A DNA stretch of 64,000 nucleotides, from positions 1 through 64,000 of the forward strand of contig JAUCBJ010001372.1 in assembly GCA_032718475.1 (NCBI GenBank). The letters are read 5' to 3'. The notes below the pieces were generated by a model. The model was not told where the DNA came from. It saw only the letters and a program-made list of their open reading frames with translations, and made no database searches. A program made the position numbers and the translations under genes. Positions within the stretch are counted from its first letter, which is position 1; every line of letters begins with the position of its first letter. The DNA is from Nemertoderma westbladi. Its lineage: Eukaryota > Animalia > Xenacoelomorpha. Of this stretch, positions 1 through 64,000 are shown in pieces.

Positions 1-371
1 AGAAATAGAAGATGTACACCAACTTAAATTACTTAAACCTAACTTAAATCAATAGCATGAAATATAACAAACATAATCAATCATCATACCAAACATAACA
101 CATGACACCATGAAAATGCATAAAGACATAGGGAATATAAATGGAAACATAAAAAAAATTAATTTATACTAAATCAAATTACTGAAACACTATTCCAGGT
201 CAGGGAAGTTAAACTTTTATTAGCATTGCAACTAACGAATGAAAGTGCTCTTGTATTGTATATTTATATTGTCCTACTTCTTTCACTTTTACTTGTATTG
301 TTGAAAGTATGTACAATAGTATGAGTGTACATTGTACACTTACACTGTATTATCATGCAATTTAGAAGTAA

Positions 372-895
372 TTTTGCCGAAACGCAACTTTTTTGCCGAA
401 TCGCGTAACTGTTGCAGTAACGCAACTTTTTGCCGAAATGCAAATTTTTAGCCAAATTACACTTTTTTGCCGAAATGCGACTTTTTTTGCCGAAACGTAC
501 CTTTTTTTGCCGAAACACGAGAGTTGGTGAAACACGTAGACACCGCCCTTCCTCTGGTGTTGTCGCGTTTCGGCAACTAATAGTAGCGTTAGAGCCATGT
601 TTTGGCAACTCAAAGTCGCGTTTCGGCAACATGATAACAAGGTTGCGTTTCGGCAACTGAGTGATGCATTTCGGCAACTCATAGTTTCATTTCGGCAACT
701 CAGAGTTTCATTTCGGCAACTCATAGTTTCATTTCGGCAACTCATAGTTGCATTTCGGCAACTCATAGTTGCATTTCGGCAACTCATAGTTTCATTTCGG
801 CAGCAGTTAACAGGATGCGCTTAGTCAAACTGATAGATGCGTTTCGGCAACTGATAGATGCGTTTCGCCAACTGATAGATGCGTTTCGGTAACTC
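372..895. repeat. Two oppositely oriented arrays of ~20-21-bp repeats (TTTTGCCGAAACG.. then ..TTTCGGCAACTCATAG..), probably DNA-transposon subterminal repeats
   Basis: GCCGAAA core repeated 372-520 and its complement TTTCGGC repeated 562-895. The repetitive ORFs (MSCRNAT)n are by-products. Confidence 0.8.
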
Positions 896-1542
896 TTAAA
901 CAAAGGGCAACTGGATACTGTATTTATAGAGCCTACAGTATAGATTATTACCTTTGCCTCAATACGTTTCCCATTATTCATTTTCATTCTACACTGTACA
1001 TTAGTTTACCCACGCCTTCTCCAACACTACTGACTAGTACCGGGGCGGCCTACACAAAACCAACAATAAATGAATTATTATTATTGTTATTATGTCTGAT
1101 CCATAAAATCAAAGTTAGGGCTACTACACCTGTCGTGGAAGTCTATATCCCCTTGTAAGCATATATTGTACCATTAAGCCCGAGTGAGCAAAATATTAAA
1201 AAAAAATCATTCACAAAAATTAAAAAAAAATCACCAATTCAACAAAATAGTAACTGAAATTAATTATTACTGAAAAGTTGTAGCTGGAAACCCCACCTAG
1301 CAAGGTGAGCTTTGCATTGTATTAGAAAAACTCCACTTGGAAATTGTAAACGGGATTTGTGTTTCCGACAGACAGACAGACTCCAGTTCCACAAACGTAC
1401 ACATCCACTACTTCAGCTGCTGTATATTTAAAATTAACTAACGAACTCAAATAGTTAAACAACTCTGCCGTCAAAAACTATAACTAAGTGCAGTCACAGT
1501 TACATTTACATACGAGGGTCGAGGGTGTGTCGAGGATGAGAC

Positions 1543-1695
1543 CTAGTTGCCGAAACGCGACTTCAGTTCGCCGAAATGCAACTTACGAGTTGCATTCCTA
1601 TCAAACACAACTATAGCAGTTGGTAAAACGTAATTGTTCAGTTGCCGAAACGCGAATTTGAGTTGCCTAAACGTGACAGTTGCCGAAACGCGACA
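1543..1695. repeat. Further array of the same GTTGCCGAAACGCGA repeat, inverted relative to 562-895
   Basis: AGTTGCCGAAACGCGACA (~1678-1695) is the exact reverse complement of TGTCGCGTTTCGGCAACT (~562-579). Confidence 0.7.
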
Positions 1696-2289
1696 GAACC
1701 CTTCCACTACAACCACCCTATCATTAATAGATAGCCCACCAGGATGTATACAAGAAGACCTAGGTATATATCTATAGGTCCATGTAACTGAAGAGAACAA
1801 AGTATCCGTCACATCACGTTTTATTTTTGAGAGTAATCAGCTGTTATTTGCGTCGAATTTCCCTTGGAGGGGGATGAATTTTTATTGCATCCAGTTTACC
1901 CCCTTTCTGGCAATGCTATAGTAATTAATTGTTATGGTAATAATATTGTGCAAAATTGAACTCGCCAATAATGTATTGCAAAGATAATTCTTTACTAATA
2001 ATTGTACAGTAGATAGGCCTACAGTATAATTAGTCCAATTATACAGTTACACTAGTTCGATTACATACATGACGTAGTTTTTTGGGGTAAAACAGAGTTT
2101 AATGATTTATTATAGGAATTTTAGTATTATTCCCCAGTAGTTTTCGTACTTTTAGTATTATTAATTTGTACTTTAGTACTTTTCATTCATAAAATCAATT
2201 CATATTATAATTATTTGTTTCTGTAAATTCATACAATATTAATTTCGGTATAAAATCTTACAAGATACAACATTACGTACATTAAATAT

Positions 2290-2448
2290 TTTCGGTACGT
2301 ACCCGGTACGACACTTAACCTACAATAGTAACTACAATAGTTACGGTAGTTAAAGTTCAATAAATGTTTTCGGTACGTACCCGGTACGATACTTAACCTA
2401 CAATAGTAACTGCAATAGTTACGGTAGTTAAAGTTCAATAAATGTTTT
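2290..2448. repeat. Tandem duplication, ~78-bp unit x2
   Basis: TTTCGGTACGTACCCGGTACGA..GTTAAAGTTCAATAAATG occurs twice in tandem. Confidence 0.85.
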
Positions 2449-3059
2449 CATCTCACCATACAAACAAAGTTGTATTTAGTTGACTTTAGAGCAAGTTTGG
2501 TGTTAAATATATTAATTGATGAACTGATGCTATTGATTTAGCCATTTTAATGTAAAATTAATATTTGTAAAAATATCCAATTTATTTAATTATTTATTTT
2601 TTATTTTTATTTATTATGAAAAACTTGCATGCACACAAATAAATTGTAACTAGGTAATAATTGGAGTAAAGTCAAATAATTAGTAAATTACGGTAAATAA
2701 AAAAAATATTATGAATATATTTGACTTGATGCATAGTAAAGACGGAGGTTGATCGGGAAGGCCCATTGCATCAACCACCGGATAGACAATAATAATATGA
2801 ATAATATATTAAATGGTATGTTAAGGCTGATAATATACATCTAATGCACAGTATGTAAGGAACAAAGTTATATTTAGTTGACTTTAGAGCGAGTTTGGTA
2901 TTAAATATATCATTTGGTGAACTGATATCTTTTTTATCTTTTTTCTTCATTATCTTTTTATAATAGAATCCTATTAGTTCCTGGCTATTTCGTAAGTTAT
3001 TATAGATTTATAGATAGGTTTAAACAATATAATTAAATAGGATTCAACGAATAGAATGT

Positions 3060-3925
3060 TCTTCAAGTATGTCGAAGAGGCCGCTATTGTTAGTGGAGTC
3101 TACAGTTCCTAGGATCGAGGCCGAGTTGCCGATTAGGATGGCTATCAGGAGTCTTTGCAGCAGGAATCGATGAGACCGGGGTTCCTGTGTTGCTTGTCGA
3201 ATCTTCCTGCCGACCTCTTTCAGGAATGAGGTTGTTGCTGGTCCTGGCTGGCCAAGCGTTTCGAAGGCTACTGGTGCGAAGAGGTATCCGTGGTCTACTA
3301 GTTCTTTGTACTTTCTGGATTTGGTCTCTTCTTGCTCCTCGGCAACACGACCTCCTGCTCATAGACTGGTAGCGAGATGGCTGGGCGCTAGAGGGTCTAC
3401 GACCGTCGCGTCCCACGTCAGGGACTTACCACGCGACCAAGGGATGAGGGTCATGCCGTCTGGGCGTTTACCGTCCGTTCGACAGAGGCCTGGCGGCTCC
3501 AGGATGGACGGAACACCACAGCTGGAGAGTGCGCGCTTTATGATGTCATTTAGTGCCGTGTAGCGCGGAATCCGCCCCAAGCTCCTCTGGCAGGACAGGC
3601 CATGTAGGCCTTCGGTATCGACTTCCTTACCGCATCTGGCACATGTGTGTTGTTCTGTGACTTGACAGCCTAGTCGAGTAGCGATTGAGAGGCGGAGCTG
3701 ACTGTCAGTTAGCTTTAAACCTAGCGACGACGATGGTAGCGCGTCTATCCAGCAACCGGCGACAGGGTCATCTAAAGAGTTTAGTCGAGCGATATTCTTC
3801 GGAGAAGCGGTGCGGCGAAGTGACGCGAGGTTCTCTTCATGGATCGGGTTTGTCCAAGACTTCTGCATGTTTACAGAGGACGCTGAAGGTTGCTCGCAAT
3901 CAGTGGCCACCGATCTCTTATTGTT
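3060..3925 (-). mobile_element. 5'-truncated CRE-like non-LTR retrotransposon (C-terminal CCHC knuckle + restriction-like endonuclease), pseudogene
   Basis: CARC..HGLSC knuckle and KRPDG..WDATV RLE motif. After an in-frame TGA at ~3359 the frame continues ..KSRKYKEL..FAPVAFETLG..FLLQRL..GNSASILGT, typical of CRE-clade C-termini. Confidence 0.85.
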
Positions 3926-3958
3926 ACAAGAAAAAAATATTAATATATTTATATTTAC

Positions 3959-4505
3959 TGTTAGCTTATTCAATCCCGCTAACACCCCATAAAGTTAAGC
4001 CGATAAGCAATATTGGGGGCCACGAGATTGGGTAATCAACCAACTCGTGCCACCCCAACAAAATGGGAAGGAGAAACACAATGAGGGTCAGGGGCCAAAC
4101 CCCTAACCCAGAGAGAACAGGTGGAGTGAACGGGAACACTCCAAAGGGCGCCAACAAGGGTATCAACCAATCAGAGGGGGGAAAGGCATCGATTAGGTAG
4201 AGTAACAAGGCCAACCGTGCAATATAGCCACTTGGCAGTAATCATTTCAGTTCAGTTATCTCAGTATCATATTGGTGCTAGTTAGGTTAGTTAGTTTAGC
4301 TAGGGAAGGACCGGGACTTTAATTACCGTATCCCGCCTTCTGTATACGACAACATTATCCATATACCTATATCTATATACCCTATATCTATATCAGTTAT
4401 TATATACGACGAACGACACGAACTCCTAATACCTTTCATACACACGGCGGGGACGCGTAAACTAAACAACCGGATAAACCGGGATCCTTCCTGGATCCCG
4501 TCACA
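3959..4505 (+). repeat. 5' LTR (547 bp)
   Basis: TGTTAGC...CCCGTCACA; only 2 mismatches to the 3' LTR seen by eye. Confidence 0.97.
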
Positions 4506-4567
4506 GTAATTAAATCCGAGCTGTTCCCCTAGCCAGCTAAACCACCAGCCACCAATCACCAAGCGAG

Positions 4568-7500
4568 ATGAGCCAGTCGGGAGAGACAACGCCGACGCGG
4601 ACCCCGGACGAAGAATTAACGATCCGCGAGGCCGCAACCAGGCGGTACAGGCCCACAACGCCGGACCCATCGGTAACGGGTCATCCGGCAGTCCAGGATG
4701 AGGGGGGCCGCCTGGAACCCGAGGTCGAGCCAAGAGAAGGAGAGAGCGAGACGGAGGGAGACGGAGACGAGTCGACACGAGACGTGGGTCGACGTACCGA
4801 TGTCGCCGGCCAGCCACAGGCCGAGGGCGACGAGCGGCCCACCGAAACGGCGACGGTGGGGCCGACGGTACGACGCCGGACCCGAAGAGACGGAGGAGAT
4901 GTCGGTACCGATGTCGCCGGCCAGCCACGGGCCGAGAGCGACGAGCGGCCCACCGAAACGGCGACGGTGGGGCCGACGGTACGACGCCGGACCCGGAGAG
5001 ACGGACGAGAGGTCGGCGACGAGGACGTCGGGGTTTCTGATCGACTTCGACGGGCCTACAACGCGACCCGGAGACTATTAAAGGAGGCCAGAGGAGGGGC
5101 GACGATAGACAAGGTAAAACTAAAGAGAGGACTAGGTGAGTCGAATAGACACTTTTATTATCTAATGCGCTTCGGGCAAAGAGGACTGGCCGAGGAGAGA
5201 GCGAGAGGGGTTGCCGAGGAACTGTATGACTTATGGCGGTATGGGGGTATAGAACCTAGCGTAGTGTACGTAGGGCCGTACTTAGTCGATGCCCGGGGAG
5301 TAAAATTAGTGGGTTGGGAGAGACCTGAGGAGGACGAATCCGAGGTTAACCCCGAGGATTCAGCCTCGTCGGTCGGAGGAAGTTCCGGGAGGCGGGGGAA
5401 GGTTAGTAGGACGGGGAGGCGGAGGGAATCCGTTACAACCGATAAGTCTGCTACATCCTCCGTGAAAGAAAGACGGGTGAGAGAGATAAATGCCGCGTAC
5501 CGTCTCGATTTAATAGAGCAAGGTCAAAGGGAAGTAGGTAGACGGTTAGAGGAGGGGAGAGTGCTGCTAGAGAGGGAAATGGCGTTGATTAAGGAAACCG
5601 GAGAGAGGGCCGAAAGGGCCGCGAGAAGCCTTAGGGAGTGTGAGGAAGTAGGGAGGAAGGAACAAGAAGAGCGCGAGGCGAGAGAGAAAATTGAGCGCGA
5701 AAGAGCGTGAGGCGGAATGTAGGGAACGTGAGGTGAGGGAGAAAAATGAGCGCAAAGAGCGTGAGGCGAAAGAGGAAAACGAGTGCAGAGAGCGCGAGGA
5801 GAGAAAGGAAAACGAACGCAGGGAGCGTGAGGCGAGACGAAGGGAGGGGGCTAGAAGAGAGTTGGAATTGGCCGAACGGGATGCACGGGAGTGTAAGGAG
5901 AGAATGGCAAGGAAGGAGTGTGAGCAAAAGGAACTAGAGAAACGTCAAGGTGAGCTTACAGGGTACAAAGCTGTACATACGCGCGAACGGGAATTGGCGC
6001 GAGTAGGGGCGTCTGAGAGTGGGGCTAGCTCGAGTATTTTCGAGGAGCCAGGGGCCGTGGATACATTTATTAATACCCCACTTACAGGGACCGCACGACA
6101 GACCCAAGACTGGTGTGACCGTACGGGCGGGGGGGGGGGGGGGGTAATAATAATGCTATAGTAGACGTCGTTAATATTAATAGTACCGTATGGGATAACT
6201 CTAACCAAACCTTTATTGCAGCAAATAATGCTTTACCTAGTAGCAGTAATTTAAATTTAAGTACAAATAATAATTTCAATTTGAACGTGCAAAATAATTC
6301 AAATAATTTAAATAATGATCCAAGCCCGAATTTACAAAATAATTCAAATGATTTTGTTTCAAACGAACAAATTAATTCCGTTTCCAATATGGGTGCTATT
6401 AACATGAACACGTCGGGCGTGTATGGCCAGGCAGACGGGGGCCTGGTAGGCCGTACAATTGGTAGGTCGGAAGTGGCGGGATTGAGCCAACCCAGAGAGG
6501 GCCTGGTAGGCCACGTAGTTGGTAGGCAGGGAGCGGCTGGGTTGGGTAGACCCAGTGAGGGCCTGGTAGGCCACGTAGTTGGTAGGCAGGGAGCGGCTGG
6601 GTTGGATAGACCCAGTGAGGGCCTGGTAGGCCACGTAGTTGATAGGCAGGGAGTGGCTGGGTTGGACAGACCCAGCGAGGGCCTGGTAGGCCACGTAGTT
6701 GGTAGGCAGGGAGTAGAGGGCCTGGTAGGCCACGCAATAGCAGAGGGGGAGGCGGGGGTGAATAGACCCGACCGCGGTAGGGTTGATGTGTCGACTAGAG
6801 AGGGATATAGTAGCGGGGTGAGGGATAGCGAAGTTAGATGTGGCGAGTGGGGGGGGGGGGCTACAGGGGCCCCACAACAGCGAGTTAGCGGCGAAAGGGG
6901 GGGGGGCAGGGAGTGCTCCACAGCCGTCAGCGGATAATGCGCGGGCCGAAATAGGTAAACCGCAACACCCGGCGACGGAGAGTAATAGGGGGATTGCGAG
7001 TATCCCCAGCGGCGTGCGACCGAGCAGAGAGAGACAGGTTGACGTCGTGAGAGGGCGGACGAAGCGTCGAGCCCGATCAGAAGAGGGAAGAAGAACAGTG
7101 GGGTTTAACCGGGAGGTCGACGAGAGATCTCACGAGCGGGAATACTACACTGAAAGGAGAGGAAGAGAAGACAGTAGTAAAAGTATCGCCGCGAACGATA
7201 GAAGAGCGAGGACGGATAGCGAGCCGTCGGTAGTCGAGATGAGAACGGAGAGTCAGTGGGGTCGGACTCCGGGAGATTGCCGTCGCCCCGGAGAGATGCG
7301 ACCTGGCGAGGTGCATTACGCGCCGATGGAGGGGTACACGATGTACCGGTACGAAGACGAGAACAGTAGAGAGGGAGGTCGAAGAGAAACTTTCCGACGG
7401 AATGTACCTACCGATCGAGAATACGGTAGCCGCGGGGAGGACTATTCGAGAAGAATAAACTTCGATCCCGAGCGACACATGCAGACTGTAGGACATACTG

Positions 7501-10477
7501 TAGGCCTTACTGCACATACCATAGGCCATACTGAGAGAGGCAATGTAGGCGATAGGATAGCGCGGACAACGGGATTAAACCCGGAAGTCGCGGAATACAT
7601 ACCGGCGGGTAGGCCAGAAGCTGATAGGCCTATACCGGTACCAGTACAGCAGTATGACTACAGCATGCAGGGACATAACATATACCCAGGGGAGGGGGGA
7701 ATTATTGCGGATAGGTGTATGGGCCCCAACATATTAACATCAACCCCAGTACCAAACATACCGGTGGGGGGGGGGGACAGGGTGACATTCCCCCATCACA
7801 ATATCAACAATATACCCCGATAGGAGCAAGAACAACGAGACCTTTGGATGAAAATAGGTCGTGTGACACAGAGATATGGAGGGGGCCGCTACCCCCGATG
7901 ACATACCCAAGTCAAAGAAGATCAAGAAATAGGACGGACGAACCGCACCAGACAGGAGAAACTATACAGCATCCATCGAACCCATTGGAAGTGCAGGCGA
8001 TGGGGATGGCCACGTTGATCGATGCGTTGAAAACGAGGATCGAGTTACCACCCGTGGAACCATTCAAATTCGATGGGAGTAGGCCGGAAGAATATCTACA
8101 GTTTCGGCGCATGTATAGTAACGAAATACTAACAAAAAACTTGACGCAGGCGGAGTGCCTAAAGTATCTGCAAGTATACACGGGAGGCCCAGCATACGAT
8201 ATCGTGAGGCAATATCAAGGAATAGAGGGCGGCTTCACGACAGCATGGCGGGCACTGGACAGGGAATACGGGCACCCGGCCAAGATCATCAGACAGACAC
8301 TGAGAGGCATAACATCGGGTGGCCTACAGGATAATCCCGTTAGCATTAAGACGTTCGCTAACAAGGTCGAAAAGGCGCTAATCGTGCTGAAGACGCTAGA
8401 CGCGCCATACGAGCTCAACGCGTCCAATAACATCACCACGATAGCACAGGCACTACCAAACTGGCTGCGCAACAAGTGGAGGAAGATCGCTTTCTCCACT
8501 CGAGACAAGAAGGGTGTGGAACCGGGTTTAGAAGAAATGTCAAGCTTCTTAAACTACGAGGCTGAACTAATAACTGACCCAGTCTATAGCGAAGATAGCC
8601 TGGGAAAGGGACCGAAGACGGATTACCATAGACCGAAACCAGAGCACAATACATCAAACGCATTACCGAGGCTCAGGCAATCATTGCCATATGCAGCGAC
8701 GCAGGGGACTGCAAGTCCACAGCTAGCCGAAGATAAGACAACACCATGGAACGGACAGGGGAACAATAACAACACGAATAAATATAACCCCAGTACGTCC
8801 AGTAGGCCGAATCCAAACAATAAGAATAGTAGGGACTTTGGTACAAACGCAGCTGCGATACGCAATGCACTGTATAAAGAGGGCTACGACCCAAAGAGCA
8901 AATGCCAGCTACACGCAAATGCGCTTCATCAAACCATGAACTGCAGGTACTGGCAGGCGCTACCTAGGCAAGATCAGATAGATTATGCGTTGAGCAATAA
9001 AATCTGCTCGCGATGTGTGATGAGTGGACATAGAGCAAGGGAATGCAAGGAGAAGCCGGTCAAGTTTGGTCAGAGGAGAGGCCAAACGATGGCGACGAGC
9101 ACAGTAGGGGCGAAGAAGAGAGGAACGGTGTTACTTGGAGTAGTACCCGTGCGAGTGATTGGGGAAGGCAATCGATCAGTAACAACACTAATGCTGGTCG
9201 ATAGTGGAGCTGCCTTCACATTAGTCGAGGAATGGGTGGCCGAAGAGATAGGATTGAGAACGAGGCCAAGCAGAATGGCGGTAACAACCATCTCTAGCAA
9301 AGATGAGATCCTGGAGATGAGAACAGGACGGTGCGCAATTGCAGCAGTGGCACCGGGATGCGACTATGGGGCAACCATCGACCCCATCCAAGTGATAGAG
9401 TCAATTAATATCAATGCCAGGCGGCCAACCAACATCGAGGTCGAGCAGTATAAATTCCTGGACGACATTGACTTCTCAATCCCAGATGTGGACGTTAGGA
9501 AGGTATCCATCATAGTAGGAATGGACTGCCCAACGGCCCACGAAAGAATGCAAACGGTCTTCGGCGAAGACAAGCAGTGTGACCCGGTGGCGATATTAAC
9601 ACCATTCGGGTGGACACTGACAGGCCCAATTAAGAGTAATATACCATTCCATGTGTCTGAGAGTTCAGGATGCATGGTGCCAGGAACTGTCGACGAGATA
9701 GAGGAGAGGCCAGAGATGGGCAATAGTGGTAGACAGCTAGAAGTGGAAGCAACACCAAGAGAGTGGGCGGAGGAGAATGGCATGGATGCAGAAGATCTAG
9801 AGACGATGGGTTGGAACAAGAGTCCCAGCAAGCATCGGTATGGAGATGGAGAGGAGCGGACGGCAAAATGTCCGGGGGACAGGCCGGAGGAGTGTCCGGA
9901 AGAGATGCCGGTCCGGTTGGGAGGCATGCCGACAAGGGGGAGGCCGAGCAGGAGGACTAAATGGAAAGGGAGAAGATTTGAGACGACCAGACCAGGGGCT
10001 GAGAAGCCCGTGGGTGGGCGTGTGATGGACAAAGGAGCCGGGAAAGTAGGAGGCGTGCTGCATACGCACGCGGGACTGACAGAGTGCGAGGGGGCATTAC
10101 ATGGGCAGAGATCGTGTATACCGAAGGACGAACGGGGGTCGTCGAGGCCTTTAATGCCAGCACACATATTAAGGGGGAGGCCAGCAGAGGTGGCATCTAA
10201 GATTAAGGAGAAGAACAGGGGCGGCATTATACCGCCGGGCGACACGTTGAAGGGTGGCACTTTGCCGCCAAGGGACGACCACGAGATCAGAAACATAAAT
10301 AACAGACAGCATTTCCAAAGACAGGAGAAAAGGCCACCAGAATTGACAAGGAGAGCGGAGCGAAGAATTAGAGGACCTGTGGGGTGGCAGTGGGAGAGTT
10401 GCCTGCTGGAGGAATCACCCCTTGGGTCGCTGAGTTGTCCAATAGGTTGGACTGGGATGGAAGAGTTAGATCCATAA
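4568..10477 (+). pseudogene. Long gag-aspartic protease polyprotein of BEL/Pao type, broken by ~5 frameshifts, ending in a degenerate integrase C-terminus
   Basis: ORFs 4568-5710, 5691-6161, 6281-6937, 6840-7823 and 7715-10477 join mostly at G-homopolymers. Motifs: coiled coil, PFKFDGSRPEEY (DUF1759-like gag), CQLH..H..C and CSRC..GH..C knuckles, LVDSGA protease (D at ~9200), PVAILTPFGWTLTGP, and RPLMPAHILRG resembling the BEL IN motif LTPAHFL.G. Confidence 0.85.
6438..6735 (+). repeat. 60-bp in-frame tandem repeat in gag (EGLVGHVVGRQGAAGLDRPS)
   Basis: About 5 copies of GAGGGCCTGGTAGGCCACGTAGTTGGTAGGCAGGG. Confidence 0.9.
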
Positions 10478-10639
10478 AAGGTGCGGGCAGAGGTGTTACC
10501 TGTCTGTTAGAAGGGGCACCTTAGTGGAGTTAGAGAAGAGTTTAGTCGTCCAAGCTTTGGACTGAGGGGGGTGGGATTGAGGGCGAGACGCCCTTCCCAT
10601 ACATAAAAAAATAAAAAAAAATAAAAAAAATAAAATAAT

Positions 10640-11310
10640 AGTACATAGTAGGTACGCAGTTAGTAGGCAGGAGTTAGTCAGTAAGAAGGTACGTAGTACC
10701 TAGAGTTAGTTAGTTAGTTAGTTAGGAGGTACGTAGTACCTAGAGTTAGTTAGTTAGGAGGTACGCAGTACCGTTAGTTAGAGAAGAGTTAGAGGGTACA
10801 TAGTACCTAGAGTTAGTTAGTTAGGAGGTACGTAGTACCGTTAGTTAGAGAAGAGTTAGAGGGTACGTAGTACCGTTAGTTAGAGAGTTAGAGGGTACGT
10901 AGTAGCGTTAGTTAGAGGAGAGTTAGAGGGTACGTAGTACCGTTAGTTAGAGAGTTAGAGGGTACGTAGTACCTAGAGTTAGAGGAGAGTTAGAGGGTAC
11001 GTAGTACCATTAGTTAGAGAGTTAGAGGGTACGTAGTACCGTTAATTAGAGAGTTAGAGGGTACGTAGTACCTAGAGTTAGAGAGTTAGAGGGTACGTAG
11101 TACCGTTAGTTAGAGGAGAGCTAGAGGGTACGTAGTACCGTTAGTTAGAGAAGAGTTAGAGGGTACGTAGTACCGTTAGTTAGAGGAGAGTTAGAGGGTA
11201 CGTAGTACCGTTAGTTAGAGAAGAGTTAGAGGGTACGTAGTACCGTTAGTTAGAGAAGAGTTAGAGTTAGAGGGTATGTAGTACCGTTAGTTAGAGAGAG
11301 AGTTAGAGGT
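10640..11310. repeat. Minisatellite inside the LTR element (~32-35-bp unit GAGTTAGAGGGTACGTAGTACCGTTAGTTA)
   Basis: About 20 direct copies, preceded by an (AAAAAAAAT)n run. Confidence 0.93.
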
Positions 11311-11785
11311 AAAAGGGTATATGAGATATAGATATTAGTTAGCAGTTAGTAGCGAGAGGGGGGCATATGAGTACAGCTGGGTAAATCGTGTGGCCACACG
11401 ACGCATACTGCTGTACTGCTGTACAGGCCCACAGTGTAGGCCAGAATGTGGATTAGAGAATAGAACAATCCATAGGCAATAGTAAGTAGTAGGACAGTAG
11501 AATTAAAATTAAATAAAAAATAAATAGAATAGGGCTGAAAGTTGCAAATAATGGTGTAAAACAAGGAAAGTTATTCTGGAACATAATTAAAGTAACGGAC
11601 AAAAAATGAGCCTAATTTACTCATTTACTAGCTTCAAAATTAATTAGTAACAATTTAGGTTAAAAGGCGCAGTTAAGTAAGAAATAGGCCATTATCGGAC
11701 CGTACAGAACATCCTAGATACATCACTCATCTGTATTGCGCCTTGGTAAGGCACCACCTTGCAGGTGAGCGAGTGAGTGTTCGGA

Positions 11786-13843
11786 ATGGCGAGCAAATTG
11801 ATCAGAAAGAGAAAGGCGGAGTCAGGAGGAAAGGAGATACTGGTGGATTTCACCGAGAGGCATCCGGAAGAGAAGACGAGAGGATACTACGAGAGGTTGG
11901 AAAGGGGTCACGCGGCACGAGCGCTGCATGATCGCTTCCGGGAGATGCACGAACAGCGGCTGGTCGGGACCTACGGGACGCCGTCGCTGGACAACGCGAT
12001 CTTCCAACACTTCCACTACGTGGTGAAAGGGGACGAGGCGAAGTTCGGGATTCCGAAGTACCCGAGGGAATCACCGAGGAAGGACTGGAAGAGATTCATA
12101 GAGTCCGTCAACAGGGGAGGATATATGATCCTAGACGACGAGGGAACCGTGGAAGACGAGGAGGGTTCGAGACGAGGATCGGCGGGGTCGGCCAGGACCA
12201 TACTCCTACATTTGGGGGACATTACATTACAATGGGGACATCTTCTTATTCGATCTAGGAACGTATGGGAAGAAGGACGGGCCGAAATTAAACCGGTTAC
12301 CGAAAGCGGTACAAGTCTTGGTAAGAGAGAAGTCGACGACGAAAGTAGGATCGGCGATTCGCGAGGATGCGGAGAGAATCATCGGTCCGGACGCCACCAA
12401 CCTCCTGGATATGCAGAAGGTCTTTATGGCTATGACGGCACCGGATGGGTTGGGGGTAGTCGAAAACACAGGCCAATGCGGGGCGGTGGCAATGGGCCAA
12501 TTATTGGGGCTCGTGTGCCACAAACCGATGGATTGGGGGAAGTTCAGGGAAGAATACGGAGCAGAACTAGCGAACTCGCTAAAGTGGGGAGCGAGACCGG
12601 GAAAGCAAGAGGTATATCAATTCCGCAGAGGAGCGATAAAGGTATATCAGAAGCGATATATCCTGCAGGAAGATTGGATGATGATAAGTTTGCTTAACTT
12701 ATTTATGACCGTGGTTATCGAGAGGGAACCAGGGGCATTTCTGTTATCGGGATCACCCCTAAGCTACAGGAGAGCCTTTAAAATGGCCTTCGACGGTCTG
12801 GTAGACCACCCGGGGCTGAAGGGTGAGTCGGTGTACTACAACAGCCAGCATCTGGTAGACGGGGAGACGGATACGCCGTATCAGAGATGGGAGCAGCTAG
12901 AAACGGATAGACGAGAAGCGAAGCGACTGGAAGAAGTCGCCAGACGGGAGAGGATAGAAGCAGAGGAGAGGGAAGAGGAGGCCAGGACACAGAGTTACGG
13001 CTTCAAGGAACAGGCAGGCTTAGACGAGCTTCATTGGACTTCGTCAGGGAGTTCGGGGGAGTCTCTAGGGCGAGAACTGGGATGGACGGTGGGATCACCG
13101 AAACAGTCGACGTCGGGGTTGCAAATGACGCCCATACCAGCGGGCGCCGAAGGCGACCAACCGCCAAGGAAGTTAAGGGAGCTAGAGGGATGGAGAGCTA
13201 CGGGCGAGAGCCAAGGCGGGAAGGGACATAGTGGATCCATCGGGATACCGGGGTTGGAGCCACTGCCAGAGGAGGAAGAGGACGACGACGAGTTCGGAGG
13301 GGTGCCGCCCATCGAGAGGATTGGCCACTCGGACACGGACTGGGTTGGCGGAAGGGTGGTGACGGCCAGTGGGGCGATGGCCTTCTGGAACAGATCCGGC
13401 AAGTGGACCTGGGTGCACTCTTCCTTATCAATCAGGAGGCTCACATGGAAATCATAAAGCGGAGGCTACCGTTTACCTATCAAGAGGTAGCAATGGCGGC
13501 GTCGTATGCCGGAGTAATGAATACACAAAGATATTTGGACAGATGGACGCCACAGAACCGAGGGGAGTTTAGGGATTTCTTGGCGGAGCACGTACCGCAA
13601 GCAATGAAGATGATCCTATGGGACGCCACCAGAGGGAGACAACAGGACCACTCTGAGGAGCCACCGGCGAAGCGATATCGGGCACTAATAACACCAGCGC
13701 CCAAGGAGCCAACAACCAGAATCAGCAGGGAGGTGGCGGCGAAGGTCCGAAAGCAGATAGCGGATCCCAGAGGAGCGGTGGTAACCAAGAAACGACCCAG
13801 GGAAGAGGACGCCAGGGGGAACTATCCCCAGAGGAACAGATAG
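11786..13843 (+). CDS. Second gene of the LTR element: ~685 aa after correcting 2 frameshifts (~12164, ~13310), with a central OTU-like cysteine protease motif set
   Basis: ORFs 11777-12697, 12318-13457 and 13403-13843 overlap, and the downstream frames are open back to the shift points. Motifs: GLGVVENTGQCGAVAMGQLLG (Cys 12477), EDWMMISLLNLFMTVVI, ESVYYNSQH (His 12849). An acidic linker follows. Confidence 0.6.
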
Positions 13844-14554
13844 GTTCCCAGGGCCGAGGGAGAGAAACTGGGACTTGGACGTGGTACGCCTGGAAGGCGC
13901 CGCGTGGGACGTACGAACTATTAAGTACAAATCTAATTAATGCAAATAATCATATAAGTGCAATTTGTATGTACGTACGTAGTAATTAGTAATCTACAAA
14001 TATACGTTCGGAGTAAGTACTATAGTCATACAACCTTTCTCAATTAGCTACTGGGACTGGGGGGATAACTGACTATGGCACTATGGACGAGACACCAGAC
14101 AATTTCACACTTCTTGAGTGCGACGGCACAAGAGGGGAGGGAGATTCGTCAGAAGGGATGAAGCAGTCGAAGTGGGGTTGAGGAACGGAACAATAGTGCG
14201 AAGTGCGGAGAGAGTGCGGACGCAATTCTAGTGTGTGGGGGGGGGGGAGAATAAGAGGCTGAGTGAGGGACGAGGAGGTCCGAGGGTATGAGAGAGTTAG
14301 GGTGAGAGTGGAGAAGAGATAGGGCGAAAGTGTTGGGGAAACAAAAGTCGCGTGAGAGGTGAGCGCGATTGGCCCGACATGAGACGCCAGGCATATAGGG
14401 TAGCGTTATCATACCCATAGGGAGCGGCCTGGAAAGCCGGCTCCGAGAGAAAAGAATTCCACCCCACACCCGATACTAGATCGGGATCCAGCGGGATTGT
14501 AGCGCACTTAAGGTGGATGCTATCTTCTCACCGGGAAGATAGCATGGGGGGGAG

Positions 14555-15101
14555 TGTTAGCTTATTCAATCCCGCTAACACCCCATAAAGTTAAGCCGAT
14601 AAGCAATATTGGGGGCCACGAGATTGGGTAATCAACCAACTCGTGCCACCCCAACAAAATGGGAAGGAGAAACACAATGAGGGTCAGGGGCCAAACCCCT
14701 AACCCAGAGAGAACAGGTGGAGTGAACGGAAACACTCCAAAGGGCGCCAACAAGGGTATCAACCAATCAGAGGGGGGAAAGGCATCGATTAGGTAGAGTA
14801 ACAAGGCCAACCGTGCAATATAGCCACTTGGCAGTAATCATTTCAGTTCAGTTATCTCAGTATCATATTGGTGCTAGTTAGGTTAGTTAGTTTAGCTAGG
14901 GAAGGACCGGGACTTTAATTACCGTATCCCGCCTTCTGTATACGACAACATTATCCATATACCTATATCTATATACCCTATATCTATATCAGTTATTATA
15001 TACGACGAACGACACGAACTCCTAATACCTTTCATACACACGGCGGGGACGCGTAAACTAAACAACTGGATAAACCGGGATCCTTCCTGGATCCCGTCAC
15101 A
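14555..15101 (+). repeat. 3' LTR (547 bp)
   Basis: Direct repeat of 3959-4505, preceded by the PPT and followed by TSD TTTAC. Confidence 0.97.
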
Positions 15102-15249
15102 TTTACTTTGTTTGTATGGAGAGATGAAAACATTTATTGTACTTTGCCATATTGTAAAACAAATAAATTGACAGTGCCAGTTGCCTGCTGCCATGTTTTC
15201 CTCTATTTTATTGACATTCAACTCCTATGTATGCTCATTGATCCCACCA

Positions 15250-15510
15250 CTCTAGAAACATGCGCAAAGCTGCATAATGCTTCGCAGGACATTGCTTTCG
15301 TCGTGAGGACCAGCCTGTGAACAATCTAGTGCTTTGGCAGCCTCAAGGAGAAAATAAGCAGGTGGACCTGGACACTGGACAGCGCATGATTTTTGTGAGA
15401 CGCCTCTTAATTAATGGACACACACTGACTGGCATTGCAGATGCGGATAGTCTCGCGAAAAGTCATGGATGAGAGTTGTGGAGGAACAATTTTGTCAATA
15501 AGCCGGCATA
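15250..15510 (+). mobile_element. Degenerate 3' fragment of an RTE-like LINE (same family as 38600-38900, 47940-48025, 50085-50452)
   Basis: GCAGGACATTGCTTT..GTGAGGACCAGCC and CACTG..TTG.AGATGCGGAT..GTCATGG are shared among the copies. Confidence 0.7.
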
Positions 15511-15789
15511 GCTTCTTAACTCATGCTGATAAATTTAATAGCTACCAATACCATAGTATTGTGGGAGATGGTATAATCTAGAACACTACCGGTAATATAC
15601 AAACAAAACACAAAAAAAATTTAGGCATACTTAGTATACTAATGTCCACCAAGTTATCCTATGCAAAATCCCACTGGTAATCCACTAAATTTTCCAAATG
15701 TGTGGCTTTTTGAACCCACGTTAGCGAAGTTCCATTGAGTAAGATATTAATTGTAGGGTCTTTCCACGTTTTGGAAAACGGGATTCACT

Positions 15790-16035
15790 TAGATTTGCTT
15801 TTTAAATGGTTCGGGTTGGCGAATGCAGTACAGATCGATACCATCCTCGGAAGCCCCACAATGGAGCGGGTAAATCAAATATATATTGTCAGCATATACC
15901 AACACCCCTAAGTAATGAGTAACTATGTGACACCCTATACCTGATTTACGAAAACGCAGAATAAGCTTGTTCAGTACTATGTAGAACAATATTGAGGAGT
16001 CAACTGATCCCTGTTTTACTCAATTTGAAATGCTG
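15790..16035 (-). pseudogene. Reverse transcriptase fragment of a CR1/L2-group LINE
   Basis: VKQGS..S.ILFYI..GIGCHI..LGVLVYADNI.L corresponds to the RT QG..S and YADD motifs. Confidence 0.7.
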
Positions 16036-17284
16036 AAGTAACTTTAATAAAGAATTACCTCCCTGTACATTTTATTATTAGCAACTTAATTTTATTTCCC
16101 AACGTACCTCAGTTATTCTCAGTGATTCTGATAATATTGAATGATATTTATTCTGATTTTTATTAATTTATTTATAATAAATAAATATATAATAAATTTA
16201 AATAAATTTATAAAATAAATTTATAAAATAAAATAAATTTATAATAAATAATTTATTATGCCTATTATGCAAGTTTCATGTTGCCAATGTAAATTGGATG
16301 GCGGTAGATGTAAGTGCGGATGCGTAGATGCGGTGCAAGTGCACAAAACAAGGCACACCATTTTAAAAAATAACAACTCAAATTATTGTGTTATGTATTC
16401 AATCCAGTATATCAACTGAAGTGATTATACAACTGCACACAAGATGTACGTACAGGAAGAGCAACAATAGAACGGAAGTTTGTGCAATTAATTCAGGTGA
16501 AATCAAACTACTATTCTGAAACGAGTTTTATATATGTATCCGTTTTGCACGATATTTTAGAATTATTTTTATCAACGAGTTGTTTATATTTAATTTAATA
16601 ATAATAAATTGTTTTATTCACACATTGAACCAAAGTAATACTGTACATATGTAAATTATTATAAATATTATGAAATATGTTTTATAGAGTAGCCTATCGT
16701 ATTTCAATATCATTGTTTAATAGTTGCGTTTATCACCAGTGCAATAAGATGAAATCCGATAAATATATTTACCCCGGTATGGGGGTGTTGATTGTCTTTA
16801 AAAAAAAAGAAACGGGATATCAGAAATCGGCACATTTAATTCGTAAAATTAGCTAGATCTGTGTTAACATCTTGATTCTAAAGTTTGGAGTAAATGGATT
16901 CAAATTGTTTCACAATCTCAGAGACCTCTAAACTTATATTTATAGTGTTTCTGTGAATAGGGCTACCACGACGTAATTATTTATTTCATTAAATAAGTTT
17001 TATTTTGTTCGTAAGATAGGTGCATTTGTCTTTGAAAACGGTGTCTTTGTTATGATTAGTTCGTCGTAGGGCTTATTTATACTGAGCCCTAGTTACACGT
17101 TGCATGTTAAACAAGTCGGAATTTCTATTTATATCTGGTCTTCCTTCCATTGGACACCCAGACATTGTGTCAAAAAATGGTGCCATCTCGAACTCAACTC
17201 AACTCGGGATAGGCCCCCGGACCTTTATTAACAGATTCACCCAATGCACATAAATAATAATTTTAATAATTAATATTAAATAAG

Positions 17285-20200
17285 TGAACAAGTGCTATTT
17301 CTAATTATAGTTTATTAATTCAGAAATGATACATATCTATATATTAATTTAGTATACCGGTATTTTAGTACAGCAGTATATATGTGCTGACTTAGGCCTA
17401 GGGCCTACCTAGTACAGTATGTAATATCCCCCCCATGACAACGATATTGCTGTTTCACGAAATGGGACAGCTGTTGAGATGTCAGAATTGTTTTATCCTG
17501 AGATCATAGGAGAGTCTGTAAAATATCGATTATAAATTTGATCCTAAATGTAAATATATGTCATGGTAGGATCCATTAACAAAATGAACTATCTACTAAA
17601 CTTTGGAATTTCACCCATCACCAAACTCTCTAAAATACATAGGCAAGGTACTAAGTATTGTATATGATTATATCGCAGTTAGCAATAAACATGATTTAAA
17701 GTTATATATTTATAAACTTCCTAAAGTTTGAATTAGTGAAGATTCTGCTCTTCTGAGTAGATTTGAGAAGCTCAGCAGAAGATATTGTGTTGCTGCTGTT
17801 GATCCAAGCTTCATTCCCATGCAGCCTTTCAGGTGGAATCCCTGCATTTGATCTGGTAGATCTTCTCAGCCCGGGTTCATTCATTGTATTTTTGGTTAGT
17901 GGTTGAGGCCTTGCCTGGGGAGGCTTGGCCTGTTTATCCTTGATAGGAGTAGGAGGTGTTTGTAATCCCGTGTTTGATGGTGATGTCAGTTTCGCCGGTG
18001 TTGATGGTTGATGTGATATACTGCACTGGGACTAGCTTCCCTAGCACTTTTCAAAGGTGACTGTAACTGATCACAGACTATTTTCGCCCGATTCACATCA
18101 GAGGGCATGACATGGGTAGGGCTATCCTCTTCCCTATCTTTAGGCATTGAATTGGCTGTAGGAGTGGCCTGCTGTTGATATTTGCTGTCATATGCGGTTT
18201 GAGGTAGTTGAGGTGGATCTTGGCATGCCTGATGATGTTTTGAGTCTATAGTGGCTGGGGTGTTAGCGGGTGTTCCCCAGTTAGGTACGACCATCCTTGT
18301 AGTTGGGTGTCCATAGTTAAAAGGATCTATTTTTCGCAGAAATCTTCTGTTCCGGAGGGTTAATCTACGCGAACCCTCCAAACATACAACATATTGATCA
18401 TTATCCCTAGTCTCCATGATTCGACCAGTGCGGTCCCACCTGGTGGGATTGTTTCCTGACTGATTCTGGACCCGAACAATGTCACCCACCAGGAGGACAG
18501 GTAATTACTTGGATTTTGCATCTAGTTTTTCCCATTGTTTAGCAAGTCTGGTGCGGAGGGCAATCTCCTTCTCATTCCAAGTGTCCTTCCATGTCTGATG
18601 CACCTGACTCTGTGGCCCAAATACCTGTTCATTTGGAGGTAGAGGGAGAGTATCCCTCAGGGTTTTGCCTAAGAGGACTTGAGCTGGCGACATGCCACTA
18701 TCTTGCTCAGGTGTGTTTCTAAACTGCAACACACCACGTAGGAACTCATCTGTGTTCAGGTCACCTGAGTCGCTGGTGTTGTCCCTAAGAAGCCTCTTCA
18801 TAGACTTAACTGCCACCTCAGCCCTACCATTTGACTGTGCAAAGTATGCTGATGATTGCCTGTGTGCTACACCCCATCTCTTAAGAAAATCTGTAAATTC
18901 CTTAGCTGCGAACTCAGGGCCCCCATCACTCGAAATTTCTATTGGAACTCCATATGCTCCAAAAAGTAGTCGTAATGCCTGTGTGAGACCTTGGGATCCA
19001 CAATTCTCATTCTTTCTTGTGATATGGAATATACTCGGCCAATTTGTGAATCTGTCAACAGTGACCAAGTAGTAATTACCTTTGAGGTGGAAGTAGTCAG
19101 CGGCAATGGATTCAAATGGCATGGAAGGGGTTGTAGGCTCAGCAGGAGGCAAGCTTGACTGGCTGGGAGCAATAGAATCACATGTGGTGCATTTTGACCG
19201 GATAGTCTGTATATCTGAAGTAATCCCTGGCCAGAACACTGATGCCATAGCTCTACCTGTCATTTGAGTTGTCCCCTGGTGTGCTCCATGAAGGTGTTCG
19301 CAGACCTCATCACGGAGGCTCGGTGGAATAACCACACGGTCTTTATACATTACAACACCGTCTGTGACAGATAAATCATCCCGGTATTTCCAGTACTGGA
19401 TCAGCTGTGGGGACAGATTGCTTGCCCTCTCAGGGAAACCATTTTCTGCCATATCTATAAGCTGAAGAAGATGAATGTCTTTGTTTGTCTCATCTCTGAC
19501 CCTTTCCCAAGTTACTGCCTTAAGCTTGTCTAAACCAGACCTGGCAGCGGCAATAATGGCATCCTCAATGTCATCTATTTCACGAATAACTCTGATGGTT
19601 GCTAGGCAATCATCTTCAATGCCTATGAGAGTTTCGTCAGCCTCTAAGTTGCTAGGGTTTCTCGATGTTGCATCAGGGGCAGGGATATTTTTCCCAGGTA
19701 CATGGAAGATTCTGAATCTCCATGACATTGTTTTCTCCTTCAAGCTAAGAATTCTTCTGTTTGTTATCTCATCCAGTAACCTGTCACCAAGTATTTTGAT
19801 AAGTGGTTTGTGGTCAGTCTGGATAATAAGATCTGCGCATCCCCATGTAAAGAACTTAGTATCCTCTAGTGACCATGCAACAGCGAGACATTCACCCTCT
19901 ATAGGCCAGTAGTTTTCCTCAGCCTTCTTGAGGAACCGTGAACCTGCTAGTGTTATCCTCCAGCCACTTGGACAACATGTAGTAATGTCAGAATTACATT
20001 CACAGTATTTCTGGTAAAGGAAGTAACCAATCCCCTTCTTGCACCAGTCTGGGCTAAGGCAGGTCTTCCTCGATGGGTCAAATATTTCTACACCCTCTAT
20101 GATAGCCTGGCTTATCTCCAACTTAGACTGAATAAAAGAAGCCTCCAGGTCATCATTCCAGTGGAATCTTGTCTTTGGACTGAGGAGAGGCTTGAATGGG

Positions 20201-22940
20201 GACATAAGGCCTGTGAGACGACCATAGTGTGAGACCTGGTTGACCAGGCCAAACCATGCACGAACATCAGTTATGTTGGTAGGTCGTGGGAAATTCTTGA
20301 TTGAGTCAATATACTTGGGGAGTGGCTTGACATTGTTATTGGTAAGAAGGAATCCTGCAAACTCCACAGACTTTTGGCAGAATTGGAATTTCTTGGGATT
20401 TAGGATTATCCCATGTTTCCCCACGAGGTCCAGGTAGTCCATAATCCTTCTCCAATGTGTCTCCAAGTCATTGTCCCATAAAATTGTGTCATCGACACAT
20501 TTCGACTTTCTTTCTACATCAGCTATGAGCTTATCATATCGCATGTTGTACCCATCACCACTGGAAAGGTACCCCTGGGGGGCAACATTGTAATGGTATC
20601 GACCATTCTCTGTGATAAAGGTTGTGAGGTGTCGGTCCTCTTCCTTTAATGGGACAGAGTGATATCCATTCCAGGCATCAGTTACTGTTCTGTATGTATT
20701 GCTGGGTACAATCCGTGCCTGTTTGAATGGTGGAATCAAGTGGTATGATTCTCTGATGCAAACTTTGTTAAGTGGTCTGAGGTCAATGGTCCTTCGAGGT
20801 GAACCATCCGGCTTCGGCACAACATGCATTCTGTGACACCAGGTGGTAGGTGTCCCTGGCTTTACTTTAGACAAAACTCCTAGAGCCTCATCCTGATCAA
20901 GCAGAGCCTGGACCTCCTCTCTCCAATGGATTGGCACAGTTGCAGCAGTGTGCACTGCATGTGGAGTGGCCTCTGGGTCAATATGTATTGAAATAGGTGG
21001 GCCAGACATCATGGGCAGACGTTGGTGCGGACACCTATTGAATGTGGATGCAGAATAGTGTTCCAATAGCCATTGACGCATCTTAGTGATATTTTCCTCC
21101 CTGGCAGGGAAGGGAAATTCCTTTGGTTGGGGTGGTGGCTGTTGGTGATAAGGGCATCCACATGGAGCTGTTCCATTCAAACCAATACTACCTTTGGCAT
21201 TGTCACTGACTCCACATACTGATGCAGACCCAATCTTAGGAAAATCATTTCCAATTATCTGGAGTTGTTGCATAGCCTGTTTACTCAGGTAGAACAGAGA
21301 TGTTGAGTCAGTTACATATGCCATTATTGCTGTTTGGAGTTTTTTACCACTATCAGGGTTGACTCCGGATATGCGTAGGAAGATGGCTCCTAGTATATGG
21401 ATCTCCTCATGGTTGATAGCCCGTAGCCTATTCTTTACATGTGCTAAGTCTTTCTTCTTGAGTCCTAGGTGGTGTAGCATCTTTAGACCAATGAGGTTGG
21501 ATTGGGCACCTGTGTCAGTTATAGCTTCAATTGATGTGGGCCTTATCTTAGGGAAAGGAAGCCGGAGGTGGCTATAGTCAGATTGGTCAGTAGTCACTAT
21601 CAAATTTATCCGTGGCTGGGAACTAGCTGCTGCATTTTTCCAACCATCGGTACCATCGAAAATAAAATTGTCCAAACCCACTGTAGGATGGCCTTCTCTA
21701 GTTGAGGCCAGTTCAAACTTCATTGACGACATGAAGTTGAAAAAAGCATTGTTTTCTGGGATGGTTGAATTGGATTTTGTGCTCATTGTCATAGCTTTCC
21801 GACTATTGGACTGTCGCCAGCAGGCTTTGCATTTGGGAAAGGTAAGGAGTTTGTCATCTTTCCCCTTGCTGCCCAAGCGTATTTTGTGTTTGAGAAACTC
21901 TTTTCCACATTCCTCACACTTTGCTTTCAATAGGAGTCTTTTATCATTTGGATGAATCTTTTTGAAACTGAATGTGGCTGCTTGGTTTGATTCATGGCCT
22001 GGTTGAGGGGCTATAGATCTGATGGCACGCTCCTTTGTTTCAATTAAGGCAATTGTGTCGACCAGACTCATTTCATCCATTTTGTCAGTCCCAAGGACTT
22101 CAAGCTTGATATCTTCATCTGCCAGTCCTGTTATAACGACTAATTTAATGATAGCTTGACTGTAGTCGACCTTCAGATTACAACCGCCACATGTCTGAGT
22201 GAATCCACAGGTCTGGGCCTTTCCCCTAACCCTGGCAGCAAACACACGAATTCGTTCACCATGGTCTTGTCGCAGTGACAGTAATTCTGTCTGTTGGACA
22301 GAAATGGCCACAGAGACAACTGCCAGCTTTTTAATGGCTGCCAATAATTCAGCCTCTGACTTTGTGTGTGCAGTGGGATCATCCCTATGGATGTCTGACT
22401 TGAGGTCACTATCACAGCAGTTTAACAGGTGGACTGGAAGGGAAGCTGGGTTTATAGTTGTTGCCGACTTGAATATTTCCCACTCCCGCTCAAATGCATT
22501 CCAGCTATCCTCATAGATTCCCCCCTTAACCTTAGGTGCCTCAATCTTGGGAGCCTTTTGCTTTGCCGCTGGTGCGGTAGCCTCAGCGTGATCGGCATCA
22601 GGTGGGTGGGTGGACTGTAGGTGGTGCTGGAGCATTACTGCCCCGGCAGCGTCAGCGACGTCCGGGGTCCTAAACCCACAGTTATGGCGATGTGGCAACG
22701 AATAGTCGGCATTTTCAATAAGTGCTTACTTCTAGGTCTAGCCTGAACGCTGAACATATAGCATTTCAAATCACCATATCATTACAGTATATGTATCATG
22801 AACAAGTGTTATTTCTAATTATAGTTTATTAATTCAGAAATGATACATATCTATATATTAATTTAGTATACCGGTATTTTAGTACAGCAGTATATATGTG
22901 ATGTCTTAGGCCTAGGGCCTACCTAGTACAGTATGTAATA
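17285..22940 (-). mobile_element. Gypsy (Mag-like) LTR retrotransposon, near full length
   Basis: 142-bp LTRs at 17285-17426 and 22799-22940 (3 mismatches), TSD ATAAG (17280-17284, 22941-22945), PPT GGGGGGGA on the minus strand at ~17427-17434, and a gag-pol ORF. Confidence 0.96.
17702..22712 (-). pseudogene. Gag-Pol polyprotein (gag, protease, RT, RNase H, integrase) with a frameshift near the ATG, an in-frame stop at 18505 and a 3' frameshift
   Basis: MPTIRC..CGFRT N-terminus, ITDTGAQ protease, CVDD RT, TDHKPL RNase H, HGAH..CTTC plus AADYF/SSDGG/RAE integrase. Domain order PR-RT-RH-IN. The frame reads through TAA into LPVLLVGDIVRVQ, and an LRRSTR tail is present. Confidence 0.95.
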
Positions 22941-24669
22941 ATAAGGTGGTTAAAGGGGGTGGGGGGGGGGGGGGGGGGGTTGCGTACACTAAAAGTCGTA
23001 TTTTAAGTTTATTGTTATTTATTGGTCTCGAATAGCGAAATGGCATCATCTCTATAGAATCTCGAATATACTTATGCTACTTTCACACTGTAATATACGA
23101 CTTTTGTTATTCTCGCTGTTCTTTCGATATATGTTGTTTACCTTGCTGTTCTTATCTTTGTTATATAATATTAAAATTATTAAAAATATAATTTTAAATA
23201 AAATAAATAATAATAATAATAATAAAATATAATATTAAAAAATACTAATAAAATGAAAACTATTAATAAAAATTTATAAAAAAACCTTAAATTGTATAAT
23301 ATGTTTATGGTATTACCTTATATTTTTTACTTCCTTCTATAGGCATAGAATATCTGTTGGCCTAGTTAAATAATTTGAAAATATTAGGCAATGTTATTAG
23401 GAACTGATTATGACAGATACACATATTTGTTAACTACTAACTTTTGTTCGAAATTAAAGTGCTGCCCTCCAATTTCGTTTATATATGATCATTGTATTAA
23501 AGGTACAATATAGGGATGTGCTGCTAATGAAAAGTTAACTGGCACTCAGATTTGTAACAGAGTACTCAAATTCTTAACTGAATACTCTGATCAGCAAGTG
23601 GGGGCTCAGATGTGTTACTGGGTGCTTGGATTTGAAGATGGGATTCAGATTAATAACTGTGTGCTCAGATTCATAACCCAACACTGATTTGTAACCAAAA
23701 CGCTGATTTAAAAAAAGAGATATTCAAATGTAAAGTTCCTTACGTATAACTGTTTAAACAGGATAATTGAGGAATGCATGTTCTTCATCTTGGGAACAAT
23801 GTACTAATTAAGTGTACTGCATAACGAAAACCCTGAATGCTTGATTTGTAGGTATCTCAACTCAACACAATGATTGAATCACATGATTGAAAAATGGGAT
23901 ACCAATTAAAACGGGATACCAATTAGAATTTAATTATATTGACCAAAATTCGTACGGCTTTCTCCAAATCATGCATTTTGTTTCACCTGACTTTAATCAA
24001 GTTGACTTCGAGATGTTTAATTTTGTAGATTGGCTATGTAATCGTCGGATTTATTTTTGCAACTGAAGCATACGACATTGCATTTCCTTAATTTAACACA
24101 TTTAAAAGCGTTTCATACCATTGGTTTTGGGGGATTTACTGCTTAAAATTGGACAGTTACAAAATGACAGATGTAATGCAATCAGAGATGCATTTAATAA
24201 TACCAGTGATTTAGTGCCGTCACCTTGCCTGAATAAATCGAATAACATTAATTAATTAAGTTAAGATTCCACCTATATCCATACGGTACAATACGTATAC
24301 AATACGTATATAAGTACAGTGCTATTTTATATGCGCGTACTGACTGAATGAATAGCAAACTTTGATTATTTTCCATAGCAACAAAATAGTTATTGGTAGG
24401 ACTTACATAACTACAACCAATTTTAAGTAAGATAGACCTACAGACAGACATACAGACTAACTAGAATTAATTAAAAGTGAAAACTGACCTCAGAAATGAA
24501 ATCAGCAACTAGGAAAACCCCTAAAGCAGAAATCTTAGCATGGTTTTGTGGTTTCTTGTTGATATATATTGACAGACATTCTTACATATTAACAAACCGT
24601 TTCCTTGAGCGGGAAGGTTCAAACTTTAACTAGTCGGAATTAGAACGAAAAAAAATTTGATTTTTAAAT

Positions 24670-25745
24670 TGGAAAATTTAAAGCACCAAAATTTCAAGTA
24701 GTGAACAATTTTCAAAAAATTTGAAAGTTAACATTTTCAGCTAATCTTTTTTCAATAAACCTGGGGTGCTGATCCATCCATCCATCTGATTTCTATAAAT
24801 GGCTGTTTAGTCCTCTACGTAGGCAAAAAATGAAAAAAACAAGCAACAAGCACTTTTCAGTTTGAACACAACAATTTTAATTGACTTATACGATGCTATA
24901 AAATTGACATTTTTAGGTTTTCTGGGATGCCGATTCTATTGGAATATATTTATAATTTGCCAGATCATTGCTACTCGTATTTTTCGGCGTAATATGGCTA
25001 ATTTTTGTGCTAGAACCAAATTTTGTACCCATCACCAAAACGTACAAGTTTGAGATGTCCAGCGCTGTTTTTATTGATTCTATCGGATTCAGGACCCTCA
25101 TAAACCCGTATAACGCAAGAAACAAGATGATACTATCTATTGATCAATTTGCTTATTTTCAAAAAATTTGGTGCTAGCTAAAAACATTTTCACACTCCGC
25201 CGAAAAATACAAGTTTGAGAACTTCCATTGAATTCAGAACCCTCACAAACCCGTATAACGCAAGAAACAAGGTGACACCTATCAATTGATATATTTGATG
25301 GGTTTCAAAATTTGGTGCTAGCACCAAATTTTGCACCCACTTCCGAAAAATACATGTTTAGGATGTCTAGTTAGATAATTATTTATTGCATTGAATTCAG
25401 AACAGCCATAAACCTCTAAAATGAGAGAAATAAGTTGTCACCATTAATTAAACTATTGAATGTATTTTGAAAATTTTGTGCTGGCACCAAATTTTGAACA
25501 CAGCACCGAAAAAGACAAGTTTGATATTCCTGGTGCAACTCGTATATATTCCATCGAAACCAGAACACTAAAAACCCCTATTGCACTAAAAAAAAGGTTC
25601 AAACATTTAATTTACAAAATTGACATATTTTAAAATTTGATGCTGGCACCAAAATTCGGCTCTCTCGGAAAAAAACAAGTTTCAAATTTCTAAATTATTT
25701 TATATGAATTCCATCTAATTACAAACACCAAAACACCGGCGTAGA
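24670..25745 (+). mobile_element. Non-autonomous DNA transposon copy with internal GCACCAAATTTT repeats; inverted homologue at ~48195-49325
   Basis: About 1 kb of clear reverse-complement similarity, e.g. ATAAATGGCTGTTTAGTCCTCT vs AGAGGACTAAACAGCCATTTAT. Confidence 0.8.
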
Positions 25746-26949
25746 ATTAATAAAAAACATGTATTTCCAGCAATAACATAATTATGAGCTGGGCTTCTGG
25801 GATATATTTCAATTAAGGTAGGCAAAGCTGCCAGTCGGAATAACTATTATTCCAATTATTTTAATACTAACTAATAATACCCGAAAACGTTTTATGCGTT
25901 TTATGTAGAATAATCAGTTTAAAAATGTATATATATGATATGTATTAATGTATTCCTGGGTAATTTACATTTTTTCGTTGAGGACGGCATCGTAAAATAT
26001 TCAGCATCTTTGTTTGAAAGGATCCCAAATGATATTTATTTGACATAAGTGGGTTGAACTAATCAATATACCAAATAGCTCTCTCAATTAATTGCCATGC
26101 TGTATCCATCCACTTGTTATTAACTATTGATTCGTGATGTAGTCACAATCAAATTGCTTGAGATAGTTTCTATAATTTAAGAAGTGGCTCTGCAATTTGG
26201 TAACTTTGGAGGGAATTACAGGTTCATAACAATGAAACTTGGAAAGATCGATTGCTAATTATTGGGGGTCTGGAGGTCAGTTCGATACTGTATGATAGGC
26301 AGCTGTTTCATTTCTATTGAACAATTATTTTCTGCAAAATAATGGTTGATGGTTTGGTTGTGTTTCATTACAAACAATTAAGATATACAGTAAATTCACA
26401 TTATACATTAATTTATATCACGCCATCATATAAAGCAGCATTTTATAATGAAACTGTAGAATAAGGTTTACTCGCCAAACGAAGCGGTAATAAACTAGAG
26501 AAGAAAATTGAAGTACTTTCTTGATACGATGTGATGTTTTTCATTTAGTTTTTCAAACACATAAATATGTATTTCATTCCTAGTAGTAAGTAGTAGTAGT
26601 GAGAGAATTTTGCGGAAAAACACAGCCAATATTCATTAAATCAATTATTTACATCAATAATATTAGCACAAACACAAAGTAAATATGATAAATAGTTTTT
26701 ATTTATTATTAAATGGGGGTTTAAATAATAAACACATCTTAAGCGGTTCACATTTTAGCGGCAAAACTGTAAGACATTATTAATATTATATATAATAAAT
26801 ATAAATATAAATAATATATATAATATATTAATACTACATAACGTATTTAACATAATTATTTTTATTACAACCGAAATTATCTCCAACATTTAGTCAGCCC
26901 ATAATTAACACATAAAGGTTCACAGACAACATTTTAGAGATTCCCCGTA

Positions 26950-27320
26950 CTTAGTTCCAATTTAAGCCTAATGCGAATTTAGTTCCAATGGAAACGAATT
27001 TAGTTCCAATTTTGGCGAATTTAGTTCCAATTTAGGCGAACTTAGTTCCAATAACTAGAGAAAAATGAAAACGAATTTAGTTCCAATGCAAGCGAATTTA
27101 GTTCCAATGGAAGCAAATTTAGTTCAAATGCAAGCGAATTTAGTTCCAATGGATGCGAATTTAGTTACAATGCATTCGAATTTAGTTCCAATGCATTCGA
27201 ATTTAGTTCCAATGCATTCGAATTTAGTTCCAATGCATTCGAATTTAGTTCCAATGGATGCGAATTTAGTTCCAATGGATGCGAATTTAGTTCCCATGGA
27301 TGCGAATTTAGTTACAATGT
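26950..27320. repeat. 21-bp minisatellite (GCGAATTTAGTTCCAATG..)
   Basis: About 16 copies; explains the ORF (MxxNLVP)n. Confidence 0.95.
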
Positions 27321-29699
27321 TTCAGGTGTGGGGCGAGCCACGTATTTGGCAAAGAATCTGTTTAATGATACTATTAGGTGGATGGGTAAATAATACTTGT
27401 AAATAACTAGCCCAAACAACGTCCAACCTCTTAAACCAAACAATTAGATTCATTTATATTTAATCATTTAAATGATATTAAAAAAAAATGTAAAAAACAA
27501 CGCGCGATTCTATGAAACTCTGAATCAGTTACTAATAGTACGGGCTCTGACGGCGTTAAGCGCAATACCTTCGGAAAATTAACGAGACTATTATTTTTGG
27601 ATGGAGGACCATGTTAGACGTCAGAACACAGTTGGTGATCGGTATAGCTAATTTGCATTCTAGAACTACAGGCCAAAAACAAGCTAGCTAGCCGACCCCT
27701 ACCTAACTCTATGTTGGGCCCTCTGGTTGAATATAAATGCAATCATTTTTTTCAATTGAACAGTTTTCTTATAGAGGGAAGACCGGCGATTAATTTAAAT
27801 ACAAATATATCGCCACTTTTATTTTTTAAATGCGATAAATTTACATGAGAACAAAATACATTCACTTTTTTTAAGAATCCAACATTTACATTAACTGCCA
27901 TAAAATGTAGCTACTTTGGTTTAACACGTTCAAACATGTATCAAAATTTGCGCTAATTATATCTGCATTCACCCATGCAACTCATTTTGGATGAGTACTA
28001 AATCCTCCTAGTCAATTAGCCCGATTATTATCGGGGAAACGATAATCAGAGAATATTCAGAGAAAGTATACTCTCTGACATTTGGAAATATTTACTACAG
28101 TTACTAAGGTAACTAACTATTCTGTGAACGGCACTCCCTTACTGTACATGTATTACCTGGCGTTGTGTAGTTTCCAGGCGACTGACTGTATACACTAAAC
28201 ACGCAGGCACAATCAAGTCGTTTTAAAGCAGCCCCCTGTGTTTTTTTTTAATAAGAGTTAGTAGTTTACAGTATGTACCGCCGATGTTCTTAAAAATTTA
28301 GCAAATCCCGCAAGGTATTGCGAATTAGTGATTTCGAAATGCCAACAGAACTAAAAGACTGCGGGCCCAAACTCACAAAAAGTGGCCAAAAACGTTTCCC
28401 AAACGATTCGACTTAATTTTAGAATGAAATTTTTTTTGGAACCTAGTAAAGTTATATATATTTTTGAAGATAATTTTATGGTCCAACAGATACACAAAAA
28501 ATCATGCTGCCACTACGACTTTGAAAGATTTTACAGACCTTTTAGTACTAAAAAATGCAGGTTTTTCAATTGTCCAAAAAAGTTCATTGCATTGGGGGGG
28601 ATGTATTTTGACATCTACTGGGTGTATTTCAACAAGTTATAGCTCATTTTAAAGCTAAATAATAGAGGAATGCAATTGAATAACTTCCAAATTGTTTTAT
28701 TGATATCATATTTAAATAAAACAATAGATAATATACCCCTATTTTTGTCAATTACTTGTCCCAAACGGTAACAACTGAATTCACCAATAGGTTTTTATTT
28801 GGATTCTATAAACTAAATTCTTATTTGAAAGGAAAATCTTCAAGAAGTGGAATGTTCCAGATTTTACGAAAAAATACTAAACACAACCAGAGATATGGCT
28901 GGTTTTATACGTGCGAGTCGATTATGTCAATTAGGATTGTCCCATGTGTAACACCAAGTGCACTGCTTTACCATGCTCTAGAATCAGTTCTAACAAACTT
29001 GATATTAAGATTCAAATATCAGAAGATAGCCAAGTTCTTGGTCTTTTGCGTGAGTAATCATTTGTTGCAACAATTGACTATGGAATAGACTTTAGTTGCT
29101 TTTACATTTATCAGCATGAGCTTTGTCCCACCTGTAACAAAAGCCTGTAACACAAAAAATCGTTACAAGGCGGGACGTCCCACATGTAACATGTAAATCG
29201 AATAATTTTGGGCTACAGAATGGGACATGTCTTACCTGTAACACTTTAGTAGTGCAGACTTTATAATATTGATAGGACTGTAGGTCATGCACACAGAACA
29301 GCACTATTAACTGTGAATTGGTACTTACCTACCTACAGTTGTACCGGTAACAGTAACAGTGCTGCCTCTTTATTGCGTTTGATTCGAAGTTATTGGATCT
29401 ACAGATCTGCGCAGTGCATAGAGTTTACTGTTGACTACTAAACAAACTAATCCTAACCAGAACCAGTTATAAGACACTGATACAGACACTATGTGACTAC
29501 GGTATAGAATAGAGACCACATTTCATTACTTATTATTAGACATCAGTTTGCCGTTCCGGTATCAAGATACTGATAGTAAATAAAAATAGGACTAATAATA
29601 CTGATCTGTCTTATATGGAATGCGGTCCATCTTAGATCTATCTTCTGCGATTGGGAGAGGGAGATTGGGAGCTCCGTGAGGGGAGCAGTTAGAGGTGGG

Positions 29700-30330
29700 G
29701 GGGGGGGAATAGAGGTCTAGGGGAGCAGTTGGAGGTGTGAGGGGAAAGGTAGAGGTGCAAGTGGACCAGTTGGAGGAGCGAGAGGACTAGTTAGTGCGAG
29801 AGCAGTAGGTAGAGGTGCGAGAGGAGAATGGGAGGAATTGTGGAGGGTGTGGGAGACAGGGTGAGAAGTACATGAGGATCTGTGGAGGGTGTGGGAGACA
29901 GGGTGAGAAGTAGAGGAGGATCTGTGGAGGGTGTGGGAGACAGGGTGAAAAGTACAGGAGGATATGTGGAGGGTGTGGGAGACAGGGTGAAAAGCACAGG
30001 AGGATCTGTGGAGGTTGTGGGAGACAGGGTGAAAAGAGCAGGAGGATCTGTGGAGGGTGTGGGAGACGGAGTGGGAGACGGAGTGGGAAGTACATGAGGA
30101 TCTGTGGAGGGTGTGGGAGACGGAGTGGGAAGTACAGGAGGATCTGTTGAGGGTGTGGGAGACGGAGTGGGAGCTATGGGAGGATCTGTGGAGGGTGTGG
30201 GAGACGGAATGGGAAGTACAGGAGGATCTGTGGAGGGTGTGGGAGACGGAGTGGGAAGTACAGGAGGATCTGTGGAGGGTGTGGGAGACGGAGTGGGGAG
30301 TACATGAGTTTCTGTGGAGGGTGGAGAGGA
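29700..30330. repeat. 42-bp purine-rich minisatellite (GGAGGATCTGTGGAGGGTGTGGGAGACGGAGTGGGAAGTACA)
   Basis: About 12 copies visible. Confidence 0.95.
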
Positions 30331-30959
30331 AACTGATGAACAATTTATAGGTTTTGACTAACTGCTCAGCCATAGTGATATACAGTTATAAACTCGGTAA
30401 TAAACTCGTCATACTTTGTGAATTTTCATATAAATCGTCCGTCACTAAAGTACCTAAAGTGGTTAAAATGTTTTATAAACTCTTTATGTTTATTTGATAA
30501 ACTATAATATTTTATAATTTTTCGAGAAATGGGGACCATAAAGATTTATTATGATTGATTTTATTATCAAATAAGCTTTATTGGGATGTGTTACTGGGAT
30601 CAGGAATGGCTGCATAGCTCCCACTCAGAGACGAATTCTAGGTTAAGTTAACATATCAGTGTAATTACAACTGGTGTTACATAGTGGGACAAATTGTTAC
30701 AGGCATCGGAAATCACCATTCAAGGGCTCTGATTGGCTGATATCGGGCGTTACATTGTGGGGCAAGTGTTACAGGAATGGATATCTGTTTTTCTCAATTA
30801 TTTGTTACCATGAGGTCGGGGCTATTGGGAAATTACCACCATTGAATTCAGCGCATCGAGAGCTTTCTGGTGATATATAATATTACATACTTTGGGAAAC
30901 TTTTTTTTTTTTACAAAAAAAATAATTTTTTTGGCCAATTTTTTGTGATTTTGAGCCTG

Positions 30960-31520
30960 CGTACTAGGAGTACACGCTTTTACAGGAAACGATCAGGTTT
31001 CATCATTCTTTGGAAAATCTAAAAAACGCTGTTGGAAGATAGCTGAAAAGCGTTCGAACTTCAGAAGAATATTTGCCGAGCTTGGAAGCTCGATAATATT
31101 AACTGCAGAGACGGAATTGGTGTTAGAGAAGTATGTGTGCTCACTGTGTTCAACCAAACAAGAACAACATTGGACTGTCAATGAGCTTAGATACCAGATT
31201 TTTAATTTACACTGCCTAAAGAAACATAGATGCCATGACTTGTCAACAATGCCCCCTTGTAAAAGAGTACTTAGTCTCCATATAAAACGAGCCAACTATG
31301 TTGCTTACCTCTGGAAAGCATCACTAAATAATATTATCGCGATAAATAGATTCACAGACCATGGCTGGAATGATGATGGATCCATCCACTGGTAGGATGA
31401 GTATTTATTTCCCTTATGACATCAGCAATATTTTGATAAATTGTGACGAGGAACAAGAAGGCGGCAAAGATAATGGCTGGCGAAGATAGTGAAACGAGCG
31501 ATGAGGATGAAGCAAGTGAT
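30960..31520 (+). pseudogene. Academ transposase C-terminal remnant
   Basis: HAFTGNDQVSSFFGKSKKRCWK (HAFTGCD-like), MPPCKRVLSLHIKRANYVAYLWKA..HGW, and an acidic tail. Confidence 0.8.
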
Positions 31521-33185
31521 TAGTTTAGGACAACTTTCATGATTCATTTGGCATTATTGCCAATGCATTTACATTATACTGTATTAGTAGTAATATATTA
31601 TATTTATTGATAATTACTAAAATTAAATAGTTAAATAAGCAGCAAAGTTCTGGCGACAAAAAGGCTCTGCAAATCTGATTGCACTACCGGATGCTAAACT
31701 TACTACGTATATGTGGAGACATACTGTAGGACAGTGAAGTAGAACATGATGTTCGTCCTGTACAGCTCAGTTGTCGCACTGACAGACTAATGAAGAATTC
31801 TAATGAAGAATTAAGTAACTTATAACCAGGAGTGTTTGCATTCTTACATAATTTGAATATACAGTGGAAAGGAATATCCATCCATATCTATGTTCTTAAG
31901 CATTTATGTAATAAAATTTTTCATAGGCTTAAGAATACGTTACCTTAATGGTGGAACCCCCAATTAGACTAAACAGAGTTCTATAAGAATTTGTACACGG
32001 ACATTTAATAGTATTTTACCATCCTACACGCCTTCCATTGTTGATATATTTATTACCTTACAGAAAACTATATAAGATATTACTTTTCCTTTAATACACT
32101 CGATTTACTGATATACCTACTTACTTATATTGTAATATATTCATTGATTGCATGGCATTTCTGTTCTGTACGTTTCGTTTATGGCAAATTATATTCCCTC
32201 TGGTAAACAAAATTTGTTGCTGTTAAATAAATAATTACAATTATATTGAAGAAATGACAATTTATTTTAGTAAATATTATTTTCCTAATTGCTAAGAATA
32301 TTATAATATATAAGCTACTGTAGTAGAAAAGTTTGAAAGCGAAAGTATAAATTCTGACTCTCAGAATATCAGTTCCATCTTTGTATTATTTTTAGAAGAA
32401 TTTGCAACGATCTGTGACTCAGTTTATGTATAAGCGCATGAATTTTGTATAATACATTAAAAAACAATTAATATAATGTAAGGAATCGCCTACACTGGTA
32501 CACAACATAGGCCTACAGTACATATAGTTGCCTAGTAACTGTAGTAAATATTTGCAAATGTCAGAGAGTATACTTTCTCTGAAAATTCTCTGATTATCGT
32601 TTCCCCGATAATAATCTGGCTAATTGACTAGGAGGATTTAGTACTCATCCAAAATGAGTTGCATGGGTGAATGTAGAAATAATTAGCGCAAATTTTGATA
32701 CATGTTTGAACGTGTTAAACCAAAGTAGCTACATTTTATGGCAGTTAATGTAAATGTTGGATTCTTAAAAAAAGTGAAAGTATTTTGTTCTCATGTAAAT
32801 TTATCGCATTTAAAAAATAAAAGTGGCGATATATTTGTATTTAAATTAATCGCCGGTCTTCCCTCTATAAGAAAAATGTTCAATTGAAAAAAATGATTGC
32901 ATTTATATTCAACCAGAGGGCCCAACATAGAGTTAGGTAGGGGTCGGCTAGCTAGCTTGTTTTTGGCCTGTAGTTCTAGAATGCAAATTAGCTATACCGA
33001 TCACCAACTGTGTTTTGACGTCTAACATGGTCCTCCATCCAAAAATAATAGTCTCGTTAATTTACTGAAGGTATTGCGCTTAACGCCGTCAGAGCCCGTA
33101 CTATAATATGCGTGAGTCAAAATGGGCAATTTACTTCCATTCAATTTCAACGGATTTAGATCCTAGACACTCATTATGCTCAAAG

Positions 33186-33860
33186 TGTAAACGGATTCAA
33201 TTCCGATACATCATCCACCCGAAAATGGGAGCAGTGGCATTTTTCCAATATAGTTGGTGATACGAGATTACCAATATTAATCTCGCCTCACAACCAACTT
33301 TGGGGGGGGGGGGGCACAAGCCCTAAAGCCACAGAGAGAGGTGAGAGTTCAAACCACCTCAGAGGGAGAACAGAGGTAGAGGCTAGCAGCGGGGGGGGGG
33401 GGGGGGACACTCGCAGGGAGTGCCAAAGTGACAATTAGTATATTAGCCAATAGCAGGGAGGGAAGCACGTGAACAGAGATAGGAAAGCATCCACTGGGTA
33501 CACAAGGCCAAGTAGAGTAAGAGGTAAAACCAATATCTGTGTGTATCAAATCATATATTATTCTGCATTAGTGATTTACCGGTCAGTTGATTAGTTACAG
33601 AGTTGCAGACCGGTCATAGTTTATGACCGTCACCGCCACTAACATCACCAATTAATCTGTGTATTTTCTGCTGTTATATCTGTGTTGATATTCATTACTG
33701 ATTTACCGATTGTGCTATTATCGTTCGGAGTATTAATATTGAGAAACAGAAACTCTATTTTTCCCCGACGGCCTATGGCCAAAGCGAACTAGAGCAACTG
33801 CCCAGCAGAACGGTGACGCATACAAATCTAACCCGGTCGGGATCTTAGGATCCCGTCACA
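33186..33860 (+). mobile_element. Solo LTR (675 bp) of a family related to the BEL element
   Basis: TGTAAACGGATTCAATTCCG...GGATCCCGTCACA, flanked by 5-bp TSD CAAAG (33181-33185, 33861-33865). Both ends resemble the LTR at 3959-4505. Confidence 0.85.
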
Positions 33861-34287
33861 CAAAGGTCAATAATTATGGTGTGGGTTCAACAGAGGACTC
33901 ATAACTAGTGTCCCTTATACATAAAACTGTGGCTGATGTCATAATGCGAATCTTCCATGACTTAATCACATTGTGATTTATTGAATCAATGTTTGCATGG
34001 GAAGACCCAATCTTGTCGAAAAATTGACAATATTGTCGAAATGAACTTAGGGTGATAGATCATAGGTGGATTTTTATGGCTGAGAAAGAGGTAGATAACC
34101 TAATTAAAGGAAAGGGTTAAGAGGGATCAAAAGAAAGTTACAATGAGAGGAATGAGAAACTGAATATGGAGCAGGAATGTTTTTTTAGATGGTATATTTG
34201 CTGATTAGTTATGGTAGTTTTGGTGACATCTGTGTAAATCAGGCTGAATGATGGTAAACTATTACAAGTTTAACAGCAGAAGGAAAA

Positions 34288-35925
34288 GTGAGGGGCACTG
34301 AGCGACATTGGAATAAATTCCGATATGCTGGATTGGCAATTTGTAAAGAAACTTTCAAATTTATACATGGCATCGGGAAAAAACGATTTGAATTGTTGGT
34401 AAAACACTTTGATGAGTTTGGTGTTCAAATACGTGTGCATGGATTAATTGGAAAGTCCGGCAATAGATCCAAGAACAGTGAATTTAATCCAGTTGACCTT
34501 GTCGTGAGTGCTAAACGGTATGTCGAAAATATTGCAGACAATACTGCAATACCATTACCAGGTCGGCTGCCTGGAGTTAAAGATTTTTCATTGGTCCAGT
34601 TACCCAGTGCTTTAACTAAAAACGAGGTATATCGCAGATACATTGTTAGTTGCATTGAATCAAATAAACCATCAGTAAAGTACTCCACTTTTACCAAGAT
34701 TTGGCGAACATATACACCACACATTTGTACTATGAAGCAAATGTCAGACCTCTGTGAGGTCTGCAAGAGGAATGGTCTACTGATCATACGAAGTGCGGCT
34801 TTCCCAGAAGAAGTTCGTGTTGAAAAACTGAACATTGCAAGGGAACACATCGAAACGGCTAACCATCAACGGGAGTTTTATAACAGTTTAGTAACAAACC
34901 CCATAGGTAGAACAATAAGTTGGGATTTTGCCCAAAATCTAAGTTACCCGTATAGTCCCCAGCAAGTGGGGCCACTATATTTCAAGGTGCCTCGTAAGTG
35001 TGGCCTTTTTGGCATACAAGATGAACGAGATCACGAGCAACTAAATGTCTTAATTGATGAGGAGGATTTTTGTGGAAAAGGTGCTGATGCGACTATTAGC
35101 ATGATTCACTACTACCTAAACGATGTTAAGGAGGATGAGCTAGATTGTTTCGCCGACAACACCGTAGCGCAAAATAAAAATAAAGCTATGATTGAGTATC
35201 TATCATGGCGGGTGGATTCTGGAAAACAGAAGCGAATTTCTCTAAATTTTAACCTGGTGGGTCATACCAAATTCTCCCCGGATCGAAGTTTTGGACTTAT
35301 CAAGAAGAAGTACTCTATCTCTGATGTCAACACACTGGATGATATTGTTGATGTAGTGAAAACGAGCACTCAAACTGGGAAAAACAAAGTCGTTACTTCT
35401 ATGAATACAGCCACTGATCAACGAAACATAATTTGTTATGGTTGGACCGAATTTCTTGGAACTTCGTTTAAGACTATTGAACGGATAACAGACTACCACC
35501 ATTTTGAGATCAAACAGTCAAATCCTGGAAAAGTCATCCTGAAGAAATTGATTTCTAGTGAAGTTATTCAAATGTTCTATCCGTAAATCAACTGAAAAGG
35601 GATCAGATCTCTTAGTCGAACTACCGAAAGGTTTGCCTGCGGCTAAGGTGCCACAAGGACTATCACCAGAACGCCAGTGGTACCTATATGAACAGGTTAG
35701 ACCTTATTGTCTTTCTGAACTCTCTAGAGCTCTCTTCTGTCCGAAACCGGATATACCACGACCAACAAAAGCAGGAAGCAAACAGTTATGTGTTTCTAAC
35801 AATCATCGAGATGTTGCTGGGCCATCTGTAGAAGTGTGACCACCAAATAAGAAACTAAAAGAGAACCGAAAATGTTCAGTCTGCAAGGCTGTTGGTCATA
35901 GTAAAAAATATCACGATTATGTTTA
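34288..35925 (+). CDS. Sola-type DDD transposase (frameshifted near 35570, 5' end eroded)
   Basis: SDLCEVC, WDFAQ, GPLYFKVPRKCGLFGI, FADNTVAQNKN, GHTKFSPDRSFGLIKK, ERQWYLYEQVRPYC, and a terminal CSVC..GH knuckle. Confidence 0.85.
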
Positions 35926-36696
35926 ATGATCTTAGGATAATAGCAAAATAAACTGATGTCGAATTCCTAATACAGTTTTGGTATTTTTACTATGTCTACT
36001 GGTATGTTTACTAAATCTATTAAAATTCTGAAAAAAAATTAAAAAAAAAAAAATTAATTATTTAATTAATCTTTTAATAAATTAATTAAATTACTTCAAA
36101 TGACTAATTAATAGATTAAATAATAAAAAAATATTAAAATAAACCATAATGTTCATGTGCAATAGTACTACAAGGTATCTTTATTATTTTTTAGTTCTAA
36201 AATTTTCCAAACGTATACAGTAGGCCTTCTAATTTTTTTAAATAAATTGTGAAAAATTAGCATCAACATTGTCTGACATAGGTTCACAAAAGTAAGGATA
36301 ACTCCAAAACTAAAAAATATATGACTTAACGGTTTTCAGAATCGGACTCAGCGAACAATTTTCCATTAGAAAGTGCCAAAATCCTAAAATCGAGTATCCA
36401 GACCCTAAGCCCCCTTTCTATGTAGCAGGTCACATATATTGTCTATTTTAAGAACATATTTTATAATTCAAAACACAGACTTATCTTTCTTATGTTATAC
36501 CACAACAACTAACAACATAATACGTCATATACGAACGTAATATATTTCACATATTGTGAATTTATTTTTGTCAGCTACTGGGAGCCTTGTACTGGATCCG
36601 CTCGTTAGTTTACATTCATTTTAAACTGCCCGTCCGTAGTTTATCACTCCCCCCCCCCCCCCCCCATAATGTTGGATGATATTCTCTTTATGTTGT

Positions 36697-36832
36697 ACAG
36701 TACAATGTATTTACTTACAGTACAATGTATTTACTTACAGTACAATGTATTTACTTACAGTACAATGTATTTACTTACAGTACAATGTATTTACTTACAG
36801 TACAATGTATTTACTTACAGTACAATGTATTT
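36697..36832. repeat. 20-bp minisatellite (TACAATGTATTTACTTACAG)
   Basis: 6-7 near-perfect copies. Confidence 0.97.
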
Positions 36833-36839
36833 TTGCAAT

Positions 36840-37725
36840 TGAAAACAACCTTGTTGGTCCGAGGTTGCATCATGTACCGAAGGGAAAACAACACCTTGTG
36901 GGCGTTCATCATATACCGAAGGGAAAACAACACCTTGTGGGGGTGCATCATGTACCGAAGGGAAAACAACACCTTGAGGGCGTGTATCATGTACCGAAAT
37001 GAAAACAACACCTTGTGGGGGTGCATCATGTACCGAAGGGAAAACAACACCTTGTGGGCGTGCATCATGTACCGAAGGGAAAACAACACCTTGTGGGGTG
37101 CATCATTTACCGAAGGGAAAACAACACCTTGTGGGCGTGCATCATGTACCGAAGGGAAAACAACACCTTGTGGGGGTGCATCATGTACCGAAGGGAAAAC
37201 AACACCTTGTGGGCGTGCATCATGTACCGAAGGGAAAACAACACCTTGTGGGGGTGCATCATGTACCAAAGGGAAAACAACACCTTGAGGGCGTGCATCA
37301 TATACCGAAAGGAAAACAACACCTTATGGGGGTGCATCATGTACCGAAGGGAAAACAACACCTTGAGGGCGTGCATCATGTACCGAAAGGAAAACAACAC
37401 CTTGTGGGGGTGCATCATGTACCGAAGGGAAAACAACACCTTGAGGGCGTGCATCATGTACCGAAAGGAAAACAACACCTTGTGGGTTTGCATCATGTAC
37501 CGAAGGGAAAACAACACCTTGTGGGCGTAGGTGTATGGCCATTTCCGACCCGGACGATTCCGACCCATGAAAATTTCATTAGACCCTCTGGATGGGTCGG
37601 AATTGTCCGGGTCGGAATTGTCTGGATCGCAATTGTCCGGGTCGGAATTGTCCTAACTTCGTGGGCATGCATCATGTACCGTAGACCTTGTGGGGGTGCA
37701 TCATGTACCGAAGGGAAAACAACAG
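36840..37725. repeat. 39-bp minisatellite (GTGCATCATGTACCGAAGGGAAAACAACACCTTGTGGG), interrupted at ~37530-37660 by a small foldback element
   Basis: About 19 copies. The insert has CCGACCC / GGGTCGG inverted 15-bp repeats. Confidence 0.95.
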
Positions 37726-38599
37726 CTTGCATGGATGAATAATGTCTTAAAAAGGTTCGATAATAATAATGGGTAATAAAAGGCTTAAATTAATTGAAAC
37801 AAAGGTTTGCCAAAAAGTTTTTGGAAAAGTTTTTTGGACTTTTTGGAGATACTGGGTTTTGGCATAAATCCAAAGCCCAATATCTCCAAAAAGTTTCATA
37901 TCAAAACCCAGTATCTCCAAATAGTTTCATATCAAAACCATCAATGACTATGCTATGCCTATTTCACGACTATTTCATGAGTAATAATTAAATTCTGGTA
38001 AATAGATTCCTGTTTTTTATTGGATGGCTAAATTAACCAATAGGCTTCCCTTGGTTCTGACAAATTTTGGGTTCATTTAATAGCTTTGATCATCAATCGC
38101 AGAAGGTCCAAAGTCTTCTGCGTTTTTCTCAAAATGAAAAATTTGGGGATACTGGGTTTTGGAATGAAAGGGCCGTATAGCAGGGTTAGGTATGCGCCAT
38201 GTATATCGGACAAAGCAGTGATGTATGTGTATTGAACATTTTCGAGGTGTAGGCTTAGCGTTTACCCCATTTGTTTATGTGAGAAAATATTTTGAAAAAA
38301 ATAGAGTTAAATAAATGCTAACTGAAAGTGACTATCCTCAACAATAAGCATTATCTGGCTAGCAGGTTTATTGACTCACTTAAACATCAAGTGGATCTAC
38401 CTATCAATATAATCCATATAGTGTCGTCCCAGTCATGCAAATTGCTTTCATTAAAAGGGAAAGAAGACGATTTTGGGAACAATGGAGCAGCTGTAGAGAT
38501 AAATTTGAAAGGGTTGTCAAGTAAATAGATAAGTCAAATCGCTTGTGAATCAATATATAATCGGCCTCATCCATTGCAGCTGGAAATGAATGATCGGTC

Positions 38600-38900
38600 T
38601 GTCAACAACAGTGCGCCGCTATCACTCCCTATCACCCATGACTTTCGCGAGATTATCTGCATCTTCAAGGCCAGTGTCAGTTAAGAGTTAATAGGCATCT
38701 TAAGGAAGTCATAGGCTGTCCCCATCTTGCTTATTTTCTCCATGAGAGTGCCAAAGCACAAGATTGTGCACAGGTTAGTCCTCACAGCTAAAGCAATGTC
38801 CTGCGAAGCAGACGTGAATCTGTTCAAGTCACAAGATTGGGAGGACCTCCAATAATATATAGTGTCTGGATGGAGATGTGTGCATTGTACTTGACAGTCA
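38600..38900 (-). mobile_element. RTE-like LINE 3' fragment
   Basis: CTCCCTATCACCCATGAC..CATCTTCAAGGCCAGTGTC and GGAGATGTGTGCATTGTACTTGACA match 50160-50441. Confidence 0.75.
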
Positions 38901-39176
38901 CAGTGAAGCCAGTGTGGCATTCATGTGTATGTGTCATCCAGATATTTGGTCCTCCTGGACAGCCCATTCAATGTAACTCATGCCTTCCCTTCACCTGACC
39001 TCCGGATCCCTTGATCCCAGGTAGGAGTCATTGGTCTGCCAGTTCTGTTTTGTCATAGAAATATACTTTTCATAGCTAATTTTACTAAAAGGAATGAGTG
39101 AATATTGTATATCCAACTTGGCAAGGCAGATTAACTTTCGGGTAATTACACAATTTAATTCAATCCCTGAAATTGA

Positions 39177-39417
39177 GAGACAGGGGGGAAACTGGATGCA
39201 AAACCCGCCTTGTCGAATTAATATCCCGCCTCAATGTTAAAAGCTCAATTTAGGGAATGGAGCCGGTTACAGTGGCACGTTATTTTAACCAAAACAATAA
39301 ACTAAACACAATAGAACAGGTTACAATATTATTTTTGAGAGTAACCAGCTGTTATTTGCGTCCAATTTCCCCTGGAGAGGGATGAATTTTTATTGCATCC
39401 AGTTTACCCCCTATCTG
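39177..39417. mobile_element. hAT-type MITE (241 bp); partial copies at ~1815-1910, ~53460-53640, ~53850-53965
   Basis: TIR (G/C)AGACAGGGGGGAAACTGGATGCAA / TTGCATCCAGTTTACCCCCTATCTG with 8-bp TSD GAAATTGA. Confidence 0.8.
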
Positions 39418-41363
39418 GAAATTGAATAATGTCAGACATTCCTAGGGTAAAGTGATGAGGGGAATGATATAGTTAAAGTTAATAATTGTTTTTCATCTAG
39501 ATTTGGACTTGCTGAGAAAGTAATGTTCTTCGATAAGAGAACAGTCTCGGAAATAAGCACTTTTTGTCGCTAATTTTAATTTACCCAGATTCAATTATGC
39601 TGTCAGAGAGTTTTAGGTTTTGCAGGAATTGCACCTAAAATGCCATCGAATGCAAAATTCAATACACGAGGGCAGAACATCTGAATTTCGGTTAAATTAA
39701 ATTACAGTAGTGACAATAAATTATTTCTGAAATTATTTCTTTTTTTTTTATCAACAACTATTTTATCTACAAGTAATTGATCCTTTTTTTTATCTATTAG
39801 GGCCTATATTTATAAAACTAGTTTACGGTAAAAAAAAATTAATTTCGCACTACCATATCTCCACGCCATGCATTTACTATGTACAGTATTTCCAGTATGT
39901 CATTATTTGGTTGTTCTAGAAAGTTTAAGAGCATATAACTAATAATAATTCCCCACAAATAGATAAAATTAAATTCCCCACTGTTCATAATTAGCACTTT
40001 AAAGTTTTACTGCCCATGTTTTATTATTTCCCTGCCATCAGGTCTCGAACTAATAACACAGCACCTGTCAGTCGACTGAGCTAGAATTTTGCACTTTCTA
40101 TCACAAATTTAGGGATAGAAAGTACTCGAAAGATGCACTTTCTTGCTCTGTTTCCGGACTTTTCAGATAAAAATATTGTATATATTGTATATATAATTGT
40201 GGCTGTGGGTCCAGTAAATGCTGAAATGATATATAGAAAATCTCATCACAACATTTGAGTCTTGTGGTAATAGTACTGACTCATGATAGCACTGTCAGAT
40301 AGCTGCCGTACATACCACATTCTGACATTCCTGCACTACAGCACTAGAGACTAGCTTAACCGGTAACACATTCTTACTAAAAGCCAGAGGCCCTAGAGTA
40401 TACTGTATATTATATACTATATGCATATATATACTAATATACTATGTATATTGTATACTATGTATACTGTATCTTATAAAAGTCATGACAATATTACTGC
40501 CAATAATTTATTTACCATTTAAATAAGAGAACTTGTCAGTGGATAAATATATGTGTGCAACCAAATTCAAAGATTTCAAGATTGCATTTTATGTATAACC
40601 CAAATAATCCACATAAATGAAAACATTGAGGGTCTTTAGCTGGATTATTATATTAATTACAGATAACAATAGTAAACGCACAAAAAAAAATTAGTGCACA
40701 CAAAAAATAATTTTTGCGCACAATAAATAATTTTTTTTCACGCAAAAATTTTTTTCTGCACGCAAAAAATAATCATTAAGAGCAAAAAATATATTAGGCA
40801 TGCAAAAAAATAATTATAACAAATAAATATTTCAGGAAGTTTATTTGAACTGTTTGCTGTCTGACTTTATTATGTTGTGTGCATGTGCGCATGCCCAATG
40901 CGCATATGTTAAACCGGTTGTTACCAGTATCAGTAAGGAATGCAGTGCTTACTCAAGAGTTGAGAGTAAAATATCTTGGAAATTACTTCTCAAGGTAACC
41001 CACCAAATTAAAATTATCCGAATTATATGCATGTTTATATAAAGAATCTGCTAAAAAAATGGTGAATCTAGGCTTATTTATAATTTATGCTTTTTTGAGA
41101 AGAAACACTTTATTAATTAATTAAGTGCTCGTTATAAATTTCAATTTCTAAATAATCGATATTATTACTATAATAATGGTTGAACGGTTTATTGTTTATA
41201 TTTGCTCTGCTGGGCCATTCTGTTATATTATAATCCGGTAATTGTATTTAATAATGTATAAATTCATGTCTAGTCTAATTTAAGTACTGTATACTGGAGT
41301 TGTGCAATTATAAGTAGACCCTTAATTGGGTACAGTTAATTGATTAAATATACTACTACTTAA

Positions 41364-43018
41364 CCCTATTACCACTGGGGGGGGGGGGGGGGGGGGGGGG
41401 CGAATCGGCCCCAGTTTTTAGTTGCTGTAACTATGCAACCACATTACTTACGTACCGGCCCAATTTATATTGAGAATTATCCAAATTTAATGCCGCATCT
41501 TTTGCAAAAAACGACGGTGCAATTGGATTTTTACTTTTCGATGTGGGTGCCACCATGACCTACTATAACTATAACTATAACTGTTATAGTAGGTCATGGT
41601 GCCACCTCAAAATTTGGTCTCCAGCACCAAATTTTTTGAAATTTTCGAATTTTACAAAGTCATTCGTGATTTAGTAATTATTTATGTTTGGGCTATTTTT
41701 ATTAATTTTTATTGGTTTGGATTACTCTAATGCTTTTATACAAGTATGTAAGTGTAGTGGTACGTCATTTTTGGAGCACCAAAATTAGGGCGTGGCACTT
41801 TAAAATTTCAAAATTACTTTATTCGGAAAATTTACTAAAGTTTTGATTTCGAAGCATTTTTATTGGTTTTCTGGCGCGCTGAATCGATTGAAAGTAATAT
41901 AGAAGGCGAAGACTTAGTGGTTCGCCATTTTTGGTGCACCAAAATTAGGGCGTGGCACTTCAAATTTTCAAAATTACTTTATTCTGAAAAAACACTAAAG
42001 TTTTGATTTCAAAAAATGGCTAACCTCTAAGTCTTCATTCAGGCTTCTATATTACTTTCAATCGATTCGGCGGTCTAGAAAACCTATATAAATGTGTTAA
42101 AATTTCAATTTTGGTTTATTTTCCGAATCTCGTATTTTTCAAAATTTGAAGTGCCATCCCCTAATTTTGGTGCACCAAAAATGGCGAACCACTAAGTCTT
42201 CAGGCTTCTATATTACTTTCAATCGATTCAGCGCTCCAGAAAACCTATAAAAATACTTTGCAAATCAACACTTTAGTATATTTTCCGAATCTCGAATTTT
42301 TCAAAATTTGAAGGGCCACGCCCTAATTTTGGTGCACCAAAAATGGCGAACCACTACGTCTTCAGGCTTCTATATTACTTTCAATCGATTCGGCGGTCTA
42401 GAAAACCTATATAAATGCGTTAAAATTTCAATTTTGGTTTATTTTCCGAATCTCGTATTTTTCAAAATTTGAAGTGCCACGCCCTAATTTTGGTGCACCA
42501 AATATGGCGAACAACTAAGTCTTCAGGCTTCTATATTACTTTCAATCGATTCAGCGGCCCAGAAAACCTATAAAGATGCGTTGAAATAAAAAATTAGGGG
42601 CATTTTCTGAATATCTAATTTTTCAAAATTTGAAGTGCCACAACCACTTCTTAGGTGCACGAAAAATAGCATCCACTTCAATTTTTGAAAATGGAATATA
42701 TTCACATTCGATTCAGCGTCTTGAAAAACCTACTAAATCTAGCCAACACTGCCACACTATTAGTTTTTCGAAAACGAAAAACTTTGTAATTTTGTCCTGG
42801 GACTACTTTTATTTTTCATCACAATTATGAGTCCCTGCTTATGAAATTTTAACTTTTTAAGGTTTGGTAGTGTTCATCTATAGTTGTTTCACCAACAGCC
42901 CAAATTTTGTAGGATTTCATTGGACGAATACAAAAATATAGTGGGCGGGCCGAATCGCCCCCCCCCCCCCCCCCCCCCCAGTGGTGCTAATGGTCAAAAC
43001 ACCCCAGTGGTAATAGGG
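41364..43018. mobile_element. Non-autonomous piggyBac-type element
   Basis: TTAA TSD on both sides, 17-bp TIR CCCTATTACCACTGGGG, inner inverted motif GGGCGAATCGGCCC, and internal ~160-bp GCACCAAAATTAGGGCGTGGCAC repeats in both orientations. Confidence 0.92.
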
Positions 43019-45359
43019 TTAACCAGTAATAAAGAAAGGCTTCAGTACCACTCGGAAACTACCAGGCCGGGTTAATAGGCTACTTTGTTGGTACATGGTG
43101 TAGGCACTATTTTCATTACTGAATTAGATACACTAGTGCACACCAGCAGCAGTGGTGTATAACAGTATGGACTCTGTTATAAACCTATGCCATCATTGCC
43201 GAGAAGATGTTCAACTTTCTCTTAACTATTGTTGGTGTTCCAGGAATCCCCTAACACAAGTGGCACCAGTACTGGTACCACTACCAGTACCTCTAACAAC
43301 AATGACAGATCTTCCACTGTTTCCACTGTCGAACGATGAGAAGAATGCCATTCTTTACTTGCGAACGAATTAAACCGTGTATTCGCTCCTTATTCCACGC
43401 CTGGAAGAGCAATGGCTGGTGCCTCTGGAAGACAAGGATTGTTGGCCAATCGGATTTGCCAGTCGACACTGGTGAGACTGTGGTCGCAGTCCCCTGCTGG
43501 GCGAGGTCTGCCGCTAATCCAACACTTTAATCAATGACTTATCTTTATATGAGAGAATTGTGAGTCATTGCTACAAACTTCGGTTATAAAACACTGTATA
43601 TTGGAGTACACTATACTCGATGATGAGAGTTCTTTTAAAGAAAAAATTAACTATCTTCTACATTCCCCACCACAATGTTCTCATGAATACAACTTCGTAA
43701 AGGTTCCGAATAAAATTATAACACCTATTTATGTGGGGGGAAATTTCCATTTTGATAGGAAAGGGCTTACATGCATTGTTGTATCCTGGAAATAGAGCCA
43801 TTTATGTCTAGGTCATTGGGTGTATCGGTTTAGGATTAGACATGCATGAAAGTGGCGTACCTTTAAGGTGAGATTGATGATCACGAAGAGTTAAGATCCA
43901 CAGATAGGATTGAAGACAGTGAAACAATGTACAATATCCTGGTAGGCAATGGATGTATTGGTAGTATATGTAGTCCTCCACTCATCACTGAGCCGTGTAC
44001 TCTTATCGAGATATTAGGTGACATGGAAAATACAATCAATCTCGACAATAATGTAAATCTAATCAATGTGTGTCGAGATTATGTTTTGGATAGTGTGTTT
44101 CGAGCATTCGAACGACTTTAACTCATTATTAACCCATTCAATTACAATTCATTTCAATTCGCCTGCGAGCAATCTTCACCCACTAAACAATGATTGTTTT
44201 GGTTAGAAAAAGCCGTCGCTGTAACCTGATCCTTTCCCTCAATTGGTAACTTTTTTTTTAGCTATGGGCATGTAGGATTGTATTTATAATCATTGATCGA
44301 GAGAGAGAGTAATTGACAGATAACAGTACCATTACTAAGAATATATTATTTAATGAATTAAGATTTTAGGCTTTACACTGATAAAATAGCTGACCGCGAG
44401 GCAGGAAAAAATCAGTTTACAGGGTTAATTATTTCAACAAATCAACAAATTTTTTTCTAAGAGTGTAGTTCTGTTTCATCTCCTCCTTTGCCAACTTCTT
44501 CATAAACTTGACCTTCATACCCTCGGCTCTTCTTCCACGGCCCCGTAAACTAAAATGGTTTCTAACACAAATCTTATTGTAAACATAGCAGTGAACATAA
44601 CTTCTTGTTATAACCTAAGTGCACCATTTTCCATACGTCATAGCCTAATCACACAATTATTTGATTTATAACATTTTTGTGGAGCACTTAATATTTGGTG
44701 TAATTTCGTTTCAATAGTGTTTTTGATTGATTCACAATCTATTGCCATAAGTCTAGTATCATGACTTGGTTGCTTGTAGACAGTTTTATTTTAATTCCTG
44801 AATTGTGTCCAATATGTTAAATTAGTTGATTGTTTGTTATGTATTCTGTGTGCATAACTTTTATCCGAACCAGCATATTTTTACTGTGTTTTTTTTAAAG
44901 CTTGTATGTTATATTGACCCCTGTACTGGGTTTAATGTATGATCTAATTTTTAACTGAAATGTGCAAATAAATTCAAATGCCAGCCTGCCTGGTGTAACC
45001 TTTCAAAAAAATATATTGGGCGAAAAATGCCTTGCGGACGAAGGTTTCCCCCAGGTGAAGGTTGGACCAGGACGAAGATTGGACACAGGTGAAGATTGTA
45101 AGTGGGCGAAGGTTGCACCCAACCATCCTGTAATAGTACATACAGTATTTTGCTCAGATTAGAATCTGCTTATGATGTAGCTACTACTAGTACCTTTTGA
45201 GTGTGTTGTGTATTACCAATAAAAGGGATGTTTATCTGCAACTCTCCCCCGCATATTTAGGCCCACGAAGCAAGACCTCTAGTATTCACTCCGTTGTTGG
45301 TGTTATGGTGTTGTTGTTGATAATTTCCAGTTGGGTTTTATTTTTTTAAGGCTTCATAT

Positions 45360-45615
45360 GGCGCAGTGGCGGAGTTAGTAAAGCGTGGACTTGGTATCTC
45401 TAGGCCTACATACCGAGTTCAATCCCACGTTCCGGTGAAGTCTTTTGATGTAAGATTGGTAGTAAGCTATTCAAGGAGACAGTTAATGCGTTAGTAGACT
45501 GGTAGACGCGGACCTGCGCGATTTCGCACTTGTTTATGTTGTGCTTTGTATACAAATGATGGAACTGTTGGCGGACTCCCATGTAGACCCTACTGTAGTT
45601 TTGCTTTCTACCTAC
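45360..45615 (+). mobile_element. tRNA-derived SINE-like element
   Basis: Pol III A-box TGGCGGAGTTAG and B-box GAGTTCAATCC with tRNA-like spacing, but no intact cloverleaf. Confidence 0.55.
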
Positions 45616-45724
45616 TGTATACAATTAAATCTATTATAAAATTTATCCAAATTAACATTTGCGCCTGCCTACCCTGATATTGCCTCGCCTACCCAACTAA
45701 AAAATCCTGGCTACGGGCCTGGAT

Positions 45725-47935
45725 TCCACCAAAGGTAACCATTGGTAGCATCTATAGTTGAGAAAAATTGTGCCTCTGGATTAAGGCTTGCAATGATATC
45801 TGCTGGGCATTTAAATGGGTGAACTGGTCTTTCAACATAGTCACTTGAGTTTGCTATAGTCTATGCATGCATATTCTGATGCCTCCCCTTGGTTTTTCAG
45901 TGACGACCATTGGTGCAAGCCATGTTGGTGGAGGCTTCCCTAGGATGGGTTCTACTTTTTTAATAATTTGTAGCTGTACCGTTCTTGACAGTTCTGCTTT
46001 AGTTTCTGCTTCGAGGTGAACAGGAATTTTGCGTGAAGTGTAAATTTTAAATGGAACAGCGTTAGGTTTAAGATGAATTTCCATTTCTGGTACGTTAATA
46101 GGTTTAGACTTTGAGGTATCAAATACATCTGAATATTCAACTAGTAACTCGGCTCTAGTAGTATCAGTAGCGGAGATGGCATGAACTTGTGATACTACAT
46201 ATTCTGGTATTGGATATGATTCAGGAATTATTTTTAGTGATTTGAGTGTATACCATGGTAAAATGAAAGTTGAACCGACTTTGGTAACAATGGGTAATAA
46301 AGGAACTGATATTCCATAATATTCCACATTGAGATTAATTATGCCACATGTTTGAATAACCTGCTTATTCGCTGCATAGGAGAATGTGAAGTGTATATAT
46401 TTTTGATCATGCCATGTGCTAACAAAATATCGTATGGGATAACAGGTGCATCCGCACCTGTATCTGGTAATGCATCAGTTATAAATTCTGGGCTTTTCGG
46501 ATGATAGTTTGGAATGTTGGCTCGTTTGAGAAACAATGGGACATGTACAACATGTGGTAATGTATTGATGTCTTGCGTTTTGTCATAATCTCCTGAGACA
46601 TAATTTAGGTAGTGGTGAGCACCTAGAGTGGAATACATTTGAGACTGGTGTTCTTCTGATTGATTATTCTCGGGTGACTGATCATTGCTGCATACTGTGC
46701 CTGGTAGACTGCATACTTTATTATAATTCGCAGCTTGAGGGAAGGCCTTACATACTGCTGGAAAGTGGCCTATTTTATAACACTTTGTGCATTGTTTCCT
46801 GACTGCAGGGCATTTTGATTGGTCATTTCGATGAGATGTAGATCCAAAGCAGCAGACACAAGGTCTGGATACCATAGTTGGTGGCGCTCTATATACAGAT
46901 TGCTGAGGGGGGCGATATATTGGATTCCTCCTTTTGTTAGGATAACTTTTTTCAGTCTTAGTTGGTAGAGCCTGAATTGCTTGTATACCTTGATCATGTT
47001 CAGTATTTGATGGAAATACTAAATGTGATTGTAGTGTATGTAAAGCTTGTGCAACCTCGGGATTATTTAAAGGTATTTTTGCTGTATATGAGATATTCCT
47101 GCAAGGGCAGTAATTTCAATATCGCCCTTTACAAAAGCAATACAAATATTCTTGACAATATTTACAGTAACTTTAGGTTTATCTAGTGCAAACAACTTAC
47201 GTTGAAGTTCTTGGTTGTTAATACCGCACATAATTCGAGTTACTAAGTGATGATCGGTGGCACATTTACACCCAGTCACAGGTTCTGTGAGTTCCTGTAG
47301 AGATTGGAGTCTTTCAAAGAAAGCTTCAATGACTCACTGGGTAATTGGGTTGATCGATCAAAATCGCAGCGATGTCGAGCCAAACTAACCTTATTTGTGA
47401 AATAGATTTCCACTGTATGAAGTATTTCACTAACTACAATTGTAGTATTTTCTGGGATCTCCATAGTGTATTTCATTTTTGTTATCATATCTTCACTAAT
47501 ACAAGCACGCAGGCAGATATCCCAATTGCTCTGTTTGAGGCATACTGGACATGCTATTAATGTTATAATAGTCATTAAACTTAGATCGCCACGTTTTATA
47601 TGCTGTCATTGAGATTGATGGAATGAGTTGATTTTGTTGGCTACTGCGGTCTATACGTCTTGGTTGATTTGGAGTTTTTGCGGTAGCTAAAGGCTGATTT
47701 AAATTGCATTTGCACTGAATTATATTAAGTGATGCTTTGACTTAAAACATATGGTTCTTTAGTTCTTCGATTCGAATAGTATCTCTATCATTCTCATCTG
47801 TTGGTTGAATGCCCAGAACTTCGATATGTGCGTTGCTATAGCGTACTACTGCTGCATTATAAGCATCAGCCTTTGCCCGCAATGAGTCTATGTCGTCGTT
47901 GGTCGTATTGTCAATGCTGACCTGGAAAATTGGTT
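45725..47935 (-). pseudogene. Decayed Gypsy gag-protease-RT(N-terminal) fragment
   Basis: CFG..H..CPA..CTKCYKIGHF..VC knuckles, LPDTGA protease, and WLAPMVVTEKPRGGIRIC..FFSTIDATNGY RT start. Many stops and frameshifts; no LTRs found. Confidence 0.85.
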
Positions 47936-48194
47936 CCTGGATCATTGGTTCCCCCAAGCTTGACACTAGAACAAAATCGCCTCTGCTTTGCAGGACATTG
48001 CTTTAGCCGTGAGGACCAGCCAGTATCAGCCAGTAATAAAAATATATTGTCTTCCTAGTAGTGAAAACCGTTTTCAATAATATTGGGTACTTTTCGAGTT
48101 ATAGCGCCATTTTTTAACCCTACTTTTGGCACTTTTTTGAGACGTTTTTTGAAAATGACATTTCATTAAATATGAATTGAAACATCTTTATTTT

Positions 48195-49499
48195 TGATTT
48201 ACACCGGTTTTTTGGTGTTAGAAATTGGATGGAATTCATATAAATTTGATTTGGAAATTTCAAACTCGGTGGGTGCCAAATTTTGGTGCCAGCACCAAAT
48301 TTTGAAATAAGTCAATTTTGTAAATTGATTGTTTGAAACTTGTTTTTTACGCAATTGGGGTTTTTTTGGGTTCTGGATTCGATGAAATATATACGATACG
48401 AGTTGCACCAAGCGTATCAAACTTGTATTTTTCGGTGCTGTGTGCAAATTTTGGTGCTAGCACGAAATTTTGAAAATCCATTCAATAGATAAAATTGCTT
48501 GTGACAATTTATTTCTTGCGTTTTAGAGGTTTATGGCTGTTCTGAATTCAATGGAAAATATAATTATCGAACTAGACATCTCAAACTTGTATTTTTCGGA
48601 TGTGGGTGCAAAATGTGGTGCTAGCACCAAATTTTGAAAACCATCAAATATATCAATTGATTGTGTCACCTTGTTTCTTGCGTTATACGGGTTTGTCATG
48701 GTTCTGAATTCAATGGAATCAGTAAAAATTCCATAAGAGTTCTCAAACTTGTATTTTTCGCCAGTGGGTGAAAATTGTTGTGCCAGCACCAAATTTTGGA
48801 AAATATGCAAATTGAGAAGTACGGTAGATAGTATCACCTTGTTTCTTGCGTTATACGGGTTTATGAGGGTCCTGAATCCGATGGAATTAATAAAAACAGC
48901 ACTGGACATCGCAAACTTGTACTTTTTGGTGATGGGTACGAAATTTGGTGCTAGCACCAAAATTTGCCAAATTACGCCGAAAAATACAAGTAGCAATGAT
49001 CTGGCATATTAGAAATGTATTCCATTAGAATCAGCGCCCTCGAAAACCTGAAAATGTGAATTTATAGCATCGTATAAGTGAATTAAAAATTTTGTGTTCG
49101 AACTGAAATGTGCTGGTTACTTGTTTTTTTCATTTTTTTCGTAGGCAGAGAGGACTAAACAGCCATTTATAGTAATCATATCATTTTTAAATATTTTCCA
49201 ATGTATTTTGCACCCCAGAAAACCTGTATTGAAAATGTATTTATTTAATTATTAATTATTTAATTAGCCGAAAATGTAACTTTCAAATTTTGTGAAAATT
49301 GTGCACTACTTGTAATTTTGGTGCTGCAATATAACCACCACAGTACATTTTTTCGGAAATTTTTTTTCGGTCGGATCCAGACAAGTGATACCTACGTACA
49401 AACAAAAAATCAGACGTTTTCGCAAATATTTGTAGATTTTAGAGGGGGGGGGGGACCCCCCCCACCCGGTATTTGTACATTTTATAGGTACTAATAGGG
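48195..49499 (-). mobile_element. Non-autonomous DNA transposon, inverted homologue of 24670-25745, ending in a piggyBac-like AATAGGG-TTAA terminus
   Basis: Reverse-complement similarity; terminus at 49499 followed by TTAA. The other end was not found. Confidence 0.7.
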
Positions 49500-50084
49500 T
49501 TAAAGAAGGACATGTGGCGTCATAGATATAAAGGCAATGCATCTGATCGCCCTAAAGAAAAGAAAGTAATGTTTGCGAGTGAATGTTTGAAGCCATGGAA
49601 TTCGTGAATTAGCAAAGAAAGTTAATGACATGCTTGCTGAAATGAAAAGCGACCCTGTGTCATTAGTTGTCTGTTGTGACATTGTAATGTTAGCTGAAAG
49701 AGAGTGTCAAAAAATTGGGGAAGACCTCAACCAAAGAAAGTATATCAGAGACAAACTGCGGGAATTGGGGCATTTAGTGTTAGAGCTTCGTAAGGTATGT
49801 AACTTACCAAAATCAACTTACCTGTCAACGTTTTTAGTGCCATTCCACTTTAATGATGTGGTCAATGCTGTCCATGCAGTGTGTGGGTATTCTGTAGAAG
49901 CAAATACCTAAAAGATACCATCACTCGCTCTGAAACGTGGGTATTCGCTTAAGAAGTGTGCAACTATTCTAAGATCCGAAGGTCTCACAATTTGTGATCA
50001 AAAACTTGTTGATAGTTCTGCAAACTTTCTAGAACTATGTAATATTAATTGGAGTTCCTTTGTTTCAATTCCAGCGCACAGAAC

Positions 50085-50452
50085 TACTACTAGGATCGGC
50101 ATGCTGCATTGCAGCTGCATTTTTAAGAATGCTGTGCCGGCTTATCGACAAAATTGCACCGCCACAACTCCCTATCACCCATGACATTTGCTAGATCATC
50201 CGCATCTTCAAGGCCAGTGTCCTTTAAGATGCGTCTCAAGAAAGTCATGGGCTGTCCACCATGCTTATTCACTCCATGAGGCTGCCAAAGTACAAGATTA
50301 TGCACTGGCTGGTCCTCACGGCGAAAGCAATGTCCTGCAAAGCGGAGGCGATTTTGTTCTAGTGTCAAGCTTGGGGGAACCAATGAGACACCTCCAATGT
50401 TATATAGTGTCTGGTTGGAGATGTGTGCATTGTACTTGACACAATGAACCCG
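50085..50452 (-). mobile_element. 5'-truncated RTE-like LINE inserted in the recombinase gene
   Basis: RLRFAGHCFRRED..LWQP..W C-terminus, (TAG)n tail, and TSD GCGCACAGAAC (50074-50084, 50453-50463). Confidence 0.9.
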
Positions 50453-51489
50453 GCGCACAGAACACTTGGTGAAAACAAACGCAACAAGCCCATTGTCTTA
50501 CCAACATCGGAAGATGTGATTAAAATGACCAAGTACTTAAAGGAAAATGCAGATAAGTATTCAAACAAACTATGTAGCAGTGGTGTGAATCAGCTTTCTG
50601 CTTTTGAGAATCTGTCACAAATTACACGATGTCAAATTATACTGTTTAATCGGAGACGGCAAGGGGAAGTATCTAAAATGAAAGTGACTGATTTTGAGAA
50701 AAGGAGCAAAGCTTCCGATAATGCTGATTTCTATCCTGTTTCAGAAATGGAAAAACAGCTTTGCAAAATGTTTACACTGGCTGAAATAGTTGGCAAAAGG
50801 GGGAGACCAGTGCCTGTTTTATTGACCAATGCAGTTCAGAGTAATATTAATCTCTTACTTTCGAAAAGGAAAGAGGTAGGAGTAGATGCTGGAAATACAT
50901 TCTTAGTTCCGAATCCGATACGGAATCCGAAAGGATCCGATACTATTCGCCGACATGCCGGTTCTGCAGAACTAAATCATCCCGAGAATATGCGTTCTAC
51001 TAAATTGCGTAAGCATATTGCAACAAATGCACAAATGATAGCAATGAATGAGCAGGAGTTAGATATGCTAGTTGGGTTTTTGGGTCATGATCTATCTGTA
51101 CATCGGAAGTATTATCGACTACCTGATACTTAATTACCTATAATGAAATTGTCAAAATTGTTTCTTGCCATGGAAAAAGGTCAAGCTAGAGCAGCAGAAA
51201 TAGCTTCAGCACAAGATGAGAATACCATTGATTCCTTAATCAACCTTCCAGAACCTGGTAAGTTGATTTATTAATATTTTACAATCCGGTTTGTAGCCAC
51301 AATAGGGAATGTGGATATTTTTAATGTTCTCGAACATTTTCCCAATAACAAAAATACCGTATTTCTAATATTTCAAAAAATTATAGCTAAAAAAAAACTA
51401 CTAATGATATATATATCCGATATAAATATCTACTAACTTTTTAGAGCATTCACCCATATAAAAAAAAGCACTCAAAAACGCTAAAAAGT

Positions 51490-51775
51490 TTCTACTGGAC
51501 AATTCGGTCCCGGATATTTCAGCCCCAGACAATTCGGTCCCAGACAATTCGGTCCCGGACTATTCGGTTGCGGACATTTCAGTCCCGGACATTTTGGTCC
51601 CGGACAATTCGGTCCCGGATAATTCAGTCCCGGACATTTCAGAGCTGGACATTTCAGAGCCGGACACTTCTGTCCTGGAGAATTCGGTCCTACGTCAATT
51701 CGGTCCCATTTATTTTGTGTTTTGGGGCCGAATTGTCCGGGATCGAATTGTACGGGACCGAATTGTCCTTCATCT
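51490..51775. mobile_element. Foldback MITE of 15-bp repeats (GGACAATTCGGTCCC) in an intron
   Basis: About 14 direct copies, then inverted GGGACCGAATTGTCC copies. Confidence 0.8.
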
Positions 51776-54274
51776 GAATTCCAAAACCCATGCGGATGCA
51801 GAAATTCGCCAAATCCCAAGACAGTACCATTATATTTTATTATTTAATAAATCCTCACCACTCCTCAATAATTTATTTACCATTTTTAAAGATGGTGATT
51901 CTGAGGTTGAGAATGTTGAAAATAGCTCTGAATCTGAATCCGACATCGAGAATGACTACCAAGTAAAGCGAAAGAAGACGCCATTGAGCAGCATTTCTAA
52001 AAATAACACGGCCAAAAATATTGTTAGAGAGTGGACAGGTAAGCTGTATTTAATTTAGGCCTATTATCTACTCAATGGCAGACAGGTCCATTGATATTGA
52101 TACCAATTGATATGTCAATTGATATTTTCTCAATTTATATTTCTGTTGATATTGATTAGACGAAAATTAAATATGTCGATCTAGCTAATCCTGGAAATGT
52201 ATTCTGTAGTAAATATTTATATGTATAATAAAGATTTATAAACAAAACATTTATTTCCGAATTGCCAGCAGAGAAATTAATTTTACTTATTTTATATACT
52301 TATTAAACTGAATAAACTATAATATTCTATAGAATTTGAGCAGCTAATTAAATTGTTCATTTTTTTTATACGCTTTCCCTGAAAACGGAACATTCATATG
52401 TCAAATATTGCTAAGGCATACTTTTATTTTAAGAAAATATTTAGTTGTCAAAGGGTAATGGTAAAGCTTCGAATAGGCCTACCTACTACTGGTGGAAAAA
52501 GTCGTTGCTATAAAAACCGCAAACCTTGGAGCGCCAACGAGAAATTCGCAAAACGTTTAGCTGTTCGACGATTTCCGCTGGCTTCACGTCTCCCAGGGAA
52601 AAAGGAAATCGATGAATACAAATTTAAATATCGTCACCTGGCAGATCGGCCTTGGGGGCAAATTAAAGATTACATTCGAAATAATAAAAAATAATTATTA
52701 GATTATGATTATGGTGTTGTTATGGATGTTATGATTATTGTGATTATGGTGATTATATTATGGTGAAATAGTTGAAAAAAGTTATTTTATTTCCCTTGCT
52801 ATCATTGATTGTATGACATGCATCCAATCATTTTATTCATTTTTGAAGGGTAATTTTTTTCAATTAATTAAAATTGAAAATTTTACAGTTTTGCAGGCTA
52901 TTTTTACAGCCCTCCCAGCCAAAAAAATCGAGAAAAAAAAAGGAAAAAATTATTTTATATTTAAAAAAAAAAAGGAAAAAAAAGGATAGGAATCAGTTAA
53001 AAAAAAGTGAAAAACTGAATAGATATTATCTTTACAAAAGTAACAATAAACATTTAATGTCTTTAGTGCTGTTTCTTGATTCTATCTCATTAACCTTACT
53101 GTATATACTATGAAGAATCCCATTAAGAAACGTCACTTATAAATGACAGGAAGATATCAAAGAGAGTTAAAAAATATAAACACGCAGGAAAGAGAACAAT
53201 GGCAATGGCAATATAATTAAAATTAATATTAATTATAGTTAATATTATTAATATTATTCATATAATTATACAGATATTTTCACCTTTTTTACCTAGTTAT
53301 CAGAGATGATTGAGCTCGGCCGATTGATGGTCATTGATGGAGGTATATCAAACGCTTGTAAAAATAACTTTAGTTTGAAAGTGATATAAAACCTTTGGAA
53401 TGGATTTCCGGTCGTGGCTACATTTATATAAATAACAAAAATGCTTTAAGACGCAATCAAAATACAACCTTATCCAGGTGGAAATGGACGCAAATAACAG
53501 CTGATTACGAGCAAAAATGAAACTGTAACAGTGTAATATGCTTTCTTTTATTGTTTTGGTTAGAATAGACTACCACTGCAACCTGTTCCTTTCCCTAAAT
53601 TGAAAGTCATCTTTGTTGATTCACCAAGGTGGGTTTTGCGTGAATTAAGAATTGCGAGAACTTTAATACATATTTTCTGAGACAGAGACAACCTCAGTCT
53701 CAGAAATATAGAACATGTTACACTTACAGCAGGCTATTTTCTGAACTAAAAGAAGGAAAAAAAGGTGTGTAAATGGACAAAAAAAGGAAAAGAGGAAATA
53801 TTCTAAAGAAAGAAAAAAAAAAGGAAACTCTGGGAGGCCTGAATTTTAACCAAAACAATAAACAAGTGTCAATTGCACAGGTTACAGTTTAATTATTTCC
53901 ATCGTAATCATCTGTTATTAGCGTCGATTTTCATTTGGAGAGGGATGAATTTTGATTGCATTAACAACAACCCCCCCCCCCCCATATTTTTTATGTATGA
54001 TATTAACATATCAGTGCAATCCGGGGTGATTCGCAATCCGGGGTGATTTGAATTTTCGCGCAAACTTTCCATAGCCACCGGGGAGATACTAACACACCGG
54101 CGACACACACAATTCATACACTTCTTCCTTCTAACAGGTAAACTGAGGATATTTCACAGTTTTACAATTGGGGAGATTTTTAGGATATCCTGATACCGAA
54201 AAACGCTAATTTAATTAATTTCAAATACATACGGTGGCTGGTTTAGGCCAATTTACTTTCATATTTTTTAATGG

Positions 54275-54645
54275 CAAAAAAGTTTCAAACTAAAGTAGGA
54301 AATAAAAAAAGTTTCAAACTAAAGTAGGAAATAAAAAAGTTTCAAACTAAAGTAGGAAATAAAAAAAGTTTCAAACTAAAGTAGGAAATAAAAAAAGTTT
54401 CAAACTAAAGTAGGACATAAAAAAGTTACAAACTAAAGTAGGAACCTAAAAAAAGTTTCATCAAACTAAAGTAGAAAATAAAAAAAGTTTCAAACTAAAG
54501 TAGGAAATAAAAAAAGTTTCAAACTAAAGTAGGACATAAAAAAGTTACAAACTAAAGTAGGAACCTAAAAAAAGTTTCAAACTAAAGTAGGAAATAAAAA
54601 AGTTTCAAACTAAAGTAGGAAAAAAAAGTTTCAAACTAAAGTGTC
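54275..54645. repeat. 29-30-bp tandem repeat (AAAAAGTTTCAAACTAAAGTAGGAAAT), probable subterminal array of the IS3EU-type element
   Basis: About 12 copies, just inside a TACGGTGGC candidate terminus at 54230. Confidence 0.85.
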
Positions 54646-54901
54646 TGCATGTTGCTGCATTTCATATCAAATTTCAACATTAATACCGGTACTTCATTCA
54701 GCAGACTGTCCCCTCGCAGGTTCTTTCTAACCAATATTATTAGTCCGGTCTTCTACAGTGTATCATAGGTACAAGGCGTCCTTGACCAGGTACCATCAAT
54801 GCGTTGCTGTTTCCTATTAGCATTAACTTAGCTTTGTAGCATAAATAAACATTGTAATTGTTGTTGTATTGACTGTTGGTCTTGTATCGCTATTACTACC
54901 A

Positions 54902-56007
54902 ATGAGTATATCTGCATTAGCGCGATTGTATATCTTTACAATTGTCGATTGTTATTTTAAAGGGTTTGACCATAATGAAACTCAAACAGTTCTTGGTTCA
55001 TTTCTATATCAACACGAGTTATTCGCAGGGATTTGAACGGTATGGGATTTGTGAAACGATTTAATACAATTGATTTGGACAAGCTCATCGACCATATTGA
55101 CAAAGAAAGGAATTTAAGTTCCATTGCGTCGGGTATTGGTTATCGGCAAATGCAGAAGACATTGATGTTAAAGTACAAATTGTATGCTCCTAGGGATTTA
55201 GTTGCAAAGATTATCTTCTTGCTGGAGCCTGGAGCTGTCAGAAAAAGACTTGGAAGAAAGATTGTTCGGCGTACCTACCTATCAAAAGGGCCAAACTATT
55301 TATTACATATAGATGGGTGGGACAAGTTAAAACCTTACGGCTTAGCAATACATGGAGCCATCGATGGCTATAGCCGTAAAATGATGTGGCTATTTTGCCA
55401 TCGAAGTAATAACGATCCATTTGTAATTGGGAGTGAATTCATTAAGTGTCTGATGCGACTAGGTGGAGTGCCTCACATTGTTCGTTGTGATAGAGGTTCA
55501 GAAAATGTCAATGTTGAATTATTCCAAAGGTTATTCCGTTTAATTCATACAGATAACAATGCAACGAGAGGATCAGTGTTTCTATATGGAAAAAGTTCCA
55601 GGAATCAACGAATAGAAGCGTGGTGGAGTAAATTTCCCATTCTAGGTATGGAAGCTTGGTTGATTAATTTTCACGAGTTGGATATTTCTGGGGTCATTGA
55701 CACTTCTAATATGTTACACATTGAAATTATTCGTTTCGTTTATATTGATTTACTGCAGAGAACTCTAGATTTTATTGTTGAAAAATGGAACACGCATCGA
55801 TTACGAAAAAGTGGTTTAATTGCCCCACCAGGAAAGCCGGACATTCTCTTTTTCGATAATCCTAATTATTTGCATGCTATTGACGATGAAACTCTTACCT
55901 TGGTGGAATCTTTCAATAATCTAGGGAATGATGATCACGGTACTCCTTGCCGACTCAGTGTGTATAATATTTGCCTACATATTATCTCAAATGTAATCGA
56001 AACATAA
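54902..56007 (+). CDS. IS3EU-type DDE integrase/transposase (frameshift near 55000)
   Basis: GYRQM, GPNYLLHIDGWDKLKPYG..IHGAIDGYSR (D), RCDRGSEN (D), SRNQRIEAWW (E), WNTHRLR. Confidence 0.9.
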
Positions 56008-56663
56008 TAGAACCGCTTCACTGTAATAATTTGTTCGATTGTAGTCAAACCTTAAAATATTTATTAAATACAATTGAAAGTGATTTAATTGCCGGTATTG
56101 GGGCAATTTAAATTACCATTACCACGTAGGCCTACAAATGCTGTATTTGTTAAGTTTATTAAAACGATTTGGAGAGTAATAGAAACGTGTTCGAGAAAAA
56201 GCCTTAATAATTATTTATTACTTGGGGAAAAAAAGAGTCTAAATTTTTCACTATTTTCGAGGCATTTTATTTGCTCAAATTACGTGCAAACAGGGCTCCC
56301 ACCGGTGCTCAACAAAATAAATCAGATTTACAGATGGGGGGTGGGGAGGCTCTTGACCCATAACAAATTTGATTTTTTTAAAACGAAAAGAATGACAAAT
56401 TTTGAACTTGTCCGTTTTTGTCAGAATGGCGTCGATTTATTTTATAAAATAAAAATTCGAGTTGATTTCATTTTTATGTGGGGATGGGGGGGGGGGGGGG
56501 TAACCTCTTTGCTTACTCCCTTACCATTTTCTATAAAATTCGTTAATTGCAATACAAACAAATCAATATTGTTACATTGTTTCAAATATAAAATGAATCA
56601 AAAACACAAAATAACGCAACAAAACTCAACATATTGACAAATGGGCAAAATTCAGATAGCAAT

Positions 56664-59095
56664 TTAGTAAATCCCAAATCCGTGACAGTTGAGAATGTCT
56701 TCTGTCACATTCTTTGCAAAGCTGCGGGAAGAACCGACCAGATAACGATCATTTATTGGAAATTTTATGACATTAGCACAGGTGTCCCCAATAAGTCTCC
56801 TTTTGCAATCATTGGTTCTATGGAAACCTAATTCCCCAATAAAATTGGGGTAGGGAGACCTACTACCAAACTGCAATACATCATTCAATGTTAATATATG
56901 TCTAAGAATGGCTTCTACGTCACTATGGGGATCCTCAATAACATCAGATGCCAATTCATTGCGTTTGACTTGTTTTAGAAACATGTTAAACTTAAATGCT
57001 ATCTCATTTTCTTTGTGCCACTCCTGCGTATTCTTATGTGCTTCGTGTTTAACCCGAAAGCGCTGTTTGACTTCTTCAGCTGTGACGGTCTGATGTGTTA
57101 GACATTTCAGGCTATCTTCTGGAAAATTTCTCATAATATCATAAACTCCAAAAATATTCAACCCTTCACGGAACTTATTAATTTCTTCAGAGACAGTACT
57201 AAATAAGATATGCTTCAGTAGCAGATCTACAACTTTGTCTTTCTCGTCCATGGTTATGTTTGCTTGTAAAACTCCCATGTCGAACAGCTCAGTAAGACTA
57301 TTTACTGCATTGATCAAATCACCTTCAGTGATAGCCTCTTTTATAGTATTGACTCTTTCAATTAGTTCATCATCTTTAGGTATATCACTAATATTTATAC
57401 TAAACGGTAGTTCCAGGATCACACGGGCAAATACATCACTGAAACAATGGGGCCCAGGGGCGCCATTTAGAAGTGAAATCCCAACTAATTTCCCAAGATG
57501 ATAAAATCTTTGGATGTCAGACAAGTTATGTCGAAAAACATACCCTGGATAAGATCCACGAAACATGCAATTCCAATTGACTTTCCATCAGCCTCCAAGG
57601 ATGGAGGCTGATGGAGAAAAAATAATGATAACAATTCTCGTAAAGGCCCTCCTGTGTCCACAGCTTCTTCGTCCAAAAACTTAACCATCAAGGTGGGACG
57701 AATCTCTTCGGTATCCATAATATCATACACACTTTCCACGATACGACTTCGTGGAACTTCTAGAACTGAGTGGCTTGGATCCATTTCCTTTAAAGCTTTG
57801 AATAAACTGGTCAATGAAGATGATAGATTGCTTTCAACTTCGACAGCAATAACAGAATCGGCACATGTAGTATCACCATTCTCTTTGATATGATCTACAT
57901 CAACATCATTATCTAATACAGACATCGGGGTATCGGCAGTGTTCTCGTGATTGTCGTTATGACTAAAGAACAGAGATCTCAAATTTGCCAATTCCTCACG
58001 TGTGTATTCATACATTGTTGTAGGTTCTGTAATATCAGTAAAAGTATCAGCATTAGCGGTCGAAGTAGAGGATAGTAAATCTATAATTTCCGACTCATTG
58101 TAATTTTCATTAAGTTTACAGTTATAACAAATGGTTTCAGTTCGTGGTCGGCTGGTCGAGCATACTGGACAAATTAATCGCCTTTCACTACATATGGAAG
58201 CATTAAAATTACCCTGCACAGAATCATCAATAACTTCAATATCAGAGTTTTCTGTATTAAACGAGTTTTGATCACCTGTATCCAAACTTTCAGTTTCAGT
58301 TCCCAAGTTAACATTATTATTAGCAGTCCCAGTGGTTCCACTTCCATTTGAAATTTCTATTTTCCTCTTGCCAAACAGAGTTAGTTTGGGAATTCCCGCA
58401 ACACAGGTGCTTTCCAAATATTTATGTAGAGATGCATGATTCTCGATATCTTCACCAAAGTCATTAAGTAAATTGAAATCATAATCTGATTTATTGCAAG
58501 GCCTCTTTTGTAATTTCAACCGTGTATTATTCCCCATATCATCAAAGAATATTGTATCAATAACCTGTGATTTGATTGCAGTCATAGAGCTCTTCACTGG
58601 TATTTTCAGTTTTAAAATCGTAGAAACACCTAGTGGTTTTTTTAGGATAAACGGTTGTCCTTTGCCTGTGTCTATTTTACAGTTAAAATGTAAACACTTA
58701 GTAGTAGCTGGTGGTCGTCCCACTTTCGCATTAAATGGTTTTCTTTGTAAGCCGGAAATTTGCTTTGGTTGGGTTTGGCTTTGGAAATTGGAGCACAATG
58801 AATCGATAGAACTAGGTGCACCACGAACAGCAGTGTCAGGCTCAGTAGTTTTATTTATGGCAACTGAGGCAGTGGAACTTAGGTCACAATTATTAATAAC
58901 ATTACCAGTATTGTAGTCAGAGAGGCCCAAATCGGTATGATTATGACTAGGCCTATCACCTTCTACAGAAAATCTACGATATATTGAATCTATTCTTAAG
59001 TAAGTATCCCTCCTTATATCATTGAGGAGATTTCGCCGAACCCTATTACCGGTATCATCCTGATCATCGACCGGATTGTCACTATTTGATTCCAT
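56664..59095 (-). CDS. G2E3-like HECT E3 ubiquitin ligase, one frameshift at ~57570-57600
   Basis: VKFLDEEAVDTGGPLRE, LGKLVGISLLNGAPGP, DVLQFG, catalytic DTCANVIKFP, terminal GFG, and a CPVC..CYNC zinc ribbon. Intronless. Confidence 0.88.
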
Positions 59096-60527
59096 CTCTC
59101 GATATCTGCATATCCTCCATATACTGATATATATATTATATATATAGGCCTACATCAGTACATGATTGATTATATCAGTTTACAGGCCTACCTGCCTACC
59201 GCTCTGTACCGCTACCGCTATCATATGATATATACAATATATATTACCGGTACATATGAAATGCTATCATGCTACAAATAGTGACAAATACGGTCTGATG
59301 GTAGTAGTAGGTCATATATTTACCGATAAAGTTAAGCCTAACTTAGCAACTTCGTAACAGTCCCAAATTCCACAAAATACCAGTATATTAGATTACAGGA
59401 TTATAACCTCATGATCAGATGATTAGGGCAGTTACACATACCGGTATGCTACCACTGGCCTACCGCTACCAGGCTGCCAGGTCTACCACTACGCACTACC
59501 TGACTAAAGGGGCTACCGCTACCGCCTACAAGTAGCCTAGCCTACAGTGTTGCTTTATTATTTTTGTTAGGGTGTAGGGTAGGCAGGGTTAGCTGGTTAG
59601 GGGGTAAAGGAATAGGCCTAACGGTATTGTAGAAAACCCAATTTTATTGAGAATCATCAATCAGATGTTCAGGCTTACCGGTAGGCCTACATGTAGTGTA
59701 GGTAGGGTAGGTGTATGCGTTGTAGGCGTATGAGTACGTCAGTACGTGTAGGAATAGCGTTTACCCCCGCAGGGTTAGTTCTCTCTCATCTACCATATAA
59801 TTATATGATGTTGACAACCACGACTTTAGAGGGATTGTAATATTAATATTAAAACAATAAAATAGGAAATGGGGTCTATTCCCTCAGATACTACCTAGCA
59901 TTTAGGGCCACTTGGGCCACTGTTAGTACTCAGGCACTAGGCCCATCAAAAAACACAAAACAAAATACCAAATCGATTTTAGTGCTACATAAACCCAACC
60001 CAACTACCACAAGAAAAATTGCACCAAACCATACAGTAACTACAGGTTCCGGTTAAGTATTGCACGAAATAGGCTATCCTATAAAACTTTTAAGTCGGCG
60101 AACGTTGTTGGAGGAGACTTTCGTTGAGGCCGAAATAGTCAACATTGTAAATCCTTTGAAAAATGGTGCTTCTAAAAAGGCTGATTCTAAGAGAGCCAAA
60201 GTATCATACAACACTTTGGTATTCCTGTTGTAAGTATTTAATAAATAATAGAATAGAAAAAGGTATTCATTCCTGTTGAACGTTATTTGTAATTAAAGCA
60301 ACGAGTATAATATTATTTAACAAATTAAATAAGTGAAAAATAAATAATCAATGTTGATAAGATGTAATTGAAAAGGTTAAAGGACTACCATTTTTAATCA
60401 GGAATATATTTAATTACTAGTCACTAAGAAACTTAAGGAAAGACTACTTTAATTTCAGTGTTTGAAAATATAAAGTATGGGAATTGTTTAAGTTTTTTTA
60501 TACTTTTGTTTAAGTTCTACCTCTGGT

Positions 60528-60712
60528 CTTGGGACGTTAGTGCGTTCGAGACATTAGTGCATGCGGCCACTAATGTCTCTGTACCTTTAGTGCCCGCGGT
60601 CACTTAGACGCGTTATCGTGGGCACTAATGTCCCATAGGACGTTAGAGCACGCGAGACGTTAGTGCCTGCGAGACGTTAGTGCCCGCGAGTCTTTAGTGC
60701 CCGCGAGACATA
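60528..60712. repeat. Small foldback element of TTAGTGCCCGCGAGAC repeats
   Basis: Direct and inverted copies of TTAGTGC / GCACTAA. Confidence 0.6.
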
Positions 60713-60780
60713 GGCACATTCTACCATATAGGCTACCAGTATACTGCCATGCCATGCCATAATTTATTTGCCATACAGGC

Positions 60781-61410
60781 CTAGCACAGTAGCAGCCTAG
60801 TTTGTCAGGCTTCAACTCTACTGCCCTAGCCTAAATTATTGAATTAAAACTGACATGTGTTGATGTGTGTGTGTATCACTCAGTCACTACCTCTGCGAGT
60901 CCAGCAGCTCTGTACCGTACCTGAGTCTGGCGTCCTACCTAAGTCATGTAAGTCATAATCAATAGCCTACCACCGGTGGTCCCTATTGAAAACTTTTACA
61001 TGTACGCCGAACCCCAAACACGTTGGGCGCAGCATTACAACATGCATTCGGCGCAGACTATCAGACAGTTAGGCTCACATAGGTCTACAGTACTGCAGTA
61101 CTGCTAGCACAGTAGCAGCCTAGTTTGTCAGGCTTCAACTCTACTGCCCTAGCCTAAATTATTGAATTAAAACTGACATGTGTCGATGTGTGTGTGTATC
61201 ACTCAGTCACTACCTCTGCGAGTCCTGCAGCTCTGTACCGTACCTGAGTCTGGCGTCCTACCTAAGTCCTGTAAGTCATAATCAATAGCCTACCGGTGGT
61301 CCCTATTGAAAAGTTTTACATGTACGCCGAACCCCGAACACGTTGGGCGCAGCATTACAACATGCATTCGGCGCAGACTATCAGACAGTTAGGCTCACAT
61401 AGGTCTACAG
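60781..61410. repeat. Tandem duplication of ~310 bp with a palindromic junction
   Basis: 60781-61090 ~ 61104-61410; junction CAGTACTGCAGTACTG. Confidence 0.92.
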
Positions 61411-61587
61411 ACAAGCGGGTCCCGGAAGGAACATTGACTGAATGATTCCATGGAGGGAAATTTAAATGTAATAGTTGACTACTATCGCCAGTTGAGTTAG
61501 ACACTAACACATTTAGGCAGTTAGGTATTTGTATTATAACAATAAATGTATTTCAGTGTTATTGTCATCTACAACTTTTAATATTGA

Positions 61588-61848
61588 ATGGAAGACTCAT
61601 CGACATCCTGTAGTATTTGTGACAAATTATTTTCATGTGTCGGTAATTTAAACAAACATCGTAAAACTCTTCACGATCAAGAAGTTGTTCCCGTTAGAGG
61701 TCGTAAGAGGAAATGCGAAGGAAGCGAAGATGACTCGTCGCCATCGGCAGTAATAGACTGCATGGTGTGCTTGTCATGGTGTGTGGTACCACGTTCACCA
61801 AGAAGAGTAACTTATATGTACATCAACGAACGTAACCGTCAGGGTTGA
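61588..61848 (+). CDS. Short ORF/exon with one C2H2 zinc finger and a basic NLS-like patch
   Basis: CSICDKLFSCVGNLNKHRKTLH and RGRKRK; TTTCAG acceptor ~30 nt upstream. Confidence 0.5.
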   Translation: MEDSSTSCSICDKLFSCVGNLNKHRKTLHDQEVVPVRGRKRKCEGSEDDSSPSAVIDCMVCLSWCVVPRSPRRVTYMYINERNRQG

Positions 61849-62082
61849 TTAGTTGCTTGAGATCTTCTCCATCAAAGTCGGCGAACGCCAATACGGTGTA
61901 TCCGTCAATTAGTCTTCCGGTCTTCCTATCTGTACGTCCGTCGTAGGATAGTGATGATATTGCGGGCCCATGTATCTTGGTTATAGAATTATATTCTAGA
62001 ACTTTCGCCTGGAAACATGGCGTTAAATAATAAATATTAATATGAACATATAGTGCTCATAATATATATAGCGCATTTATTG

Positions 62083-62710
62083 ATGGGATGGGATGGGATG
62101 GGATGGGGTGGGATGGGATGGGATGGGTTGGGTTGGCGTTGGGATGGGTTGGGTTGGGATGGGTTGGGTTGGGATGGGATGGGGTGGGTTGGGTTGGGAT
62201 GGGTTGGGATGGGATGTGATGGGATGGGATGGGGTGGGTTGGGATGGGTTGGGTTGGGATGGGATGGGATGGGGTGGGTTGGGATGGGTTGGGATGGGTT
62301 GGGTTGGGATGGGTTGGGATGGGTTGGGATGGGATGTGATGGGTTGGGATGGGTTGGGTTGGGATGGGATGGGATGGGATGGGATGGGGTGGGTTGGGAT
62401 GGGTTGGGATGGGTTGGGTTGGGATGGGATGGGATGGGTTGGGATGTGATGGGATGGGATGGGGTGGGTTGGCGTTGGGATGGGTTGGGATGGGTTGGGA
62501 TGGGATGTGGTGGGTTGGGATGGGATGGGATGGGATGTGATGGGGTGGGTTGGGATGGGTTGGGATGGGATGGGTTGGGATGGGATGGGATGGGATGGGT
62601 TGGGATGGGTTGGGATGGGTTGGGATGGGATGGGATGGGTTGGGATGGGTTGGGTTGGGTTGGGATGGGATGGGTTGGGATGGGGTGGGTTGGGATGGGT
62701 TGGGATGGGA
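62083..62710. repeat. (GGGAT/GGGTT)n 5-bp G-rich microsatellite
   Basis: About 125 units. Confidence 0.97.
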
Positions 62711-63120
62711 TATAAGTAATCTTTAACGATCAACTGCTACTCCTAATTTATGTTCACCAAATATATGGTAAATACGTGGCCAAAGCGACAACAATTATAA
62801 AATTACAGTAGTACAGTTTTTCCACTGTATCTAAAACCAGATATTTGCTTAAAATTGAGGAGGAAGTCTTTTGCTGTTACACCATATTATGCCGGAGATA
62901 TTATCAAAATACTAAGGTGTCAATTTTGAGACGTTTTAGAGTTTTAGTAGCATATGATTGGAATTTGAAAAACATTAGTAGGGGGTGGGGGGGGGGATTA
63001 GTCACTTAATCTTGAGGTCATGGGTTCTAATCCCAGAAAAAGAAAAGTAATTTATTTTTTTTAATTATTTTTTCCGATTAAACAAAAGATTAATAAGAAT
63101 AAACAAATCAATTTTAGTAA

Positions 63121-63987
63121 TTAAAAATAGTATTGGTGATCGGAGTTGGTCGTCGTTCCTGGTGTGTTTGTATATTCATGGTCAGGGTTCTGTCTTGATG
63201 AATTACTGGTTCGTTGGGAACCGGCGAGGCATCGCGCAATGAAATTTCTTTCCAAGTTGCATGGTTTTGAAACACCGAATAAGTTTCTTGATGTTTTACT
63301 TCTTTTTTTTTTAGTTGTATATAGTCGTCGTTGTAATAAAGATTTTTTATTTGCGGGTGATTTAGTAGGTTTTGGAAGCTGGGGCTTAGATGTTAATGCT
63401 GTAATGAATGGAGTTAATAATTTCGTTTTAGTGTGCAAGGCTTGTAGTACTTCAGTATCTTCAATTACCTCTAGTTGTCCTAAAACACAAAGTAAGTGGC
63501 CACGGATTTTATCCTTAATTGTATTCGTAGGTTTGGAACCTTCAATAATAATTGAGGAAGTCGCTTCCAAAATTATATCTGTCTCACTTGCTGGTGCTTG
63601 TACAACCTCCTCATTTGAAAATTGTAGATCGATTGACGGTATCAATTCGGTCTCTTCAACTGAAGCCAATGGGTTAGAACTGTTAGCATTAGTTTCACAT
63701 GGTTGCTCATCGGCAACAGAAAGAAGCTCTGCATTACTCAGAAGATTACTGGGACGGTCAGAATGTAAAAATCGAGAAAGGATGTGAATATGTTTGCATA
63801 TAGTGAGCCTCAGCGAATTATCCGAGCAAGTGCAATCATAAGTGTGACAACAAATACGGCAATGTACACATCGCAAAGGGCACGAATTATATTTGTGCGC
63901 TACAGAATTACGAGTAACATAATAACAGATATTACTATCGGAAAGACTGGGGACAGTCCAGCCATTTACTCCAGAATTCCAAACCAC
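63121..63987 (-). CDS. C-terminal part of a MULE-type transposase with a SWIM zinc finger (probably extends beyond the window)
   Basis: YYV..CPLRCVHCRICCHTYDCTCSD...ICKHIH (CxC-x-CKH SWIM) and QRRLYTTKKKR. Confidence 0.78.
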   Translation of the reverse strand: MVWNSGVNGWTVPSLSDSNICYYVTRNSVAHKYNSCPLRCVHCRICCHTYDCTCSDNSLRLTICKHIHILSRFLHSDRPSNLLSNAELLSVADEQPCETNANSSNPLASVEETELIPSIDLQFSNEEVVQAPASETDIILEATSSIIIEGSKPTNTIKDKIRGHLLCVLGQLEVIEDTEVLQALHTKTKLLTPFITALTSKPQLPKPTKSPANKKSLLQRRLYTTKKKRSKTSRNLFGVSKPCNLERNFIARCLAGSQRTSNSSRQNPDHEYTNTPGTTTNSDHQYYF

Positions 63988-64000
63988 AACGTTTAAGTCT

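What the first reader, a model, noticed from the sequence alone, without database searches (positions are those of the whole stretch)
3959..15101. Young non-autonomous BEL/Pao element that lacks RT and carries a second gene with an OTU-like protease motif
Seen: near-identical 547-bp LTRs, a perfect TSD and a PPT indicate recent retrotransposition. The pol region jumps from protease (DSG; GWTLTGP) directly to a decayed integrase tail, with no YxDD RT or RNase H. A further ~4 kb (minisatellite plus a ~685-aa gene) lies before the 3' LTR. Knowledge: BEL/Pao elements normally encode one gag-PR-RT-RH-IN ORF, sometimes with env. Inference: this is a helper-dependent capsid+protease element carrying a cargo gene. 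This is the best candidate for an undescribed system in the window.
Basis: partly seen in the sequence, partly recalled or inferred. Interest (0 to 1): 0.88.

Follow-up and report, generated by a model that had tools for sequence, protein, structure and literature searches.

The report
BEL/Pao retrotransposon with exonuclease-like gene
This is a recently inserted, broken copy of an abundant jumping-gene family, likely of an animal, that lacks its copying enzymes and is likely moved by longer relatives; its conserved extra gene likely encodes an RNA-trimming exonuclease, not a protease, and the element possibly primes its own copying without a tRNA.

Summary
The anatomy is real: 547-bp LTRs with 2 differences, a 5-bp TSD, a PPT, BEL-type gag (DUF1759) and protease, and no RT or RNase H. 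This copy is broken, with four frame breaks in gag and two in ORF2, so there is no intact 685-aa gene.

OTU is not supported (z 0.2). ORF2 reads instead as a DEDD 3'-5' exonuclease-like (WRN/RNase D) protein: Atlas 0.92, ordered-block test z 6.1; standard HMM and fold tests are inconclusive. Among copies, 17 of 20 listed ORF2 variants are synonymous.

Public DNA runs show a high-copy family in which ORF2 is common, while this copy's RT-less middle is about 15-50 times shallower. It is therefore likely a minority deletion lineage, with ORF2 a family gene rather than private cargo.

There is no tRNA-type primer site; the 9 bases after the LTR pair with the LTR itself (18 of 5000 shuffles), which suggests self-priming.

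Verdict: a new variant of a known kind. Exonuclease third genes are known from rotifer Gypsy elements; I found none reported for BEL/Pao.

The parts
3954..3958 (.). 5' target-site duplication (TTTAC)
3959..4505 (+). 5' LTR, 547 bp, TG...CA
4318..4326 (+). LTR segment exactly complementary to the first 9 bases after the LTR (candidate self-primer; looser pairing extends to about 4298)
   Evidence: 18 of 5000 and 3 of 2000 shuffles; forced fold 2.9 kcal/mol above the minimum
4327..4456 (+). predicted long-range stem inside the LTR (4327-4345 with 4437-4456), stacked on the candidate primer duplex
   Evidence: prediction
4480..4500 (+). perfect 8-bp hairpin at the LTR end
   Evidence: sequence
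4506..4514 (+). primer-site position: no TGG, not tRNA-type; pairs with 4318-4326
4568..7776 (+). N-terminal gag region (charged, coiled-coil-like and repeat-rich), broken by four frame changes
   Evidence: no Pfam family over its cut-off
8069..8485 (+). DUF1759 (BEL/Pao capsid-region domain)
   Evidence: E 2.9e-11
8903..9049 (+). two Cys-His boxes; the third box typical of Pao is not recognisable
   Evidence: PMC554778 passage
9146..9628 (+). aspartic protease (DSG at 9200-9208) through GWTLTGP
9641..10047 (+). in-frame, unassigned stretch where RT, RNase H and the integrase core should be; low depth in other samples
10048..10525 (+). decayed integrase remnant (end of core and C-terminal tail); related contigs join at 10048 and 10500
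   Evidence: motifs recalled and read by eye; tables 7-8; no Pfam hit
10672..11309 (+). minisatellite, 32-35 bp unit, about 17 copies, length-variable among copies
11786..13843 (+). ORF2 region in three frames, breaks at about 12216-12230 and 13418/13419; basic NLS-like motifs at both ends (recalled pattern)
12122..12700 (+). DEDD 3'-5' exonuclease-like domain: D12134-x-E12140 (ExoI), KVG...D at 12342-12368 (ExoII), Y-xxx-E-D-W at 12657-12677 (ExoIII)
14546..14554 (+). polypurine tract
14555..15101 (+). 3' LTR, 547 bp, 2 differences from the 5' LTR
15102..15106 (.). 3' target-site duplication (TTTAC)

Best explanation
This is a young, RT-less, frame-broken copy from what is likely a minority deletion lineage of a high-copy BEL/Pao family, likely mobilised in trans by longer relatives, and the family's conserved extra gene likely encodes a DEDD-type 3'-5' exonuclease-like protein that would trim the element's own RNA ends. 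SHOWN: the anatomy, the recent insertion, many copies in at least three samples, purifying selection on ORF2 across copies, decay of this copy, and the absence of a tRNA-type primer site. INFERRED: (1) the copy is transcribed from its LTR, packaged by Gag from intact relatives, and copied and integrated by their RT and integrase, since the cis signals (LTR ends, PPT, primer region) are kept; (2) priming uses LTR bases 4318-4326 paired to 4506-4514, Tf1-style (about 0.55); (3) ORF2 has the exonuclease fold (about 0.75). Given that fold, the role I think most likely is nuclear 3'-end trimming of element RNA, possibly maturing the primer (about 0.4), ahead of anti-silencing (about 0.3) and an inactive RNA-binding scaffold (about 0.3). 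No activity was tested.
For: Anatomy. Family: contigs from 4 DNA runs (at most 3 samples) cover 30 of 30 bins (29 for X5). Median site depth over a flank contig, X1/X2: protease 1093x/693x, ORF2 351x/389x, post-protease zone 21x/16x. An X2 contig identical to 9890-10088 bridges 10048, so the RT-less middle exists in a second study's sample. Longer contigs stop aligning at 9619, 9632 and 9649 and run on for 240-813 unaligned bases; others join at 10048 and 10500. Selection: 13 of 15 listed variants at 12533-12794 are synonymous, 14 of 15 at codon position 3 (p 2e-6); 4 of 5 synonymous in the ORF2 N-terminus; 5 of 12 in the post-protease zone. Exonuclease: Atlas first hit 0.92, with 26 of 30 hits PF01612 clusters and 170 shared features; colinear alignment to 20 WRN-like enzymes; block test z 5.9 and 6.1, 0 of 300 shuffles, best of 41 window ORFs. 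Self-priming; precedent in PMC4600332 passages. Exonuclease ORF3 precedent: PMC5408684.
Against: The exonuclease call has no significant standard test. Pfam, NCBIfam, PDB-sequence and homologue searches were blank or irrelevant. Home-made HMMs gave 1-2 bits for the 20- and 40-sequence profiles (1-11 of 1000 shuffles as high) and -1.9 bits for the RNase D/PolA set; glocal z was -1.3 to 1.2; hhalign probability was under 1% (8-11 of 200 shuffles); AlphaFold pLDDT was 35. Blocks were chosen after seeing the alignment, and with the 40-sequence profile the Gypsy pol (21.5) scored about the same as ORF2 (21.1). Atlas scores of 0.9 or more arise in 4-10 of 100 shuffled proteins. ExoIII has E where D is usual. 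RT in the longer relatives was never seen; they could be other RT-less variants. Summed contig depths are not copy numbers and the flank baseline may itself be a repeat. The post-protease frame stays open for 278 codons (0 of 2000 shuffles), which pure decay does not require. The primer duplex is not in the minimum-energy fold (pairing probability 0.18 at most), its energy is unremarkable for 18-32 nt (78-165 of 500 shuffles), and the start site is unknown. All 8 listed variants at 7102-7474 in gag are non-synonymous, which is unexplained.
Confidence: 0.6

Rival explanations
1. The whole family is RT-less: a long-lived semi-autonomous Gag+protease+ORF2 family (like wheat Sabrina_SA) that borrows RT and integrase from a more distant BEL lineage, with a fast-changing dispensable middle.
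For: The integrase remnant looks far more decayed than the difference between copies in protease or ORF2 (by eye); the middle occurs in several variants (22 contigs at site 10110 in X1); the frame after the protease stays open; no RT was seen in any contig; precedent in PMC9744471 passages.
Against: Depth in 9678-10475 stays about 10-30 times below its flanks even at 80% likeness; related contigs carry at least 240-813 other bases after the protease, and the loose letters before 10500 read (by eye, recalled motif) as a better-kept integrase end; post-protease variants are not biased to synonymous (5 of 12).
Confidence: 0.25
2. ORF2 has the exonuclease fold but works against host silencing or immunity, either degrading small RNA or cDNA or, if catalytically dead, acting as an EXD1/Maelstrom-like RNA-binding decoy. 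It would have nothing to do with priming.
For: ExoIII has E instead of D; NLS-like motifs; inactive DEDD derivatives act in piRNA pathways (PMC5408684 discussion); rotifer DEDDy ORFs occur in unrelated retroelement classes, which argues for a general accessory role.
Against: Acidic residues are present at all four expected positions, and the ExoIII E codon varies only synonymously among copies (12671). There are no functional data either way.
Confidence: 0.3
3. ORF2 is an OTU-like cysteine protease (deubiquitinase).
For: A G-Q-C-G motif at 12462-12482, a W at 12675 and a Y-Y-N-S-Q-H at 12834-12851 fall in roughly OTU order in a forced alignment to 15 viral OTU-like proteins.
Against: HMM -1.3 bits, 208-284 of 1000 shuffles as high; block test z 0.1-0.2, 121-135 of 300 shuffles; no OTU cluster among the Atlas rows shown; the Cys lies inside the span that aligns to the exonuclease.
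Confidence: 0.05
4. This is a one-off rearranged or mis-assembled copy and ORF2 is non-coding chance sequence.
For: Six frame breaks, three of them at G-runs that are typical long-read error sites; no ORF2 homologue in any protein collection.
Against: Strong third-position bias in ORF2; the RT-less junction is identical in another study's run; perfect TSD and near-identical LTRs.
Confidence: 0.03

Closest known systems
Juno and Vesta LTR retrotransposons of bdelloid rotifers with a DEDDy-exonuclease ORF3 (PMC5408684: passages and whole Discussion read)
   Same: An exonuclease-like extra ORF in the env position, a modified DEDD motif (DEED there), and no demonstrated activity or function.
   Different: Those elements encode pol and are recalled as Gypsy-type; this one is BEL/Pao-type and this copy lacks RT. 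That paper saw no significant departure from neutrality within the genome; here ORF2 variants are strongly synonymous. Homology between the two ORFs was not tested (no rotifer sequences on hand).
BEL/Pao LTR retrotransposons, Belpaoviridae (PMC8742986 whole text; PMC554778 and PMC3118150 passages)
   Same: LTR length in range, DUF1759 gag, Cys-His boxes, DSG protease, PPT, and protease-to-integrase order of the remnants.
   Different: No RT or RNase H; no tRNA-Arg or tRNA-Gly primer site; 11.1 kb despite the deletion (4.2-10 kb given for the family); the extra gene is exonuclease-like rather than env-like.
Semi-autonomous and non-autonomous LTR families: wheat RLG_Sabrina_SA (GAG-Pro only) and non-autonomous Angela (PMC9744471 passages); rotifer TelKA2n, which keeps its env-like ORF (PMC5408684 passage)
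   Same: Loss of RT and integrase with continued transposition; kept gag-protease or kept extra ORF.
   Different: Plant Gypsy/Copia or rotifer elements. Here the RT-less form looks like a minority of the family and this copy's gag is broken.
Self-priming Tf1/Tj1 group (PMC4600332 passages)
   Same: The primer-site position is complementary to a segment of the element's own LTR, directly at the LTR boundary.
   Different: Those are Ty3/Gypsy elements with the primer at the transcript's 5' end; here the start site is unknown and the duplex is not the minimum-energy fold.
WRN-like / RNase D DEDDy 3'-5' exonucleases (Pfam PF01612)
   Same: Order and spacing of ExoI, the beta-hairpin, KVG...D (ExoII), W and Q-x-x-Y-x-x-x-acid-x-W (ExoIII).
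   Different: Below every curated cut-off; E at ExoIII; insertions of about 10-15 residues; long unassigned N- and C-terminal parts.

Membership tests
BEL/Pao (Belpaoviridae) | LTRs of 0.2-1.2 kb with TG...CA ends, a short TSD and a PPT | tested here: met
   ranges from PMC8742986
BEL/Pao (Belpaoviridae) | BEL-type Gag (DUF1759) and DSG protease | tested here: met
BEL/Pao (Belpaoviridae) | Triple Cys-His box | tested here: inconclusive
   two boxes seen, third not recognisable; Tas also lacks the triple box
BEL/Pao (Belpaoviridae) | RT, RNase H and integrase in pol (autonomous member) | tested here: not met
   filed as a defective derivative, not an autonomous member
BEL/Pao (Belpaoviridae) | 18-nt primer site for tRNA-Arg or tRNA-Gly | tested here: not met
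   no TGG after the LTR; host tRNA set not available
BEL/Pao (Belpaoviridae) | Placement in an RT phylogeny | not testable with these tools
   RT is absent and no relatives' RT was retrieved
DEDDy 3'-5' exonuclease (PF01612) | Score above the Pfam cut-off | tested here: not met
   home-made HMMs weak
DEDDy 3'-5' exonuclease (PF01612) | ExoI D-x-E, ExoII D and ExoIII Y-x3-D in order and spacing | tested here: inconclusive
   order met (z 6.1; blocks chosen post hoc), but ExoIII reads Y-x3-E-D; filed as exonuclease-like, not as a member
DEDDy 3'-5' exonuclease (PF01612) | RNase H-like fold | tested here: inconclusive
   model pLDDT 35, best Z 4.2 to unrelated chains; Atlas features 0.92
DEDDy 3'-5' exonuclease (PF01612) | Metal-dependent 3'-5' exonuclease activity | not testable with these tools
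   needs an assay
OTU cysteine protease | Profile match and ordered Cys/W/His motifs | tested here: not met
   (reference set of 15 viral proteins only)
Tf1-type self-priming elements | Primer-site position complementary to own LTR, with no tRNA site | tested here: met
   9 exact bases anchored at the LTR boundary, 18 of 5000 shuffles; 3 of 2000 with gaps
Tf1-type self-priming elements | Complementary segment is the transcript's 5' end and is cut by RNase H | not testable with these tools
   no raw RNA reads; two candidate initiators, at 4247 and 4393
Semi-autonomous Gag-Pro family (Sabrina_SA-like) | Entire population lacks RT/IN and keeps intact Gag-Pro | tested here: inconclusive
   RT-less middle is a minority by depth; relatives' middle not read; this copy's gag is broken

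The most novel reading that the evidence does not exclude
A BEL/Pao family that has replaced the host tRNA primer with its own RNA and carries a dedicated 3'-5' exonuclease to make it: the enzyme would trim a transcript 3' end (a cut 5' piece, or the genomic RNA's own tail in the 3' LTR at about 14922) back to the duplex with the primer site, giving RT its 3'-OH. RT-less satellites like this copy would ride on that machinery.
Probability: 0.1. Interest if true: 0.85.

Novelty: new variant of a known kind. Interest (0 to 1): 0.5.

Why it matters
Exonuclease-like third genes of retrotransposons are described from rotifer elements, with no function and no sign of selection. This family would extend them to BEL/Pao, with clear purifying selection and many copies, so the gene's role becomes testable by copy comparison and RNA-end mapping. 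Their co-occurrence with a non-tRNA primer site gives a concrete hypothesis for what such nucleases do. The RT-less state itself is ordinary.

Tried and rejected
No whole genome is held, so copies were seen only as short contigs.

Homologue searches with nothing usable:
- ORF2: (one weak repeat-protein hit outside the domain).
- Gag-protease.
- The protein searches covered 'near' lengths only, so fused or full-length relatives were not candidates.
- Atlas on the ORF2 N-terminus: best 0.80, chance level.

Structure and profile tests:
- AlphaFold single-sequence model had pLDDT 35 and the fold search was uninformative.
- hhalign, local HMM and glocal HMM against 40 bacterial PF01612 domains were not significant; the glocal script had no positive control.
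- No OTU references were found in 401 bacterial genomes, so 15 distinct viral OTU-like proteins from 21 loci were used.

Corrected along the way:
- My first placement of the ORF2 break (12164) was about 50 bases too early; contigs place it at about 12216-12230. Searches used the early placement, and repeats the block and HMM tests.
- The forced fold was one base out of register and is replaced.

Expression: no RNA holder is listed. Run X6 (RNA only by guess, another organism label) holds three ORF2 contigs at depth 2-4 and none in 9450-10475; it was found with ORF2, so it is not used as evidence.

The neighbouring intact Gypsy element was considered as helper and rejected: a different superfamily, with no LTR similarity in the blastn.

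Literature: the phrase 'bel pao' never matches because papers print a slash, so searches are weak on that term.
Full report
1. Observation. The LTRs (3959-4505, 14555-15101) are 547 bp, end TG...CA and differ at 2 positions; TTTAC flanks both ends, and a 9-base purine run precedes the 3' LTR. No second copy lies in the window and no genome is held. The frame 7715-10474 has DUF1759 and an aspartic protease but no RT, RNase H or integrase family, whereas the neighbouring Gypsy frame shows all three in the same scan (9 proteins). After GWTLTGP (9608-9628) the frame stays open for 278 codons (0 of 2000 dinucleotide shuffles). Its last part reads by eye as a decayed end of a BEL integrase (motifs recalled; no Pfam hit). 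The copy is not intact: gag changes frame four times, three of them at G-runs, and ORF2 lies in three frames.

2. Is it a family? Six public runs hold part of 11400-14500, five under one organism label (7 rows listed). Contigs of four DNA runs (at most three samples; one may be the window's source) cover 30 of 30 bins of the element, 29 for X5. In a second lay at 80% likeness over 9450-12850, bin depth in X1 is 139,000 in the protease, 2,000-12,000 across 9678-10475, 120,000 at the integrase end and 27,000-91,000 in ORF2. Median site depth over a flank contig (X1/X2) is 1093x/693x for the protease (3 sites), 21x/16x for the middle (8 of 12 sites) and 351x/389x for ORF2 (18 of 21 sites). These are summed contig depths, not copy numbers, and the flank may be a repeat. 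The RT-less middle is real and shared: an X2 contig matches 9890-10088 without difference, and 22 contigs in X1 vary at site 10110. Related contigs, about 11-14% different, stop aligning at 9619, 9632 and 9649 and continue for 813, 330 and 240 bases (my reading of the record coordinates), and others join at 10048 and 10500. Other copies also carry different sequence before 13419. I infer that this copy belongs to a minority deletion lineage, while ORF2 belongs to the family at large. RT in the longer relatives was not seen.

3. Is ORF2 a gene? Of the 40 variants listed (of 292), I scored 35, dropping 4 non-coding sites and 1 inside the break. ORF2 has 17 of 20 synonymous, with 14 of 15 at third positions in 12533-12794 (p 2e-6); the post-protease zone has 5 of 12. 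Several of the ORF2 variants come from the same diverged contigs, so they are not independent events. Of the 40 listed (of 898) I scored 28, dropping 3 outside frames and 9 clustered sites: 10 were synonymous. The 14 sites at which at least 90% of X1 depth differs from the window include 11 non-synonymous, among them all 6 in the rear of ORF2. I read this as a selected family gene with decay private to this copy's line. The 8 sites at 7102-7474 in gag are all non-synonymous, which I cannot explain.

4. What is ORF2? Sequence searches found no relative. The Atlas returned 3'-5' exonuclease clusters (PF01612) for 26 of 30 hits, best 0.92 with 170 shared features, a score that 4-10 of 100 shuffled proteins reach. 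Added to an alignment of 20 bacterial PF01612 domains, mostly short WRN-like ones, ORF2 is colinear through the beta-hairpin, the KVG...D block and the Q-x-x-Y-x-x-x-acid-x-W block. An eight-block ordered test scored z 5.9 (0 of 300 shuffles, best of 41 window frames, in the low range of held-out true members) and z 6.1 with the break placed where the contigs show it. With all 40 references z is 3.4-3.5, and the Gypsy pol scores about as high. The blocks were chosen after seeing the alignment. Local HMM, glocal HMM and hhalign were not significant, and the single-sequence model was unusable. The same block test with 15 viral OTU-like proteins gave z 0.1-0.2, and their HMM gave -1.3 bits. I put the exonuclease fold at about 0.75 and OTU at about 0.05. 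Acids occupy ExoI (12134, 12140), ExoII (12366) and ExoIII (E at 12669, D next); the E codon varies only silently.

5. Primer site. BEL/Pao elements are described with an 18-nt site for tRNA-Arg or tRNA-Gly (PMC8742986, whole text). Here no TGG follows the LTR. Instead, the first 9 bases (4506-4514) are the exact complement of LTR 4318-4326 (18 of 5000 shuffles), and looser pairing runs to about 30 bases (3 of 2000 shuffles; rank 8 of 2002 interior windows). With this duplex forced, it stacks on a long LTR stem, with a perfect hairpin at 4480-4500, 2.8-4.6 kcal/mol above the minimum and with pairing probability at most 0.18. Duplex energies alone are mostly unremarkable (13-165 of 500 shuffles). 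This matches the layout proposed for Tj1 and shown for Tf1 (PMC4600332 passages), but the start site is unknown. I noticed this, which shows unchecked AI notes of the same idea for BEL/Pao in other genomes; these are not independent support and they lower the novelty within the scan.

6. Mechanism. Shown: cis signals intact, recent insertion, broken coding frames. Inferred: the RNA is packaged and copied by proteins of longer relatives, and probably primes on its own LTR segment. The ORF2 protein of intact relatives has NLS-like basic motifs (pattern recalled) and is most likely a nuclear nuclease that trims element RNA, possibly including the primer end. Anti-silencing or an inactive scaffold are close rivals. 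None of this was assayed.

7. Comparison with what is known. DEDDy ORF3s are described for rotifer Juno and Vesta elements and for Athena retroelements, with function unknown (PMC5408684: passages and Discussion; cited as a known accessory domain in PMC6338049, part 1 of 4; PMC6431247 passages). Gag-protease-only families are described in wheat (PMC9744471 passages), and a non-autonomous element keeping its extra ORF in rotifers. I found no report of an exonuclease ORF or of self-priming in BEL/Pao. Searches: (listings). 'Exonuclease' does not occur in the main text of PMC3118150 or PMC8556966; PMC3601003 passages name chromoviruses as still hairpin-primed. Searches are weak on the 'BEL/Pao' term, subscription papers and Repbase entries were not searched, and supplements were not opened. 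I recall an exonuclease-like region being reported for the nematode Gypsy element Cer1; (listing only) did not confirm it.

8. Verdict. It is a new variant of a known kind: a BEL/Pao family with a selected exonuclease-like extra gene and a probable self-primer, seen through a defective RT-less copy. Interest 0.5.

Noticed in passing
window 3044-3958 (-): The element sits at the truncated end of a non-LTR retrotransposon fragment with a restriction-like endonuclease motif (recalled), broken by a stop at 3359-3361. Contigs covering 3700-3919 run on into other sequence, so this flank is probably a repeat.
   Followed up: partly
window 17285-22940 (-): Gypsy-type element: open 1406-codon frame at 18505-22725 with RT, RNase H and integrase and 142-bp direct repeats, 97.9% alike, at 17285-17426 and 22799-22940.
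   Followed up: partly
window 4330-4467: One DNA contig in X3 skips 138 bases inside the LTR, close to the span of the predicted long-range stem, leaving the candidate primer segment and the LTR end in place.
   Followed up: no
window 14482-14499: Sequence 55-70 bases before the 3' LTR is complementary to both the LTR-end hairpin arm and the LTR start (seen by eye; duplex -30.5 kcal/mol, no control).
   Followed up: no
window 7102-7474: All 8 listed copy variants are non-synonymous in the open gag frame and none is at codon position 3; unexplained.
   Followed up: partly
window 3700-15400: A/G transitions outnumber C/T about 2:1 on the + strand among copies (330 vs 156 places in X1); the + strand is 55-76% purine, which may explain it.
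   Followed up: no
window 27535-33104: 572-nt inverted repeats, 98% complementary, 4.4 kb apart, around a 42-bp tandem array: probably a DNA transposon.
   Followed up: no
window 50408-51133 (+), 54979-56007 (+), 56664-59149 (-): ORFs that look by eye like a tyrosine recombinase, an integrase-core transposase and a HECT-like protein (labels recalled, not scanned).
   Followed up: no
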